Source: Dehalococcoidia bacterium (GTDB lineage: Bacteria; Chloroflexota; Dehalococcoidia; Lucifugimonadales; JAGWBF01). Taken from it: 64,000 bases of DNA. Of the stretch, positions 1 through 64,000 are shown piece by piece (position 1 is the stretch's first letter; every line of letters starts with the position of its first letter). The stretch is from positions 1,787,672 to 1,851,671 of the forward strand of contig OZ244780.1 in NCBI GenBank assembly GCA_965219565.1, written 5' to 3'. Made by a program: the position numbers and the translations under genes. The notes beneath the pieces are model-generated. The model made no database searches and had not been told where the DNA came from. It saw only the letters and a program-made list of their open reading frames with translations.

Positions 1-2
1 AA

Positions 3-173
3 GCCGACATAATCGCGGGGGACTCCCTGTCGGCCTCCACATTCCTGAAAGAGGTCTATCCGAAGACGGGGCGCACGGGCACCATGGTGTTTATGGTGTG
101 GGAAACGGTGTTCACCAATCAAAAAGGCGAGAGGGTGGCTGACGTACAGGAATCCTTCGCCGCCCGGGAGTGA
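3..173 (+). CDS. 3' end of a hotdog-fold (MaoC N-terminal-like) protein, truncated by the window edge
   Basis: Frame is open from the window start to TGA 171-173. The stop abuts the next gene's ATG (TGAATG). The tail ...GTMVFMVWETVFTNQKGERVADVQESFAARE looks like a hotdog-fold dehydratase subunit. Confidence 0.5.
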   Translation, partial: ADIIAGDSLSASTFLKEVYPKTGRTGTMVFMVWETVFTNQKGERVADVQESFAARE

Positions 174-617
174 ATGATGGCATACGGAGACCTGATAACC
201 TACGAAGACATTGACCTGGGTGACGAGGTCGGACCCGTCCTCAAGAACATCACCGACGAAGATGTGGCGCTCTTCTGCGCCAATGCCTGGGGACAGACAG
301 GTCCCACCAGGTTCACCAATATGGAGATAGCCCTCCAGAACAAGCTGAAAGCCCCCATCGTTCCCGGAGTGATGAGCGTGGGCCTGATGACCCAACTTAT
401 CACCGGTTGGTCGCCCAACGCCGTCTTGAAGAACCTGGACGTGGTCTTTCGCCAACCCGTGCCACACGTAGAGGTCACTCTAAGCGCCTTGGTCACGGAC
501 AAGCGAGAAGAGGACGGCGACAACATTCTGGAGTGCGACGTCTACTTGTCCAATGAAGAGAGCGGACGTCTTATCATAGGCAAGGCCATAGTGACCCTGC
601 CCTCCAAGGGAAGCTAG
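174..617 (+). CDS. MaoC-like (R)-specific enoyl-CoA hydratase/dehydratase subunit (hotdog fold)
   Basis: 147-aa ORF of MaoC-like size and sequence character. The start is directly coupled to the upstream hotdog ORF, the arrangement seen in two-subunit HadAB/ChsH1-ChsH2-type hydratases. Confidence 0.7.
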   Translation: MMAYGDLITYEDIDLGDEVGPVLKNITDEDVALFCANAWGQTGPTRFTNMEIALQNKLKAPIVPGVMSVGLMTQLITGWSPNAVLKNLDVVFRQPVPHVEVTLSALVTDKREEDGDNILECDVYLSNEESGRLIIGKAIVTLPSKGS

Positions 618-632
618 ACTTCCGGTTTTCCG

Positions 633-1451
633 TTGCCACGGGACATCGTATCCTCCACGCTTCGCCAGGGTTTGTATACCAGGGTTGTGGGACGACGGCT
701 TCTCTATCACCGTCGCCTTGAGTCCACAATGGACGAGGCGGCCCGTCTGGCGAAAGAGTCCGACGATGACGGAATCGTGGTGGTGGCGGAAGAGCAGACA
801 GCCGCCCGCGGCCGTTTCCAGCGCCAGTGGATTTCCGAACCTGGGAACCTCTACCTGTCCGTGGCGCTCCGCCCGTCGCCTTGGGGTCTCCAGTACGTCT
901 CCATAATGGCGGGTCTGGCCGTGGCACGGGCCATTCGACGGTCCACCGGCCTGCAACCCACGCTAAAATGGCCCAACGACATCCGCCTGGACGGCAAGAA
1001 AGTGTGCGGCGTTCTGGTCGAAAGCTCCCTCACTGGAGGCGTCGTGGACTGGGCCGTTGTGGGCATCGGATTGAACGTCGCTTTGAAAACGGGGGACTTC
1101 CCGGAAATTGCCGACATCGCGACCAGCGTCAACGAAGCATTGGGAGCCGAGGCGGACCGTACCACGCTCCTGGGGAGCCTTCTGCATGAACTGGACCGCT
1201 TGTACATGCCGCTGCGTAGAGTGGCACAGCCCAGCCCGTCGGAAGTGGAACCCGCCTTGCTGGAATGGAAGGGACTCCTGGACACCCTTGGCAGGCGCGT
1301 TAGGGTGCAGTGGAAGGATGAGGTCTACGAGGGCATGGCTGAGGACGTGGACTCGTCAGGGAACCTGATTCTCAGGACGGACAACGGTGTAGTAACGCTT
1401 ATTGCGGGAGAAGTTACTTCGCAGATCGACGTCGCGGAGCCGATAGGCTAA
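633..1451 (+). CDS. birA: Biotin--[acetyl-CoA-carboxylase] ligase (group I, no HTH)
   Basis: Carries the BirA signature GRFQRQWISEPGNLYLSVALRP, followed by KWPNDI and a C-terminal SH3-like tail. The TTG start is uncertain. Confidence 0.9.
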   Translation: MPRDIVSSTLRQGLYTRVVGRRLLYHRRLESTMDEAARLAKESDDDGIVVVAEEQTAARGRFQRQWISEPGNLYLSVALRPSPWGLQYVSIMAGLAVARAIRRSTGLQPTLKWPNDIRLDGKKVCGVLVESSLTGGVVDWAVVGIGLNVALKTGDFPEIADIATSVNEALGAEADRTTLLGSLLHELDRLYMPLRRVAQPSPSEVEPALLEWKGLLDTLGRRVRVQWKDEVYEGMAEDVDSSGNLILRTDNGVVTLIAGEVTSQIDVAEPIG

Positions 1452-1462
1452 GGAGGCGGAAG

Positions 1463-2260
1463 TTGCTGGAAAGCCTTTCTCTGGACGGCAAGTCCATCAT
1501 CATCACCGGAGGGGGTACTGGCTTGGGCCGGGCCATGGTGAACGCATTGGCCCGGGCCGGCGCCGACGTGGCCATCGCCGCCCGCAGGACGGGACCCATC
1601 GAGGAGGCCGCCGACGAGGTCAGGTCTCTGGGGAGAAGGTCCCTTGCCATCGCCTGCGACGTGGCCGACTCAGCCCAGGTGGATGCGATGGTTGAAACGA
1701 CCATCGCCGAACTTGGAAAAGTCGACGTGATGATCAACAACGCTGGACGCACCAACAATCCCCGGATACCTATCTGGGAGGTGACCGACGAGATATGGCG
1801 GTCGGAAATCGACGTGAACCTGTCGGGTGCCTTCTTCTGCGCCAGGGCCGTGTCAAAGCACATGGCCGACAGGGGCAAAGGGAAGATAATCAACGTGGCC
1901 TCCGGTTTTGGAATCAGGGCAGGCCGTGACATCTACACCTACGCGTGCGGCAAGGGAGGCATGATGCAGTTGACCCGCACCCTTGCATTCAGCCTGGCCC
2001 GCTATGGCATCACCGCCAACACCATCGTCCCTGGCTTCATTCCCACCCGGGGTGTCGAGTCCATGCGGTCGGGTCTGCCGGCGTCGGGAGATTCCCTGCC
2101 CACGGGCAAGCTGGGAAAGCCCGAGGACATGGGGCCTGTCGCGGTGTTCCTGTCCTCCGACGCCTCTGACTACATGACCGGGGAGATGATCATACTGGAC
2201 GGAGGAGCCATGGCTGGCGGAATTGCTCCCACGGGCCACGCCCCGGTTATGCCTCTCTAG
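1463..2260 (+). CDS. SDR family oxidoreductase (FabG-like), motifs intact
   Basis: AGGAGG at 1451-1456 lies 6 nt before TTG. Motifs TGGGTGLG, NNAG, Ser and YACGK (YxxxK) are all present. Confidence 0.9.
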   Translation: MLESLSLDGKSIIITGGGTGLGRAMVNALARAGADVAIAARRTGPIEEAADEVRSLGRRSLAIACDVADSAQVDAMVETTIAELGKVDVMINNAGRTNNPRIPIWEVTDEIWRSEIDVNLSGAFFCARAVSKHMADRGKGKIINVASGFGIRAGRDIYTYACGKGGMMQLTRTLAFSLARYGITANTIVPGFIPTRGVESMRSGLPASGDSLPTGKLGKPEDMGPVAVFLSSDASDYMTGEMIILDGGAMAGGIAPTGHAPVMPL

Positions 2261-2303
2261 ACGTATACCGTGCAAAAAATAGACTGCAAGCCTGGAGGAT
2301 GAC

Positions 2304-3032
2304 ATGCCCCTGATTGATGAGTACGACTTGGCTGGCCGAGTGGCAGTAGTGGCCACGGACGACCTGCTTTTCGGCCCGCCGGTGGCGGAGGCGCTGCAGG
2401 AGGCCAACGCTCAAGTCCACGTGGTCTCGTCCAATCAGGCTGTGCTGGAGGCCGCCAACGGCGGCGTGTTCTGTGACTTCTCCACAGAGGAGGCCTTGGA
2501 AGACGCAATACACGCTATAGCAGGGGCCGACGGACGTGTGGACATTCTCGTAAACAACTTTCGCGCCGATCACGCAAGGCCCTTCGATGAGGTGGACTTG
2601 GACGAGTTCGGCGCCGTCTTGAGACGGAACCTCAGACCTGTCTACATCGCCAGCCGGGTGGTGTCCAGGCGGATGGTCCGGGACCAATACGGGCGCATCG
2701 TCAATCTCATCTCCGACTTGGCCGAGCGGGGTATGAAGAACTCCGCTGCTTACTGCGCGAGCCAGGGAGCGGTGTTGCAGCTGACCAGAGCGTTGGCTAT
2801 GGAGTTGGGCGCCAACAACATACGCGTCAACGCGGTGGGTGTGGGCTGGTACACCGAGGCGCCCTCGCCTGAGGACGCCGAGCGGGAGCAGCTGGTCAGG
2901 TATATACCCCTCCGCCGAAAGGGAAGCCCCGCGGACATAGCTCCCCTCGTGGTTTTTGCGGCCTCCGAGTCCTGCGACTATACGACGGGCCACCCCATTT
3001 ACGTGGACGGAGGGTTGATGGCCCGACCGTAG
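2304..3032 (+). CDS. SDR-fold paralogue with degenerate cofactor and catalytic motifs (candidate pseudo-enzyme subunit)
   Basis: GGAGG lies 5 nt before ATG. SDR-like throughout (…NIRVNAVGVGW…YVDGG), but the Gly-rich motif reads ATDDLLFG, NNAG reads NNFR, and YxxxK reads Y150-CAS-Q154. Confidence 0.8.
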   Translation: MPLIDEYDLAGRVAVVATDDLLFGPPVAEALQEANAQVHVVSSNQAVLEAANGGVFCDFSTEEALEDAIHAIAGADGRVDILVNNFRADHARPFDEVDLDEFGAVLRRNLRPVYIASRVVSRRMVRDQYGRIVNLISDLAERGMKNSAAYCASQGAVLQLTRALAMELGANNIRVNAVGVGWYTEAPSPEDAEREQLVRYIPLRRKGSPADIAPLVVFAASESCDYTTGHPIYVDGGLMARP

Positions 3033-3060
3033 CGGGGTGTGTAAGTAGTATACTGTTGAT

Positions 3061-3357
3061 GTGGTTCGAGATGCGCAGGGGAAGTGGATACGCCTGACCG
3101 ATGAACGGAAGAACCACATTCTGGCAAGGCATCCCGAAATGGATGGGATGGAGCAGGCTATTGTCGAAACCCTGGAAAGCCCGGACGCAGTCATTCGTTC
3201 CATTAGAGACCCTGAACATGTCCGTGAGCACTACAAGTGGTTCGCCGACACGTCCAGAGGGGCCAAGTTCCTGCGTACGGTAGTGAGATATTCCGAGGAC
3301 GATGCTTTCTTGATAACCACCCACTTCACCCGGCGAATACCGAGAAGAGGTGAGTAA
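3061..3357 (+). CDS. Small conserved protein, candidate toxin partner of the DUF2283 gene
   Basis: 98-aa ORF (GTG start) with the motif ERKNHILARHPEM. Its TAA overlaps the next ATG by 1 nt (TAATG). Family assignment is uncertain. Confidence 0.55.
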   Translation: MVRDAQGKWIRLTDERKNHILARHPEMDGMEQAIVETLESPDAVIRSIRDPEHVREHYKWFADTSRGAKFLRTVVRYSEDDAFLITTHFTRRIPRRGE

Positions 3358-3596
3358 TGGACCCGAAACGGGTTAATATCTGGTATGACCCCGAAGCTGA
3401 TTTCCTTGAGGTAATGTGGGAAGACAGGAGTGGGGATTTCGTCGAGACTACAGATGGCCAAGCCCACGTGAAGGTTGACGACGATGGGAACGTTTTGGGG
3501 TTTCAGATTCTAGCCCTGAGTAAGCTCACCGCCCCCTTGGACGTTGATTTCGAATATGCGGTCCATGAGGAACCAGCCAACCAAGCCCCTTCCTGA
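3357..3596 (+). CDS. DUF2283-like small protein (candidate antitoxin)
   Basis: 79 aa. WYDPEADFLEV...VDDDGNVLGFQILALSKL matches my memory of the DUF2283 pattern. Translationally coupled to the upstream ORF. Confidence 0.7.
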   Translation: MDPKRVNIWYDPEADFLEVMWEDRSGDFVETTDGQAHVKVDDDGNVLGFQILALSKLTAPLDVDFEYAVHEEPANQAPS

Positions 3597-3658
3597 TGTA
3601 TAGAGTTTAGGCGCCCCCTGCCAGGAACAGCGGGGACTTGTTGGATCGACTCGACGCC

Positions 3659-3685
3659 TTGGCACCCAACGGCCGATGCTACAAT
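3659..3685 (+). promoter_or_regulatory. Sigma70-like promoter candidate for the CoA-transferase pair
   Basis: TTGGCA-N15-(TGc)TACAAT with an extended -10, about 27 nt upstream of ATG 3712. Confidence 0.3.
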
Positions 3686-3711
3686 AGCACGGACATTTAC
3701 CGAGTTGCCCT

Positions 3712-4977
3712 ATGACCGACTGTCAGACCGACAATTTTCTCAGCCCCTACCGAGTCCTGGACCTCAGCGACGAGCGGGGGATCCTGTGCGGCAAGATCCT
3801 TGCCGACCTGGGGGCCGACGTAGTCCAGATAGAACCTCCAGCGGGAAGCTCCGCCCGGCTTCGAGGGCCTTTCTACAAGAACGAACCTGGGCCTGAAAAC
3901 AGCCTGTTCTGGTGGGCTTATTCCGCCGGAAAGCGCAGCGTCACGCTGGACATCGCCAAGCCGCAAGGGGCGGAGCTGGTCAAACGGCTGGTGAAGAACG
4001 CCCACTTCCTGGTTGAGTCCTATCACCCCGGCTACATGGAGTCCCTTGGGCTGGGCTATTCCGACCTAGAGGCCCTCAACCCGGGCTTGGTAATGGTTTC
4101 CATTACGTCTTTTGGCCAGAAGGGGCCCTACGGGGATTACAAAGGTTCGGACATCGTGGGCATGGCGCTTGGAGGGTTCATGCACCTGACGGGCGACCAG
4201 GACAGGCCCCCGCTCAGGATAAGCCACCCCCAGTTCTACCTTCACGGAGCTTCCGCCGGGGCGCTTGGGGCCATGCTTGCCCACACCCACAGGGCGGCGA
4301 CGGGCGAAGGCCAACACGTGGACGTTTCCTGCCAGCAGGCCGCCGCCAAGACCCTGGCCCACGCCCCCCAGTTCTGGGATGCCCAGGGAGTTGTTCTAAG
4401 GCGCATGGGGCCGTACAGGCCCACCGCCGGAGACTCGATGGTGAGGGTCAACTGGAAATGTAAAGACGGCTTCGTCAACTTCATGCCACAGGGCGGCGGG
4501 CCGGGTGTGTCTGCCAGCACCCGCGCTATGCTGGCCTGGATGAGAGAAGAAGACATGGGAAGCGACTCGTTGGACGCCGTTAGATGGGAACAGATGCACT
4601 ATTCCGAAGTGCCCGGCGACGTTATGAGGCAAGGGGTCGTAGACTTTGGCCGCTTCATCGAGACCAAGACCAAGGATGAGCTTATCGCAGAAAGCAGGAA
4701 CCGACGCATAATTCTGTTTCCCCTCAACACCCACGAAGACATCCTTGAGTACCCACAATTGAGCGAGAGGGACTACTTCGTCTCCCTCCCCCACCCAGAA
4801 CTTGGAACATCGGTGAAGTATCCGGGCCGTTTCATATTGGACGGAGTCGCTGACCGCGTAGGTCCGCGCAGCCGCGCGCCGCTGTTGGGAGAGCACAACA
4901 GTGAGATATACGGCGGTGAGCTTGGGATGGCGGACGACGAAATCGCATCTCTGAAGGGAAGCGGGATAATCCGATGA
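3712..4977 (+). CDS. Family III CoA-transferase (CaiB/BaiF family), catalytic Asp present
   Basis: N-terminal YRVLDLSDERGILCGKILADLGADVVQIEPP. The active-site region is GSD147IVGMALGG...LTG. Confidence 0.9.
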   Translation: MTDCQTDNFLSPYRVLDLSDERGILCGKILADLGADVVQIEPPAGSSARLRGPFYKNEPGPENSLFWWAYSAGKRSVTLDIAKPQGAELVKRLVKNAHFLVESYHPGYMESLGLGYSDLEALNPGLVMVSITSFGQKGPYGDYKGSDIVGMALGGFMHLTGDQDRPPLRISHPQFYLHGASAGALGAMLAHTHRAATGEGQHVDVSCQQAAAKTLAHAPQFWDAQGVVLRRMGPYRPTAGDSMVRVNWKCKDGFVNFMPQGGGPGVSASTRAMLAWMREEDMGSDSLDAVRWEQMHYSEVPGDVMRQGVVDFGRFIETKTKDELIAESRNRRIILFPLNTHEDILEYPQLSERDYFVSLPHPELGTSVKYPGRFILDGVADRVGPRSRAPLLGEHNSEIYGGELGMADDEIASLKGSGIIR

Positions 4978-6194
4978 CGGTGAAACCCCTTGAAGGGCTG
5001 AAAATCTTGGACTTCTGCTGGGTGGTGGCAGGGCCGCTGACCACCAAGTACCTGGCCGAATACGGGGCCGACGTCATCCGCGTGGAGACGACAAAAAGGC
5101 CGGAGGTTCTTCGCAGGGGCGCGCCCTTCAAGGACGGTATATCCGGCATTAATCGGAGCGAGTATTTCGGCAACTACAACGTGGGGAAATACGGCGTAAC
5201 CATCGACATGCAGAATCCCAGGGCAAGGGAGCTGGTGCTGAGAATCGCCCAATGGGCCGATGTGATAACCGAGAACTTCACGCCGGGGACCTTGGAAAAG
5301 TGGGAACTGGGCTATGAGGACCTGAAGAAGGCCAACGAGGGCATTATCCTGTTCAGTTCGTCCATGCTGGGACGGGGAGGCTCGATGTCCTCCCAGCCCG
5401 GTTTCGGTCCGGTGCTGGCGTCTCTGTCCGGCATGACCTATCTAACCGGCTGGCCCGATAGGGAACCCGTCAATCCCTATGGCGCCTATACCGACTTCAT
5501 CATCCCGCGCTTTGCCGTGCCGGCGATACTGGCCGCATGGGACTACAAAAAGCGCACCGGCCAGGGGACCCACCTGGACCTTTCCCAACTGGAAGCGTCG
5601 GTGCAGTTCTCCGCGCCGTTGGTCTTGGACTACACCGTCAACGGCGCCATAAACGAGCGTCAGGGCAACCGCGACCCCGGCGCCGCACCCCACGGGACCT
5701 ACCCCTGTAAGGGCGAAGACCGATGGATAGCCATCGCCTGTGACTCCGAAGAGGCCTGGCAAGGGCTGAGGTCCCTGGCCTGTCCGTTGGGTTCAGGATG
5801 GGCCTACGACGAGCGCTTCTCAACCCTGGAGGGCCGAAAAGCGGCTGAAGACGAGTTGGACGAGCTTGTAGGCCAATGGACCCAGCAATGGGACTCACGA
5901 GAGTTGATGGACAAACTGCAGGCGGCTGGAACTCCGGCGGGGGCCGTGAATGATTGCCGCGACTTGTTCGACGATGCCCAGTTGTCCTACAGGGGCCACT
6001 TCCAGTTTCCTGTGCATCCTGAAATCGGGCCATACGCGGCGTCCCGCAGCGAGATGGACCTGTCCAAGACGCCCGGCGCCATCGACCGACCGGCCCCGCT
6101 AATAGGAGAGCACAACGAGTTCGCCCTGAAAGGGCTAGTCGGCCTGTCAGATGAAGAGTACCGCTCCCTGGAGGAGGACGGAGTCCTGACGTAG
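4974..6194 (+). CDS. Family III CoA-transferase paralogue, putative catalytic Asp position is Gly
   Basis: ATGA overlap with the upstream gene. N-terminal LKILDFCWVVAGPLTTKYLAEYGADVIRVE. The aligned active-site region reads GFG145PVLASLSG...LTG. Confidence 0.9.
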   Translation: MTVKPLEGLKILDFCWVVAGPLTTKYLAEYGADVIRVETTKRPEVLRRGAPFKDGISGINRSEYFGNYNVGKYGVTIDMQNPRARELVLRIAQWADVITENFTPGTLEKWELGYEDLKKANEGIILFSSSMLGRGGSMSSQPGFGPVLASLSGMTYLTGWPDREPVNPYGAYTDFIIPRFAVPAILAAWDYKKRTGQGTHLDLSQLEASVQFSAPLVLDYTVNGAINERQGNRDPGAAPHGTYPCKGEDRWIAIACDSEEAWQGLRSLACPLGSGWAYDERFSTLEGRKAAEDELDELVGQWTQQWDSRELMDKLQAAGTPAGAVNDCRDLFDDAQLSYRGHFQFPVHPEIGPYAASRSEMDLSKTPGAIDRPAPLIGEHNEFALKGLVGLSDEEYRSLEEDGVLT

Positions 6195-6226
6195 GGGTTG
6201 ACGCCTGTCGTAAGAGTCTCGGGGGG

Positions 6227-7255
6227 CTACTTGAAGCTGGGCATGACCTCTTCGGCCAGCAGCTTCAGGGACTTCACGACCAGCTCGTAGGGAATCTGTC
6301 CGCCGTAGTTGGTCTCCAGCACCACCCCGGAAATCCCCAACTCATCCTTGTACATGTTCAGGCGGTCAATCACCTGCTCCGGCGTGCCGAACATCACCCG
6401 GCGGGCAAGGATTTCCTCGTAGGGCTGGTTGGCGATTGCGGTGAGGCGTGCCGCCGACTCGGCCGACGCGGCGGAGCCGGCCAGCTGCCGGGCGCCATAG
6501 CGTATCATCCACATGGCGCTTTCCTCAGGCTCTGAGCGGGCCTGTTCCTCGGTTTCGGCCAGATACGCAGGCACACGTATGAAGCAACTGCCCTCCCCGG
6601 AGTGGCCTGATTCCTGCCATGCGTCTCTGTATGTCTTCAGACGAGTCTTCAACTCCTCGATGGGTGAATTGGCCCCGATGAACACGGGATACCCCATGTT
6701 CCCCAGCATCTTGTACGTGTCCTCGCTGGATACCGCAACACGGATGGGTGGGTGGGGGTCCTGGTAGGGAGACGGCACCAGAGTCACGTCGTTATAGCTG
6801 TAGAATTCCCCTTCGAATGAGAAGGTCGACTGAGTCCAGGCTTTGGTGACCACTTCCAGGGCTTCCAGGAAGCGTCCGCGGCTCTCCGAATAGGGTACGT
6901 TGTAGCCTTCATAGTAGATAGTCAGGCCGCTCCGGCCTATACCAAAGTCCAGACGCCCCTTGGAGATGTGGTCCACCGTGGCGGCTTCCTCAGCCACTCG
7001 GAGAGGGTTGGTGAGCGGCAGGACCTGGACGGCCAGTCCTATCCGGACGCGTTCTGTGCGTGCGCCGATGGCGCTGGCGATTATCAGAGGCGAGGCCAGC
7101 ACCGACCGGTCGGGACTGAAGTGGTGTTCCCCTAGCCAAACGGCGTCCATGCCCAGCTTCTCGGCCGCCATTACCTGTTTGAAGGACTCGTCGAAAGCGT
7201 CAGCCTGGGTCTTTCCTGGTCGGACGTTGAAGTCCGTAGACATTCCGAAGATCAT
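6227..7255 (-). CDS. LLM-class flavin-dependent oxidoreductase (luciferase-like monooxygenase)
   Basis: 342 aa. Typical LLM N-terminus ...AAEKLGMDAVWLGEHHF... and GRLDFGIGRS. Confidence 0.9.
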   Translation of the reverse strand: MIFGMSTDFNVRPGKTQADAFDESFKQVMAAEKLGMDAVWLGEHHFSPDRSVLASPLIIASAIGARTERVRIGLAVQVLPLTNPLRVAEEAATVDHISKGRLDFGIGRSGLTIYYEGYNVPYSESRGRFLEALEVVTKAWTQSTFSFEGEFYSYNDVTLVPSPYQDPHPPIRVAVSSEDTYKMLGNMGYPVFIGANSPIEELKTRLKTYRDAWQESGHSGEGSCFIRVPAYLAETEEQARSEPEESAMWMIRYGARQLAGSAASAESAARLTAIANQPYEEILARRVMFGTPEQVIDRLNMYKDELGISGVVLETNYGGQIPYELVVKSLKLLAEEVMPSFK

Positions 7256-7263
7256 GTTTCCGT

Positions 7264-8490
7264 CTAAGGCTCCTTTTCGAAGGGGGAAGGAAGGTCCAAC
7301 TCGGCGGCGATTTCCCGCACTGCCGGGAGAACTTCCTGGCCCATGAGTTCAAGGCACCTCATCGTGTCCTGATGGCTTATGGTGCCGTCGTTGGTCCACA
7401 CTCCCAATATTCCTGGCCGCAGACTTTCCAGAGTCTCCCGTATCTGGCGTATCACCGATTCGGGACTTCCAACTATGATGCGGCGTCTGTTAAGAATCTC
7501 GTCCCACGTGGCGGTGTCGATGCCCCCGCCCGCTCCGCCGGTGGGAGAAAGCTGGAATGGGTCCTTGCGCACCCGCTCCTTCATGGCGCGGAACTTGGGG
7601 TCCCTGCTGTTGTAGCCAATAGGGGCCATATAGTCTGGCGGCAGCGGTATACGTCCTTGCCCGACGTTGCCCACCAGGAAACCTTTGCCTATCTCCCTAG
7701 CCTTCTCGTCGGTGTCAGCCACCAGGATGCGTTGCAGGTAGCCGATGTGCTCTGGACCGGGCTCGTAACCATGTTGTCTGGCGGTTTCTTTGTAGTTGTC
7801 CAACATGTCCTGGGTGGCGGCCAGGTCAGTCTCCAGGAAGATGTAGGGATAGCGGCGTTCTGCACAGAATGTCACCGTCTCAGGGCTTCCGGTGCCAGGT
7901 ATCCACACGGGTGGGTGAGGGTCCTGCAGGGGCACCTGGAAAGGGTTTACATAACGGAACTGGAAGTGTTTGCCCTCCCAGCGAAAGGGGCCTGGAGTAG
8001 TCCAGGTTTTTAACACCAGATCGTGGGCCTCTTCGAACCGTTCCCGGTTGTGCACCGGGTTGATGTTGGCCTGCCAGCTCTCCACGCCCGTTCCCCGGAC
8101 AAAGCCGGAAACCAGGCGTCCCCTGGAAATCATGTCGATTTCGGCCAACTCCTCGGCCAGCCTGATGGGGTTGTCGAACACGGGGAGGGGGTTGCCCAAC
8201 AATACTATCTTGGGCTTCTTGGTGATGCGCGCCAGGATCGCCGCCTCCAGGTTCATGGTGGCGCCCATGCAGGTGGGTGTGGAGTGGTGCTCGTTGAGCA
8301 TCAGCCCGTCGAACCCCGCCTGTTCCGAGTACTCGTACTCGTCCAGGTACTCGTTATAGAGTTCGGCGCCCAGCTTGGGGTCAAAGTGGGAGTTGGAGAA
8401 GGTCAGCCGAACGGCTTGGTTAGGGCTGTTGCGGACATCTTCTTCCGTGTATCCGGTGTAGGCCCTCTCTGTAAAGCGCATCAGAAACAT
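7264..8490 (-). CDS. LLM-class flavin-dependent oxidoreductase, long form
   Basis: 408 aa with ...GFDGLMLNEHH...ISRGRLVSGFVRG. AAGGAGG lies upstream. There is an 8-nt gap to the downstream LLM gene. Confidence 0.9.
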   Translation of the reverse strand: MFLMRFTERAYTGYTEEDVRNSPNQAVRLTFSNSHFDPKLGAELYNEYLDEYEYSEQAGFDGLMLNEHHSTPTCMGATMNLEAAILARITKKPKIVLLGNPLPVFDNPIRLAEELAEIDMISRGRLVSGFVRGTGVESWQANINPVHNRERFEEAHDLVLKTWTTPGPFRWEGKHFQFRYVNPFQVPLQDPHPPVWIPGTGSPETVTFCAERRYPYIFLETDLAATQDMLDNYKETARQHGYEPGPEHIGYLQRILVADTDEKAREIGKGFLVGNVGQGRIPLPPDYMAPIGYNSRDPKFRAMKERVRKDPFQLSPTGGAGGGIDTATWDEILNRRRIIVGSPESVIRQIRETLESLRPGILGVWTNDGTISHQDTMRCLELMGQEVLPAVREIAAELDLPSPFEKEP

Positions 8491-8639
8491 GGGCCGGCCG
8501 CCTCCTTGTTGTTCCCAGCGGACAAGGTTCCAGGTGCATTACAGGCTACTCAAAATATGTAGACGTGTCAACGAAACTAATCAACGTAGCGGGTGTATAT
8601 TATGCGGGACAAGGCGAGTCAAATATCAGGAGGAACGAA

Positions 8640-9386
8640 GTGACGTTGGAGGGTAAGACGGCTCTGGTTACAGGCTCCGGGCGAAATATAGGCCGGGCGA
8701 CGGCCTTGGAGTTGGCGAAAGAGGGCGCCAACGTGGTGATAAACGCCAGGTCCAACCGGGAAGAGGTCGAGGCTGTCGCCGAGGAGGCGAGGGAGCTGGG
8801 AATCCGCGCCATGCCTATTCTGGCCGACGTCTCCGACAAGGAACAAGTCAACTCCATGGTGTCAAGAACGTTGGAGGAATTCGGGCGGCTTGACGTGGTG
8901 GTTAGCAACGTGGCCATACGCCCCACTAAACCTTTCATGGATGTGTCCCTTGAGGAATGGCGTCTCGTGCAGGGAGTCATTCTGGACGCCGCTTTCTTTC
9001 TGTCGCAGGCTGTGCTGCCGTCCATGGTGCAGAACGGCTTCGGACGCCTGATCTACATAGCCGGAGAGGGAGCTTTCACCGGCCACGCGGGCCGTGCCCA
9101 CGTCTATGCGGCGAAGATGGGTCTGGTGGGACTGGCCAGAAGCCTGGCCAGCGAGGTAGCCCGGCATGGAATCACAGTGAACGTGGTCTCCCCTGGGAGG
9201 TACGACACAAGCCGTAACCTCGACTGGTACCCCGACAGGAATACTGCATCGGTGGAGGGCATTCCAGTCGGGCGTATGGGGGACCCGCGGGAGCTGGGAG
9301 CAACCTGCAGGTTCCTGGCGTCGGACAACGGGGCCTTCATTACTGGCCAGACCATCCACGTCAATGGCGGAGCGGTATACCACTGA
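8640..9386 (+). CDS. SDR family oxidoreductase
   Basis: AGGAGG at 8628-8633 lies 6 nt before in-frame GTG 8640 (the ORF track starts at 8565). Contains TGSGRNIGRA and YAAKMG (YxxxK). Confidence 0.85.
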   Translation: MTLEGKTALVTGSGRNIGRATALELAKEGANVVINARSNREEVEAVAEEARELGIRAMPILADVSDKEQVNSMVSRTLEEFGRLDVVVSNVAIRPTKPFMDVSLEEWRLVQGVILDAAFFLSQAVLPSMVQNGFGRLIYIAGEGAFTGHAGRAHVYAAKMGLVGLARSLASEVARHGITVNVVSPGRYDTSRNLDWYPDRNTASVEGIPVGRMGDPRELGATCRFLASDNGAFITGQTIHVNGGAVYH

Positions 9387-9406
9387 CGCCCGGCTCAATG
9401 CCCCCC

Positions 9407-10342
9407 TTATCGCGGCGGCGTTGAAAACCTGGGCATGACCTCCGAGGCGAACAGCTCAAGCCGGTCCGTCGGTATTGGGTCCGGGAACAGTAGGAAGAAG
9501 TAGGTGATGCCGGCGTCCACGTAAGCCTGTAACTTGTCGGCGCACTGGTCCGGTGTTCCCCAGACGGCATTGCCTAGAGATTCCCGGTAACCGGCGGCGG
9601 TCATGCCGGCCGCGTCGGCCAGTTTTTCCAGTTCCCTTTCTGTTTCCACTGCGACTACCCGGCAATTGTGGCTGATCTCTATATCGGCGGGATTCCTGCC
9701 CACGGCTCGGCAGTGCTCTTCCAAGACGCTCCGCTTGGATGAGTGCTCTCTCAGGTCCATGTCAAAGCCCCAGTTGGCGATGTCGGCGTGGCGCGCCGCC
9801 GCTCTGAGGAGACGTTTCTCTCCCCGGCCCCCGATGAGGATGGGCGGGCGGGGCTGCTGTACAGGTCTGGGCGTTACGCTGGCGCCGGTCAGGGTATAGA
9901 AGTCTCCGTGGAATGTGGTTTCGGGCTGCGTCCACAACGACTTGATGACCTCGACCGACTCTTCAAGCGCCTTGACCCTCTTCGAGGTCGAAGGGTATTC
10001 GTAGCCGAACGCCAGGTGGTCTCCCTCTCCGCCTCCGGCCCCGATGCCCAATTCCAGCCTGCCCCCGCTTATGACGTCCAGGGTCGCGGCCATTTTGGCC
10101 AACAGCCCAGGGCCGCGGTAATAATTCGCAAGCACTAAGGGAGTAAGACGGATGGACTCGGTCTCGGCTGCCAGGGCGGACAGGGTCGTCCAGCACTCCA
10201 GAGCGGGGACCCCCAGGAGGTCGTACAGGGTGGTTGAGTGGTAACCCAACCGGTCTGCGTCCGTCCAGATGCGCTTCAGGGACGGATAGTCGTACCCGGC
10301 CTGGTGCATACGCACCGAAAACTTGACGGGCCTGCTGTTCAT
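9407..10342 (-). CDS. LLM-class (F420-dependent-type) oxidoreductase
   Basis: Homology-like sequence begins at MNSRPVKFSV (ATG 10342). Contains GGRLELGIGAGG. The upstream 54 codons of the ORF look non-coding. Confidence 0.85.
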   Translation of the reverse strand: MNSRPVKFSVRMHQAGYDYPSLKRIWTDADRLGYHSTTLYDLLGVPALECWTTLSALAAETESIRLTPLVLANYYRGPGLLAKMAATLDVISGGRLELGIGAGGGEGDHLAFGYEYPSTSKRVKALEESVEVIKSLWTQPETTFHGDFYTLTGASVTPRPVQQPRPPILIGGRGEKRLLRAAARHADIANWGFDMDLREHSSKRSVLEEHCRAVGRNPADIEISHNCRVVAVETERELEKLADAAGMTAAGYRESLGNAVWGTPDQCADKLQAYVDAGITYFFLLFPDPIPTDRLELFASEVMPRFSTPPR

Positions 10343-10590
10343 TGTAATGAAAATATCCTCTAACTGGCCTCTTTCGTCTTTCCGGCGAAGGCCGGAAACC
10401 AGAAGACGCCATTTCTCTTTACAGTATTTTCTGGACTCCGGCCTACGCCGGAGTGACGACTGGGAATGTCTGCCATTTTCATCACCTTGATATTGCCTCC
10501 GCAACCCCTTAGTGACTCCAGACTCACCAAGTCACTCGATTATACCTAAATTGACTTAACGGGAAACGGGTTGACCGATGACGGCCCGCC

Positions 10591-10618
10591 TTGACACTCC
10601 CGACGCCGGGAGTACAAT
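10591..10618 (+). promoter_or_regulatory. Sigma70-like promoter candidate for the MBL-fold gene
   Basis: TTGACA-N16-TACAAT. The spacer contains the inverted repeat CTCCCG-acgc-CGGGAG. A GAAGGAG RBS lies at 10649-10655. Confidence 0.4.
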
Positions 10619-10663
10619 CAAGCCCATTCCAGTTCGGCCACCATCCCAGAAGGAGACCGTGCG

Positions 10664-11494
10664 ATGCAGGTCACTCCCCACGTGTATGCGGCCCATATCC
10701 CCGAGAACCCCAAAGACGGCGGCGCTTTTCACCCCGGAGGGACCCACATATATTTCGTAGGGGATGTCTCCGACCACATGGTCATGGTCGACTCAGGGGA
10801 GCCCTATAGAAGCTGGACGAGCCGTATACTGGACTACTACGAGGAGTTGGGACGACCGACGATGAGCGCCATTCTCGTCACTCACGGCCACGGAGATCAC
10901 GTGGGCGGTCTGGACAGGTTGCAGGAAGAATTCGGGTGTGAGGTCAGGTGCCACCCGAAGCTGGTGCGGCGGCTCCAGAGGATGCTGGGGGACGGGGTGG
11001 TATCGAAGCTGGGATCGCGGGAACGCGTCTCCGTGGGGGGCGGTCTGTCCATGACGGCCCTCTTCACCCCAGGCCACGAGGACGACCACGTTTGTTATTA
11101 CCTGTCGAGAGAGCGGGCGCTGTTCACGGGCGACACGATACTTGGAAGCTCCTCCTCCACGGTCAAAAACCTGTCCGAGTACATGCGTTCTTTGCACTTG
11201 CTCTCCAGGTTCACACCTAAGGTCATCTGTCCCGGCCATGGCTCGGTGGTGCACAACGGCAGCCGAAGGATAGACTCCTACATCAGGCACCGAGAGGAAA
11301 GAGAAGCGCAAGTGATCAATGCCCTGGAAGCAGGATCCGGCACGGTGGAGGAGATCGTGACCCAGGTCTATCCACGCAACCTGCGCAGAGAGTTGAAACA
11401 AGCCGCCGGTCGCAATGTCTCAACACATTTGGGAAAACTGGTGGACGAGGGCAGGGTCAAGTCCTCCTTGGACTACTCCTTGGTCGAACCGTAG
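10664..11494 (+). CDS. MBL-fold metallo-hydrolase (LACTB2-like, with C-terminal winged-helix-like tail)
   Basis: Carries the HGHGDHVGG metal-binding motif. 276 aa. Confidence 0.9.
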   Translation: MQVTPHVYAAHIPENPKDGGAFHPGGTHIYFVGDVSDHMVMVDSGEPYRSWTSRILDYYEELGRPTMSAILVTHGHGDHVGGLDRLQEEFGCEVRCHPKLVRRLQRMLGDGVVSKLGSRERVSVGGGLSMTALFTPGHEDDHVCYYLSRERALFTGDTILGSSSSTVKNLSEYMRSLHLLSRFTPKVICPGHGSVVHNGSRRIDSYIRHREEREAQVINALEAGSGTVEEIVTQVYPRNLRRELKQAAGRNVSTHLGKLVDEGRVKSSLDYSLVEP

Positions 11495-11524
11495 CCGATA
11501 TAGGAGCTGTGCATCGAGAATCTA

Positions 11525-11553
11525 TTGACAGCCAAAGTGCAGGCTAATACTAT
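11525..11553 (+). promoter_or_regulatory. Sigma70-like promoter candidate for the NHL-repeat gene
   Basis: TTGACA-N17-TACTAT, about 115 nt upstream of ATG 11671. Confidence 0.35.
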
Positions 11554-11670
11554 CCAATTGGCCCATAGGCGCAACTCCGAACCCTATGACCCGCAGGGTC
11601 TTTCCAACGCCTGAGGACCGCTTCGCTACAACGAGCATAACCTCTCAATCGCCCAAGGAGGTGTCCGCTT

Positions 11671-12567
11671 ATGACAACGGTAGGGCAAGGCCAGTTTACT
11701 TATGAGGTAATCGAAGGGTGGGGGAACCTGCCGGACGGAATGACGTTCGGCCCCGTAAGTTCGATTGCGGTGGACTCTCAAGACAGGGTCTACGCCTTCC
11801 AACGCAAGGACCCGGCTGTGGTCATATTGGACCAGGACGGGAACTACGTCGATTCCTGGGGAAGCGGTTTCAAGTTCCCCCACGGCATATTTATAGGGCC
11901 TGACGACCTGGTGTACCTCACCGACCGCGACGACCACGTAGCACAGATATACACCACCGACGGAAAGCTGCTCCGTGAACTGGGGAACAAGGGCCAGCCC
12001 TCGGACACCGGATGCGACGTGGACGGCGGGGTGGTCCTCAGGGCCGCCGGCCCCTTTAACAAACCCACGGAGCTGGTGCCGTCTCCCTGGGGAGACCTGT
12101 TCGCCTCCGACGGTTACAGGAACAGCCGGATACACCGGTTCAATTCGGAAGGAGACCTTTTGCTCTCCTGGGGAGAGCCAGGGAAGTTCGAGAACCTCGA
12201 GTTTCACTTGCCCCATAGCGTCTACGTGGACTGGCAGGGCGTTGTCTACGTATGCGACAGGGAAAACAACAGAGTCCTAAGCTTTACGCGGGACGGCATC
12301 TGGCTGAACACCTGGAACGACGTGTTCCGGCCGACGGACATATACATGGACAAGAAAGACATCGCGTACATCAGCGAACTCAGCCCCCGCATAAGCATAT
12401 TCGACAAAGAGGGCAACCTGCTTGCGAGGTTCGACACACCATCCGGCCACGGTCTGTACGGCGATTCCCAGGGAAATATCTATCTGGCCGAGGTTGGCGG
12501 GCAGCGCATTACGAAGTACGTGAACACACCCGAGGGCGGGCTGCAATACATCAAGGGGTTCCTGTAG
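11671..12567 (+). CDS. NHL-repeat six-bladed beta-propeller protein, peptidyl-alpha-hydroxyglycine lyase (PAL)-like
   Basis: AAGGAGG RBS. Repeats include DGYRNSRIHRFNSEGDLLLSWG and VYVCDRENNRVLSFTRDG. No signal peptide. Confidence 0.85.
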   Translation: MTTVGQGQFTYEVIEGWGNLPDGMTFGPVSSIAVDSQDRVYAFQRKDPAVVILDQDGNYVDSWGSGFKFPHGIFIGPDDLVYLTDRDDHVAQIYTTDGKLLRELGNKGQPSDTGCDVDGGVVLRAAGPFNKPTELVPSPWGDLFASDGYRNSRIHRFNSEGDLLLSWGEPGKFENLEFHLPHSVYVDWQGVVYVCDRENNRVLSFTRDGIWLNTWNDVFRPTDIYMDKKDIAYISELSPRISIFDKEGNLLARFDTPSGHGLYGDSQGNIYLAEVGGQRITKYVNTPEGGLQYIKGFL

Positions 12568-12583
12568 TCGAGAAAACCGAAAC

Positions 12584-12631
12584 TCAACGGTTGAATTCAA
12601 CATTGACACAATTGGAGAGATAAAGTAATCT
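12584..12631 (+). promoter_or_regulatory. Promoter candidate with adjacent palindromic operator-like site upstream of the rdhA-like gene
   Basis: TCAAC-g-GTTGA-at-TCAAC spans 12584-12601 and includes the perfect 12-nt palindrome GTTGAATTCAAC. It is followed directly by TTGACA (12603-12608)-N17-TAATCT (12626-12631). Confidence 0.4.
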
Positions 12632-12691
12632 GTTGAAGCAACTACGCATTCGCCGGAAAAGCCCCGATTAGCGAAGAGTAAGGAGGGGGGA

Positions 12692-13996
12692 ATGGCGCTC
12701 AAGGACCTTAGCCATAATGTGACCAGGCCGGGGATGAGGCCAGGCGATCCGGACATAGAGATTCCGGTAGCCGCCGACTTGGTAACGGTTCCCGGTGTTC
12801 CTCTGCGCGAGGAGGACCTGAACTACTACGGCAGGGAAGAGCCTCTGGACGCCCTGTCTATATTCGAGAGTTCCTCTTTCGAATGGCTGCGCCCGCTCCG
12901 CCGCGCCAAGTCCGAAGACTCTATACGGCAGACGGTCTATTTCGAGAAGATCATGACGCCGTTGGCCAAGTGGATTAAGGACAGCGGAGAATTGCCGCCC
13001 ACCGCCGAGCCTAGCGGGGAGGACGTGGGTGACCTGATTAAGGCCAAGGCCAGGGAACTGGGCAACGTAGAGGTGGGTTTCACCCCCGTTGACAGGCGGT
13101 ACATCTACCAAAGCAAGATGGCCGACTACGATGCAGAGTTGCCCCACGCCATCTGCATAGCCATGGACCAGGACTATGAGATGACCTGGAAGACCCCGGG
13201 GCTTGCGTCCGAGTGGACCCATGATGACGTATACGAACGTCAAGGGTCGTTGGCTCAAGAATTGGTCGCCTACCTGAACTCCCTGGGCTACAGGGGTCAG
13301 GTCTCGCAGCCGTCGGTGGCCTACGGGCCAGCCATGCCGCTGTTCGTTCAGGCCGGACTGGGACAGGTTGGAGCCAACGGCATTCTCATGTCTCCCCACA
13401 TGGGACCTTGGATCAGGCTCCAGACCATATTCACCGATGCCAAGCTCACCTATGATCACCCGGTGGACTACGGGATTCACGCCTTCTGCCAGATATGCCA
13501 GGTGTGCACCAACCGTTGCCCAGGCAGGGCCCTTTCCAGAGAGAAGGTCTGGTTCCGAGGCGCCCACAAGAACAAGGTGGCTTTCCGGCGCTGCCAGCCC
13601 ATGGTGGCCCGTTACTCCAGCTGCGGCGTATGCCAGCGCGTGTGCCCTATCGGGGCGTACGGCATGAAGCCCGTCATGGACCACTACATGGAGACCGGTG
13701 AGGTCCTGGGCAAGGGCACCCATGACCTGGAAGGTTACTACCTGCCCGGCAAGGGCTACTACGGCCCCGGCGAGCTTCCCACCTTCGACAAGGAGACCTT
13801 CAACATGCCCAAGGGCAGGACTGAAGACTGGCTCCTAATAGAGTTCCGCGACAGGCTCATCGAAACCAAGGAAGATGAATCCATTGACCGCGACGAAATG
13901 TGGGAAGAGTTCCGCGAAAAGGTGGAAGAGTCCTTCAACCGGAGCTTCGTGTCCGAGATGGCCATGGACACCGGCGGTGAATTGGGCGGCGTGTAA
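12692..13996 (+). CDS. Reductive dehalogenase / QueG superfamily Fe-S protein (RdhA-like), no Tat signal
   Basis: AAGGAGG RBS. Two cluster motifs: C266-x2-C-x2-C-x3-CP and C301-x9-C-x2-C-x3-CP. The upstream SPHMGPWIRLQTIFTDAKLTYDHPVDYGIHAFC is typical of RdhA/QueG. About 110 aa of acidic C-terminal tail. Confidence 0.75.
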   Translation: MALKDLSHNVTRPGMRPGDPDIEIPVAADLVTVPGVPLREEDLNYYGREEPLDALSIFESSSFEWLRPLRRAKSEDSIRQTVYFEKIMTPLAKWIKDSGELPPTAEPSGEDVGDLIKAKARELGNVEVGFTPVDRRYIYQSKMADYDAELPHAICIAMDQDYEMTWKTPGLASEWTHDDVYERQGSLAQELVAYLNSLGYRGQVSQPSVAYGPAMPLFVQAGLGQVGANGILMSPHMGPWIRLQTIFTDAKLTYDHPVDYGIHAFCQICQVCTNRCPGRALSREKVWFRGAHKNKVAFRRCQPMVARYSSCGVCQRVCPIGAYGMKPVMDHYMETGEVLGKGTHDLEGYYLPGKGYYGPGELPTFDKETFNMPKGRTEDWLLIEFRDRLIETKEDESIDRDEMWEEFREKVEESFNRSFVSEMAMDTGGELGGV

Positions 13997-14022
13997 AGCC
14001 CACGTTATTCGACCGCAAAAAG

Positions 14023-14050
14023 AGGGCCTCCCATAACGGGAGGCCCTTTA
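14023..14050. terminator. Bidirectional intrinsic terminator between convergent genes
   Basis: 10-bp GC-rich stem AGGGCCTCCC / GGGAGGCCCT with a 5-nt loop. Flanked by an A-tract upstream and a T-containing tract downstream. Confidence 0.7.
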
Positions 14051-14075
14051 CTTTGCCGAAGACAGGGTTGTCGAG

Positions 14076-15077
14076 CTAGCCCAGAGAGTCAAGCGCCGTC
14101 AGCAACTCCTCTATTGTGGCGTAACCTTCGAACCGGTGGGTCACCACACCTTGCGGATCTATGACAAACGTCCACTCCGGGCTGGGCAGGTTCCATTCCA
14201 CCGCGGTGGGAGACAGTCGCGCTCGGCTGAGGTCTCCCTGTATCTCGTCGGGATTGTCGTAGATGTCCACGTGTATGAAGTTGGCCTCGCCCTTGCGCAT
14301 ATCTTTCAATTCCTGCAGCGTCTCCACCTGAGGTCCGCACACGGCGTTGGTGCAGAACGCAGGGCTGGCCATTACGACGACGGTGGGAAGGTCGTTGTCC
14401 AGAGCCTCCGATATGGCCACTTGATATAAGTCAGGGTCTTTAAGAGAACCTGTGGTAAGCTGATGAAGGCCCGCCACGTCATTGACTGTTTTGCTCACGC
14501 TGGATGGGGAATTCTGGCCGACACCCACTGCCTCTGGCGCCTTATGCACGGGGAAGCGGAGTTCGGCCGTCAAGAAGCCTCCGTCGGGCGACGGTACAGA
14601 CATCTCCAGCCTCCATTCGCCAACCCGGTCAAACGTGAGGTGAGTCGCGTAGAGGCCGCGAGTCCCGTACGGCCAGGGATGGAATACCGCCGTGGCCGTC
14701 TCCACAAGCTCTCCCTCTCCCTCGGCTCCGGCCTCACCCACGTAGTAGCTGGACACCCTTGAGCCGGGCACCTTTATCGCGGCCTTAGCAGACGCAAGGA
14801 TGAAGCCCACCCGGTTGAGTCCTACGCCGAGGTCGGGGGTCGCGAAAATCGCCCATATGCCGTCCGGGGATACAGGACCCCTGGAGACGATGAACGCGTC
14901 CTCGTTCAGGAGTTTGGGAGTCTCCGGAACTTCTGTCGGAGGAGCCTCGGTGGGAGGCGGCTCAGTTGCGGTTGGGGGCGGTACGGTGGGAACCTCCTCC
15001 GACGAGCACGCCGCCGCCAGAACCGCTACAGCGGTCAGGAGCGCTGCGGGAAAAACTTTCAAGTCGATTCGGACCAT
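14076..15077 (-). CDS. Putative lipoprotein with Pro/Thr-rich linker, FixH/YtkA-like middle domain and C-terminal thioredoxin-like domain
   Basis: Signal plus Cys (AVLAAAC). Linker PTVPPPTATEPPPTEAPPTEVPETP. Trx-like region with FCTNAVCGP. Confidence 0.7.
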   Translation of the reverse strand: MVRIDLKVFPAALLTAVAVLAAACSSEEVPTVPPPTATEPPPTEAPPTEVPETPKLLNEDAFIVSRGPVSPDGIWAIFATPDLGVGLNRVGFILASAKAAIKVPGSRVSSYYVGEAGAEGEGELVETATAVFHPWPYGTRGLYATHLTFDRVGEWRLEMSVPSPDGGFLTAELRFPVHKAPEAVGVGQNSPSSVSKTVNDVAGLHQLTTGSLKDPDLYQVAISEALDNDLPTVVVMASPAFCTNAVCGPQVETLQELKDMRKGEANFIHVDIYDNPDEIQGDLSRARLSPTAVEWNLPSPEWTFVIDPQGVVTHRFEGYATIEELLTALDSLG

Positions 15078-15086
15078 GACGTGACC

Positions 15087-16325
15087 TTATATGCCCGCCT
15101 CGTAGACGCCGAAGGTGTAGGCGAATATAGATAGCCCCACGTTGTTGGAGCTGAGCGTGAGGTCGTGGGAGCCGTATTCGTCGGCTTCTACGACAGCGTA
15201 CATACGGGGCTCGTCGACGTTGATGTAGCTCTGCCCGTCTTCGTCGATTAGGACGTCGACCCCTTTGGTGGACCCGGTCAGGGGCGCCCCATCCAGCGTT
15301 ACCAGGACTTTAGCGGTTTCGCCTTCAGACCGGGGTTTGAAGACTACGTTGACGCTCTTGGAGTTGAAGCGGAGGAACACGGAATCCTCGTAGCCGGTTG
15401 TTTCACGGGAGTGGACTATCTCCTCTTTTCCGGCGTACCACTCTCCAATCAGGTACAGCATGTTCTCCCTGTAGGATCCGGGGTCGGCATAACTCATGAC
15501 CGTGTCGGCCGACTCATAGTACTCGGGATTGGCGATGTAACCGCCAAAACCGTAGATGGCGTCGTTGTAGCCGCGCTCCCATCCCGCGTAAAGCTCTCTG
15601 GTTACTCCTTGTCCGCGGTCCAGGAAGGCCTGGTCCCTCCTCTGGTCTTCGGGCAGGTCGATGGCGACCTGGGACAGGTCTGACCCGGACTCTTCCAGGA
15701 GGCGCCGGATGGTCTCCTCGGTTTCGGCGTAAGCTCCCTCTCCGAAATGGGTGTACCTGACTACGCCGTTCTGGTCTATGAGGTACTTGGCGGGCCAGTA
15801 ACGGTTGTCATATGCCCTCCAGGTGCCGTAGTCGTTGTCCAGAGCGACGGCCCATTCTATCTCGAAGTCCTCCACCGCTTTCTTCACGTTGGCGAAGTCC
15901 TTCTCAAACTCAAACTCGGGCGTGTGAATTCCAATCATCACCAAGCCATGGTCGGCGTACTTGGCGTGCCACTCCCGGAGATACGGCAAGGTGCGTACGC
16001 AGTTGACGCACGTGTAGGTCCAGAAGTCTATCAGGACCACCTTGCCTCGGAGGCCGCTGATTTCTAGAGGGTCCGAGTTTATCCAGGCATCTATCTGGGT
16101 GATTTCCGCGGCCTGGGGGCCCAGCTTGGACGAATCAAAAGTAGGCGTCGGTTCCGGTGTCGGAACTGACGTGGGCTCGGCTGTCGGCGGGTCTGTGGCC
16201 GATACGGTGGGCGATGGGGGCGCTTTGGTGGGCTCAGGCGTAGGCGTAGGTTCCCTGCCTCCGCAAGCGGTTGCTGCCAGGACGGTGATGATGATGAGCA
16301 TTGCCGAAAGAATGATTTTAGGCAT
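15087..16325 (-). CDS. Membrane-anchored TlpA/DipZ-like thiol-disulfide oxidoreductase with C-terminal DipZ-type beta-sandwich domain
   Basis: LIDFWTYTCVNCVRTLPYL (CxxC). An N-terminal hydrophobic anchor ends ...LAATAC, followed by a PT-rich linker. ATG 16325 was preferred over TTG 16346. There is a 9-nt gap to the downstream gene. Confidence 0.85.
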   Translation of the reverse strand: MPKIILSAMLIIITVLAATACGGREPTPTPEPTKAPPSPTVSATDPPTAEPTSVPTPEPTPTFDSSKLGPQAAEITQIDAWINSDPLEISGLRGKVVLIDFWTYTCVNCVRTLPYLREWHAKYADHGLVMIGIHTPEFEFEKDFANVKKAVEDFEIEWAVALDNDYGTWRAYDNRYWPAKYLIDQNGVVRYTHFGEGAYAETEETIRRLLEESGSDLSQVAIDLPEDQRRDQAFLDRGQGVTRELYAGWERGYNDAIYGFGGYIANPEYYESADTVMSYADPGSYRENMLYLIGEWYAGKEEIVHSRETTGYEDSVFLRFNSKSVNVVFKPRSEGETAKVLVTLDGAPLTGSTKGVDVLIDEDGQSYINVDEPRMYAVVEADEYGSHDLTLSSNNVGLSIFAYTFGVYEAGI

Positions 16326-16432
16326 AGTAAAATAATCATACGCCAATTGACGGTGACTGGATTACATTGGTGGTTGGTTCCCCGGAAAAAGCCATTGACT
16401 TGGTTGGATCCTGTGTCTATCGTGGTGACACT

Positions 16433-16954
16433 ATGACAAGAGTCTACTACGACGTGACGGAAACTCCTATAGGTTGGGCGGCGGCGCTGGCGTCTGATAA
16501 GGGAATTCGACGCCTCAGCTTTCGAAGGTCAGCGTGTGAAGCGGTCGAGGAGCTAGGGCTGGACATCCCTTCAGCCGATCCCTGCCCAGAGATGTTGACG
16601 GGGCTGTGGAACGCGTTGGAGAGTTACTTTGAAGGGCGCCCCGACGCCTTTTCTGACCTGAAGCTCGATTTGGCAGAAGCTCCGGCTTTCCATAAGGCTG
16701 CATGGGACGCGTGCCTCACCATCCCGCTGGGCGAGACCCGGAGCTACGGGTGGCTAGCGGCGGAGGCCGGCAAGCCCGGCGCTTCCCGGGCCGCCGGTCA
16801 GGCCATGGCCAGGAACAGGGTGGCTGTCGTCATACCCTGCCACAGGATAGTGGCCAGCAACGGGGCGCTGCATGGGTACGGAGGCGGGTTGGACCAAAAG
16901 GCCGCTCTCCTGGAAATGGAGCGGCAACACGCGCTCAAGGCCGTCGGCGTTTAG
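16433..16954 (+). CDS. ogt: Methylated-DNA--protein-cysteine methyltransferase
   Basis: Active site VVIPCHRIV. Start moved to ATG 16433 (MTRVYYDV). Confidence 0.9.
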   Translation: MTRVYYDVTETPIGWAAALASDKGIRRLSFRRSACEAVEELGLDIPSADPCPEMLTGLWNALESYFEGRPDAFSDLKLDLAEAPAFHKAAWDACLTIPLGETRSYGWLAAEAGKPGASRAAGQAMARNRVAVVIPCHRIVASNGALHGYGGGLDQKAALLEMERQHALKAVGV

Positions 16955-19900
16955 CCGACGGGCATTTCAGTCCTGACTGACCCTTCACCCAACAGGGATT
17001 CCAGCCGGGAGCAGAGCTCTTCCTCGTAGCCGATGGTCACCACCGGCAGATCCAAAAGCACTCTCCTGCCCTGAGTGGCGATCTCCAGTTGGACCCGATC
17101 GTTGCCGGGGTATTCCAGCATGGTCCGTATAGCTTCACGGAGCAGGTGGGTGTCCTCTTCGGCGTCGTCGGATTCGGTCATTGACACCATCACCAGGGCC
17201 CCGCTGCGCCCGTGCCCGTTGGACGAGCCGTTGTCATTGGCCTGAACAGCGGGGGCGGTGTATTCGGGTGCGTGTTCTTGAACGGAAGGTTGTTCGGAAG
17301 GCAGTGGGGGTTCTCCTTTCGGCGGCTTTTCGGTTGGAGTCACGGTAAACTGCTCGGCGGTGTAGCAATGGATGGAAATTTCATCACCGCGGGCCTTGGC
17401 CCTTCCGCTCACCAGCAGAAGCATGCCTTCTTCCCACAGGGAACCGGTCTTTTCCAGCACGTCGGGCCACGCAATGACCTCTACCCTGCCATAGACCAGG
17501 TCTAGGGTTGCGACGGCGAACGCACGCTGATCTTTAGTGTACCGTCGGGACACCGACGACACCTGCCCCAGCGCCTTGACGTTCTGGCCGTCGATTTCCA
17601 CGTCTAGCTTGTCCTGGGAGGTAATGATGTCGTCCCCCTGGACGTTGACGGCTGCTTTCCAGGGATTCTCCGTCAACGGGACTCCCAGGAGCTCCCGTTC
17701 CCATGCCACCTTCTCGCTGGGCTGAACGTCGCCGCCGCTGATGTTGATGGTCAGCGCCGTTCCGGCGGCCTCCATTTCTGGATGCGCGTCGAATAAGCTG
17801 GATTGACCGGAGGCCTTACGGCTCGACTCGGTCTGGGATAGGGAAAGAATCTGGTCCAGGGAGTTGAGGACCGCGCCCCGGTTTCCGAGACTTTCCAACG
17901 CCCCGACTTTAATCAGACTCTCAAGAGTCCGGCGGTTCAGTCCTCTCAGGTCAGCCCGCCCGCAAAAGTCCTCTATGGACTCGTATGGTCCGCCTTCCAT
18001 CCGCTCTTCTACCATGGGCTTGACGGCTCCCTCGCCGACGTTCTTGATTGCGGCCAGTCCAAAGCTCAGGCCCGGAACGCCCCTGTCGTCTTTGGTGATG
18101 GAGAAGTGGACTCCGCTGGTGTTTACATCCGGAAGAAGCACCGGGATCCCCATGCGGAAGCACTCGCTGATGGCATTCGCCGTGCGTTCCGGGTGGTCCA
18201 GGCGGGAGTTCAGCACGGACGCCATGTATTCCAGGGGATAGTTTGCCTTGAAGTACCCCGTCCAGTATGAAATCAGGGCGTAGCTTACGCTGTGGGCCTT
18301 GTTAAATGCGTATCCGGCGAAAGGTTCAATCAGATTGAATACGTCCTGGGCCAACTCTTCGCTGAAGCCCTTGCTCATGGCGCCTGCAACGAAACGGTCC
18401 CTCTCTTGGCCCATGAGTTCGGGTATCTTCTTTCCCATGGCCTTGCGTACGATGTCGGCCTGACCGAGGGAGTATCCGGCGAAGGCCTGGAGAATCAGAA
18501 GCACCTGGTCCTGGTACACGATGACGCCGTGGGTCTCCTCTAGGATGTCCTCCATGCTTGGATGGGGGTACTTGACCGTCGCCCGGCCGTGCTTCGCCTC
18601 GATGAAGGTGGTGATGTGCTCCATAGGCCCCGGACGGAAGAGGGCTATCATGGCCGATATGTCGGCCAGGCAGGAGGGTTTTAGCTCCCTGATGTAGCGC
18701 TGCATTCCCGCGCTCTCCAGCTGGAACACGTCGGAGGTGTTGCCCGAAGCGAGAAGCTCGAAAGTCTTCTGGTCATCCAGCGGGAGCCTGTAGAGGTCTA
18801 TTTTGATTCCCCGGGTAGCCTCGACCATCTTCACCGCCCGGTCCAGGATGGTGAGGTTGGTGAGTCCCAGGAAGTCCATTTTCAGCAGCCCAAGCTTCGC
18901 CACCGGGTCCATGGCGTACTGCGTCATTGCGAGGGAACCGGGGGTGTCTCCACGGACTGCCTTCTGGAGGGGCAAGTATTCGGTGAGAGGCTCGCTGGCT
19001 ATGACTACTCCGGCTGCGTGGGTGCTGGCATGGTGCACGGTGCCTTCCAAACCCATGGCTGTCTCTATGAGCTTTCCTATGGCTTCGTCCGACTCTCGCA
19101 GCTCTCTGAGTTCCGGGGTGGCGGCCAAAGCGTCTTCCAGAGTCCGGGCCTTGAATGGCACCAGCCGGGCCACCCGGTCCACGTCCGCGTAAGTCATTCC
19201 CAAGCTGCGGCCCACGTCCCTGAGGGACGCCTTGGCTCCCAGGGTGCCGAAGGTAATAATCTGGGCGACCCGGTCCTGCCCATAGCGTTCGGTGACGTAT
19301 GCCAGGACCTCGTCCCGTCGGTCGTCCTGGAAGTCCATGTCTATGTCGGGCATCTCCTTGCGCTCGATGTTCAAGAAGCGCTCGAAGACCAGTCTGTATT
19401 CCAGGGGGTCCACCTGCGTCACACCCAGGCAGTAGAGCACCAGGCTGGCGGCGGCGCTGCCTCTGACTCCAAGCACCAACTGCCTCTCGCGGACGAACGA
19501 TATGATGTCCCATACCACCAGGAAATAGTTGGCGAATTGGGTCTGCTTGATGACGTCAAGCTCGTAATCCAACCGCTGGACGGCTTCGTCACTGGGCCGT
19601 GGGTAGAGGGCCTTGAAACCCTCCCAGGCAATCTGGGCGAGGTATTCGTCGGATGTCACGCCGTCGGGAACAGGGTAGGTCGGCAGATGCAACTCCCCCA
19701 TGTCCAACGTGACGTTGCACATGTCGGCAATGCGTCCGGCGTTTTCGACAGCCTCTGGGAAATCGGGGAAGTCGGCCGCCATCTCCTCGCCGCTCTTGAG
19801 GTAATAGGAGTCGTCCTCCATCTTGAGGCGCTTCTCATCCTGGACGGTTGTGCCGGTGTGGATGCAGATGAGAACGTCCTGAAGGTATGAGTCCTCTTTC

Positions 19901-20526
19901 TCAACGTAGTGGCAGTCGTTGGTCACCACCAACGGGATGTCCAGCTTCTGGCTCATATGTATCAGGGCGTCGTTGATGGCCGGAAGTTCCTCTATGTGCT
20001 TATGGCGTTGCAGTTCCAGGAAGAACCCGTCGGGTCCCAGCAGGTCCTTGTACCAGAGGGCGGCGTTTTCCGCATCCTCAATGCGCCCGTCGGATATGAG
20101 CTTGGGGACCTCAGCCGTCGGGCATCCAGACAAGATGGTTAATCCCTCATGGTGCTGCTCCAGCAGTTCCTTGTCTATTCGCGGCTTGTAATACTGCCCT
20201 TCCATGTGGGCCGAGGTCACCAGCTTGACCAGGTTCTTATAGCCCTGGTTGTTCCTGGCAAGCACGGTCATGTGGTATGGACTGCGTTCGGACGGGCCCC
20301 GTTCGAGGCGGCTGTTGTGGGCGACGTACAGCTCGCAGCCTATGATGGGCTTGATGCCGGCTTCCTTGCAGGCTGTGTAGAACTCTACGGCCCCATAAAG
20401 GGCGCCGTGGTCGGTTATTGCCAATGAGTCCATACCCAACTCTTTGGCCTTGGCCACCAGCTTGTGGATGCGGCTGACACCGTCCAGAAGGCTGTATTCG
20501 GTATGGACGTGTAGGTGTGTGAACAT
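16951..20526 (-). CDS. dnaE: DNA polymerase III subunit alpha
   Basis: PHP N-terminus MFTHLHVHTEYSLLDG (ATG 20526), with full-length DnaE-like sequence through the OB fold and a C-terminal extension. Confidence 0.97.
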   Translation of the reverse strand: MFTHLHVHTEYSLLDGVSRIHKLVAKAKELGMDSLAITDHGALYGAVEFYTACKEAGIKPIIGCELYVAHNSRLERGPSERSPYHMTVLARNNQGYKNLVKLVTSAHMEGQYYKPRIDKELLEQHHEGLTILSGCPTAEVPKLISDGRIEDAENAALWYKDLLGPDGFFLELQRHKHIEELPAINDALIHMSQKLDIPLVVTNDCHYVEKEDSYLQDVLICIHTGTTVQDEKRLKMEDDSYYLKSGEEMAADFPDFPEAVENAGRIADMCNVTLDMGELHLPTYPVPDGVTSDEYLAQIAWEGFKALYPRPSDEAVQRLDYELDVIKQTQFANYFLVVWDIISFVRERQLVLGVRGSAAASLVLYCLGVTQVDPLEYRLVFERFLNIERKEMPDIDMDFQDDRRDEVLAYVTERYGQDRVAQIITFGTLGAKASLRDVGRSLGMTYADVDRVARLVPFKARTLEDALAATPELRELRESDEAIGKLIETAMGLEGTVHHASTHAAGVVIASEPLTEYLPLQKAVRGDTPGSLAMTQYAMDPVAKLGLLKMDFLGLTNLTILDRAVKMVEATRGIKIDLYRLPLDDQKTFELLASGNTSDVFQLESAGMQRYIRELKPSCLADISAMIALFRPGPMEHITTFIEAKHGRATVKYPHPSMEDILEETHGVIVYQDQVLLILQAFAGYSLGQADIVRKAMGKKIPELMGQERDRFVAGAMSKGFSEELAQDVFNLIEPFAGYAFNKAHSVSYALISYWTGYFKANYPLEYMASVLNSRLDHPERTANAISECFRMGIPVLLPDVNTSGVHFSITKDDRGVPGLSFGLAAIKNVGEGAVKPMVEERMEGGPYESIEDFCGRADLRGLNRRTLESLIKVGALESLGNRGAVLNSLDQILSLSQTESSRKASGQSSLFDAHPEMEAAGTALTINISGGDVQPSEKVAWERELLGVPLTENPWKAAVNVQGDDIITSQDKLDVEIDGQNVKALGQVSSVSRRYTKDQRAFAVATLDLVYGRVEVIAWPDVLEKTGSLWEEGMLLLVSGRAKARGDEISIHCYTAEQFTVTPTEKPPKGEPPLPSEQPSVQEHAPEYTAPAVQANDNGSSNGHGRSGALVMVSMTESDDAEEDTHLLREAIRTMLEYPGNDRVQLEIATQGRRVLLDLPVVTIGYEEELCSRLESLLGEGSVRTEMPVG

Positions 20527-20607
20527 AAAGTGAAGAAAGGATAAAACAGCCAAAGAACGGGCTGTCAAGGCTGTTTGGCCGGATTCCGAGGGAATCTTGG
20601 GGGCGGG

Positions 20608-23394
20608 CTATCCTGCTTGTTCGAGGTCTCCCCAATTGGGGCCCGTTTTTACGTCCACCTTTAGCGGCACGGACATGTCCATTGCGTTGGACATCTCTTC
20701 CAAGGCCAGGTCGGTGGCGGCGTCCAACTCGTCCATCGGCGCTTCGAACATGAGCTCGTCATGGACCTGAAGGAGAAGCCTAGTCCGCAGCCCCGATTCA
20801 CTCAACCGCTTGTGCACGTTTATCATTGCCAGCTTCATGATGTCAGCGGCGCCTCCCTGGATGGGCATGTTCACCGCCGCCCTTTCGGCTCCCTGGCGAA
20901 CGTTGAAATTGGAGGCGTTTATCTCAGGGATGTAACGGCGCCTGCCCAGAGGCGTGGCGACATATCCGTCCTCTCGTACTTGCTGCTTCACCGAGTCCAG
21001 GTAGTCCCGGATGCCCGGGTACTTGGAGAAGTAGTTGTCGATGAACTTCTGGCCCTCGTCGGGCGAAAACTCCGTCTGTTGGGAGATGCCGAAGGGGGAA
21101 AGTCCGTATATTACGCCGAAGTTGAGGATTTTCGAGATGCGGCGCATGTCCGATGTGACGTCTTCTAAGGGAACGTCGTACATGAGGGCGCCTGTGGCCG
21201 AGTGGATGTCCTCGCCCCGGTTGAAGGCCTCCAGCAGAGCGGCGTCCTGGGACAAATGGGCCAGCACCCTTAGCTCGATCTGGGAGTAGTCGGCTGAGAG
21301 CAGGGTCCACTCCGGGGCGTTCTCAGCCACGAAGGCCTTACGCACCTGTCGTCCTAATTCCGTGCGTACAGGAATGTTTTGGAGGTTAGGGTCGCTGCTG
21401 GAAATCCTGCCGGTGGACGAACCGGTCTGGTTGTACGACGTGTGGATGCGGCCGGTGCGTGCGTTGATAAGTTCGGGAAGGGAGTCCACGTAGGTCGACT
21501 TGATTTTGGAAAGTTGCCTGTACTCAAGCACCCCGTCGATGACGGGGTGGGCGCCCCTTAGAGCCTCCAGCGCCCCTGCATCGGTGGTGTAGCCGCCCGT
21601 CTTGGTGCGTTTTGTTTTGGGAAGTTGCAGCTCGTTGAAGAGCAGATCGCTGAGCTGTTGGGGCGAATTGATGTTGACCGTATGGCCAACGGAGTCATAT
21701 ATCGCTTGTTCAACCCTCCGCAGATGCTGGGCGAGGTCTCTCGACATCTCGTGCAGTGAGCCTACGTCCAGGCCGATTCCGTTGCGCTGCATATCCACGA
21801 GAACGGGGACGAGGGCCATCTCCATATCGGAGAACAGTTCCCATATTCCGTCCCGTTTCAGTTGTGGGTCGAAAAACGTCCTTAGTCTCCCGGTGACGTC
21901 GGAGTCCTTGGACGAATAGACGACGGCCCGCTCTATGGGCGTTTTGTCGAAAGTGATTTGCTTCCTTCCGGTCCCTATCAGCTCAGTGATTTCTTCCATT
22001 TCCACATCCAGAACCTGAAGGGCCAGGTTCTTGAGGCCAATGGCTTTTCGTCCCATGAGATGGGCAGCCACCATAGTGTCGAAGTCCACGTTGGCGACCT
22101 TGACCCCGTGATTGGCCAGGACGCTCAGGTCGTAGTTGGCGTTATGGGCGGTCTTGCCCATGCTGGGCGACTCCAGCACAGGGCGCAAGGCAGGCAGGAC
22201 CTCTTCCAAGGGAAGCTGCTCCCCTTCCTGGTGAGCTACTGGCACGTACCAACCCTTGCCGGGTTCCGTGGAAAAGCTTAACCCCACCAGTTCTGCTTTC
22301 ATGGGGTCCAGGGCCGTGGTCTCAGTGTCGAAGGCGAACCATTCTGCGCCGGACAATTCCCTGACCAACACCTCTAGCTTCTCTTTGGTGTCTACGACGG
22401 AATACTCCGTGGAGTCAGGCCCGGGGACTTGGGGCGACGGTTCATCTGCAAAAGTGGGTTGGTTTGGATTGGGAACCCTAGACGCAATGGCATTACTGAA
22501 GTCGAATTGCCTGAAAAGTTCGATAATGTCCTTCCGGTCGTATCTCCAGAACCGGCACTCCTCCAGGTCCAAGTTCACAGGGGCGTCTCTGACTATAGTG
22601 GCTAGCTCTTTGCTCAAGAATGCGGTGTCTTTGTGTTCGCGCAGGGCCTCCCTCACTCTGGTCGGTTCGACTTGGTCGAGGTTCTCGTATATGTTCTCTA
22701 TGTTGCCGTGCTCTAGGACCAGCTTGATGGCGGTCTTGTCTCCGATCGTCGGAACGCCGGGAATGTTGTCCGACGTGTCGCCTTTCAGGGCCTTGAAGTC
22801 AGGCTGTTGGTCGGGCGTCAGGCCGCCGAAACGAGCGCGGACCTCGGAGTCGCCGTATACCTTGCGGTCCTGAATGGAATGGAGGACGACCCGCACCCAG
22901 GGAGATACCAGCTGGAATGTGTCGGTGTCGCCGGTGAGAATCACCGTTTCGATTTGCTGCTGCTCGGCGGACCTGGCCAGTGTCCCAATGACGTCGTCGC
23001 CCTCGAAACCCTCTTGTTCGAATATGGGTACTTTGAATGCCCGCATCAATTCTTTCACGCGGTCGAATTGGTGGCGAAGCTCCGGCGGAGTGGACGGCCT
23101 GTGGGCCTTGTATTCCGGGAACCTCAGGCTTCTGAATGTAGGCGCGGGAAGGTCGAACGCTATGGCGCAGTGGGTGGGCGACCATTCCTGGACCGCCCGG
23201 AGAAAGGCATTGGCGAACCCGTAGACGGCGGTAACATCCTCGCCCGTCTTCCCCACGGTAAGGTGCTGTCTGACGCTTATGGCGTGGAAAGCTCTGTGCA
23301 CCTGGGCATGGCCGTCGATAATCATAAGCAACGGCTTGTCGCTGGGCATTAGCATGGGCGGAGTGCCGGAGTCTTCGCGGTGTTTCAGGGCCAT
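20608..23394 (-). CDS. polA: DNA polymerase I
   Basis: 5' nuclease, 3'-5' exonuclease and polymerase domains are present. Motif DYSQIELRVLAHLS. 928 aa. Confidence 0.97.
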   Translation of the reverse strand: MALKHREDSGTPPMLMPSDKPLLMIIDGHAQVHRAFHAISVRQHLTVGKTGEDVTAVYGFANAFLRAVQEWSPTHCAIAFDLPAPTFRSLRFPEYKAHRPSTPPELRHQFDRVKELMRAFKVPIFEQEGFEGDDVIGTLARSAEQQQIETVILTGDTDTFQLVSPWVRVVLHSIQDRKVYGDSEVRARFGGLTPDQQPDFKALKGDTSDNIPGVPTIGDKTAIKLVLEHGNIENIYENLDQVEPTRVREALREHKDTAFLSKELATIVRDAPVNLDLEECRFWRYDRKDIIELFRQFDFSNAIASRVPNPNQPTFADEPSPQVPGPDSTEYSVVDTKEKLEVLVRELSGAEWFAFDTETTALDPMKAELVGLSFSTEPGKGWYVPVAHQEGEQLPLEEVLPALRPVLESPSMGKTAHNANYDLSVLANHGVKVANVDFDTMVAAHLMGRKAIGLKNLALQVLDVEMEEITELIGTGRKQITFDKTPIERAVVYSSKDSDVTGRLRTFFDPQLKRDGIWELFSDMEMALVPVLVDMQRNGIGLDVGSLHEMSRDLAQHLRRVEQAIYDSVGHTVNINSPQQLSDLLFNELQLPKTKRTKTGGYTTDAGALEALRGAHPVIDGVLEYRQLSKIKSTYVDSLPELINARTGRIHTSYNQTGSSTGRISSSDPNLQNIPVRTELGRQVRKAFVAENAPEWTLLSADYSQIELRVLAHLSQDAALLEAFNRGEDIHSATGALMYDVPLEDVTSDMRRISKILNFGVIYGLSPFGISQQTEFSPDEGQKFIDNYFSKYPGIRDYLDSVKQQVREDGYVATPLGRRRYIPEINASNFNVRQGAERAAVNMPIQGGAADIMKLAMINVHKRLSESGLRTRLLLQVHDELMFEAPMDELDAATDLALEEMSNAMDMSVPLKVDVKTGPNWGDLEQAG

Positions 23395-23510
23395 ACGGCC
23401 TCTATTCCTGGCGTTTTGCGGCCAACTGGGGGTTCCCGCTGGTCACGACTTCATTATACACCACTGTTGTTGCGTCGGGCCGTTCAGGAATCTGGAAGAA
23501 GGCAAAACGA

Positions 23511-23543
23511 AAGCCTCCCCGCAACCGTACCGCGGGGAGGCTT
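23511..23543 (-). terminator. Intrinsic terminator after the coiled-coil gene
   Basis: 12-bp stem AAGCCTCCCCGC / GCGGGGAGGCTT with a 9-nt loop. On the minus strand it is followed by TCGTTTTGCC. Confidence 0.6.
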
Positions 23544-23589
23544 CGATGACATCTGACGTATGATTCCTGTGGGGACGGGGAACCTGTGG

Positions 23590-24075
23590 CTACACGTGGA
23601 CCGCACTGGAAAGGCTATCGATTCCCTTCCTGACGGAGCCTAGAATCTGTGTTGCCTCTCGCTCCAGGTTCTTGAGTGAGTCGATGACGTATGCGTCGGA
23701 GTCGGAGCGGGTCCTCCGTGATTCTATTTCTGCGTGGTCGACCATGCGGCTGGCCTTTTGCTCTGCTTCGGCCAAGAGGTCTTCAGACTGACGGCGCGCC
23801 GTGACCAGCAGTTCGTTCTGGTCCAGCTTGGCGGCGTAGTCGTCCTCGGCCTCGTTCCTTATCCTGCGGGCTTCTATCTGGGCCTGGGCCAGGATGGAGT
23901 CTTTTTTCTCTATTACTTCCTGGGCGGCGCGCATGTCCTGAGGTATCGCCAACCTTAGCTGCTCCACTAGCTTGAGAAGTTTGTCTTCCTCTACGATTCG
24001 CGCCTTGGTCCCGGGCATCCTCTTAGAAGTCTCCACCAGGGCCTCGACTCTATCGATTATGTTGGTAATGTCCAT
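23590..24075 (-). CDS. Coiled-coil protein (ATP synthase b/E-subunit-like), function unknown
   Basis: 161 aa, highly helical and charged sequence. AAGGAG RBS. Lies downstream of coaD. Confidence 0.6.
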   Translation of the reverse strand: MDITNIIDRVEALVETSKRMPGTKARIVEEDKLLKLVEQLRLAIPQDMRAAQEVIEKKDSILAQAQIEARRIRNEAEDDYAAKLDQNELLVTARRQSEDLLAEAEQKASRMVDHAEIESRRTRSDSDAYVIDSLKNLEREATQILGSVRKGIDSLSSAVHV

Positions 24076-24109
24076 GTCCGGCTCCTTGAATAAATTGGCT
24101 TAAGGCTTC

Positions 24110-24595
24110 TTAGGCTCTGGAATCAAGTCTGGCTCGTACGGCTTCGATGACGTGGTTGGGCAGCAGATTGGATACGTCTCCTTCAAGGCCTATCACTTCT
24201 TTCAAGAGGCTTGAGCTGACGTAGTGATACTGCAAGCTGGCCATCAGGCAAACGGTCTCGATATCGGGAGCCAGCTTCTTGTTCATAAAGGCCATTTCGA
24301 ATTCATACTCGAAGTCCGAACCGCGGCGAAGTCCTTTTACAATAGCTTTAGCGCCGAGGCGCCTGGCCGCTTCTACAACCAGGCCACTAAAGGATTTAAC
24401 CTCCACGTTGGGTATGTGATGTATTGCATCGCGAAACAGCTCTACTCGCTCCTCGGTGTTGAACAAGAGCCGCTTGCTGGGTGTGTCGTAAACTGCGACT
24501 ATTACTTTCTCGAAGATGTTCGATGCCCGTGTGGCTACGTCGACGTGCCCCAGGGTAACCGGGTCGAATGAGCCAGGGTACAGGGCAACGGCCAT
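24110..24595 (-). CDS. coaD: Phosphopantetheine adenylyltransferase
   Basis: N-terminus MAVALYPGSFDPVTLGHVDV. 161 aa. Confidence 0.95.
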   Translation of the reverse strand: MAVALYPGSFDPVTLGHVDVATRASNIFEKVIVAVYDTPSKRLLFNTEERVELFRDAIHHIPNVEVKSFSGLVVEAARRLGAKAIVKGLRRGSDFEYEFEMAFMNKKLAPDIETVCLMASLQYHYVSSSLLKEVIGLEGDVSNLLPNHVIEAVRARLDSRA

Positions 24596-25144
24596 TTAAC
24601 GCCCCCCTTTCAAGTAGAAGTCCACCATGCTGTCTCCGTATCGGTGGCTGCTGGTTCTTTCCATGTTGGCGTACTGGTCCATCAGGGTTAGCCTCTTCGA
24701 ATGCCCCACCACTAGGACTGCATCGTCCTCCAGCAGGTCCGAGTCTCCCAGCGCGTCGAGGACTTGGCCCACCGTCTGGAGCTTGTAGGGCGGGTCCATC
24801 AGCGCCAGAGAGTAGGGCCCATCCAAGTTTTGCAGGGCCTTGACGACGTCTATGCAATGCACTTTCGCGCTGTTGGTCATCCGAACAGTCTCCAGATTCT
24901 CTTTGAGAACCTCACACTGCCTCGGATGTCGTTCCACGAAGTCCACCCATTCAACTCCACGGCTCAATGCTTCTATTCCCAATGACCCGGACCCTGCGAA
25001 GAGGTCCATCGCGCGGGCGATGCTGTCCAGGGGGCCGAGAATGTTAAAGATGGCTCCCCTTACCAACTCGGAGGTGGGTCTCACCCCAGGGGCTGCGGCG
25101 CCTTTTAGACGCCTGCCTTTGAGGCCCCCTCCGACCACTCGCAT
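24596..25144 (-). CDS. rsmD: 16S rRNA (guanine966-N2)-methyltransferase
   Basis: DLFAGSGSLGIEALSRG and DPPY motifs. Abuts coaD with no gap. Confidence 0.9.
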   Translation of the reverse strand: MRVVGGGLKGRRLKGAAAPGVRPTSELVRGAIFNILGPLDSIARAMDLFAGSGSLGIEALSRGVEWVDFVERHPRQCEVLKENLETVRMTNSAKVHCIDVVKALQNLDGPYSLALMDPPYKLQTVGQVLDALGDSDLLEDDAVLVVGHSKRLTLMDQYANMERTSSHRYGDSMVDFYLKGGR

Positions 25145-25293
25145 AATTCAGGAAGTATACAGGCGTCATTCACGGAGGGTAAAGGAGATTTCAAAGCCAG
25201 TTTTTGCGTTTTCTTAGATTATTCCGTGTTTTGCAGTTGGCTGGCATAGATGCTCGCACCGTACATGGAGGCAAAGAACTAGTGCGCCTTTCG

Positions 25294-25323
25294 TTGACTT
25301 GGTTGCGGCTGGCGTGCTAATGT
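25294..25323 (+). promoter_or_regulatory. Promoter candidate for the thi operon leader
   Basis: TTGACT-N18-(TGc)TAATGT, just upstream of the riboswitch. Confidence 0.4.
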
Positions 25324-25354
25324 GATTGGCACAAAGCCCCAGTCCAAAATTCCA

Positions 25355-25450
25355 TTTCGGGAGCTTGGGAAGCCAGGCTGAGAGGGTGGCCGATTCGTCA
25401 CCGACCGTCCAAACCTGATCCGGGTAATGCCGGCGAAGGGAGGAGACGCG
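25355..25450 (+). promoter_or_regulatory. TPP (THI-box) riboswitch
   Basis: Conserved cores GGCTGAGAGG and AACCTGATCCGGGTAATGCCGGCGAAGGGA lie upstream of thiG. Confidence 0.9.
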
Positions 25451-25466
25451 GAACCGGAAGCCACTG

Positions 25467-25495
25467 CCGCCAGGCGACCCCTGGCGGTTTTTGAT
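25467..25495 (+). terminator. Riboswitch expression-platform terminator
   Basis: CCGCCAGG-cgacc-CCTGGCGG followed by TTTTTGATTTT, 23 nt before the thiG ATG. Confidence 0.75.
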
Positions 25496-25517
25496 TTTAG
25501 TGTTACGGGAGGCGGCC

Positions 25518-26309
25518 ATGGAGGACCCTCTTATCATCGCGGGCAAGGAATTCGGCTCCCGGCTCATACTTGGCACGGGCCGCCACCGCACCAATGAAGA
25601 AATGGTCGAGTCCGTTGAACAATCGGGAACGGAGATGGTCACAGTCGCCATCCGCCGCCTCGACCTGGACGACCCCAACAAGAAGACCATCCTGGACTAC
25701 ATCGATTGGACCAAGTACCAGATTCTGCCCAACACCGCTGGATGCAGGACGGTGGAAGAGGCGCTGTTTATTGCTAAGCTGGGCCGTTCCGTCACCAATT
25801 CCAACTGGGTGAAGCTGGAGGTCATACCCGACGCCAAATATCTTCTGCCGGATCCCATAGGCACGTTGGAGGCCGCTGAGAAGCTGGTGGCCGAGGGCTT
25901 TGTAGTGCTGCCCTACATCCACGCCGACCCGGTTTTGGCCAAGAGATTAGAGGAAGCCGGGTGCGCCACGGTCATGCCGCTGGGTTCGGCCATAGGCTCC
26001 GGCCAGGGAATTCACACCGCGGAAGAGGTGCGGATAATCATAGAGCAAGCAAACATCCCCGTGGTCGTCGACGCAGGACTGGGCGTTCCATCCGACGCAT
26101 CCCAGGCGTTGGAGATGGGAGCTGACGCTGTATTGGTCAACACTGCCATCGCCCAGGCCCATGACCCGGGCAAGATGGGCGAGGCGTTCAAGAAGGGCGT
26201 TGAGGCAGGTAGGATGGCTTACCTGGCGGGCAGAATCCCCAAGCAGGCCTACGCCGCTGCCTCCAGCCCGACCGAGGACGTACCCCAGCCGATGGGGGTT
26301 TCAAGCTAA
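25518..26309 (+). CDS. thiG: Thiazole synthase
   Basis: ThiG-like throughout (…[14 protein letters not shown]…VLVNTAIA…). GGGAGG RBS. ATG 25518 was preferred over ORF-track start 25491. Confidence 0.95.
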
Positions 26310-26311
26310 CT

Positions 26312-26989
26312 GTGGCCCTGGAACTGCCTGCTCCTGTCCTGTGCTTAGTCACCGACCGCCGAATATGCGGCGACGACCGCAATGAACTCGTGGAGCGTGT
26401 TCGACGGGCGGTGGACGGCGGCGTGAATATGGTCCAACTGAGAGAGAAGGATATGCCCGGCGGACGGCTCTTGGAGCTCGCTCAGATGCTCAGGGGTGTG
26501 ACCGCGGGGCGGGCGCTGTTCATTGTCAATGAACGGGCGGACGTTACGTTGGCGTCAGAGGCCGACGGCGTCCAACTAGGAGAAGATGCTTTGCCCGTCC
26601 AGGCCGCCCGAAGGCTTGCGTCCCAGATTCTCGTAGGCCGCTCGGTGCACGACTCTCAAGGCGCCGCGGAGGCCGAACGGGCGGGGGCCGATTTTTTGGT
26701 GGTGGGGACAATCTACAAATCGCCGTCCCATAAAGGCGGCGCTGAAGCAGGTCCCGAACTTATCCGGGCCATAAAAAGCGTTTCTGGGCTGCCTACTCTG
26801 GGTATCGGCGGAGTAACGGTCGAAAATGCTGGGGAAGTCATCAATGCTGGCGCTGCAGGCGTGGCAGTTATAAGCGCTGTTCTGGGGGCTGAAAGGCCCG
26901 AGAAGGCCGCAAAAGAGCTTATGGCCGCGATGGAGAAAGCCGAACGAGAATCGACCGAGCCTGCCCGGACAAGCGGAGTACGGGGCTGA
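26312..26989 (+). CDS. thiE: Thiamine-phosphate synthase
   Basis: GVNMVQLREKD and other ThiE-like regions. GTG start lies 2 nt after the thiG stop. Confidence 0.9.
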   Translation: MALELPAPVLCLVTDRRICGDDRNELVERVRRAVDGGVNMVQLREKDMPGGRLLELAQMLRGVTAGRALFIVNERADVTLASEADGVQLGEDALPVQAARRLASQILVGRSVHDSQGAAEAERAGADFLVVGTIYKSPSHKGGAEAGPELIRAIKSVSGLPTLGIGGVTVENAGEVINAGAAGVAVISAVLGAERPEKAAKELMAAMEKAERESTEPARTSGVRG

Positions 26990-26990
26990 G

Positions 26991-27200
26991 ATGATTAATT
27001 TGACGGTTAACGGCAAGCCTAGAGACGTTGACGGTGAATTAGACCTGATCAGCTTCCTGCTGAGCTACGACGTTAACCTGGAGCATGTGGCCGTGGGCTA
27101 TAACGGCGAGGTCCTGGAGAAAGACGACTACTCCCAGGTATTCCTCAAGGCCGGGGACGTTCTGGAAATTGTCCGGCCCGTGGGCGGCGGTCAGCTTTAG
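26991..27200 (+). CDS. thiS: Sulfur-carrier protein ThiS (ends GGGQL rather than GG)
   Basis: 69 aa with ThiS-like fold sequence. The last codons read V-R-P-V-G-G-G-Q-L-stop. Confidence 0.85.
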   Translation: MINLTVNGKPRDVDGELDLISFLLSYDVNLEHVAVGYNGEVLEKDDYSQVFLKAGDVLEIVRPVGGGQL

Positions 27201-27727
27201 GGGGCGCCTACGACGTTGGCTCCCAGAATCTTCTCCAGGTGGCGCAAGGCCCACGCGTGGGCGTCAGGATCAAAACTGGCAACGCAGTCCTTGGGCACTT
27301 CCACGGTGTAGTCGCGGTTTCTGGCGTCGGATGCGGTGTGCAGCACACAGATGTCTGTGCACACACCACACAGGATGATCTTGTCGGCGGCCAGGTCTGC
27401 CAGCCTCTTCTCCAGATCGGTTCCGAAAAAGCCGCTGTACCGGTTCTTGGGCACCAGGGCGCCCGGCTCAACAAACTTGGTAAGCTCATCGACCACTTCC
27501 GTTTCCTCAGTCCCGATGATGCAGTGAGGCAGAAACATCTGGAACTCTAGGTCGTCGGGTTGGTGGTTGTCGCACACGAACAGGATGGACGAGCCGGCTT
27601 CCTTTTCCCGTTTGAGAAGGTCGGCCACCTTAGGGATAATTTGCCTGGAGGCGTCGCCGCAGTAGAGGTTGTGGCCGGGCTCCAAGAACCCCTTCACCAT
27701 GTCGATAACTACAACTGCGTTGGCCAT
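27197..27727 (-). CDS. Isochorismatase-family cysteine hydrolase (nicotinamidase-like)
   Basis: VVVIDMVKGF and the nucleophile region CGVCTDICV. 176 aa. Confidence 0.85.
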   Translation of the reverse strand: MANAVVVIDMVKGFLEPGHNLYCGDASRQIIPKVADLLKREKEAGSSILFVCDNHQPDDLEFQMFLPHCIIGTEETEVVDELTKFVEPGALVPKNRYSGFFGTDLEKRLADLAADKIILCGVCTDICVLHTASDARNRDYTVEVPKDCVASFDPDAHAWALRHLEKILGANVVGAP

Positions 27728-27855
27728 CAGTGGTACTCCTGAAGGTATGCTGTAAGCGTATATCCTGAGACCGGAGATTTCAACGGCGGCGCTACAGGGC
27801 GGGCGTCATGCTTCGGCAAGCTGAACATGAACGGTTGAGGCGCGGCGGAAGTTCG

Positions 27856-27884
27856 TTGTCAAGGAGGCCGCGCGGTTGTAGTAT
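27856..27884 (+). promoter_or_regulatory. Promoter candidate for the Ldh2-family gene
   Basis: TTGTCA-N17-TAGTAT, about 60 nt upstream of ATG 27944. Confidence 0.35.
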
Positions 27885-27943
27885 TTACGGCACAGTGTTT
27901 CCCTGAAGGCTGGTTAGTTTGGACTGTCGGGAAAGGAGCCCTG

Positions 27944-29020
27944 ATGCTTGAAAGGTTTCACGTGTCTCAAGAGGACGCAGTAATGGTGCCGGAGCCGGGG
28001 CTGAGGAGCACGGTACAGGCCATATTCGAGAAGGTGGGTGTGCCCACTGAGGACGCCGTAGTGGCCGCAGACGTGCTGGTGACCGCTGACCTCCGAGGAG
28101 TCGAGACTCACGGCGTATCCAACATGCTGCGAAATTACGTGGACGGATACAACTCAGGCGACATTAACCCCCGGCCTGACTGGAAAATAGTTCGGGAGAG
28201 GCTTTCAACCGCAAACATAGACTCGGACAGGGGCCTGGGAATTATAGTCACGCCCAAGGCCATGAACATCGCCATAGAAAAGGCCCGCAACACAGGGGTA
28301 GGCATGGTGACGATTCACAATGGGCGCCACCTGGGCATGGCGTCGTATCATGCCATGCTGGCCTTGGAACACAACATGATTGGCGTCTGCGTCACTATGG
28401 CGCCGCCCAGCATGGTGCCCACATTCGGGTCGGAGCCCCGGATGGGCACCAACCCTATTGCCGTCGCCGCCCCCGCTGGGAAAGAAGCCCCGTTCGTCTT
28501 CGACGCCGCAACCACCGTCGTGGCTGGCAACAAGATAAGCCTGGCCATGAGGCTGGGAGCGATGCTTGACCCCGGCTGGACAGCCGACGAAAATGGAACT
28601 CCCTACAGCGAACCCACCATTCCCGTGAGGCCATATAATATGCTGCCTCTGGGAAGCACCCGGGAAAATGGCTCCCACAAAGGCTACGGCCTGGCCTGCG
28701 TGGTGGACGTACTCAGCGGGATTCTTTCCGGGACCAGCTATGGCATGTATCCCGGAAGGCCCAACTTCGCCCACATGGTGGCGGCCTACAACATCGAAGC
28801 GTTCACCGACTTGGACGACTTCACAGGCCTGATGGACGATTTTCTTGTCACCTTGAAGGACACTCCCCCCGCTCCAGGCCACGAGCGGGTGTACTACGGA
28901 GGCCTCCCGGAGGCCGAGTCGGTCATCGAGCGGCGCTCCAATGGGATACCGCTGCATAAGGAAGTCGTGGACTGGTTCAATGATATTTGCAACGAGATGT
29001 CCATCCCTTGCAACCTGTAG
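27944..29020 (+). CDS. Ldh_2 family (malate/L-lactate/sulfolactate dehydrogenase-type) oxidoreductase
   Basis: AAAGGAG RBS. LRGVETHGVSNMLRNYV... is typical of the Ldh_2 family. 358 aa. Confidence 0.85.
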   Translation: MLERFHVSQEDAVMVPEPGLRSTVQAIFEKVGVPTEDAVVAADVLVTADLRGVETHGVSNMLRNYVDGYNSGDINPRPDWKIVRERLSTANIDSDRGLGIIVTPKAMNIAIEKARNTGVGMVTIHNGRHLGMASYHAMLALEHNMIGVCVTMAPPSMVPTFGSEPRMGTNPIAVAAPAGKEAPFVFDAATTVVAGNKISLAMRLGAMLDPGWTADENGTPYSEPTIPVRPYNMLPLGSTRENGSHKGYGLACVVDVLSGILSGTSYGMYPGRPNFAHMVAAYNIEAFTDLDDFTGLMDDFLVTLKDTPPAPGHERVYYGGLPEAESVIERRSNGIPLHKEVVDWFNDICNEMSIPCNL

Positions 29021-29065
29021 CAGTCTGGGTATCTATAGGGGAAACCGGGTCCGGAGGAGGTCCCA

Positions 29066-30289
29066 ATGGCTGACGGCAAGTATGACGTAGCGATAGTCGG
29101 CGGAGGCATAATCGGCCTGTCCACTGCCCGCACCCTGGCCATAAAACATCCAGAAGTGAAAACGGTGGTCCTGGAGAAGGAAGACACTCTTGCCTCCCAC
29201 CAGACAGGCCACAACTCCGGTGTCATCCATTCCGGCATCTACTACAGGCCTGGCTCTCAGAAAGCCCAGTTCTGCGTCGCAGGGGTGAACAAGCTCATCG
29301 AATATTGCGACGAGAAGGGAATCCCTTACGAGCGATGCGGTAAGGTTATCGTCGCCACTGACGAGTCGGAGCTAGGTAGACTTGATGACCTGCAAGAACG
29401 GGGTACGGCCAACGGTGTGGCCGGTCTGGAGGTCATCGGTCCGGAAAGGTTAAAGGAAATCGAGCCTTATTCCGCCGGTATAAAGGCATTGTACGCCCCA
29501 GGCACCGGGATAGTGGACTTTACCGCCGTGGCCAACGCATACGCTGACGACTTGAAGGAGTATGGCGGGGAGGTCCGAACGGGAAGCCGCGTCAACTCCA
29601 TCACCAAGCAGGACGGACTACACCTGGAGACGGACACGGGTCACGTCGAGGCCAAGCATATCATCAACTGCGCAGGGCTCCAATGCGACCGGGTGGCCTC
29701 CATGCTGGGAGTGGCTCCCAATGTCAGAATAATTCCCTTCCGTGGTGAGTACTACGCCATTCGTCCCGAGAGCCGTCACCTCGTCAAAGGGCTGATATAC
29801 CCGGTGCCCAATCCCAGGTTTCCCTTCCTGGGCGTCCACTTCACCAGGACCATTAGCGGCATGGTGGAGGCAGGGCCCAACGCCGTTCTGGCGATGGCAA
29901 GGGAGGGCTACACCTTCCGCAACATAAGCCTGGGCGACGCGGCGTCAACCTTCAGCTTCGGCGGTTTCTGGTCCATGACCATGAAGCATTGGAAGACGGG
30001 CATCGGGGAAATCCACCGTTCGATGCTCAAGAGCGTCTTCCTGAAGGACTTGCAGCGTCTGCTGCCTGAGGTGAGCAGCCGAGACCTGGTGCCCGGCGGC
30101 TCCGGCGTCAGAGCCCAGGCTGTGGACAAAAAGGGGCGGCTACTGGACGACTTCTACATTGAGGAGACGGAGGGGGCCATCCACGTGCTCAACGCGCCGT
30201 CTCCCGGAGCTACGTCGTCCCTTGCCATCGGCGAGTACATAGCGGGCCTGGCCGAGAAGTCCTTTGGGCTCAAGCAAGCCGTAGCCTAG
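29066..30289 (+). CDS. lhgO: L-2-hydroxyglutarate oxidase/dehydrogenase-like FAD enzyme
   Basis: YDVAIVGGGIIGLSTA (FAD motif) and HQTGHNSGVIHSGIYYRPGSQKA, as in LhgO/YgaF. Confidence 0.8.
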   Translation: MADGKYDVAIVGGGIIGLSTARTLAIKHPEVKTVVLEKEDTLASHQTGHNSGVIHSGIYYRPGSQKAQFCVAGVNKLIEYCDEKGIPYERCGKVIVATDESELGRLDDLQERGTANGVAGLEVIGPERLKEIEPYSAGIKALYAPGTGIVDFTAVANAYADDLKEYGGEVRTGSRVNSITKQDGLHLETDTGHVEAKHIINCAGLQCDRVASMLGVAPNVRIIPFRGEYYAIRPESRHLVKGLIYPVPNPRFPFLGVHFTRTISGMVEAGPNAVLAMAREGYTFRNISLGDAASTFSFGGFWSMTMKHWKTGIGEIHRSMLKSVFLKDLQRLLPEVSSRDLVPGGSGVRAQAVDKKGRLLDDFYIEETEGAIHVLNAPSPGATSSLAIGEYIAGLAEKSFGLKQAVA

Positions 30290-30298
30290 GCTGCAACG

Positions 30299-30988
30299 CT
30301 ACCTGGCCAGGACGACTCCCTCCACGTATACGGCTCCCGCTTCTTTGAGAGCGTAGGCGCAGGCTGACAGTGTGCTTCCGGTGGTAGCCACGTCGTCGAT
30401 GAGGGTTATTTTCATGCCCGACAGGTCCTTTACCGCCCTGAAAGCTTGGGCGACGTTGGTCAGACGTTCTTCCCAAGACAAAACAGTCTGAGGCTGGGTG
30501 TCGATTGCCCTAACTACAAGGGCGTCCATGACCGGAATTCCCGTCAAGCGGGACACCTCCCTGGCCAGCAGCGCCGACTGGTTGTAGCCCCGGTCTCTGA
30601 GGCGGCTTTTGTGGAGGGGGACTGGGACCAAGAACTGGCCCTCTGCCGGCCGGTCCTGCAGGAAATCGGAAATGAGTCGGGCAACCTCGGGTGCGGCGGC
30701 CCGTACGTTCTTGAACTTCAGGTCAAGGACGGCGCGACGAATGGCCCCTTCATACTTAAACGGGGCGATTATCCTATCCACCGCTAACCGGGTGTCACGG
30801 CACCGCTGGCATAGGTCGCCTGATAACAACGGCTCGGCGCAGCTTGAACAGAAGGGCGGCTCCAGGCGCGGCAGGCTCGTAATGCAGGTGGAGCAGATAT
30901 ACGCCTCCGAGCCACCGCATCCGAAACAGACTGGCGGGAAGACGAAGTCCAGGACTAGACGTCCCAGACTTGTAGTCCTATCCCTCAT
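30299..30988 (-). CDS. comF: ComF family protein (phosphoribosyltransferase domain)
   Basis: N-terminal Cys pairs (CFGCGG...CSTC...CSSC) and the PRPP motif ITLIDDVATTGSTL. ATG 30988 was preferred over TTG 31000. Confidence 0.85.
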   Translation of the reverse strand: MRDRTTSLGRLVLDFVFPPVCFGCGGSEAYICSTCITSLPRLEPPFCSSCAEPLLSGDLCQRCRDTRLAVDRIIAPFKYEGAIRRAVLDLKFKNVRAAAPEVARLISDFLQDRPAEGQFLVPVPLHKSRLRDRGYNQSALLAREVSRLTGIPVMDALVVRAIDTQPQTVLSWEERLTNVAQAFRAVKDLSGMKITLIDDVATTGSTLSACAYALKEAGAVYVEGVVLAR

Positions 30989-31043
30989 GTTAGGACCCAA
31001 AGCGCATTAAGGACCCAGGCCGGGCTATGGAGCCGCCTCCCGT

Positions 31044-31883
31044 CTACTGTAAGAACGGGAGGATGGTGTTCACAAAAGTGTCGGGGTCCTCCACCTGGGG
31101 TATGTGTGCCAGGTCAGGCAGAATCTTCTTGGTGCAATTGGGCAGATTGTACCGCAGAATGTCCTCAGCCAAGTCTCGGAGAAAATCGTGCTCTCCGAAC
31201 ATGACCATGGCCGACGATGCCTGGATGTGAGGAAGACGGGCCACGATGTCGTACCAAGCCAGGGCCGTCAGGGTCTTGATGAACCATATCCCGGACTGGT
31301 TCCTTGACTCGTTGTTCAGGTCCACCCATTCCTGTTTAGCTCTGTAGAAAGCCGCCCCTTGTTGGTCGATGGTCTGGTCTATGGGCATGCCGTTCTCGTC
31401 CAGTTGGGCCAGCTCCGCTATGTCTTTCAGAAGCGCGGGGGCGGTCCGTACATCCCAGACGGGCAGCCCCACCACGACAATCCTGTCCACCCTCTCGGGA
31501 TAGGACGCGGCAATCTCTATTGTCTGGATAGCGCCGAAAGAGTTGCCGACAATATGGGCCCGGTGGACGTTCAGCACTTGAAGGGCGTGGTCTATGGAGC
31601 GGGCGTAGTCGGGCACAGCGAAGTTCTCCCGGTTGGGCTTGTCCGACAGGCCGTGGCCCAATGCGTCGAAAGCGTAGCAGGTGAAATGATTGCTCAGACG
31701 CTCCATGGTTCCCTCCCACACCCACGTTCCGGTGCCCAGGGGGTGCAGTAGAACTACGGGGTGGCCGCTGCCTTGCTTGACGAAATGTATCTTCCCTTCG
31801 GGAGTCTCAACGAAATCGTCCACCCTGTCGGGGCTTCCGTAGTTCCTGCTCATTAGCTGACGGTTAACCTGCATCGAGGTCAT
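31044..31883 (-). CDS. Alpha/beta hydrolase (C-C hydrolase-like)
   Basis: Nucleophile elbow GNSFGA. AGGAGG RBS. 279 aa. Confidence 0.85.
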   Translation of the reverse strand: MTSMQVNRQLMSRNYGSPDRVDDFVETPEGKIHFVKQGSGHPVVLLHPLGTGTWVWEGTMERLSNHFTCYAFDALGHGLSDKPNRENFAVPDYARSIDHALQVLNVHRAHIVGNSFGAIQTIEIAASYPERVDRIVVVGLPVWDVRTAPALLKDIAELAQLDENGMPIDQTIDQQGAAFYRAKQEWVDLNNESRNQSGIWFIKTLTALAWYDIVARLPHIQASSAMVMFGEHDFLRDLAEDILRYNLPNCTKKILPDLAHIPQVEDPDTFVNTILPFLQ

Positions 31884-31925
31884 GTCTTCCTCCTAGTCCC
31901 GATTTCCGTTTGCCGGCCGGCGCGG

Positions 31926-32738
31926 CTAGCTTCGGCCGACGCCCTCTTTCAAGAAGGGCAAAACTGCATCCAAGAACGCATCGGGCCCCTCGACCTGGGG
32001 CACGTGGGCCAGGTCTTTGAGTATGGCCTTTTCTGCGTTCGGCAGGTTGTAGCGCAGGATGTCCTCGGCCAGCTCTCGGAGCGGGTCGTGCTCACCGTAT
32101 ACGATTAGGCTTGCGCTGGCTTTAATCTTGGGCAGTCGGGATACGATGTCGAACCAGTTGAGGGCCTCCATGGTCTTCTTCACCCATACCCCGGCTTGTT
32201 CTCTCGAAGCGTTGTTGCTGTCGACCCATTCCTGAATGGGCTTGTGAAAGCTGGTCACGACAGTCTCTGCGGTCCGGGGCACGGGCATATCGTCGGGGAA
32301 GTAGCCCGCTGCCTGCTCTGCGAAACGTTCAGGAGCGGCCCGTATGTTCCACACCGGCAGGCCCACCAACACCAGCTTGTCCACCCGGTCAGGGAACGAC
32401 GCGGCCAGCTCGGTGGCCTGTATTGCCCCAAAAGAGTTCCCGATGACGTGGGCCCTATGTATGTTGAGAATCTGCATGGCCTGGTCCATGGCCCTCGCAT
32501 GGTCCGCCGGAGAAAACTGGAAGGACGGCTTGTCCGACAAGCCGTGGCCCAGGGCGTCGAAGGCGTAGCAGGTGAAGTGCTCGCTCAAGGGGCCCATGAT
32601 GTTTTCCCAGACCCAGGTTGAGTTGCCTAGGGGATGCATCATCACAACGGGGAAGCCACTCCCCGCCTTGACGAAATGGTAGTTGCCCTCGTGGGTCGGC
32701 ACGTAGTCTTGAAGGTCTCGGCGTACGAACAGTGACAT
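31926..32738 (-). CDS. Alpha/beta hydrolase, tandem paralogue
   Basis: GNSFGA. Collinear similarity to the 31044-31883 product. AGGAGG lies 6 nt before ATG 32738, so the ORF-track N-terminal 31 codons were rejected. Confidence 0.85.
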   Translation of the reverse strand: MSLFVRRDLQDYVPTHEGNYHFVKAGSGFPVVMMHPLGNSTWVWENIMGPLSEHFTCYAFDALGHGLSDKPSFQFSPADHARAMDQAMQILNIHRAHVIGNSFGAIQATELAASFPDRVDKLVLVGLPVWNIRAAPERFAEQAAGYFPDDMPVPRTAETVVTSFHKPIQEWVDSNNASREQAGVWVKKTMEALNWFDIVSRLPKIKASASLIVYGEHDPLRELAEDILRYNLPNAEKAILKDLAHVPQVEGPDAFLDAVLPFLKEGVGRS

Positions 32739-33009
32739 GGCTGGCCTCCTAACGGCGGCGTTTGGTTGGCTCGATTCCGGTCGGACACAAAGGACACGTC
32801 CGAGCGGACCATGAGAAGAAGTTGAAGCCAATATTACTTTGGGGCCTTGGGACAGTCAACCCGAACCCACACCTGGAAGTCCCACGCAGCGTGTCGGCTT
32901 GACACAGGATAGAGGCCGAATAATAATCGGGCCAGACTTAGGCAAGGATCGAACGGCCCGGGGCGGCAAAGGCAAGCGATCCGCGAATTTCATTATAGGA
33001 GTGTGCGAA

Positions 33010-33432
33010 ATGGCAACTTCCTGGGTACACGGAACAAGCATGCAGACTGAGTACGGCAACCGGTTGGTCTCTGTCAGGCACGCGGGACCCTTCGCCAGAG
33101 TGGAGGGACAGGGAGGCCAGAACACATGGTTGCACTTCCCGGTCCCGGCTGCGGGCGGAAAAGTGAGCGCCGTGCGCATCAACTTCCGCACCAGGAGCGA
33201 CCAGGCCTGGGTTCATGAAGTGCTGCTCTACGACGGGACCAATATAATCGCGGAACATCACGGCTTGAAGCTGCACGGCGACCAGTCCGGGTTTGAGTTT
33301 GAGGTCGCTGGGTCCCCCGCTGTCGAATTCGGACTGAATGTTTCGGTGGGAGTGCAGTTTGCCCCCAACCCGCCGACCATCCAGCACACATGGATCGAGT
33401 TCGTAGCCGTGGGTTGCGATTTGGACAGCTGA
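33010..33432 (+). CDS. Hypothetical 140-aa protein (no signal peptide, predicted beta-rich)
   Basis: AGGAG lies 7 nt before ATG 33010. A possible promoter TTGACA-N16-TAATAA lies at 32899-32926. I do not securely recognise any family. Confidence 0.5.
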   Translation: MATSWVHGTSMQTEYGNRLVSVRHAGPFARVEGQGGQNTWLHFPVPAAGGKVSAVRINFRTRSDQAWVHEVLLYDGTNIIAEHHGLKLHGDQSGFEFEVAGSPAVEFGLNVSVGVQFAPNPPTIQHTWIEFVAVGCDLDS

Positions 33433-33478
33433 TTCTCCCAAGGCCAACAAATCGATATTGTATATCATTCAATATCAC

Positions 33479-33508
33479 TTGACAGTGGTATAGACACAAC
33501 CCTATATT
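33479..33508 (+). promoter_or_regulatory. Promoter-like element bracketed by a 9-bp inverted repeat
   Basis: TTGACA-N18-TATATT, flanked by ATTCAATAT (33468-33476) and its exact reverse complement ATATTGAAT (33504-33512). Confidence 0.3.
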
Positions 33509-33513
33509 GAATT

Positions 33514-33556
33514 ATGACGGATAGAGATATTTGTAATCTCTTTCCGTCATCTTTTG
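33514..33556 (+). terminator. Hairpin followed by a T-tract (possible terminator of the 33010 gene)
   Basis: ATGACGGATAGAGAT-atttgta-ATCTCTTTCCGTCAT (one mismatch), then CTTTTG. Confidence 0.45.
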
Positions 33557-33633
33557 CGACGGAGCAACCGCATTCAGGCGGCCCCGTTAAATAATCAGGC
33601 CGAGCCGAACGCAGCAGCGACGGTTTCGGGAGC

Positions 33634-34164
33634 ATGGAGGTAACAGTCCGGATGGGAAGGCATCAGAAGAGGCCCCTCAGGCCATTGACCGAGTCGGAAA
33701 TACAGCAGCTTACGGATATCGCTAGTTCAAAGGTAGAACGGGTAGAACGAATTCGACGAGCCAGGGCCATACTGGCGGTTTCAAAAGGGCAGTCTTTCAC
33801 CGGAGCGGCGAAAGAGGCCCGGATGCGGAGCAACTCCGGCATAGCCGCCATTGTCCAAAGGTTCCATGACCGGGGTATGGGCTCGTTGAACACCGTTCCC
33901 GGCGCCGGCCGCCGCCCTGTGTACGACCATACACAGCGAAAGGCCATTCTTCTCGAAATTGAAAAAGAGATGGAACGGACTCCGTTCTGGTCCCTCTCAA
34001 CACTGGAGAAGGAGCTCAAACGGTCGACTGCCAACGTTCCCAAGGTTAGCGCCAAGACTATATGCCAGGTGCTCAAAGACGCAGGATACGCGTGGCTTCC
34101 CAACGAGCATGTCTGGTCCAAGAACGGACCAACCCTGGCAGAGACTTACGCCGCCGCTGACTAG
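33634..34164 (+). mobile_element. IS630-family transposase N-terminal HTH fragment (DDE domain absent), a remnant or domesticated copy
   Basis: The 176-aa product resembles the paired HTH/winged-helix N-terminus of IS630-type transposases (…RIRRARAILAVSKGQSFTGAAKE…RFHDRGMGSL…PGAGRRPVY…). The ORF stops 12 nt before the uvrB 3' end and no DDE ORF follows. Confidence 0.55.
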
Positions 34165-34176
34165 GGGCTTAAAGGC

Positions 34177-36192
34177 CTAGTTTTTGGCCTTTAGGGACAA
34201 CAGGGGGCCCTTTTCGTCCAGGGCCAGTATACGGCGCAGTTCGTAGACCTCATCCCGGAACATGGCCGCTTTCTCGAACTCCAGGTTTCGAGCGGCGGCC
34301 TTCATTTGGGCCTCCAGGTCCTTTATCACACGGAACATCTGGTCTTTGGGCATGGGCTGTTTTCTGGCCATGTAGGGGGCGCGAGTCTCGGCAATGCCCT
34401 TGACCCGGTCGGTGATGTCACGCACCGACTTCCGTATACCCTGGGGAACGATGCCGTTGGCCTTATTGTGGGCGTCTTGCAACTGTCGTCTACGGTTGGT
34501 CTCGCCAATGGCGCGGTTCATGGACTTGGTGAAGGCGTCGGCGTACATGATTACGTGGCCGTCGGAATGGCGGGCGGCCCTGCCGATGGTCTGGATGAGG
34601 GAGGACTCCGAGCGCAGGTATCCCTCCTTGTCGGCGTCCAGAATGGCTACCAGGCTCACTTCGGGCAGGTCCAGTCCTTCCCGCAGCAGATTGATGCCAA
34701 CGACCACGTCGTAGACGCCCAACCTCAAGTCTCGGAGAATCTCGCTGCGTTTCAGGGTTTCCATGTCCGAATGGAGATAGTGGGCGCGCACCCCCATCTC
34801 CCGCAAGTAGTCGTCCAGCTCCTCGGCCATTTTCTTGGTCAGGGTGGTCACCAGGCACCGTTCATTCTTCTCAACCCTGGCGCGGATTTCTTCCATCAGG
34901 TTGTCTATCTGGCCCCGAGTGGGTTTCACGTCCACCGTCGGGTCCAGAAGGCCCGTGGGCCGTATGACCTGCTCGACCACCTGGTGTGATATCTCCATCT
35001 CGTGAGGGCCGGGGGTTGCGGAGACGAATATAACCTGGTTTATGTGGTCCTCGAACTCGGGAAAGTTGAGGGGACGGTTGTCGATGGCCGAGGGAAGCCT
35101 GAACCCGAAGTCCACCAGGGTCTGCTTCCGGGAGATGTCTCCGTGATACATGCCCCGCACCTGGGGCACGGTCATGTGGGACTCGTCCACGAACATGATG
35201 AAGTCTTCCGGGAAGTAGTCAAGCAGAGTCCAGGGCGTGGACCCGGGCGCCCGCCGGGACAGGTGGCGGGAATAGTTTTCCACTCCGGCGCACGCTCCCG
35301 TCTCCTGCAGCATCTCCAGATCGTATCTTGTCCGCTGTTCCAGCCGTGATGCCTCCAGGAGCTTTCCGTTGGCGCGGAGATAGTCCAACCTCTCCTCTAG
35401 CTCGATCTTGATGTCCTCTATGGCCGCTTCCAACTTCTCCCGCGGCGTGACGAAGTGGCGGGCGGGGTATATCTCTATGCTGTCCCGTTGGCTCAGGATT
35501 TCCCCGGTCAACGGGTCCACCTCGACGATCTTCTCCACCTCGTCGCCCCAAAACTGTATCCTGACGGCCGTCTCCTCGTAAGCGGGCATTATCTCCAGGG
35601 TGTCACCCCGGACCCGGAAGCGTCCTCTGCTGACTTCCAGGTTGTTGCGCTCGTATTGCATGTTTATCAGGCGGCGGACCAGCTGGTCCCGGCTGAAGAC
35701 GGCGCCCGCCTTCACCTCGGCTACGAAAGAGTGGTAATCGTCCGGGTCGCCCAGTCCATATATGCACGAGACAGAGGCCACTATAAGCACGTCGCGGCGG
35801 GACATGAGGGCCGCCGTCGCGGATAGACGGAGCTTGTCTATCTCTTGGTTGATGTCGGAGTCCTTCTCTATGTATGTGTCCGTCTGCGGAACGTATGCTT
35901 CCGGTTGGTAGTAGTCATAGTAGGAGACGAAATACTCTACGGCGTTGTCGGGGAAAAACTCCCGGAACTCGGTAGCGAGTTGCGCAGCCAAAGTCTTGTT
36001 ATGGGCGATGACCAGGGCCGGCCGCTGGAGCCGCTCCACGATGTTGGCCATCGTGAAGGTCTTGCCGGAGCCGGTTACGCCCAATAGGGTCTGGCTGCGG
36101 TCTCCTCGCACGAGGCCGTCGACCAGCTTCTCGACGGCGCGAGGTTGGTCGCCGGTGGCCCTGAACTCGGAACTAATCTTGAAGTCTGGCAT
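34177..36192 (-). CDS. uvrB: Excinuclease ABC subunit B
   Basis: Full-length UvrB-like sequence with [10 protein letters not shown] and a C-terminal UVR motif. 671 aa. Confidence 0.97.
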
Positions 36193-36228
36193 TGCCTTCG
36201 TCGGTCATGGAATAGGAGCTAGTATATT

Positions 36229-36825
36229 CTACAACTGCGCGGACATCTGGCGCAGCGCCAGACGGATTTTCTCCTCCACGGACGTATCTGGGGTTGCGTC
36301 GATGGACTCGGCGGCCCTTCGGGACTCGGAGGCGGAATATCCCAGCGCCATGAGGGCCGTGGCCACCTCTTCCCGGTCCGCCGCGCTGCCCGTGGGGGTC
36401 TCGCCGTCGGGGATTATGCCCAAATCGGAGAACTTTCCCTTCAGGTCCAGGACCAAACGGCCGGCACTGCGTTTGCCGACGCCTGGGGCCTGGCTCAGGG
36501 CTGCAATGTCTTCGGACACCACCGCCGCCACCAGGGCGCGGGGCCCCATGGACGACAGCAACGCCAGGGCCGTGCGCGGCCCGATGCCGGAAACGTTGTT
36601 GAGCATCTGGAAGATGTTAAGCGATTCCGGGTTGGGAAAGCCGTAGAGAATGGGTTCGTCGTCGCGGACGTAGAGGCGTGTGTGCAGGAACACCTGCTCG
36701 GAGATGCCGCCTAATGAGCCTATTGTAGAAGGAGGGACGTAAATCTGGAGGCTGACGCCGCCTATTCCAACCTGCACCCAATCCGGCCCTCTGGCCTCCA
36801 GGGTCCCCCTCACTCCAGTTATCAC
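36229..36825 (-). CDS. ruvA: Holliday junction branch migration complex subunit RuvA
   Basis: The N-terminus MITGVRGTL (GTG start) and HhH motifs (GIGPRTA, GVGKRSA) identify RuvA. Confidence 0.92.
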   Translation of the reverse strand: MITGVRGTLEARGPDWVQVGIGGVSLQIYVPPSTIGSLGGISEQVFLHTRLYVRDDEPILYGFPNPESLNIFQMLNNVSGIGPRTALALLSSMGPRALVAAVVSEDIAALSQAPGVGKRSAGRLVLDLKGKFSDLGIIPDGETPTGSAADREEVATALMALGYSASESRRAAESIDATPDTSVEEKIRLALRQMSAQL

Positions 36826-36832
36826 GTATGCC

Positions 36833-37351
36833 TCAGCGAATCTCTCGACTCATAACTTCGTCGGCCTCTCGCCGTCTCAGGTGGCAGAGGGCAATGGCCA
36901 GAGCGTCGGCGGCATCCGACGGCTCAGGTTCTGACTCCAGGCCCAGAAGCATCCGGACCATGTTTTGCACCTGCTCCTTGGTGGCCCTGCCGTGGTCGGC
37001 CACGGCCACCTTCACTTGGGACGGGGAGTATCGGAATATGGGCACCGCCTGGCCAGCCGCGGCTATGAGCGCCACGGCCTGGGCTTGCCCCACGGCCAGC
37101 GCGGGCCCCGAAAACTGGTTCTCACCGCGCCCCACGAAGGGCTCCTCCACTGCCATGGCGTCGGGCTGGAAGATGCCTATCATGTTTACCACGTGGGTGA
37201 ACAGTTGGTACAAACGGTCCTCGATGGGAATGGAGGACTTCAGCGCCACTACTCCGTAGTCCACCGCGTCGGCCACGTTCTGGGAATGGTGGGAGTCCAA
37301 CAGAGCGTACCCCATGCGCACAGTGCCTGGGTCGATGCCCAACACTCGCAT
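36833..37351 (-). CDS. ruvC: Crossover junction endodeoxyribonuclease RuvC
   Basis: MRVLGIDPG... RuvC-like. 172 aa. No ruvB follows; uvrB sits in that position instead. Confidence 0.92.
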   Translation of the reverse strand: MRVLGIDPGTVRMGYALLDSHHSQNVADAVDYGVVALKSSIPIEDRLYQLFTHVVNMIGIFQPDAMAVEEPFVGRGENQFSGPALAVGQAQAVALIAAAGQAVPIFRYSPSQVKVAVADHGRATKEQVQNMVRMLLGLESEPEPSDAADALAIALCHLRRREADEVMSREIR

Positions 37352-37366
37352 GGCGGAACCTAGTCC

Positions 37367-38128
37367 TTAGCCCTCATCCCGGTACTTTTCCAGGGCCTCG
37401 TCAGGAAAGTCGGCGTTGCTGTAGACCCGCTGCACATCGGACAACTCTTCCAGGTCGTCCAGCAGGCGGAGGGTCTGGGCTGCCTCCTTGTCGCTCAACG
37501 ACACCGTGGACCTGGGCATCATGGAGATTTCTGCGGAAGGGGTCTCCACTTCGTGCCTGTTCAGCACGTCACGGATGGACTCGAGGGTTTCGGGCTGGGT
37601 GTGTATCTCAACGTAGCCGCCTTCCACCTTAACGTCGTCCGCTGCGGCGTCTATTGCTACTAGAGCGATCTCTTCAGCCGTCTCGGTGTCCACGTCCAGG
37701 GTGATTATTCCCTTGGACTCGAAGTTCCAGGAGACGCATCCGGCCTCCCCAAGGTTTCCGCCTGCCTTAGCGAACACAGAACGCACTTCGGCCGCGGTCC
37801 TGTTGCGGTTGGTGGTGAGGGCTTGGAGCATTATCGCGGCGCCGCCGGGGCCGTAGCCCTCGTAACGGATGTCCTCCAGTTGTTCAGCCCCCTCGCCGGA
37901 GCCTGCTGCCCTATTTATCGCCCGCTCAATGGTGTCCATGGGCATGTTGGAGCCTTTGGCCTTGTCAATGGCCAGTCTGAGCTTGAAGTTCATGGTCGGG
38001 TCGGGGCCTCCGCCCTGCTGGACCGCTATGGCGATGTCGCGGCTGAGCTTGGTGAAGAGCTGGCCGCGCTTTGCGTCGGCAGCTCCTTTGGCCCTCTTGA
38101 TAGTCGACCACTTTGAGTGACCGGACAT
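37367..38128 (-). CDS. yebC: YebC/PmpR family DNA-binding regulator
   Basis: MSGHSKWSTIKRAKGAADAKRG is the hallmark N-terminus. GAGGAGG RBS. Confidence 0.92.
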   Translation of the reverse strand: MSGHSKWSTIKRAKGAADAKRGQLFTKLSRDIAIAVQQGGGPDPTMNFKLRLAIDKAKGSNMPMDTIERAINRAAGSGEGAEQLEDIRYEGYGPGGAAIMLQALTTNRNRTAAEVRSVFAKAGGNLGEAGCVSWNFESKGIITLDVDTETAEEIALVAIDAAADDVKVEGGYVEIHTQPETLESIRDVLNRHEVETPSAEISMMPRSTVSLSDKEAAQTLRLLDDLEELSDVQRVYSNADFPDEALEKYRDEG

Positions 38129-38284
38129 GTGTACCTCCTCGTATTTAACCGAGGCCAGGCAATGTTGTTAGGGGGATTTTATCACCGGCTTTCAGCCAGG
38201 GTAAAGGCGGCGGCGCCTGAAGCGTCTTATTTTTCAACATTTTCGCCCCATGATACAATTCAGACTGCCCTATCGCCTCTTCTT

Positions 38285-38941
38285 ATGAACGTTAGAATAC
38301 GGCCGTTGACGCCTCAGGACATCAAGCAGGTGTCCCTCATTGAGCGGGAGGCTTTTCCAACCCTTTGGCCTCCGACCAGGCTCCGGAATGAGCTGGACAA
38401 CAAGGCCGCACGCTATCTGGTGGCCTATGAGCCAGGACCTCTAGCAGAATCCGCCGCCGCCGCAACTCCTACCTTGAGGTTCGGTCTGTTACAGAGGGCA
38501 TGGGAGTTCATCAAGGACATCACCCTGGGCGCCGACCCAGACGACTCCACCAATGACACCATTCTGGGGTTTGTGGGTATAAGGCTCATCGTTGATGAGG
38601 CCCACATTACGGGCATTGCCGTTTCCGAGTCTCACAGAGGTCAGTCTCTAGGCGAGCTTCTTATCGTGGGTTCGATAGACCTGGCGCTGATGGAGAAGTC
38701 CTCCGTTGTCACGTTGGAAGCGCGGGTCTCCAACAATGTGGCCCAGTCCCTCTATGAGAAATACGGCTTCCAGCGGATGGGAGTGAGGAAGCGGTACTAC
38801 TCCGACAACGGAGAAGACGCCGTAATCATGACGACCCGCCTGATACACAGCTCCGAGTACCAGCAGATATTCAAGGGGCTTAAAGCGGCCTTGGAGGAGC
38901 GAAAGGGCGAAATCCGCATCCAACTGCCGCTGTCCGCCTGA
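38285..38941 (+). CDS. rimI: Ribosomal-protein-alanine N-acetyltransferase-like GNAT (with about 44-aa internal insertion and C-terminal extension)
   Basis: IRPLTPQDIKQVSLIEREAFP and the acetyl-CoA motif HRGQSLG. ATG 38285 was preferred because the first 56 ORF-track codons overlap the yebC start region. Confidence 0.8.
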   Translation: MNVRIRPLTPQDIKQVSLIEREAFPTLWPPTRLRNELDNKAARYLVAYEPGPLAESAAAATPTLRFGLLQRAWEFIKDITLGADPDDSTNDTILGFVGIRLIVDEAHITGIAVSESHRGQSLGELLIVGSIDLALMEKSSVVTLEARVSNNVAQSLYEKYGFQRMGVRKRYYSDNGEDAVIMTTRLIHSSEYQQIFKGLKAALEERKGEIRIQLPLSA

Positions 38942-38971
38942 TGACTGCCAATACCCCTGGAGTCCAAGCAA

Positions 38972-39370
38972 TCATCCATTGAGCTTGGGGCGGAGTGCTC
39001 CAATCGCGAAATGCTCGGCCCATTTGATGTCCATGTTAAGTTCGGCGCTGGTCATGTAACGTATTACGACGTTGTCCTTAATCCAGTCCCTACTCTCACT
39101 TTTGTCGCGATAGTACCCCTTCTTCACAAGTGTTTCCGCAAGGTCAGACGAAGTAGTGCCGGCCCAATGGTCTTTCATCCGGCTTCTAATTCCTTTACGG
39201 CTCTGACCAATATACAGTGCTTCCTCCACACGGTTTGAGAATACATAGATTCCACTTTCGTCAGGGACCTCATACATCGTCCCGCCACTGAATCGAATCT
39301 GAGGCTTTTCCAACAGACCTTTCACCATACTGTGTCCTTCTTCGATGTTCGCGCCTAGGTTGTTTGCCAT
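38972..39370 (-). CDS. Stand-alone GIY-YIG domain nuclease-like protein
   Basis: GIYVFSNRVEEALYIGQS...R...H motif series. AGGAGG RBS. Locally lower GC than the flanks. Confidence 0.75.
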   Translation of the reverse strand: MANNLGANIEEGHSMVKGLLEKPQIRFSGGTMYEVPDESGIYVFSNRVEEALYIGQSRKGIRSRMKDHWAGTTSSDLAETLVKKGYYRDKSESRDWIKDNVVIRYMTSAELNMDIKWAEHFAIGALRPKLNG

Positions 39371-39526
39371 TGCAGTCCTCCTAATTTTTTATATGCCGTT
39401 CATTCTTCCATTATGGGTCTGTATTTCGTTGCGGTAAATTGCTTTACCTCCCCTACACTATCCCTACACTCCCCCTTTGGCTTCTGCTCAGTCGGTTTTC
39501 AGGTAAAGAGGCAAGAAGGGCAATAG

Positions 39527-39555
39527 TTGACCCGCCCTTGGGGCATTGGTAGAAT
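39527..39555 (+). promoter_or_regulatory. Promoter candidate for the coaE-led operon
   Basis: TTGACC-N17-TAGAAT, about 60 nt upstream of ATG 39616. Confidence 0.4.
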
Positions 39556-39615
39556 ACCGCCATGCTTTGGCCACGCCCGAAGCTGCCTGCATGGCATCTC
39601 CGTTAAGGTTCATTG

Positions 39616-40227
39616 ATGCTCGTAATCGGCCTCACCGGCGGCATAGGGACAGGTAAGAGTCTGGTCGCACACATGCTTGGAGAGCTTGGGGCAGAGATTA
39701 TAGACGCAGACCGCATTGGCCACGAGGCCTATACGCCCCACACTCCAGTCTGGAAAGAAGTGGTGGAGGCCTTTGGCGAGGACATCCTCCAGACGAGCGG
39801 TGAGATCGACCGCAAACGGCTGGGTTCCATTGTGTTCAGTGACCCTAAGGAGTTGGCAAGGCTGAACTCCATCATGCACCCCCGCATGGCGGAGATGATT
39901 CACAAGCGGGTCATAGAGTTGGAAGGCCAGGGCGCCGATACAGTGGTCGTCGAGGCGGCTGTTTTGGTGGAAGCCGGGTGGGACAAGTTGCCCTGGGTCG
40001 ATGAGGTGTGGGTTACCAGGTCCGACGAGGAGCAGGTTGTACAGCGGATCAAGGAACGCAACAACCTTCCCGACGAAGAGATAAGGAAACGGATCGGGTC
40101 CCAACTCCCATTCGAGGAGAGGTCTCGAAACGCGCAGGTCGTGGTCGACAATTCGGGGGCTATAGACGGTCTGAAGAAGTCCGTCGAGTCCATCTGGGAA
40201 AGCAGAGTGAAAGGTAAGGTCTCATAG
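39616..40227 (+). CDS. coaE: Dephospho-CoA kinase
   Basis: [16 protein letters not shown]-loop N-terminus. ATG 39616 lies one codon inside ORF-track start 39613. Confidence 0.9.
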
Positions 40228-40229
40228 GT

Positions 40230-41132
40230 ATGGCACAAGCCGCCCAGGATACATACTTGGAAGTTGACATTGAGGAGTACGTCATAGCGTACGAGCCTTA
40301 TTTCGCTCCCGTCGGCGATGAAATAGAGCTGTTCGAAGCCGCTTACCACCAGCAGCTGCCGGTGCTGCTGAAAGGGCCGACAGGCTGCGGAAAGACCCGG
40401 TTCATCGAATATATGTCCTGGCGTCTCGGTCGCCCGCTCACTGTGGTGAAGAAGAAGGGCAAGTCCGCACAGCCTCAGGCACAGGTCAACGGCAGGAAGG
40501 TCCCCCTTATAACAATTGCCTGTCACGAGGACTTGACCGCCAGCGACCTCGTTGGACGTTACCTGCTAGAGCCGGACGGCACCCGCTGGATGGACGGCCC
40601 GCTGACCAAGGCGGTCAAGGCTGGAGCCATCTGCTACCTCGACGAAATCGTAGAGGCGCGGAAGGATACAACCGTGCTTATACACCCCCTCACAGACCAC
40701 CGGCGCGCGCTGCCCGTGGACAAGAAGGGGCAAATCATAGAGGCGCACAACCAGTTCCTGCTGGTCATCTCCTACAACCCGGGATACCAGAGCGCTCTGA
40801 AGGACCTGAAGCACTCGACCCGGCAGAGGTTCGTGGCAATCGAGTTCGACTACCCGCCCAAGGAGATTGAGCGGGAGGTGATTCAGAAGGAGAGCGGATG
40901 CTCTCTGGAGCACGCGGAGGCCCTCGCCAAGCTGGGCGAGAAAGTCCGGAACCTGAAAGACCACGGACTTCAAGAGGGGGCCAGCACCAGGCTGCTCATA
41001 TACGCCGGCAAGCTGATGGCCCAGGGAATCGCACCCAGGCGCGCCTGCCAGGTATCGGTCGTGTGGGCCCTCACGGACGACCAGGAAATACAGAAGAGTG
41101 TAGAAGAAGTGGCGTCCTCCATATTCGAGTAG
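40230..41132 (+). CDS. CbbQ/NirQ/NorQ-family MoxR-type AAA+ ATPase
   Basis: The product carries [32 protein letters not shown] (Walker A). It also has [27 protein letters not shown] (Walker B) and [24 protein letters not shown]. The ATG lies 2 nt after the coaE stop. Confidence 0.9.
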
Positions 41133-41162
41133 ACGCCGCCGACATGGACAGGTAAGACCCCG

Positions 41163-41774
41163 GTGTCAATCGAAACTTACGACAGATCATCGAAGATTTT
41201 TCAAGCGCTTCGTCTCTCCCTGTCCGCCCGCGAAAAAGCCTCCGTCCCCTCCGACGGACTCAGACCCGCCGCTGTTCTGATTCTCCTGTACAACAAATCG
41301 GGAGAACCCCACATACTGCTGAACAAACGATCTCAGCAGGTGGAACACCACAAGGGGGAGATTTCTTTCCCAGGCGGCGGCCGGGACGCGGAGGACGTTG
41401 ACTTCCTGGCCACTGCTTTGAGGGAAACCTACGAAGAGATGGGGGTCGAACCCAAGGACGTCACAATCATCGGAGAGCTGGACGACGTTGTAACCAGGTC
41501 GGATTTCTGTGTGCGGGTGTATGTCGGGACGATACCCTATCCCTACCCGTTCAAACCCTATGCACGGGAAGTCGCCGAGGTCCTGGAAGTCCCCATGAAC
41601 GTCCTGCTGGACCGGGCCAACTGGAGGGAAGAGGCCCGCTTGACGGACTGGGCATTGCAAAAGTCATACAGCTACGCGTATAAAGAGCATCTGGTCTACG
41701 GCGCTACCGCAATGATGGTCAGACAGCTGATCGACGTATATTCGAGCCTGGAGACGGTCCGGAGAGGAAGTTGA
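41163..41774 (+). CDS. NUDIX hydrolase, CoA pyrophosphatase-like
   Basis: Contains LLNKRSQQVEHHKGEISFPGGG (CoA-type upstream motif) and the Nudix box GGGRDAEDVDFLATALRETYEEMGV. Confidence 0.85.
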   Translation: MSIETYDRSSKIFQALRLSLSAREKASVPSDGLRPAAVLILLYNKSGEPHILLNKRSQQVEHHKGEISFPGGGRDAEDVDFLATALRETYEEMGVEPKDVTIIGELDDVVTRSDFCVRVYVGTIPYPYPFKPYAREVAEVLEVPMNVLLDRANWREEARLTDWALQKSYSYAYKEHLVYGATAMMVRQLIDVYSSLETVRRGS

Positions 41775-41775
41775 C

Positions 41776-44700
41776 TTGTCGGAGTCCAATGCAAAACCAA
41801 CCTTGAGTCAGTTGGAACGGGAGCTTGGTAAGCTTCCCTCTGTAGTGCTCCAGGAGTATGAGGCCGCCAAAGAGAAGGTTTCCGCAGCTTTCAACGAGGA
41901 CGAGCTCTTTTTGTGGAGTAAAGAAGGGCTGTCCATAGCCAACCAGACCGTCAGGTCGTGGGAGGTGGCGGCGGAATACTTCAAGTCGGCGCCCGACGTT
42001 GCCGCGTACCTGCCCTTCTCGTCCTTTATGCAGTGGGCGCGGTGCGGCTCCTATCTCGCTCAGGACTCGCCCACACTAGCCGTCGCCTTCTTCAAGGCCA
42101 GCCCGGACATCGTTCCCGCCCTCAGGCCCCAGCACATACCCCGTTGGGCGGGACTGGGACGCAGCCTATACAAAGGCACCTGGAAGTCGTCGACCTTGGC
42201 CGGACGCTTTTACGAGATCAGCCCACACCTTATCAAGAGTCTGCCCTTCTGGGAAGTGGAGGTGTTCGCCGCCTTGGTGGAGGCCGTGTCCCTCAAGTCG
42301 TACGACATGGCGTCGGAATGCCTGACCCTGGGCCAGGACATACTCCCCCAAATGGGCAGGGAACGTGAAACGTTCCTATCCATGGCCAGAGAGCTGACAG
42401 AGGCCAACTGGCGGGAGGTAAAAGCCACCTTAGAGACGTGCGGCAGGGCGCTTCCGGGCATAGACAGCGCCCAGAAGAGCCGCTTCCTACGACTGACTGA
42501 ACGGCTGGTGAAGTCGGGCCAGAAAGACGTCCCGACCTTTCTGTCCGACGGCGCAAGGGCCCTGCAGCAGGTCAACAGTTCCTCCCAGCGTTACATAATC
42601 GACCTGGCCGAGACTCTGATGGGCGTGTCGCCTCAGGCCGTCGCGCCGTTCCTCGCCAACCTGGATATGGTGTTGACCCGTGTGACCTTGAACCAGCTGG
42701 AAATCTGGTTCCAGCGGGGCATGGCCGTGCTCAAGGAAAACCCCGACGGAGGGATAGCCTACTTCAAAGTGGAATCCAGCACGTCAGAGAACCTGCTGGA
42801 ATCGCTGTCCTCCTCGATGGAATTGGAGAAGGTAAAGCCCGTCATCAGGCTGTACTGCTGCGCCCTGTCGGGTTCGTCCATCGAGGTGCAGAACAGCAAG
42901 GAGCTGGCTAACAAGAGTATCGGATGGGTTTCCGAGTCGGCGGCCACCACCGAGGGGACCAAAGTGTTCCTGCCCCCCGTCGTCGACAGGTATTCGACCA
43001 AGGACAACAACTTCGGATGGTTCAAGGTGGTCTCCACTCACCAGGTGGCTCACCTGGAGTTCGGCAGCTTCCTGTTCGAATATGACCGTCCTTCCGCCCT
43101 GTTCGACGACCGCCGTCCCGGCGAGGAGGACAGAAGAGAGGCGGCATTGACGGCAGCCAATGCTGCCGCCCCGCCGATAGACCCAGTGTCCTCAGCCTTT
43201 GCCCAGCTTCAGGAAGACCTGGGTGAATCATCCAGCGCCGAGCGGGGATATCTAACGGACATGGGCCGGTTCTTCCACCTCTTCGACGACCGGAGGCTGG
43301 CTCTGGACGTCTTCACAATCCTGGAAGACGGCCGCTTGGACTTTCGGGTCAAGGTGGAGTACCCGGGCATAGTGAAACACTACCGGACCGTCCAGCTGGA
43401 CTCCCGAGAGGAGAGGCCCCCCATAGACGAACTGCCCCTGTTGCAGGGCATGGTAGAGATTCTCGTCCGGTTCAGCCTTGATCAGTTCCGCGGACTCCCC
43501 GTGCCCCAGGGCTACGAGAAAACGGCGCGCGTGTTGTCCAAGCTGTTCAGGAGGCTGCTGAACGTCACGGCCACCGTTGAAGACACGGGGGAGGCGACGC
43601 TCCGGGTCTACGACATCCTGTCCAAGCTTCCCAATGAGGAAGTGCCCCCTGAGGACTACTCGCCCCAGGACCTGGACGGCCCTGAGGAGTATTCCGAAGA
43701 GGAGATGCTGGAGCTGATGCAGGAGCTCCAGTCGGGCCAGCCCACGCCCCAAAGCGGCGAGGAGGAAGAGCAGAACTATGAGTCACCCCAGGAAGTGGAA
43801 TACCGGGGAGACTTCAAACCGGAGCTTGTCCAACTCCTCAACAAGCTGCGAGTCGATAAGTCCCAACAGGGGGACGGCCAGACTGAGCCAATAACCCAGG
43901 AGATGCTGGAAGAGCTTCTCAAAGACAACCCGGAACTTGAAATGAGCGCCGAACAGGGCCAGATTCAGACAACGATGGGACTTTTCGTTCAAAACCTCAT
44001 GAAGGAGGCCGGAGTGCCGCCGCCCGCAGACCCCGGCCAAGGTCAGGGCCAGTTCGTCCACGAGCAGGAGCAGGGAGGGCCGTTGGAGGCCAAGGAGCCC
44101 CGTTCCCAGGTCTACGACGAATGGGACTTCAGAGCCGACGACTACAAGCCCAAGTGGTGCATCGTGCGGGAGAAGGAAGTCGAGGAGGGAGACATAGGCT
44201 TCTTCAACGACACCATCCGCAACTACTCCTCACTGTCGTCTGACATCCGGCGCCAGTTCGAGATGGTCATGCCCGAAAGTTTCCGCAAGGAGCGGCGGGT
44301 CATCGACGGCGAGGACTTGGACCTGGATGCTGTCATCGAGGCCCAGGTGGACCGCCGGAGCGGCATCACTCCCAACGACAAGGTGTGGTGGCGCCGTAAC
44401 AAGATGGAGCGGGACGTGGCAGTGGTATTCCTGCTGGATATGAGCGCTTCCACGGCTGAGGCCATCGACGAGGGCAGGGCGGGTCCAGACGACCACGATG
44501 CCCCCGACGACCCGGTGGAGTACATGATGTGGCTCCGGTCGCGCCGCGAGGGCCTGGTGCGCAGGCAATACAAGCGAATCATCGACTTGGAAAAGGAGAG
44601 CACGGCCCTGCTTCTCCAGGCCTTGGAGACCATAGGCGACACATACGGCATCTACGGCTTCTCCGGGTACGGCAGGGAGAACGTGGAATACTACGTCATC

Positions 44701-45099
44701 AAGGACATCGACGAGATTCTCCACGACCGGGTGAAGAGGCGCATCGACAAAATCACGCCCATGCACGCCACTCGCATGGGCCCCGCTATACGCCACGCCA
44801 CTGCCAAGCTGGACGCCCAGGACGCCAAGACCAAGATTCTCTTCCTCATCAGCGACGGAAGGCCCCAGGACAGGGGCTACAGCCGCGAGGGCGTAGAGAA
44901 GGAATATGCCGTCCATGACACCCACATGGCCCTTGTGGAAGCCAAGCGAAAGGCGGTGGTCCCCTTCTGCCTGACGGTGGACAAGTCGGGCCACGACTAC
45001 CTGAAGACCATGTGCGGCGACATGAGCTATGAGGTTTTGGACAACATCTGGTCCCTGCCCCAAAGGCTCCCCCAGCTATACCGCATGCTCACGACGTAG
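41776..45099 (+). CDS. Giant NorD/CbbO-like protein with C-terminal von Willebrand factor A domain
   Basis: TTG start 1 nt after the NUDIX stop. The C-terminal module has YDEWDFRADDYKPKWC, the MIDAS motif VVFLLDMSAST, GFSGYGRENV, ATRMGPAIRHA and LISDGRPQD. About 700 aa of helical N-region plus an acidic/Gln-rich linker. Confidence 0.85.
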   Translation: MSESNAKPTLSQLERELGKLPSVVLQEYEAAKEKVSAAFNEDELFLWSKEGLSIANQTVRSWEVAAEYFKSAPDVAAYLPFSSFMQWARCGSYLAQDSPTLAVAFFKASPDIVPALRPQHIPRWAGLGRSLYKGTWKSSTLAGRFYEISPHLIKSLPFWEVEVFAALVEAVSLKSYDMASECLTLGQDILPQMGRERETFLSMARELTEANWREVKATLETCGRALPGIDSAQKSRFLRLTERLVKSGQKDVPTFLSDGARALQQVNSSSQRYIIDLAETLMGVSPQAVAPFLANLDMVLTRVTLNQLEIWFQRGMAVLKENPDGGIAYFKVESSTSENLLESLSSSMELEKVKPVIRLYCCALSGSSIEVQNSKELANKSIGWVSESAATTEGTKVFLPPVVDRYSTKDNNFGWFKVVSTHQVAHLEFGSFLFEYDRPSALFDDRRPGEEDRREAALTAANAAAPPIDPVSSAFAQLQEDLGESSSAERGYLTDMGRFFHLFDDRRLALDVFTILEDGRLDFRVKVEYPGIVKHYRTVQLDSREERPPIDELPLLQGMVEILVRFSLDQFRGLPVPQGYEKTARVLSKLFRRLLNVTATVEDTGEATLRVYDILSKLPNEEVPPEDYSPQDLDGPEEYSEEEMLELMQELQSGQPTPQSGEEEEQNYESPQEVEYRGDFKPELVQLLNKLRVDKSQQGDGQTEPITQEMLEELLKDNPELEMSAEQGQIQTTMGLFVQNLMKEAGVPPPADPGQGQGQFVHEQEQGGPLEAKEPRSQVYDEWDFRADDYKPKWCIVREKEVEEGDIGFFNDTIRNYSSLSSDIRRQFEMVMPESFRKERRVIDGEDLDLDAVIEAQVDRRSGITPNDKVWWRRNKMERDVAVVFLLDMSASTAEAIDEGRAGPDDHDAPDDPVEYMMWLRSRREGLVRRQYKRIIDLEKESTALLLQALETIGDTYGIYGFSGYGRENVEYYVIKDIDEILHDRVKRRIDKITPMHATRMGPAIRHATAKLDAQDAKTKILFLISDGRPQDRGYSREGVEKEYAVHDTHMALVEAKRKAVVPFCLTVDKSGHDYLKTMCGDMSYEVLDNIWSLPQRLPQLYRMLTT

Positions 45100-45141
45100 T
45101 GGAGGCGGATGCGCAAAAATTGGTCTTCAGGCAGGTGTGAC

Positions 45142-45387
45142 ATGCAGACCTATGTTTTTCGAGTCGTGGTAGAGCCGGATGAAGACCGTTGGCAGGCCCA
45201 TTGCCCAGCCCTGGCGAAATATGCGGCTGACACTTGGGGATATACGAAAGAGGAAGCCCTCAAGAACATAAAGGAAGTCATCGAGATGGTCTTGGAGGAG
45301 ATGTCGGAAGAGAATGAGCCGATCCCCCAGGAACCAGAAGACGGAACGCCTATCTCTCCTGAACTTCGGATAGCCGTGTCTGTCTGA
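45142..45387 (+). CDS. hicB: HicB-family antitoxin (short form, no obvious DNA-binding domain)
   Basis: YVFRVVVEPDEDRWQAHCPALAKYAADTWGYTKEEALKNIKEVIEM. ATG 45142 was chosen. Confidence 0.8.
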   Translation: MQTYVFRVVVEPDEDRWQAHCPALAKYAADTWGYTKEEALKNIKEVIEMVLEEMSEENEPIPQEPEDGTPISPELRIAVSV

Positions 45388-45388
45388 T

Positions 45389-45637
45389 TTGAACATCGAC
45401 TGGAGCAGATTACGCACCATAACTGCCCGTGAACTTGTCAGCGCACTTCTTAGGGATGGTTTCGAGTTCCGTAGGCAAAAAGGCAGCCACCAACACTATC
45501 GACATCCCGACGGAAGAAGGGTCACCGTAGCGTTTCACAGTCCGGGAGACACCTTCGCTATCGGCATCCTCAGAACGATGATTCAAGATCGTGCCAAGTG
45601 GACTGTGGCTGATGTGATCCGGTTGGGCCTGTATTAG
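45389..45637 (+). CDS. hicA: HicA-family mRNA interferase toxin
   Basis: ELVSALLRDGFEFRRQKGSHQHYRHPDGRRVTVAFHS. TTG start 1 nt after the hicB stop. Confidence 0.85.
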   Translation: MNIDWSRLRTITARELVSALLRDGFEFRRQKGSHQHYRHPDGRRVTVAFHSPGDTFAIGILRTMIQDRAKWTVADVIRLGLY

Positions 45638-45866
45638 AGCAGTCGACACCCTCGCCGCACCAAAGGGCAGCAGGCGGGATTCTAGAGAGCCTACCCAATC
45701 CGTCATTCCTGCGTAGGCTGGAATCCACTAACAATCCACATTCAGTGGTTGTGCTGGCATATATTGTGCTTACTTAATAGGTCGGTGCGTGGTATTGTAT
45801 ATGGGATAAGGGTATCGTAGGGTTGGAAATAAGTGCCCGAATAATGATTTCAAGTAGGGTTCCATC

Positions 45867-46805
45867 ATGTCTATATTCGATACTTTCGCTAAACGTAAAC
45901 GAAGATCTGAAGACGCAGGTAGGCCAGTAATCTACCGTTACGATGTCCTGCCTAATCAATTCAGGGTACAAGTCGTATACATTTGGCGAAGTGCCATAGG
46001 TGAGCCTTATTATTATCCATCGATACCTATGTCGGTGTGGGAACGAATCCGTGATACCCTCGCGCGAGAAATGGGGAAATTACGCTTAGTGGAGTCAACA
46101 CTTCACTCATCGAATCCAATGGAACACTGTGTACAATTTCTTCTGGCAAGCAAAGATGTAGACCAGGTGTTGAGCCTAATCGAGATCTCTTTCCTGGAGA
46201 TTGATACGACCATGAAGGAAGTGTATCAATATGGCGGTAATCTAAACGGCTCCGACGTTTCACAAACTCCTGATGATGCTATCAAAGAATTGAATTTCCG
46301 TTTTCAGGAACACGCCATAGGTTATCAGTACGAAGCTGGCCGGATTATAAAGATGGATTCCCAGTATATGCATGCGGAGGTTGTAGAACCAGCGATAAGA
46401 CTTCTACATGAGGCTAAGTTTGAAGGGGCCTTGCAGGAATTCATGAATGCTCATAAACACTACAGGGAAAGGAACAACAAAGAAGCGATAACAGAAGCCC
46501 TAAAAGCTTTTGAAAGCACCATGAAGACCATTTGCGACAGGCGAAAGTTGGGCTACTCTCAGAACGACACCGCAAGCAAACTGATAAAGACCCTGTTTGA
46601 CAACCATATCGTTCCTGTAGAGATGGAAAGTCAATTCAACAGCTTGCGATCAACCTTGGAGAGCGGTGTTACCACTCTAAGAAACAAGAAAGGTGGGCAT
46701 GGTCAGGGCAGCGAACCCATGGAAGTCCCTGACTATATCGCCGCTTACGCTCTACATCTCACGGCCTCCAACATAGTGTTCCTCATCAATGCGCACAATT
46801 CATAG
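45867..46805 (+). CDS. AbiJ-like protein: AbiJ-NTD4-type N-terminus plus C-terminal HEPN-like domain (candidate abortive-infection RNase)
   Basis: The N-terminus MSIFDTFAKRKRR...VIYRYDVLPNQFRVQVVYIW resembles STM4504/CBY_0614-type proteins. R272-NKKGG-H278 fits the HEPN Rx4-6H motif. Low-GC gene. Confidence 0.65.
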   Translation: MSIFDTFAKRKRRSEDAGRPVIYRYDVLPNQFRVQVVYIWRSAIGEPYYYPSIPMSVWERIRDTLAREMGKLRLVESTLHSSNPMEHCVQFLLASKDVDQVLSLIEISFLEIDTTMKEVYQYGGNLNGSDVSQTPDDAIKELNFRFQEHAIGYQYEAGRIIKMDSQYMHAEVVEPAIRLLHEAKFEGALQEFMNAHKHYRERNNKEAITEALKAFESTMKTICDRRKLGYSQNDTASKLIKTLFDNHIVPVEMESQFNSLRSTLESGVTTLRNKKGGHGQGSEPMEVPDYIAAYALHLTASNIVFLINAHNS

Positions 46806-46916
46806 ATAGAAGTATCCCTCGTCTTGTTGCGGAGCTATGAGGCGTGGCATTGGAGCATCGGCTCGTTTATAATGGGCTGGCCAAGATTAGCCGTGAAAGC
46901 AAGCAGGAGGGCTTGA

Positions 46917-48104
46917 ATGGACCGAGTTAAGTTTGTGGACAGCGACGCCCACGTGGTGGAGCCGGACAGCCTGTGGGACAACTACCTGGAGAGCAAGTAC
47001 AAAGGGCGAATCAAGTCCCACTTGGCCTATGAACGGGCCACAAAGCCCACCGACCCGTGGACCATCAACGTCTCGGTGGAAGTGGACGACTTTCCGCCCC
47101 AGCCCATGAGGCGGGCCAAGAACGAGAAGGAAGAGACGGACCCGGAACCCCTTCGGGAAGCCGTGGGCGCCGAGGTCTTCACCATGGGCGTGGAGCAATA
47201 CTACGGGAAGTGGCAGGAGAGAGGCTTCGACGCCGAGACCTACAGGCAGGTTATGGACCTGTCGGGCATCGACCGGATGATTCTCTACCCCACGGTAGGC
47301 CTGTGGTCTACCTCCAGCCCTGACATGGAGCCTGAGTTCGCCGCCGCCGTGCGCCGGGCCTACAACACCTGGCTGGGAGACTTCACCAAGGACATAGGAG
47401 GCCGGGCCTACGGAGCCGCGTCCATAGACCTGCGCGACCCAGAAGCCGCGGCCAAAGAAGTGCGCCGCTGCGTCACAGAATACGGCTTCAAGTCTGTCCA
47501 CCTGAACCCTTCTCCCGTGCCCGGCCGCCGGGTGTACGACCCGGAGTGCGACCAGGTGTGGGCTGCCTGCGCGGAGCTGAACGTGCCGGTGGGCGTGCAC
47601 CCCAGCGCGTCCAACGGGCTGGACATGGGGATGATTCCCTACTACCTTCCCGACCTGAGAAACGTGCAGGGCATCGTGGCCTTCTCCATAGGCAGCATGC
47701 TCTGCTGCTCCGCTTTCATAATGGGAGGAGTCCTGGAGAGGCACCCCGGGCTCAGGGTTGCCTTCCTGGAGGCGGGCGCCGGCTGGGCGAGCTACTGGCC
47801 TGAACGTATGATGTCAGGTATCAACGGCGGCAACCGTGGCCTCAAGATCAACGGCCTGACCAAGTCGCCGCAGGACTACTTCGCCGAGCAGTGCTTCATC
47901 GCCGCCGACCAGGATGACCCCGGAATACCTTTGGTGGCTCAGACGGTGGGAGAGCAGGTGCTGCTCACCGCCACAGACTTCGGCCACCCCGAGGGATACC
48001 GCTACCAGACCGCCTCCCGGGACTTCATGGGCGTCCCCGGAGTCACCGACGAGGCCAAGAAACGCATCCTGTGGGACAACGGAGTCAGGGCCTACGGCTT
48101 CTGA
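46917..48104 (+). CDS. Amidohydrolase-2 family protein (ACMSD-like metal-dependent hydrolase/decarboxylase)
   Basis: AGGAGGG RBS. N-terminal FVDSDAHVVEP and C-terminal TATDFGHPEG...ILWDN. Confidence 0.85.
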   Translation: MDRVKFVDSDAHVVEPDSLWDNYLESKYKGRIKSHLAYERATKPTDPWTINVSVEVDDFPPQPMRRAKNEKEETDPEPLREAVGAEVFTMGVEQYYGKWQERGFDAETYRQVMDLSGIDRMILYPTVGLWSTSSPDMEPEFAAAVRRAYNTWLGDFTKDIGGRAYGAASIDLRDPEAAAKEVRRCVTEYGFKSVHLNPSPVPGRRVYDPECDQVWAACAELNVPVGVHPSASNGLDMGMIPYYLPDLRNVQGIVAFSIGSMLCCSAFIMGGVLERHPGLRVAFLEAGAGWASYWPERMMSGINGGNRGLKINGLTKSPQDYFAEQCFIAADQDDPGIPLVAQTVGEQVLLTATDFGHPEGYRYQTASRDFMGVPGVTDEAKKRILWDNGVRAYGF

Positions 48105-48145
48105 CGCCGCCTCCATACAAGGCTCGAACCGCCAGAACCCTACGA

Positions 48146-48182
48146 GAAGGGACGTCCAAACGGCGTCCCTTCAGCTTGTTGT
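48146..48182 (+). terminator. Hairpin after the first amidohydrolase gene
   Basis: GAAGGGACG-(9 nt)-CGTCCCTTC, then AGCTTGTTGT. Confidence 0.5.
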
Positions 48183-48207
48183 AGAGCCACAGGGTTTTCT
48201 CTATAAT
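48179..48207 (+). promoter_or_regulatory. Promoter candidate for the second amidohydrolase gene
   Basis: TTGTAG-N17-TATAAT (perfect -10), 45 nt upstream of ATG 48253. Confidence 0.4.
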
Positions 48208-48252
48208 TAAGTTAACAAGGCATCAACCGGTTGAGAATAACGGAGGGTTTCG

Positions 48253-49533
48253 ATGGAGAGACTCAGGTTCATAGACGGTGACGCGCACATTCTGGAGCCC
48301 CAGGACATCTGGGACGAGTACCTGGAGAAGAAGTACAAGGGCGCCGTGGGCAAGGGGTTCGCCCGTTGGGCCCACGCCTCAACACTGCCACAGGGTGAGG
48401 CGCGCCTGCAGGAAAAGGGCCAGGAGGACCCCCTGTGCTTCAACATGGAGATAGAGATAATGGGGCGTCAGGTGCCCAACCGTGCGCCGCGCGACCCGCG
48501 AGTGGGGGTGGACGGCAAGCCGCTGGTCCAGGGCACGGACTCCGACCAGGCCTTTGGAAGCACGGCAAACCAGGAGACGGGCGTAACCATCATCGAGGAC
48601 AGGGAGCTGAACGATCTGACCGACGCCTACGGCAAGTGGGCCGACGAGAATTTCCCTGCCCGCGCCTACCGCGAAGTGATGGACACCCACGGAATCGACT
48701 ACATGATTCTGTACCCCACGGTGGGGTTCTGGGTTACAGGAGCCGCCGAGATGGACGGCGAGACTGCCACCGCCATCAGAAGGGCCTATAACCGTTGGCT
48801 GGGGGACTTCACAAAGGACATCGGGCATGGCGCATGCGGCGCCGCCTCCATCGACCTGCGAGACCCAGAACTGGCCCGCAAAGAGGTGGAACGGTGCGTC
48901 AAAGAGTATGACTTCAAGGCGGTCCACCTCAACCCCGCGCCAGTGCCGAACCTGCGTCTTTTCGACGAAGTTTGCGACCCGCTGTGGGAAACTTGCGCCG
49001 ACCTTGGTGTGCCCATAGGGCTACATCCAAGCGCCAACCACCCCTTCGACCAAGGCATGTTGGACTACATTCCGGGCCTGAGAAACTGCCGCACTACCGT
49101 CTCCTTCGTCATGGGCAGCATGATGGCCTGCACCTCGTTGATTATGGGCGGAGTGCTGGAACGCCACCCCAAGCTGAAGGTAGTGTTCCTCGAGTCCGGC
49201 TGCGGCTGGGCGTCCTTCTGGCCCGACAGGTTGGAGTCTGGGATACAGGGAGGCACCCGTGGCCTGAAGATCAACGGACTGAGCCGGATGCCCAAGGAGT
49301 ACTTCTCCGAGCAGTGTTTCGTGGCCGCGGACCAGGACGACCCCAACATCACCGACGTTATCAACAACGTCGGCGATCACGTCATCGTCAGCGCCACTGA
49401 CTTCGGCCACCCGGAGGGGAGGCACTACGCCTCAGCCGTTGGGGACGTGATGAAGCTGGAAGGTGTTTCCCATGAGAGCAAGAAGAAGCTGTTGTGGGAC
49501 AACGCCCTTCGCGCCTATCCCATCAAGCCTTAA
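48253..49533 (+). CDS. Amidohydrolase-2 family protein, tandem paralogue with N-proximal insertion
   Basis: GGAGGG RBS. FIDGDAHILEP and SATDFGHPEG...LLWDN. Collinear with the 46917 product except for an inserted segment of roughly 30 aa net (426 vs 395 aa). Confidence 0.85.
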   Translation: MERLRFIDGDAHILEPQDIWDEYLEKKYKGAVGKGFARWAHASTLPQGEARLQEKGQEDPLCFNMEIEIMGRQVPNRAPRDPRVGVDGKPLVQGTDSDQAFGSTANQETGVTIIEDRELNDLTDAYGKWADENFPARAYREVMDTHGIDYMILYPTVGFWVTGAAEMDGETATAIRRAYNRWLGDFTKDIGHGACGAASIDLRDPELARKEVERCVKEYDFKAVHLNPAPVPNLRLFDEVCDPLWETCADLGVPIGLHPSANHPFDQGMLDYIPGLRNCRTTVSFVMGSMMACTSLIMGGVLERHPKLKVVFLESGCGWASFWPDRLESGIQGGTRGLKINGLSRMPKEYFSEQCFVAADQDDPNITDVINNVGDHVIVSATDFGHPEGRHYASAVGDVMKLEGVSHESKKKLLWDNALRAYPIKP

Positions 49534-49570
49534 CCTCGGAGGCGAGCCTGAAACGATTTTGGGGGGAGCT

Positions 49571-49600
49571 TATGCTCCCCCCTAACTTTATCTTTAAGAT
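49571..49600 (+). terminator. Intrinsic terminator candidate
   Basis: GGGGGGAGC-ttat-GCTCCCCCC followed by TAACTTTATCTTT. Confidence 0.6.
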
Positions 49601-49629
49601 CCTCTATGCAAGCAGTTGCTTTCAGATGG

Positions 49630-49657
49630 GTAGGGGCGACCGGCCGGTCGCCCCTAC
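49630..49657. repeat. Perfect 28-nt GC-rich palindrome (REP-like)
   Basis: GTAGGGGCGACCGG|CCGGTCGCCCCTAC, read directly, between convergent genes. Confidence 0.8.
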
Positions 49658-49710
49658 GTGGTCGGTCGTACTCGCCGTGCCTCCGTCACTGGCGCCGTGC
49701 ATGACATTGC

Positions 49711-50229
49711 TCAGGGCAAGTTGTGATTCTCCCGGATCTCGTCGAAAGGCTCGCCATCCACCAGGACGTCCTTGATCACGGCCCTGCCCCTGTTGCCCAC
49801 TGAAACCACTACCTTGATCTCGGTGGACTGCTCTATGATGTGGCCGGAGCCTTCCGGAACGAAATACGTCCCTATGCCGAAGTCGATTTCCCCGCCCGAT
49901 CCCACCGTTCCTTTGATAAAAGGCTGGTCGTCGGAATCGTTACGCCGGAACTCGCGCCGGAGGGCCTGCCAAGATTCGGGACCCTCTTCCAGATAGACGT
50001 AGACTTCCTGCCCGGGACTGGCTTTCCAGTCTTCAGGAACCTGGGCTATCTCGTACCGCAATATTACGTAGTCTCCTTGAAGCAGGGACCTGGGGTCAAT
50101 CGGAAGCGTCTTCAAGACTACGTCGACTCCCGACCGCAGCGTGTATTCACGATCGGCTATGAGTCCCACGAGCAATAGGACCTGGGCCGCGACGATGATC
50201 AGGAGCGCCAGCTTGAATTTACGGCTCAT
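49711..50229 (-). CDS. GDYXXLXY domain-containing membrane-anchored protein
   Basis: N-terminal TM helix and the motif GDYVILRY. The start is uncertain (50229 or 50250); either overlaps the upstream gene end. Confidence 0.8.
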   Translation of the reverse strand: MSRKFKLALLIIVAAQVLLLVGLIADREYTLRSGVDVVLKTLPIDPRSLLQGDYVILRYEIAQVPEDWKASPGQEVYVYLEEGPESWQALRREFRRNDSDDQPFIKGTVGSGGEIDFGIGTYFVPEGSGHIIEQSTEIKVVVSVGNRGRAVIKDVLVDGEPFDEIRENHNLP

Positions 50230-51538
50230 GGACGCCCTCGATTGTGTCACGCTCCCTGCTCGTCATCCTTTCGAACACCTTTCGGCGTCCCCTCTCCAAG
50301 AAGAAGCCCCCGGCCAGTAGAATGACCCCGGCCACAACGAAAACGATTGACCGGTCCAAGAGGTCCCAACTCAGCTCGAAATATCGAGTCACGACGTCTA
50401 ACGCGAAGAAAGCCAGGCCGATGTTGATGAAGGACTCCATCGCCCTAACGTATCCCAAGACAACCAGGCCGATGATCGCTACTAGGAGCAACAGGTTGAA
50501 CACCAAGGGAAAAGTGAATTCCTTGCCGTGGGGGGCGAACAGGACAGTGAAGACGGCTGCTGTCATAAGAACGGAGGCTATCAGTTCGAAGGACAACAGC
50601 TTGACGGTCCTACCCTGACATAGGCTTCTAACGTAGACGGCGACTTGAGTAACGAGACCTATGGCAGAGAATACGCATAGAAGCGGCCAAAGCCCTATGG
50701 GTGCATCGGGGTCGATCCGTTCCGCCAACTCTATCCCATCATACGCGGACCTGAAGCCGAGGAGGTACACGGTAAAAAGGACTGTAAGCGTTCCCATGAT
50801 TTGGAACGCCCAAGCGTAATCGATAGTTTCCCGGAAGATCCCTTGTAACCTGCCAAGCCCGTACAAACCCAGCCCAAGCATGGCAAAAACTGAGATGGAG
50901 AATATCCCGTCAGCTTGACTGCCCGAGTCGCCCAAGTATTCGTAGAGCCAAAAACTCGTCGCCCCCAGCGCCAGGCCGATGGTCAGGAAGACCGTGGGCT
51001 GGGACCTCGTCAGATAGGCTATGGGCGCCACTCCCGCCAGCCAATAGGTGAAGAGAGTGGGATCGTTAAGCTCGAAATTGTAGATTTGGGCCACGAGGTG
51101 AATCGCGGCCCCGTACACTATGGCGGCCAGCAAGATGAAGGCGGCGCCCACTCTTTCGTAGCCTTTTACATAACGCATCCAGTAAGCTGCGCCATATGCC
51201 CCTGGAACGCAGGCCATGACCAATGCTAGCCGGATAGGCTTGGCTATGGCATCCCAGTTGGCGGCGAAGAAGGAAATGATTCCAATCCCAACCAGAATCG
51301 TGCCGAGTACGGCCAGTATCGAGATGAGACGTCCACGGGCTATATCGACTGCGGCGACTCCAGCTTTGCCTCGGTAGCTGTCGAGGATAGCCGCGGCCTG
51401 TTCCTGGGAAATCAACCCCTGGCTGCGCCACTGCCGCACCTCAATGGCAAGCTTAGCGAGGAATTGGCCGTCCTCGGTGTCGCCCATTTCTGGCTGGTCC
51501 CTCATCGAGTCGCTTTCGTTTTCATTCCCACTTCCCAT
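50219..51538 (-). CDS. DUF2157-type polytopic membrane protein
   Basis: Soluble N-terminus with WRSQGLISQEQAAAILDSY, then about 10 or more hydrophobic segments. Start uncertain (ATG 51538, ATG 51505 or TTG 51547). Confidence 0.75.
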   Translation of the reverse strand: MGSGNENESDSMRDQPEMGDTEDGQFLAKLAIEVRQWRSQGLISQEQAAAILDSYRGKAGVAAVDIARGRLISILAVLGTILVGIGIISFFAANWDAIAKPIRLALVMACVPGAYGAAYWMRYVKGYERVGAAFILLAAIVYGAAIHLVAQIYNFELNDPTLFTYWLAGVAPIAYLTRSQPTVFLTIGLALGATSFWLYEYLGDSGSQADGIFSISVFAMLGLGLYGLGRLQGIFRETIDYAWAFQIMGTLTVLFTVYLLGFRSAYDGIELAERIDPDAPIGLWPLLCVFSAIGLVTQVAVYVRSLCQGRTVKLLSFELIASVLMTAAVFTVLFAPHGKEFTFPLVFNLLLLVAIIGLVVLGYVRAMESFINIGLAFFALDVVTRYFELSWDLLDRSIVFVVAGVILLAGGFFLERGRRKVFERMTSRERDTIEGVHEP

Positions 51539-51642
51539 AGGGGCCAAGTGTATACGGAATCGCGGGAGTCAACCAGCCGTTTGGAAGCGAATATGGGGCA
51601 GTCGCACTTGCTTTGGGACGCCCCTTTGGCGCCCAGGGCCTG

Positions 51643-52890
51643 CTAGAGCATGTTGAGGATGCGCCGCAGTTCTATGAGCGCGGTAGAGGAGGCCCTGCGT
51701 CTGATTACAAGCGACCGGGGCGGCAGGCGAAGAGGAACGTGGGTCACTGATTCTCCCGACACTGGGGGGTGCACCAGGGCTATGTGGACGACGCCGGGCG
51801 GCTGACCGTCCACTTCGTCAGGGCCAAGGACTCCGGTTATGCCGATTCCCACGTCGGCGCCGGACGCCGACGTGCCTGCGGCGGCTTGGGCCATGGCCTG
51901 GGCCGTTTCGGGGCTTACTAGGCCGTGAGCGTCTATGACCTCAGCCGAAACCCCGCTGCTAACGGCGGACTCTCGTCCGTGCACGACGAGGCCCCGACGG
52001 TAATATTGGGCGGTACCGGCTGTCTCGCTGATGCTGGAGGCGAGGACTCCGCCCGTACAATGTTCCATAGTGGACAGGCTCAATCCTTTGGCGACCAGAA
52101 GGTCTCCCACGGCTTGCTGGGGTGTCTCGTCGTCGTAACCCCAGATGTATGGCCCCATAATGGAGAGCAGTCCGTTCTCGGCGGGTTGGAGCAGAGAACG
52201 GGCGGATGCCTCGTCGGAGCCTCTGGCGATGATTCTCAGATGTATACCGTCGGACTTGGAGTAGATTCCCAGATAGGGGTTCTCCTTGCCCAGATAGTCG
52301 GTCACCAACTCATCGACGGCTCCCTCGGACATGCCGGAGGTCTTGATGTTCCGGGTAAGAATCACCTCGCCGCGGCTTATCTTACTCAACCGTGGGACGA
52401 CCTCGGCTTCCCAGATTGCCTGAAGTTCAGCGGGTGGGCCTGGCATCGTCACTATTCGCTTGTCGTTGTGCTCTACCCACCAACCGGGGGCTGTGCCCCG
52501 CGCGTTGGGGATGATTTCCGCCGACGGTATGAGGCTGGCCTGGCGTATGTTGGTGGCCGGCATGTCTCCACCACGCCGCCTGAAATAAGCCCGGAGTTGT
52601 TCGACGATGTCCTCCTGAATCTCCATCTCCTCGCCCAGAGCCGCCGCCACGGCGTCCCGGGTGAGGTCGTCCTGGGTGGGACCCAGTCCTCCTGAGGTGA
52701 ATATGATGTCTGAGCGTTCCAGGCCCCGTTTCACTGCCCCCACGAGGGTTTCTATATCATCCCCTACGAGGGAGACGTGCCTCAGGTTAATGCCCAGAGC
52801 AGGCAGCCTGGAGGCGATGAAGGATGAGTTGGTGTCGACAAGTTCCCCCATCAAAAGCTCGGTGCCGACCGACAATATTTCAGCGTTCAT
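51643..52890 (-). CDS. cinA: CinA family protein (MoCF-like domain plus nicotinamide-nucleotide amidohydrolase PncC domain)
   Basis: MNAEILSVGTELLMGELVDTNS hallmark N-terminus. 415 aa. Confidence 0.9.
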   Translation of the reverse strand: MNAEILSVGTELLMGELVDTNSSFIASRLPALGINLRHVSLVGDDIETLVGAVKRGLERSDIIFTSGGLGPTQDDLTRDAVAAALGEEMEIQEDIVEQLRAYFRRRGGDMPATNIRQASLIPSAEIIPNARGTAPGWWVEHNDKRIVTMPGPPAELQAIWEAEVVPRLSKISRGEVILTRNIKTSGMSEGAVDELVTDYLGKENPYLGIYSKSDGIHLRIIARGSDEASARSLLQPAENGLLSIMGPYIWGYDDETPQQAVGDLLVAKGLSLSTMEHCTGGVLASSISETAGTAQYYRRGLVVHGRESAVSSGVSAEVIDAHGLVSPETAQAMAQAAAGTSASGADVGIGITGVLGPDEVDGQPPGVVHIALVHPPVSGESVTHVPLRLPPRSLVIRRRASSTALIELRRILNML

Positions 52891-53130
52891 TTAGCGTTGG
52901 CCTAATAAAATATGGTTCACGTGGATTCAACGAAGTATATAGGCCAAGCCTATGCGGACTCAACAGGGACATGGAGGGCGCTTGTCCTATTTCACGCGAA
53001 GGGAGAGGCTGGGACCGTCGTCTGGACATATTTCTTCCCAATTTGGCGGGAAGGCTGAGGTGGGGGTAGGGGCGACGACTTTGGGAAGGGTTCCGACCGG
53101 AGTCTTGGCGCCACGAGACAGGCGGAGAGT

Positions 53131-53712
53131 CTAGGAAGCTTCTTCCTCGTCGGCGGCCTCTTCCGGCTCGGCTTCTTCCGGCTCTTCCGGCGGGTATGGA
53201 GGGTCAGCGGCCAACTTGGATATGACCTCGCACCAGATGGCAGCCACGGTGTACAACCTGTCATCTCCCGCCAGGGATGCGTACCACTTTTCGCCGTCAG
53301 GCGTAGGGTCACCTAAGAGGAAGGACACACGAGTCCCAGCCACGTCCGTCACTACGACCGTGGTCTGGGGTTCACCCAACCCATATTCCGCCGGGTCCTC
53401 TATAGCATGCGCCACTACGTCCGGACTTGTGCGTGGCCCGCTGAGCAGCAGGGGGGTGCCGGACCACCTATCACGGTCTACGGGAGTGTCGTCCCCATCC
53501 TTGATAACCCACCCATCGTCGGTGGCTTCGTACTCGACGGTGGTGTCCATGTGGGTCACAGAAATGTGGGCAATGGAGCTTGGGTCGACTTTGAAGAGCC
53601 AGGGAGGTTCTTCCTCGAGCTCGCGCTTGTCCTGCAGACCGAACACCACGCCCACGGCGCCTCCGATGACCGCCAGCACAACGAGTAGAAGTATGGTAAG
53701 TCGAACGTTCAT
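53131..53712 (-). CDS. DUF4340-like membrane-anchored protein with acidic tail
   Basis: N-terminal TM helix. Positioned downstream of the GldG-like gene, as in ABC-GldG-DUF4340 clusters. The tail is PPEEPEEAEPEEAADEEEAS. Confidence 0.6.
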   Translation of the reverse strand: MNVRLTILLLVVLAVIGGAVGVVFGLQDKRELEEEPPWLFKVDPSSIAHISVTHMDTTVEYEATDDGWVIKDGDDTPVDRDRWSGTPLLLSGPRTSPDVVAHAIEDPAEYGLGEPQTTVVVTDVAGTRVSFLLGDPTPDGEKWYASLAGDDRLYTVAAIWCEVISKLAADPPYPPEEPEEAEPEEAADEEEAS

Positions 53713-53744
53713 ATTCTAGAGCAGACCGGCTATCCCTCGGGCGC

Positions 53745-55628
53745 CTAGCGTCTCCTCCACCAGACCACGCCGCCGGTTATGGCCATCAACGCCGGAAGCA
53801 ACAAGTAGCCCGACCATCGTATGAACTTGAGCTCCGTGTCCGTCGGGTTCAGGAACCTCCGCACCTGAGCCCTGGGCCGTATGTTGGCCAAGGGATCGTC
53901 GCCGACCAGCCAGTTGATGGAGTTGAGGAACACGTCTCGGTTTCCCGAAGCAAACAGCAGGTTGTTGGAGGCAAAGTCCGAGTCGCCGATGGCGATGATG
54001 CGGCCAGAGGTCACCTGCGCAGGGTCGCTGGGCAGCTCCTCATCCAGCGGGGCCCGGGCCCACAGGGCCAGCATAGTAAAGAAGGGTCCTGCGACAGAGT
54101 CGGCCGTCGGCTCATTGCTGTCGGGGTCGAGGCTAGTCCAGCTGGCCAGTGGAGTCGTCAGGGTTAGTCCCAGTCCGACTACGTTTGTGTTGAGGTCCTC
54201 CAGGTCCACGGGTTCCTCTGAGTCGTCTTCCGGAAAGCGGGGAGAGAAAGGAATTTCCTCGTTGGGGGCCAGGGCGGCCACGTCGGGGTAGAAGGAGTCT
54301 CCCACACCTCCGGTGATGCTTGTGATTCCTGGGAAGATGTTCAAGAAGTCACGACTGGCGGATCTCCAGCAGACAGAGTCGAATCCGGTGCATATGTACT
54401 GGTTCTGACCGATTTTGATGTTCTGGTTCCGGGCGGGGTCATAGTTGCTGAAGGAGTCCACAACATGACCCTGTTCCATGTTGATCCCCCATCGGGCGAT
54501 GAACTCCCTGAAACCGGGCTTGGTTGCTGGGTCGGCCAAGAAGAGAAGGTTGCCGCCGTTGCGCATGTAGGTGTGAAGCTCTTCCGGCTCGTTTACCACC
54601 TCGGACACTTGGAGGTCCTCTTTGGGCCCTGCGATCACCAGCAGACTGACGGACCCTTCCGCCACGCTGGCCTGAAGCCGTTCCCGGTCGGTTGCGCTAA
54701 TGAGGTTTATGGTTGACACGGCGTAGTTCTCGGCCTGGATTTCCGAGGCCGCAATGCCGTAGCCCTCAGGGTTATCCGCCGGGGCCGTCAACTCCCGTTC
54801 CCCGTGCCCGGTCAAGAAGTAGACCTGCTTCCGCTCCTGACCGGTCACTATCAACAGTCCGGTGACAAGGCTTTGCTCGATGGGCGCCAGGCCTCCGAAA
54901 AAGAAGGTTTCCCATGTGGCGCTCAACGGGACCTGATGGCGTTGGCCGGAGTCCTCCGCCTCGAACACTATGGTGGGGGCTCTGGTGACTCCGTATTCGG
55001 TGGCTATGCCCGGCTCGATGACCGGGTCGATGAATTCGTACTCGAACTTGCCGGTGCGTTTGCTGAATTCCCGAAGAATGTCGTCCATCTGGCCCCTGAA
55101 CGCCTCCAGGTCGGGGTTCGGTTGTATGTTGCTTTCGGGGAAAAAGGCCCTTGCGTAGACGTCCTCTTGCAGGTCGCTCAAGAGGGCCTTGGTGCGGGGA
55201 GCCAGGTCGAATTGCTTGGTCGCTGTGACGTCCATCCTGGCTGTAATCTCGATGGCCAGGAAATTGCCCACCGCCGCAATTCCAATGAACGCGGCAATCA
55301 TTAAGGTAGTGTTGGTGGTGTAGCGTCCGCGTCTGCCGGTGACCGCCTCACTGACTGTCGGGAAGGAAATGATCAGAGAGAACAGCAGCAGGAGTCCGCC
55401 AACTCCCATAACGATATAGCTGTAGAGCTTCAGGTCCTCGAAGAAGGCGAATATGACCATGCCCAGGACGAGGGCCACGACACCGACCAGGACGATGACC
55501 GACGCGACTCCGCCGAATCCCTGGCCGAGCCTTCGAAGCGAGTCCCCAAGCCCCCCTAACAGGGTGCCCGACAGCTGTTCGTCTTCCAGCTCTTGCTGTT
55601 CTTCTTCTGGGGGAAGTTGTTCCGACAT
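53745..55628 (-). CDS. GldG-family ABC-transport auxiliary protein
   Basis: 627 aa with N- and C-terminal TM segments flanking a large extracytoplasmic domain. Follows the ABC-2 permease. Confidence 0.8.
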   Translation of the reverse strand: MSEQLPPEEEQQELEDEQLSGTLLGGLGDSLRRLGQGFGGVASVIVLVGVVALVLGMVIFAFFEDLKLYSYIVMGVGGLLLLFSLIISFPTVSEAVTGRRGRYTTNTTLMIAAFIGIAAVGNFLAIEITARMDVTATKQFDLAPRTKALLSDLQEDVYARAFFPESNIQPNPDLEAFRGQMDDILREFSKRTGKFEYEFIDPVIEPGIATEYGVTRAPTIVFEAEDSGQRHQVPLSATWETFFFGGLAPIEQSLVTGLLIVTGQERKQVYFLTGHGERELTAPADNPEGYGIAASEIQAENYAVSTINLISATDRERLQASVAEGSVSLLVIAGPKEDLQVSEVVNEPEELHTYMRNGGNLLFLADPATKPGFREFIARWGINMEQGHVVDSFSNYDPARNQNIKIGQNQYICTGFDSVCWRSASRDFLNIFPGITSITGGVGDSFYPDVAALAPNEEIPFSPRFPEDDSEEPVDLEDLNTNVVGLGLTLTTPLASWTSLDPDSNEPTADSVAGPFFTMLALWARAPLDEELPSDPAQVTSGRIIAIGDSDFASNNLLFASGNRDVFLNSINWLVGDDPLANIRPRAQVRRFLNPTDTELKFIRWSGYLLLPALMAITGGVVWWRRR

Positions 55629-55637
55629 AGAGGTTGT

Positions 55638-56351
55638 TTATCTCCACCTGCGGGTTTCCAGAGACCGCACCGCAAGGAAGAGGAACACGGCCGTTGCCGT
55701 TACGTAGTAGACGATGTGTCCCGTGTCCACTATTCCCCGGGTGAAGTCGTCCAGGTGGGATATTATGCTCAGTTGGTCCAGGATGGTCGAGACGATTCCG
55801 TCCACCAAGTCTGTTGCGAAGTCTATCAAGGCGAGTATGAGCATGATGCCGAATCCCACCACCAACGCCACTATCTGGTTGGCAGTAAAGGACGAGGCCA
55901 GCAGTCCAATGGAGAGGGCCATGGCCCCGTACAGGATGATGCCTAGGTACGAGCTCCAGATGGGACCGCTGTCCGGGTTGCCGTAGATGTACAGCAGCAG
56001 CACGTAGAAAAGGGTCAACGACAGGGTCACCAGGAAGAAGGTGAAGCTGGCAATGAACTTGCCCAGCACCACCTCCCAGTCCTTGACCGGAGACGTAAGC
56101 AGGAGCTCGATAGTCCCCAGCTTCTGCTCTTCGGCCAGGAGGCCCATCGTCAGGGCCGGGGCCAGAGGCACCAGAATCCAGGCGCTGGCAATGATGTATA
56201 GGTCTATGCTGGCGTCGGGGAACGGGTCCCCCAACCGGAACCCGAAGAAGAAGCCGGTAAGGGCCAGATATACCAGGGCTATGATGTATCCTATGGGGCT
56301 GGTAAAGTAGGCCTGGATTTCCTTCCAGGCGATGGCGGCGGCTACCCTCAC
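55638..56351 (-). CDS. ABC-2 type transporter permease (GldF-like)
   Basis: 237 aa, about 6 hydrophobic segments. The GTG start overlaps the ATPase stop by 4 nt (GTGA). Confidence 0.85.
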   Translation of the reverse strand: MRVAAAIAWKEIQAYFTSPIGYIIALVYLALTGFFFGFRLGDPFPDASIDLYIIASAWILVPLAPALTMGLLAEEQKLGTIELLLTSPVKDWEVVLGKFIASFTFFLVTLSLTLFYVLLLYIYGNPDSGPIWSSYLGIILYGAMALSIGLLASSFTANQIVALVVGFGIMLILALIDFATDLVDGIVSTILDQLSIISHLDDFTRGIVDTGHIVYYVTATAVFLFLAVRSLETRRWR

Positions 56352-57301
56352 TCTTCTATATCCTCGCTGGTGGTAAGCTTGAGGAATATCTCCTCCAGGC
56401 TCATGCCAACCAACTGAATCGTCAATAGTCCCCAGTTGTTGCTTATGACGACCCGGGAGATGGTGGTGCGCAGGTCCAGTCCCCGGCCGGCCTCCACGAC
56501 GTAGGTGTGGCGGTCTCCCTCGGACGAGACCCGATTGACGTTGGTGACTCCCCGGACGCTCCTGAAAGCCTCGGTGATTTGCGCCTGCGGCCCGCGCACC
56601 TCAACTTGTATCCTCTCCACGCCCTGCAACCGGTCAGCCAGATTCACCGGGCTGTCCTCGGCCACGATCTGCCCTTCATGGATAATAAGCACCCTTTTGC
56701 ACAACATGCTCACTTCAGGAAGTATGTGGGAGCTGAGAACGATGGTGTGCTCTTCCCCAAGGTCCTTTATCAGCTTTCGGGTTTCCACGACCTGGATGGG
56801 GTCGATGCCGATGGTCGGCTCATCCATGATCAAGACTTGGGGTTCGTGCAGTATGGCCTGGGCTATGCCCACCCGCTGGCGAAACCCCTTGGACAACTTG
56901 CCTATCAAGCTCTTGCGATAGTCTTCCAGGCGGCATATTTCGATCACGTCGTCGATGCGCCGTTGGATGCGTTTGGGTTCCATGCCGCGCAAGGTGCCCA
57001 TATAGTTGAGGTAGCTGGATACGGGCATGTCGGTGTATAGAGGCACCGTCTCAGGCAGGTATCCGATGAGCCTCCTGACCTCCAGGGACTTGTCCACCAC
57101 GTCGTAGCCCACGACCTCGACGGAGCCGCTGGTGGGCGGCATGAAGCCCGTCAGGATACGCATCGTCGTGGTCTTCCCCGCTCCATTGGGTCCGAGGAAG
57201 CCCAGAATCTCCCCCTTGCCCACCTGGAAGGTAACGTCCTCCACGGCGGGGAAGGAGCCGTAGTATTTGGTCAGGCCCTTAACGTCTATAACTGCGGCCA
57301 T
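56348..57301 (-). CDS. ABC transporter ATP-binding protein (GldA-like)
   Basis: Walker A GPNGAGKTT, signature LSKGFRQR and Walker B LIMDEP. Confidence 0.95.
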   Translation of the reverse strand: MAAVIDVKGLTKYYGSFPAVEDVTFQVGKGEILGFLGPNGAGKTTTMRILTGFMPPTSGSVEVVGYDVVDKSLEVRRLIGYLPETVPLYTDMPVSSYLNYMGTLRGMEPKRIQRRIDDVIEICRLEDYRKSLIGKLSKGFRQRVGIAQAILHEPQVLIMDEPTIGIDPIQVVETRKLIKDLGEEHTIVLSSHILPEVSMLCKRVLIIHEGQIVAEDSPVNLADRLQGVERIQVEVRGPQAQITEAFRSVRGVTNVNRVSSEGDRHTYVVEAGRGLDLRTTISRVVISNNWGLLTIQLVGMSLEEIFLKLTTSEDIEE

Positions 57302-57548
57302 CTTTATCGACCATCCTGCCTTTTCGTTCGATGCGCCCCTCTGGTGAGGCCGGACTCACCGAGCCAACAGCCCCCTATTGTATTCCGTATTGGGCAGATA
57401 TGCTATACTCATTGCCGCTAAAAAGGGTTGTTTTCACCATTACAAGGTTAATATACGCCGTGCACCCTACTTGCGGTTTCAGCGGCAGTCCCTTCCCAGG
57501 CGGGAAGGGGCTTATGCTGTAGGAGGATGGGGCAGGCGTGGAGTTAAG

Positions 57549-57920
57549 ATGCACCTGGCCATAGACGGCTACGGGGGAGACGAGTCGAAGATGTGGGACG
57601 AGGAGTTCGTCCGGCGTTTTCTTGCCGACTACCCCTCCAGCCTGGGAATGAACGTCATACACGGCCCGTCGGTCTTGGCGTACCACGCGCCCGACCCGCG
57701 GGACTCGGGGGTGACGGGGTTCGTGATAATTGCCGAGAGCCACATCAGTGTCCACACATTCCCGAATCGCCAGTACATAAACATAGACGTATTCTCCTGC
57801 AAGTCCTTCGACGACACGAAAGCCCTCGTTGACGTCAAGGAGACCTTCGACCTCCGGGAGGTCAGGACCTGGGTCATGGACCGGGGCCTGGAACATTTGG
57901 AGAGACTCCCGCCCGACTAA
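57549..57920 (+). CDS. speH: S-adenosylmethionine decarboxylase proenzyme (small, SpeH-type)
   Basis: Self-processing site IIAESHISVHTFP. ATG 57549 was chosen, and the upstream 57 ORF-track codons were rejected. Confidence 0.9.
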   Translation: MHLAIDGYGGDESKMWDEEFVRRFLADYPSSLGMNVIHGPSVLAYHAPDPRDSGVTGFVIIAESHISVHTFPNRQYINIDVFSCKSFDDTKALVDVKETFDLREVRTWVMDRGLEHLERLPPD

Positions 57921-57947
57921 TTCCCACAGTGCAGAGGACGGGCCGCT

Positions 57948-58850
57948 ATGGCCGAGCAAGACTTGTCATGGACGCCCTTCAACTTTCTGGCCCTTCCCGA
58001 TGACCAATCGGCGTTGGAGACTTCCCGCGTCGTCCTGATGCCCGTTCCCTACGACAGCACGACCTCCTTCAGGTCCGGGGCCAGAGACGGGCCCAGGGCA
58101 ATCATAGAGGCTTCGCAGAGCCTGGAGGACTACGACGTCGAGCTAGGCGTTGACGTGGCCTCGATAGGCATTCACACCACTCCTTGGCTCGAACCTCACA
58201 TGGACGGTCCCAGAGCCATGCTCTCAAGAGTGAAGCAGGCCGTGGCAGGCTACGCCGCCCAGGGAAAGCTGGTGGGTCTCCTGGGAGGCGAACATTCCAT
58301 AACCGTCGGCGGGGCGGAGGCATACGTCGAACTCTATCCAGGTCTGTCGGTACTCTACTTGGACGCCCACGCCGATTATCGGGACAGCTACATGGGTACA
58401 TCCTGGGGCCACGCCTCAGCGGCAAGACGCGTGTCAGAGTTGTGTCCGGTGGTTCATGCCGGAATCCGCAGCATGAGCCAGGAAGAGGCGGAGTTGTTGG
58501 GAGCGAGGGGCAACCAGGGGGAATCTCGCTCCTTCCCTGGGGAATCCGGACCGACGGAGGCGTATCTGGAATCCCTGGCGGACCGGTTGTCCGACGAGGT
58601 TTACATAAGTGTCGACCTGGACGTACTAGACCCCTCGCTCATGGCCGCCGTCGGAACCCCGGAGCCGGGCGGCATGGGATGGACTCAGGTAAACCGCATA
58701 CTGGCCCATGTGGCAAGCCGGAAGAAAATAGTGGGTTTCGACGTTGTCGAGCTTAGCCCGGACCTTGGCCCCCCGGCCTGCTCGGTTGTCGCCGCCAAGC
58801 TGGTGTACAGGATAATTGCCTACGCCGCTTCCCCGCCCCGTCTCTCGTAG
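57948..58850 (+). CDS. speB: Agmatinase (arginase family)
   Basis: Metal-binding motifs GGEHSIT, LDAHADYRD and SVDLDVLDPS. Confidence 0.9.
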   Translation: MAEQDLSWTPFNFLALPDDQSALETSRVVLMPVPYDSTTSFRSGARDGPRAIIEASQSLEDYDVELGVDVASIGIHTTPWLEPHMDGPRAMLSRVKQAVAGYAAQGKLVGLLGGEHSITVGGAEAYVELYPGLSVLYLDAHADYRDSYMGTSWGHASAARRVSELCPVVHAGIRSMSQEEAELLGARGNQGESRSFPGESGPTEAYLESLADRLSDEVYISVDLDVLDPSLMAAVGTPEPGGMGWTQVNRILAHVASRKKIVGFDVVELSPDLGPPACSVVAAKLVYRIIAYAASPPRLS

Positions 58851-58960
58851 AACAGGTCATTGCAACCGGACCGCGTCAGGACAAGGCGACGTAAAGCAGG
58901 GTAGAATTGGACTAGGAAACATTTGAAGCCCTGACAACGGCGTAAGGCGGACGTGACCAT

Positions 58961-60097
58961 ATGGGCGGCTCGATACGACTCGGCAAGATAGCCGGCATTC
59001 CTATCAACCTTCACGTAAGCTGGTTCATCATTTTTGTCCTCTCCGCTGTATTCTTCGAGCGGTACTTTTCGAACTCCGGTTTCCGGTGGACCGCCACTGA
59101 GCGGTGGGGTGTCTCACTGGCGATGAGCCTGACCCTGTTCGGCTCCGTGTTGGCCCATGAGTTGACCCACAGCCTCGTAGCCCTGAGGTACGGGATGCCC
59201 GTCAGGGGAATCACGCTGTTCCTGCTGGGCGGAGTGTCTCAAATCGGCAAAGAGGCCACACGGCCCTCCTCTGAGTTTGTCATAGCCTTTGTCGGACCAT
59301 TGTCCAGCGTTGTCCTGGGACTAATATTTCTGGGCGTGTCGGAAGGACTTGAAGGCGTCAATAGCCACGTCTATGCCATAACGGCCATGGCTGTGTACGT
59401 GAACTTCATGCTTGGGATATTCAACATGCTGCCCGCGTACCCGATGGACGGCGGGAGGGTGTTCCGGGCGGTCGTGTGGAAAATCACCGGCAACCAGTTC
59501 CTGGCGACCCGCGTGGCCGCCCGCGTGGGGCAGGCCATAGCGTTGTTGTTCATCATTGGAGGCGGAGTTTTGTTTTTCATGACGTTCCTCCGCGACGGAG
59601 GCGGCTCCTGGAGCCAGGGCATATGGCTGGCTGTTCTCGGGTTGTTCCTTCTCGCCACCGCTTCGGCCACACACAAGCAGAGCGGCATTAGAAGCGGTAT
59701 GGACCGGTTTAAAGTGCGAGACATTATGCACCGTGAGCTTCCTGTGGGGGACGGAGACGCAACTGTTGGGCGGATTGTCGCGGAGAGCCTGGCGCTATCA
59801 ACCTGGGGGTTCACCTTGGTCGCGGTGGACGGTCGAATCTCCGGTGTCGTCACACTGGAATCCATCAAGACCGCGGCTGCTGGGCCGCAGACGCTATGCG
59901 AGTCGGTAATGACGCCTATAGAAGATGTTCCCAGCGTAAGCCCGGAGCAACGCGCTTACGAGGTCCTGGAGGTTATGGAGGAGAGTCGGACCTCCTACGC
60001 TCTAGTGGTCGAGGGCGGCGCCCTGGTGGGGTTCGTATCCCGCCGGGAGATGATGGGACTGCAGTCTCAGGGTCGAGACTGGTCTCAAGGAGCCTAA
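58961..60097 (+). CDS. Site-2 protease family (M50) zinc metalloprotease with C-terminal CBS pair
   Basis: Carries HELTHSL (HExxH) and a second motif region with NMLPAYPMDGGR. Also has multiple TM segments and a CBS-like C-terminus. Confidence 0.9.
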   Translation: MGGSIRLGKIAGIPINLHVSWFIIFVLSAVFFERYFSNSGFRWTATERWGVSLAMSLTLFGSVLAHELTHSLVALRYGMPVRGITLFLLGGVSQIGKEATRPSSEFVIAFVGPLSSVVLGLIFLGVSEGLEGVNSHVYAITAMAVYVNFMLGIFNMLPAYPMDGGRVFRAVVWKITGNQFLATRVAARVGQAIALLFIIGGGVLFFMTFLRDGGGSWSQGIWLAVLGLFLLATASATHKQSGIRSGMDRFKVRDIMHRELPVGDGDATVGRIVAESLALSTWGFTLVAVDGRISGVVTLESIKTAAAGPQTLCESVMTPIEDVPSVSPEQRAYEVLEVMEESRTSYALVVEGGALVGFVSRREMMGLQSQGRDWSQGA

Positions 60098-60154
60098 CGC
60101 ATTTATGGTTCGCCCTTGGGCGCCTATGCTACAATGTTTGGCGCCGTGTATAGG

Positions 60155-60184
60155 GAGCTGCCGCCCTCATGGACGCGGCAGCTC
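60155..60184 (+). terminator. Hairpin between the S2P and cysteine desulfurase genes (terminator or leader structure)
   Basis: GAGCTGCCGC-(10 nt)-GCGGCAGCTC followed by TTAGTTATGATTGATT. A TGcTACAAT -10-like element lies upstream at about 60127-60135. Confidence 0.4.
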
Positions 60185-60209
60185 TTAGTTATGATTGATT
60201 CCGTAGATT

Positions 60210-61406
60210 ATGAACGCTCCTGACGGCTTGATATACATGGACCACGCAGGGACCACGCCTCTGGACCCCAAAGTCCTGGAGGCGATGGCTCCTTATTTCA
60301 CCCGTATGTTCGGCAACCCATCCAGCATCCACGCCTATGGCCAGGAAGCCAAAAAAGCCCTGGACGAGTCCCGGGAGAAGGTGGCGGGAGTGTTGGGGTG
60401 CCGCCTGAGCGAGGTGATTTTCACCAGCGGCGGCACAGAGTCCGACTCAATGGCAGTCAAGGGAGCGGCTGCGGCTCTATGGGACACCGGAAACCACATA
60501 ATTACGTCCACCATAGAGCACCACGCCATCCTCCATACCTGTCAGTACCTGGAAAGCCAGGGATTCGAAATAACCTACCTCCCGGTCGACCGGCACGGCT
60601 TTGTGGACCCGGACGAGGCAGTCAGCGCAGTCACAGACCGCACGGTGCTCGTGTCCATAATGTACGCCAACAACGAGATAGGCACCATTGAACCTGTCAA
60701 GGAGATAGCCGCCGCCGTAAAGGAGCGGGCCCAGGCATTAGATAGGACCATACCCGTCCACACTGACGCCGTGCAGGCCGCCGGTTTCCTGGACCTGAAC
60801 GTCAAGGACTTGGGCGTCGACATGCTAAGCCTGTCATCCCATAAGTTCCACGGACCCAAAGGCGTGGGAGCGTTGTACATGCGGAGGGGCACGCCTTTCC
60901 TTCCCCAGCAATTGGGGGGGGGTCAGGAACGGGAACGTAGGTCGGGCACCGAGAATATACCCGGCATCGTCGGCGCTGCCACCGCTTTGGAGATGGCCAA
61001 TGACAGACGAGAAGAGATGAGCCGCCACTGCGCCAGTCTCCGGGATGAAATCATCGAACGGTTCACAAAGTCAATAGACGGCGTACACCTGAACGGTCAC
61101 CCGACGCAGCGTCTGCCCAACAACGCCAACTTTTCGTTCGAGAACGTAGAAGGCGAACCCATCCTGTTGGGCCTGGATATGGCGGGCATTGCAGCTTCCA
61201 GCGGCAGCGCTTGCAGCTCCGGCTCCCTTGAGCCGTCCCACGTGCTTCTGGCTCTGGGACAGCCTGCGGAGCTTGCTAGGGGCAGTCTGAGGCTCACTCT
61301 TGGGAAGGACAACACCAAAGAGCAGGTGGACTACCTGTGCACAGTAGTGCCTGATTTGGTGCGTCAGCTCCGCGAAATGCCCTCTCTTACTTCCGCAACA
61401 TCATGA
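60210..61406 (+). CDS. Cysteine desulfurase (NifS/IscS class)
   Basis: PLP-Lys region [12 protein letters not shown] and active-site loop SSGSACSSG. Confidence 0.92.
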
Positions 61407-61425
61407 TGGAGACCTAGAAATCACA

Positions 61426-62463
61426 ATGCTTTCCTTTCTCATCTCCTCGTTGACATCCCGCACCGCAAAGATGTCCTGTCTGCTGGTCCTCGCGCTGACT
61501 CTCAGTGTAGGCGGCTCAGCCGCCTGCGGAGGAGAACCGCAGCTGGGTCCCGGCGACGGTGCGGCAGGTAGGCTTCTGGGAGTGTTGGTGAACGAAGTCA
61601 GAAGGACCCAGGAAGTGCGCTATTCCTCCCCTCCTGGGGCCACCACCGACGTGGAAGGCCTGCTCGTAACGGTCGCCAACGTCCAAGCCGGCGAGTCCAT
61701 TCCCTTCAAGATCGGGGACGAGGACACTCAGTACGTCCTTTCTCCTTCCAGAAACGGCCAACAAATCTCCATCATGTTCGGCACCATTTACAACAATGGG
61801 GATTCCGCCCGTACCGTGACTCTGGATGGGGCTTCTTTGAGTCTGAACACGAAGGAAAGCCCCGAGGTCCATTCCCTGCTGGACGTCAGCCCCACCAACG
61901 TCGTCAACGTAAAGACCGCATCGGAACCTGCTCCCGACAGTCAAGTCTTTCCGCTCTACTTGGGCGGTGAGTTTACATTGGAACCAGGGGAGGCTCTCTC
62001 CAGATGGCTCACTTTCGAGACGCCTTCCGGGTCAGCAATCGACATGCTGACATGGCAAATCGAAGGCCAGCAGACCAACCTCAACTTCGGGTCAGGACAC
62101 TACTTGGTGACGCCGTCATCACCCGACAACGAACTGGTGGCCATCAACGTGCAGGTCTACAACAGAGAGTCCAACACTGTGGCGATGGAGATAGTGGGAG
62201 ACGCCGTGGAACTCAGGGGGTTCGGCATTGACGAAGCCTACACATTGCTGGACGTTACCGCTAACAACACCGCCAACGTCTCCTCCACCCCCGACGCTCA
62301 CTCCAGCGAAAACAGGTTCACACCATTCGTTCGGGGAACCGTTTCTGATTTGCCTTTGGGCAACTCACTTCTGGGTTGGATAATCTTTGAGATTCCCAAA
62401 GGGGCGGGGCTGCGGGAACTGAAGTGGGACACAGGCGACACCGTCTTTATTAGACCTAACTAG
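61426..62463 (+). CDS. Putative lipoprotein with two tandem DUF4352-like beta-sandwich modules
   Basis: Signal plus lipobox-like VGGSAAC. An internal repeat ends WLTFETPSGSAIDMLTWQ in one copy and WIIFEIPKGAGLRELKWD in the other. Confidence 0.6.
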   Translation: MLSFLISSLTSRTAKMSCLLVLALTLSVGGSAACGGEPQLGPGDGAAGRLLGVLVNEVRRTQEVRYSSPPGATTDVEGLLVTVANVQAGESIPFKIGDEDTQYVLSPSRNGQQISIMFGTIYNNGDSARTVTLDGASLSLNTKESPEVHSLLDVSPTNVVNVKTASEPAPDSQVFPLYLGGEFTLEPGEALSRWLTFETPSGSAIDMLTWQIEGQQTNLNFGSGHYLVTPSSPDNELVAINVQVYNRESNTVAMEIVGDAVELRGFGIDEAYTLLDVTANNTANVSSTPDAHSSENRFTPFVRGTVSDLPLGNSLLGWIIFEIPKGAGLRELKWDTGDTVFIRPN

Positions 62464-62486
62464 ACGGGAATTCATCGGGGCTTAGT

Positions 62487-63110
62487 ATGGAGAGGACCAT
62501 CGGGCTCCACCCTCGGAACGGCGCCGCTCCCCCGATTTGGCGTCGTTTGTTCCACCTATGCGCCGCCGGTTCCATTCCCTTGATCGCAATATTCGCCGGC
62601 TCCGAGGTGATGGTCCCTCTTATGGCGTCATTGTGCGGAGGAGCGATCGCGATAGAAGTGGTGCGGTTCCGGTTGCCGGACTTGAACCGCAGGATGCTCA
62701 AGATGTTCCGGCCCCTCTTGAAAGAGTCTGAGGACAGACGGGTCACGGGCGCCACCTACGTAGCGTTGTCGGCTCTGGCATGTTTTCTCGTCTTCGATCT
62801 CGATGTGGCTGTAGCCGCCCTGTTCTTTCTCGCCCTTGGAGACCCGGCGGCGGCGTTCGTGGGAAGCAGGATGCGAGGGCGAGTCCTAGGCTGGCGGTTC
62901 TTCGGCAAGTCTCCTATAGGGACGCTGGCCTTTTGGGGAGCGGGCGCAGCGGTCGTGGGAGTTTTGTCGGGGGGAGGGGCGATCGACTATCACTGGGGTT
63001 TCTTGGTTGGGGTAGCGGTGGCGGGGCTGATTGAGTTGGCGCCCGCCGTAATTGACGACAACCTGACCATACCTCTAATTAGCGGCGCCGTGATGACGGC
63101 CCTCGTCTAG
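62487..63110 (+). CDS. CTP-dependent polyprenol/diacylglycerol kinase-like membrane protein (dolichol/phytol kinase, CDS superfamily)
   Basis: Polytopic, 207 aa, with the motif LGDPAAAFVGSRMRG. Confidence 0.6.
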   Translation: MERTIGLHPRNGAAPPIWRRLFHLCAAGSIPLIAIFAGSEVMVPLMASLCGGAIAIEVVRFRLPDLNRRMLKMFRPLLKESEDRRVTGATYVALSALACFLVFDLDVAVAALFFLALGDPAAAFVGSRMRGRVLGWRFFGKSPIGTLAFWGAGAAVVGVLSGGGAIDYHWGFLVGVAVAGLIELAPAVIDDNLTIPLISGAVMTALV

Positions 63111-63116
63111 GGACTG

Positions 63117-64000
63117 TCACGGGGACGCTCCGTCGAAGACGTCGGTGGTGAACCGGCTCATCTGAAACGCCACGTACTGGTCCCTGGTCATGGGGGGCTG
63201 GAACTCCTCCACGACTTGCCTGGCCTTGACGCCCCCGTCAGCCAGCAGGTCCACTGCCGTCATTGCCATTATCTTTGCCGGCATTACCACCGCCTGTTCG
63301 TAGTCCTTGATGCGGTAGTTCCTGCTGTGGCCGCCTCCTGTAGCGCCTGCGGTATAGGGGTGTATTACCGGCATGATTTGGCTCAAGTCACCCATGTCTG
63401 TGGAGCCGCCCCGGGTGCGCCCGTCGGGGGTAAGGGCTATCCGGTCTTTTCCCAAGAGAGAGGCTGCATTGGCCACGAACAAGTCTTTCAGCGACTCGTC
63501 CTGGTTCAGAGAGAAGTAGCCGGCTATATTGGTGATTGTCACCCTGGCGCCGACGGCCATCGCCCCTGAACGGAAGCAACGGTCCACCATCGCGCTGTTC
63601 CGCTCCAAGTCCTCAGGGTTGGAAGACCTGACCCGCCACTCGACCCTCACGTCGCCGGGGACTGCGTTCACCGCCTCGCCGCCCTTGGTGATCATGCCGT
63701 GAGTGCGGGCCGTGGCCTTTTCGGTGAAGGTCTCGCGGTTCAGGTGGATGGCCGCCAGGGCCAGGTTGGCGGCGTTGAGGGCATTGATCCCCTCGTGGGG
63801 AGCGGCGCCGGCGTGGGCCGAGCGTCCAGCGTATTCTACGAACTTGACCATGTGGCCGTTGCTGGCCCCTCCTACGGAGAAGGACCGCTCTTTCATGTCG
63901 CTCGCCGTGTGGCACATCATGGCCAGGTCGACGTCGTCAAACTCGCCTACGCGAATCAACTCCTGTTTCCCGCCCAGGAACTCCAACCGTCCCTGCTGCC
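63117..64000 (-). CDS. M20-family amidohydrolase/peptidase (AbgB/hippurate hydrolase-like), 5' end beyond the window
   Basis: The frame is open to the window edge (the track's first M is an internal TTG/Leu). Contains GRSAHAGAAPHEGINALNAA. Confidence 0.85.
   Translation of the reverse strand, partial: QQGRLEFLGGKQELIRVGEFDDVDLAMMCHTASDMKERSFSVGGASNGHMVKFVEYAGRSAHAGAAPHEGINALNAANLALAAIHLNRETFTEKATARTHGMITKGGEAVNAVPGDVRVEWRVRSSNPEDLERNSAMVDRCFRSGAMAVGARVTITNIAGYFSLNQDESLKDLFVANAASLLGKDRIALTPDGRTRGGSTDMGDLSQIMPVIHPYTAGATGGGHSRNYRIKDYEQAVVMPAKIMAMTAVDLLADGGVKARQVVEEFQPPMTRDQYVAFQMSRFTTDVFDGASP

Follow-up and report, generated by a model that had tools for sequence, protein, structure and literature searches.

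The closest described relatives of the locus reported here are chaperones made of an AAA+ ATPase and a VWA adaptor that act on clients of their own, NorQ-NorD (PDB 9qhd, 9qh6) on cNOR for the insertion of its non-haem iron, CbbQ-CbbO on Rubisco, and CobS-CobT on CobN in the aerobic cobaltochelatase. The characterised close relatives, except for CbbQ-CbbO, all assist the maturation of metal centres, and in NorD a disordered linker is required for function. The operon studied here joins relatives of these Rubisco and NOR activases to CoaE, the last enzyme of coenzyme A (CoA) synthesis, and to a putative CoA-cleaving Nudix hydrolase. The original prediction, made from the DNA letters, knew of no described system with this composition, and we likewise found no publication describing one.

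The operon lies in a 64,000-nucleotide stretch of a Dehalococcoidia genome, the whole of which is called the window below. Four plus-strand ORFs, coaE, the AAA+ ATPase gene Q, a CoA-type Nudix gene and the long VWA protein gene D, are arranged as a single compact operon, the spacers measuring 2, 30 and 1 nt (Table 1), as had been proposed, and tight spacing or overlap of these genes is also seen in relatives. The promoter-like element proposed 5' of coaE was borne out as well: in a consensus scan the sigma-70-like candidate has 10/12 consensus matches and an upstream TG, ranks first of the five promoter-like sites in the scanned 7 kb (2.3 +/- 1.5 sites expected), and recurs as TTGACC-N17/18-TA(G/C)AAT 58–156 nt 5' of coaE in 13 of the 14 relatives examined.

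Table 1. Features of the operon and of the genes after it (nucleotide positions in the window).
Feature	Position	Strand	Remarks
Sigma-70-like promoter candidate	39527..39555	+	TTGACC-N17-(TG)-TAGAAT, 5' of coaE
coaE, dephospho-CoA kinase	39616..40227	+	204 aa if counted from alternative TTG at 39613
Q, CbbQ/NorQ-class MoxR AAA+ ATPase	40230..41132	+	300 aa
CoA-type Nudix hydrolase (predicted)	41163..41774	+	203 aa; Pfam NUDIX 2e-14
CoA motif and Nudix box	41316-41447	+	Nudix residues 52-95; both intact
D, long NorD/CbbO/CobT-type VWA adaptor	41776..45099	+	1107 aa
D, N-terminal α-solenoid	41776..42765	+	residues 1-330; ~37-aa repeats (W..G..A..SP..A..FF..SP..L)
D, CobT/NorD-type central domain	42766..43635	+	residues 331-620
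Central-domain motif H422-Q-x-x-H426-x-E428	43039-43059	+
Central-domain motif E517-D-x-R520-x-D522	43324-43341	+
D, acidic, Gln-rich linker	43636..44100	+	residues 621-775; low model confidence
D, C-terminal module	44101..45096	+	residues 776-1107; pre-VWA segment, VWA, C-terminal tail
D, clade-specific 32-aa insertion	44479-44574	+	residues 902-933; next to MIDAS site
HicB/HicA	45109-45637		downstream of D
AbiJ_NTD4/DUF7014 protein	45867-46805		downstream of D

Judged from its sequence, Q is an intact CbbQ/NorQ-class MoxR AAA+ ATPase, the class to which it was first assigned. It contains the AAA_5 (1.2e-28) and CbbQ_C (4.3e-29) domains and a Walker A motif GPTGCGKT (residues 49–56), and it matches the solved structures of CbbQ (5c3c, 1.3e-105) and NorQ (9qhd_A, 6.2e-90), CbbQ being the closest with ~70% identity across 207 residues. 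It differs from both in a 20-aa insertion after the Walker A helix (residues 72–91), which is typical of Qs partnering a long D. With its CbbQ_C lid it is not a CobS, and no CobN was seen.

CoaE matches Pfam CoaE at 1.6e-48 and scores 168.9 bits against the 65.55 cutoff of the TIGR00152 equivalog; it is probably the only copy of an essential housekeeping gene, and its placement in the operon could reflect regulatory convenience. The gene in the slot between Q and D encodes a predicted CoA-type hydrolase, in keeping with the original prediction. The protein shares the upstream CoA motif and the Nudix box with the CoA diphosphatases (D. radiodurans DR1184, NudL, NUDT7 and AtNUDT11), and its best solved relatives are all of this kind (1nqy at 1.1e-20, AtNUDT11, NUDT7); it differs in that its best NCBIfam match, the CoA pyrophosphatase NF007980 (1e-32), is reached with 113 bits, under the 134-bit equivalog cutoff. 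The CoA-type motifs are retained in all slot Nudix orthologues examined. We know of no other CoA diphosphatase-family Nudix encoded between an AAA+ ATPase gene and the gene for its VWA partner.

D has full-length relatives of 61–97% identity and belongs to a family with 1400 cluster representatives at E<1e-30. It is ~470 residues longer than NorD and ~350 longer than a 759-aa CbbO-like protein, which agrees with the several hundred extra residues first estimated. The part before the VWA module had been read as a single helical region of ~700 aa with an acidic linker; the linker stands, but the single region resolves into an N-terminal α-solenoid and a CobT/NorD-like central domain, followed by the linker and then by the finger and MIDAS VWA. 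The solenoid is all helical in the AlphaFold model (pLDDT ~80–92), has fold matches to designed helical-repeat proteins only, is lacking from a 717-aa relative (P0225), and shows 61% identity in the clade and 24% family-wide; it is a candidate client-binding platform, added as a family-specific extension. The central domain is modelled (pLDDT 91.2, pTM 0.87) as a β-sheet, a motif helix and a later helix with a Glu, and H422, E428, E517 and R520 are invariant family-wide. Its best match among solved sequences is the N-domain of CobT (9uka_G, E 0.002), NorD being matched weakly (E 0.09–0.17), and some family members match Pfam CobT. By analogy with the role given to CobT_N in a preprint, the small AAA+ subdomain of Q is the probable docking site of this domain. 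The linker, the least conserved segment of D, has pLDDT <50 over most of its length (residues 655–665 and 678–775) and is the analogue of the linker of NorD.

Conservation within D is highest in the C-terminal module (80% in the clade, 50% family-wide), which is of the NorD/CbbO type, with a MIDAS, as was originally described. This third of D aligns to NorD 355–643, residues 779–901 and 934–1105 aligning with solved NorD (9qhd_G, 2.7e-38); the MIDAS residues are present (D888-x-S-x-S892/T999/D1027), the pre-VWA segment YDEWDFR is a candidate pore finger, and the protein ends in a conserved LPxLYRxLT tail. The full-length model is of poor quality across the VWA module, and Foldseek matches the VWA to NorD VWA chains at E 5e-6. 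D retains the ring-coupling elements of the solved NorQD and CobST complexes, namely the finger, the MIDAS, the tail, a CobT/NorD-type N-domain and a disordered linker. The likeness to NorQ-NorD extends to an N-domain of the kind that binds the AAA+ lid, while D differs in its extra 330-aa solenoid, its longer acidic linker and the insertion beside the MIDAS. With CobS-CobT it shares the arrangement of N-domain, disordered linker and a VWA whose shaft lies inside the AAA+ pore, but similarity is low outside the shared motif. The Q6O1-type adaptor logic of CbbQ-CbbO applies here too, and the CbbO-like protein has the same VWA module, with weaker traces of the solenoid repeat and of the motifs 'AHxxAHxxF...EDxRV'.

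We consider the best explanation, with a probability of roughly 55%, to be that Q and D form a QD-type remodelling chaperone which in Chloroflexota is probably linked to the turnover of CoA or of nucleotide cofactors, the link being suggested by gene order and the client and its chemistry being conjectural. The order coaE-Q-Nudix-D is kept in 73/73 species-representative Dehalococcoidia/Chloroflexota loci with sufficient flanking sequence, at D identities of 45–72% and with varying flanks, and coaE is directly 5' of Q in every one of these informative loci. Chance adjacency, which the original prediction had set against its own reading, is thereby rejected within Dehalococcoidia. The strongest alternative, which we regard as possible though somewhat unlikely, is inherited synteny without functional coupling, in which Q-D is an orphan pair whose transcription unit also takes in coaE and the Nudix gene, both of them ordinary housekeeping genes, through history or for the sake of expression level. 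Synteny does extend to the region, with CinA, DUF4340 and ABC-transporter genes, which rank next in conservation, located 3' of the operon in roughly half of the loci, and in some sister-clade genomes (L108, L117, L170) a full-length D stands without Q or coaE within 5.7–10 kb upstream. Against mere inheritance, in addition to the conservation amid varying flanks, coaE adjoins Q-D in four arrangements, even downstream of D (Q-D-coaE, L098), and the Nudix gene remains where coaE is absent (Q-Nudix-D, L152). Two unrelated phosphohydrolase folds also fill the slot: the marine, SAR202-type clade carries the CoA-type Nudix, and the terrestrial sister clade has a YfcE-type metallophosphoesterase there, in some cases together with a cyclophilin (coaE-Q-Metallophos_2-D in L107 and L114; coaE-Q-cyclophilin-Metallophos-D in L128 and L171). 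The order coaE-Q-D occurs in L088, L101 and L111, and is the only one in a deep lineage; the Nudix is thus dispensable or replaceable.

Beyond Chloroflexota, Deltaproteobacteria, Spirochaetota and Nitrospira-type organisms likewise carry the Q and long D pair, with Q adjoining D but no coaE, Nudix or recurrent client gene beside it, which inherited synteny would also fit. Since some sister-clade D genes also stand without Q or coaE, the coupling is not obligatory. In the diverse set of loci, genes for acyl-CoA dehydrogenase, enoyl-CoA hydratase, acyl-CoA synthetase and ETF occur near the pair no more often than chance predicts from abundant paralogues. The conserved core is Q plus long D, a large, old, multi-phylum and distinct QD subfamily with no client gene adjoining. 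The originally predicted QD-type machine is upheld, but instead of its 'recruitment' the pattern points to a QD subfamily of its own, into which CoA genes were brought in a single lineage.

For the Q-D pair, homology to NorQD, CbbQO and CobST suggests a Q6:D1 complex in which ATP would drive twisting or stretching of D, and a client bound through the MIDAS face and N-terminal solenoid would be remodelled. More speculatively, opening of the client's active site might free a tightly bound metal or nucleotide-type ligand or allow it to be exchanged, the slot hydrolase might destroy the released or aberrant CoA-like nucleotide, and CoaE might complete CoA resynthesis. Such a scheme is analogous, in logic only, to Rubisco activase and CbbY, where an AAA+ remodeller evicts a tight-binding phosphorylated ligand and a paired hydrolase destroys it. 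The eviction step by Rubisco activase has been reviewed.

It is less probable, and in our view improbable, that Q-D loads metal into the slot Nudix or metallophosphoesterase, or into another, unlinked metalloenzyme, in the manner of NorQD, CobST and CoxDE. This would fit the metal-centre clients of the characterised relatives, the frequent adjacency of client and chaperone genes and the dinuclear metal site required by YfcE-type enzymes, but a slot gene is lacking from most Q-long-D pairs. Nudix enzymes bind Mg or Mn loosely, and we know of no chaperone requirement among them. The H/H/E triad of the D central domain is kept in this clade, and the domain may be a zincin relic; the second His, however, is not conserved family-wide, and a fold search for a zincin-like site in the domain gave no significant match.

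We give very little credence to an ordinary CbbQO Rubisco or NorQD cNOR activase moved from its client genes by rearrangement. The closeness of Q to CbbQ and the annotation of relatives as 'NorD' in source records speak for it, and norBC and form I Rubisco are reported from certain Dehalococcoidia in a preprint. D, however, aligns significantly with NorD and the CbbO-like protein over the finger and VWA module only and is far longer than either, and the whole operon recurs in all 73 species loci; the Dehalococcoidia that keep the pair are mostly heterotrophic, and it occurs in other phyla too. As first noted, the operon partners are coaE and the Nudix gene rather than a nor cluster or Rubisco, RbcL and NorB being absent from the scanned ORFs of the window, and no Rubisco or NOR gene was noted among the called genes of annotated loci or the recurrent neighbour clusters.

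A MoxR-VWA anti-phage or conflict system, a type mentioned in the literature and brought to mind by the neighbouring HicAB and AbiJ-like genes 3' of D, can be set aside as having a negligible chance of being correct, given that Q, the Nudix and D match no PADLOC model, that the operon lies in housekeeping surroundings and is conserved by vertical descent, and that the HicAB and AbiJ-like genes are missing at that position in most relatives. CinA follows D in most relatives, and one locus (L003) carries a lone HicB-like gene in the position of HicAB.

The operon coaE-Q-NUDIX-D, in which Q is a CbbQ/NorQ-class MoxR AAA+ ATPase of 300 aa and D a NorD/CbbO/CobT-type VWA protein, has the layout that the original prediction gave it, with four open reading frames on one strand separated by spacers of 2, 30 and 1 nt, and the predicted promoter, taken with its upstream TG, is the top promoter-like match in the 7 kb scanned. 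Five such sites are found in those 7 kb against 2.3 +/- 1.5 expected, and the position of this one is meaningful because the element TTGACC-N17/18-TA(G/C)AAT recurs 58–156 nt upstream of coaE in 13 of the 14 relatives examined. An Rfam scan of 38900-45900 gave no relevant riboswitch, leader or other RNA element, so that a riboswitch or leader RNA before the operon was dropped as a candidate. The genes near the operon are housekeeping ones, with uvrB, ruvA, ruvC and yebC upstream on the opposite strand and a gene for a RimI-type acetyltransferase upstream on the same strand; downstream lie HicB/HicA, an AbiJ-like gene and amidohydrolases. The expected lack of a Rubisco or NO-reductase client in the window was borne out, with neither RbcL nor NorB among the ORFs scanned; NorC was not seen among these ORFs either, and the genes called in the annotated loci of relatives include no NorB or NorC.

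Features of the operon and of its surroundings, in window coordinates
Feature	Position (nt)	Strand	Basis or remark
Tandem family III CoA-transferase genes	3712-6194		CoA_transf_3, 7.5e-70 and 8.5e-96
434-aa ORF	12692-13996		TIGR02486, 4.5e-30
132-aa ORF	38972-39370	-	weak GIY-YIG/UvrC-N-like matches only
Promoter-like site TTGACC-N17-TAGAAT, upstream TG	39527-39555		consensus scan
coaE	39613/39616-40227	+	TIGR00152, Pfam CoaE
Q	40230-41132	+	AAA_5 + CbbQ_C
Insertion in Q (residues 72-91)	40443-40502		after Walker A helix
CoA-type Nudix	41163-41774	+	NF007980, best NCBIfam model
D	41776-45099	+	NorD-like VWA module, 1107 aa
HicB-like/HicA toxin-antitoxin pair	45109-45637		directly after D
AbiJ_NTD4 + DUF7014 protein	45867-46805		after HicB/HicA
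CinA	51643-52890		MoCF_biosynth + KH + PncC-type domains

The best 120 relatives of D listed are all full-length (954-1129 aa, 61-97% identity) and come from Dehalococcoidia, SAR202 and Chloroflexi MAGs. When one genome per species was scanned, at least 588 confirmed loci emerged; the best 80 of them have 45-72% identity, and almost all bear the label Dehalococcoidia, Chloroflexota or SAR202. Conservation of the neighbourhood had been proposed as a check on the prediction; run as a tblastn search that used proteins of the window as queries, it placed coaE about 2.1 kb, Q about 1.5 kb and NUDIX about 0.6 kb upstream of D, all on the same strand, in 73 of 73 Dehalococcoidia/Chloroflexota loci for which 2.5 kb or more of upstream sequence is available. 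In relatives, neighbouring genes of the operon abut just as closely or overlap. The flanks are far less constant, the RimI-type gene being upstream in only ~28 loci and the next commonest neighbours, CinA (convergent, downstream), DUF4340 and ABC-transporter genes, occurring in about half. CinA, of a NAD-salvage/nucleotide-pyrophosphatase family, is the gene that persists most often on the downstream side of D, where it is encoded on the opposite strand (equivalents at 12845-14110 in the related locus L003 and 11366-12613 in L089) and is found even where D has no adjacent Q (L110, L117). All named carriers retrieved are MAGs, and no cultured carrier of Q with a long D is among the named members retrieved.

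The assignment of Q to the CbbQ/NorQ-like AAA+ proteins stands: AAA_5 (PF07728, 1.2e-28) is followed by the CbbQ_C lid (PF08406, 4.3e-29), the alignment with the solved CbbQ 5c3c reaches 1.3e-105 with ~70% identity over 207 residues and that with NorQ (9qhd_A) 6.2e-90, and the Walker A (GPTGCGKT) and Walker B (CYLDE) motifs are intact, aligned and conserved. Its VWA partner is D, one gene further on in the same operon. The window Q carries a 20-residue insertion between the Walker A helix and the strand 'ITVACHED', and nearly all Qs that partner a long D (Q genes of loci L084-L168) have a variable, hydrophilic insertion of 4-23 residues in the same place, whereas CbbQ and NorQ lack it. Because of this absence the insertion may mark a subfamily; alternatively it may be a regulatory loop.

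D is, as predicted, a 1107-aa protein with a NorD/CbbO-type C-terminal module and an acidic linker, and what had been described as a helical N-region of ~700 aa resolves into a solenoid (residues 1-330) and a central domain (331-620). Pfam VWA models match D below threshold only, yet residues 779-901 and 934-1105 align with NorD 355-643 (9qhd_G) at E 2.7e-38, the MIDAS residues DxSxS, T and D are present, and a conserved Y-x-E-W-D segment precedes the VWA domain. This part of the protein (776-1107: YDEWDFR segment, MIDAS VWA domain and LPxLYRxLT tail) is the most conserved, at 80% within the clade and 50% family-wide, and a clade-specific insertion of 32 residues adjoins the MIDAS loop; the model of full-length D is poor over the VWA module. 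Simple sequence search gave no solved relative for residues 1-778. The solenoid is all-α and confidently modelled (pLDDT about 80-92), with repeats of ~37 residues, and its fold resembles only designed helical-repeat proteins in a fold search; the 717-aa relative P0225 aligns with D over residues 395-1106 at 35% identity, and since it aligns only from residue 395 the solenoid is a family-specific extension. The linker (621-775) is acidic, Gln-rich, mostly of low confidence in the model and the least conserved segment of D; it parallels the disordered linker of NorD, deletion of which abolishes function according to the NorQD paper.

The central domain, re-modelled with a deeper alignment (pLDDT 91.2, pTM 0.87), consists of a three-stranded sheet, a long helix carrying H422-Q-x-x-H426-x-E428 and a later helix with E517-D-x-R520. 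H422, E428, E517 and R520 are invariant across the D family, the second histidine (H426) is not, and the full HEAGH is found in a Nitrospira-type group of relatives. The combination H-x3-H-x-E plus E-D-x-R and the β-sheet/helix topology looked zincin-like, and an M48-like peptidase was considered and rejected: the motif reads H-Q-x-x-H and not HExxH, so the catalytic Glu is replaced, the second histidine varies across the family, the Pfam search gave no peptidase family, and Foldseek with the central domain found nothing significant (jannalysin at E 6.7). The best match of the central-domain profile is the CobT N-domain (9uka_G, E 0.002), with NorD weak at E 0.09-0.17, and PF06213 (CobT) is matched by 1 of 13 family members. 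According to the CobSTN preprint, CobT_N includes an 'M48C domain' that contacts the client as well as binding the small AAA+ subdomain, and in the NorQD paper the N-domain of NorD docks on the NorQ lid; these precedents make it plausible that the central domain of D is a relic of a zincin fold, which we regard as possible.

The family is large and reaches beyond the Dehalococcoidia. An exhaustive search of 50%-identity cluster representatives with D gave 4200 matches, 1400 of them at E<1e-30, and full-length D-type proteins of ~1000-1120 aa are found down to 28% identity, the named distant members being from Deltaproteobacteria, Spirochaetota, Nitrospira/Nitrospirales and 'Proteobacteria'. 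At four loci of such members Q is directly upstream of D, the flanks are unrelated, and coaE, Nudix, Rubisco and NOR are all absent. In the diverse metagenome set Q and D alone, directly adjacent, are the commonest arrangement (23 loci), and by this comparison of gene order the conserved core is Q plus the long D.

Around this core the arrangement varies within the Chloroflexota. A 39%-identity relative (L089) keeps coaE-Q-NUDIX-D, and a 34% Dehalococcoidia relative (L088) has ETFβ-ETFα-coaE-Q-D without Nudix, L101 and L111 being similar. The large terrestrial sister clade that comprises 'Chloroflexi bacterium RBG_16_68_14' and its relatives has, in the slot between Q and D, a calcineurin-like Metallophos_2 protein (L107, L114; E 1e-25 to 1e-27), classed as a YfcE-family phosphodiesterase (TIGR00040, 63.1 bits vs a cutoff of 56.25), and in L128 (8151-9792) and L171 (4268-5474) a cyclophilin-type peptidyl-prolyl isomerase stands ahead of the YfcE-type phosphoesterase between Q and D. 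L152 has Q-NUDIX-D with no coaE upstream, L098 has Q-D followed directly by coaE, and some full-length D genes of the sister clade stand by themselves, the 5.7-10 kb upstream containing neither Q nor coaE (L108, L117, L170). Two unrelated phosphohydrolase folds thus fill one slot, and the coupling is not absolute; adjacency of coaE nevertheless persists through several rearrangements, as the arrangements in L088/L101/L111, L107/L114, L128/L171 and L098 indicate. That coaE and Nudix accompany Q-D through purely historical synteny is a possibility we take seriously, if still an unlikely one.

Several further genes were observed near these loci. At three loci of lineages lacking the Nudix (L088 138-4143, L107 3791-5648, L111 6363-8234), the genes just ahead of coaE-Q encode ETF β/α, the L088 region also having a gene for an Fe-S/CCG oxidoreductase, and the slot of L171 also contains a HicB-like gene and a 350-aa protein without assigned family. 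A metallo-β-lactamase-fold hydrolase (Lactamase_B, with weak Apyc1-like matches) is encoded within a few kb of D at four loci of different lineages (L087 11132-11797, L088 8946-9908, L102 5173-5850, L117 16794-17780), directly downstream of D in L087, a Spirochaetota locus; it may be a third hydrolase type near Q-D, or its presence may be due to chance. A subfamily of shorter VWA proteins (L132, L136, L138, L142, L143, L147, L151, L165) matches D only over a stretch that starts at about residue 394 or further on; its genes have no Q beside them and recur next to paired M16 peptidase genes and a cofactor-independent phosphoglycerate mutase gene, which looks like a separate, likewise uncharacterised context.

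The first protein of the operon is a bona fide dephospho-CoA kinase (Pfam CoaE 1.6e-48; TIGR00152 168.9 bits, above the equivalog cutoff of 65.55). The Nudix protein has both the CoA-type upstream motif and the Nudix box that had been reported for it, reading LLNKRSQQVEHHKGEISFPGG and then G-x5-D-x8-REx2EExG; two positions differ from the CoA motif, which we take to be LLTxR[SA]x3[RK]x3Gx3FPGG (PROSITE-style). Motif and box are kept in the 10 divergent slot orthologues examined, even at ~28% identity to the window Nudix. Its top NCBIfam family is the CoA pyrophosphatase NF007980 (1e-32; 113.3 bits, under the equivalog cutoff of 134), and the solved structures nearest to it, D. radiodurans 1nqy (1.1e-20), AtNUDT11 and NUDT7, are CoA diphosphatases without exception. 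It is therefore predicted to be of the CoA type, and if it acts as the NudL/NUDT7/DR1184 subfamily does it would hydrolyse CoA or acyl-CoA to 3',5'-ADP and (acyl-)phosphopantetheine.

Few AAA+ machines are as poorly understood as the MoxR AAA+/VWA pairs, of which, to our knowledge, only a handful have known clients (Rubisco, cNOR, CobN, CO dehydrogenase, fumarate reductase or Complex I). D shares with NorD the VWA and MIDAS module; NorD, however, is ~640 aa long with a NorD-type N-domain and is expected in a norCBQD-type cluster or in a genome with cNOR, whereas D has an extra solenoid and matches that N-domain only at E 0.09-0.17. CbbO is ~760 aa long and encoded beside cbbQ and Rubisco genes, whereas D has 1107 aa and no RbcL in the window; a CbbO-like protein of 759 aa aligns significantly with D over the VWA module only, and shows the pattern 'AHxxAHxxF ... 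EDxRV' of the central domain in non-significant local alignments only. CobT combines its own N-domain with a VWA domain and has CobS and CobN as partners, whereas the partner ATPase of D is of CbbQ type and no CobN was seen. By analogy, the long-D pair would work as a QD-type chaperone; D is set apart from NorD and CbbO, and probably from CobT, by its N-domain, length and context. Reviews and the CsoCbbQ paper recognise an uncharacterised class of CbbQ/CbbO-like pairs 'not associated with RuBisCO', and the NorQD papers point out that N-domains differ among MoxR-associated VWA proteins and are the probable determinants of client specificity. The original prediction knew of no described system of this composition, and our literature search agrees, having found, among the papers searched, no publication that links a MoxR/VWA pair to coaE, a CoA Nudix or a YfcE-type enzyme and none that describes the long-D family, whose members public sources label 'hypothetical', 'VWA domain-containing' or, by transfer, 'NorD'. 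What emerges is a large, well-delimited QD subfamily, recognisable by the N-terminal solenoid of its long adaptor and by the characteristic insertion in its Q; it is near-universal among the sampled Dehalococcoidia/SAR202 loci and extends to other phyla. Its unusually informative genomic clue, namely that coaE is coupled to Q while the slot between Q and D takes exchangeable phosphohydrolases (Nudix or YfcE-type), turns an 'orphan chaperone' into a testable hypothesis, that of protein remodelling linked to CoA/nucleotide-cofactor turnover.

By homology with NorQD, CbbQO and CobST, the Q hexamer would take a finger of D into its pore, the central domain and C-terminus of D would dock on the Q ring, and ATP hydrolysis would twist or stretch the D linker, remodelling a client held by the MIDAS face and the extra solenoid. 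Identification of the client by neighbourhood was tried by clustering the ORFs around 86 diverse loci and given up: acyl-CoA dehydrogenase (9 loci), enoyl-CoA hydratase (6), acyl-CoA synthetase (5), MBL-fold hydrolase (4) and ETF (3) recur, and are not taken as clients because these are abundant paralogue families recurring at rates no higher than chance adjacency. Neither these neighbour clusters nor the annotated loci contain a client gene beside Q-D. Gene order, compared across the Chloroflexota, points to a tie between QD and the turnover of CoA or nucleotide cofactors, given the coaE coupled to Q, the CoA-type Nudix, its non-homologous YfcE-type replacement and their persistence through rearrangements.

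The model we prefer, speculatively, follows an 'activase plus ligand-destroying hydrolase' logic, in which QD would act on a client enzyme, either evicting a CoA-like nucleotide that is damaged or binds tightly or exchanging a metal; the slot hydrolase would remove the released ligand and CoaE would complete CoA resynthesis. A more far-reaching reading, to which we give a probability of about 0.15, is a cofactor-site repair machine for CoA-dependent metabolism, comparable to Rubisco activase plus CbbY: a Q6:D1 motor would force open a CoA-binding enzyme that is abundant or essential, or else CoaE, and evict a damaged or dead-end CoA-derived nucleotide, which the CoA-type Nudix (in the sister clade the YfcE-type phosphodiesterase) would destroy, CoaE closing the salvage loop. 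If true, QD-type AAA+/VWA chaperones would gain a new kind of client and a physiological role new to them, and this in a bacterial group that ranks among the most abundant of the deep ocean.

A metal-insertion chaperone, with the slot hydrolase itself or an unlinked metalloenzyme as client, seems to us rather improbable. The pair might also be a Rubisco or NOR activase displaced from its client, in keeping with a preprint according to which some Dehalococcoidia have norBC and form I Rubisco; the different architecture of D and the conservation of the operon at all 73 loci argue against this, and we consider it very unlikely. An anti-phage defence system was rejected as having next to no likelihood, PADLOC giving no match for Nudix or D and only weak, partial P-loop matches for Q.

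Some minor features of the window deserve mention. The 132-aa ORF between the RimI-type gene and coaE, which has a lower GC3 (0.56) and no Pfam match, interrupts the RimI-coaE neighbourhood of close relatives. The 434-aa ORF has no Pfam match at 1e-5, and its match to the NCBIfam reductive dehalogenase subfamily (TIGR02486), at 105.6 bits, is below the cutoff of 160; such a match fits a Dehalococcoidia origin. The tandem CoA-transferase genes, some 35 kb upstream and with no visible operon link, belong to a paralogue family, CoA_transf_3, that is typical of SAR202-type genomes. After D, where most relatives examined have the convergent CinA (L003 also has a lone HicB-like gene), the window has the HicB/HicA pair and the AbiJ_NTD4 protein, whose gene has a GC3 of only 0.49 and a weak PADLOC match (PDC-S32), and this block gives the impression of a small defence/TA islet that was inserted on the downstream side of the operon.
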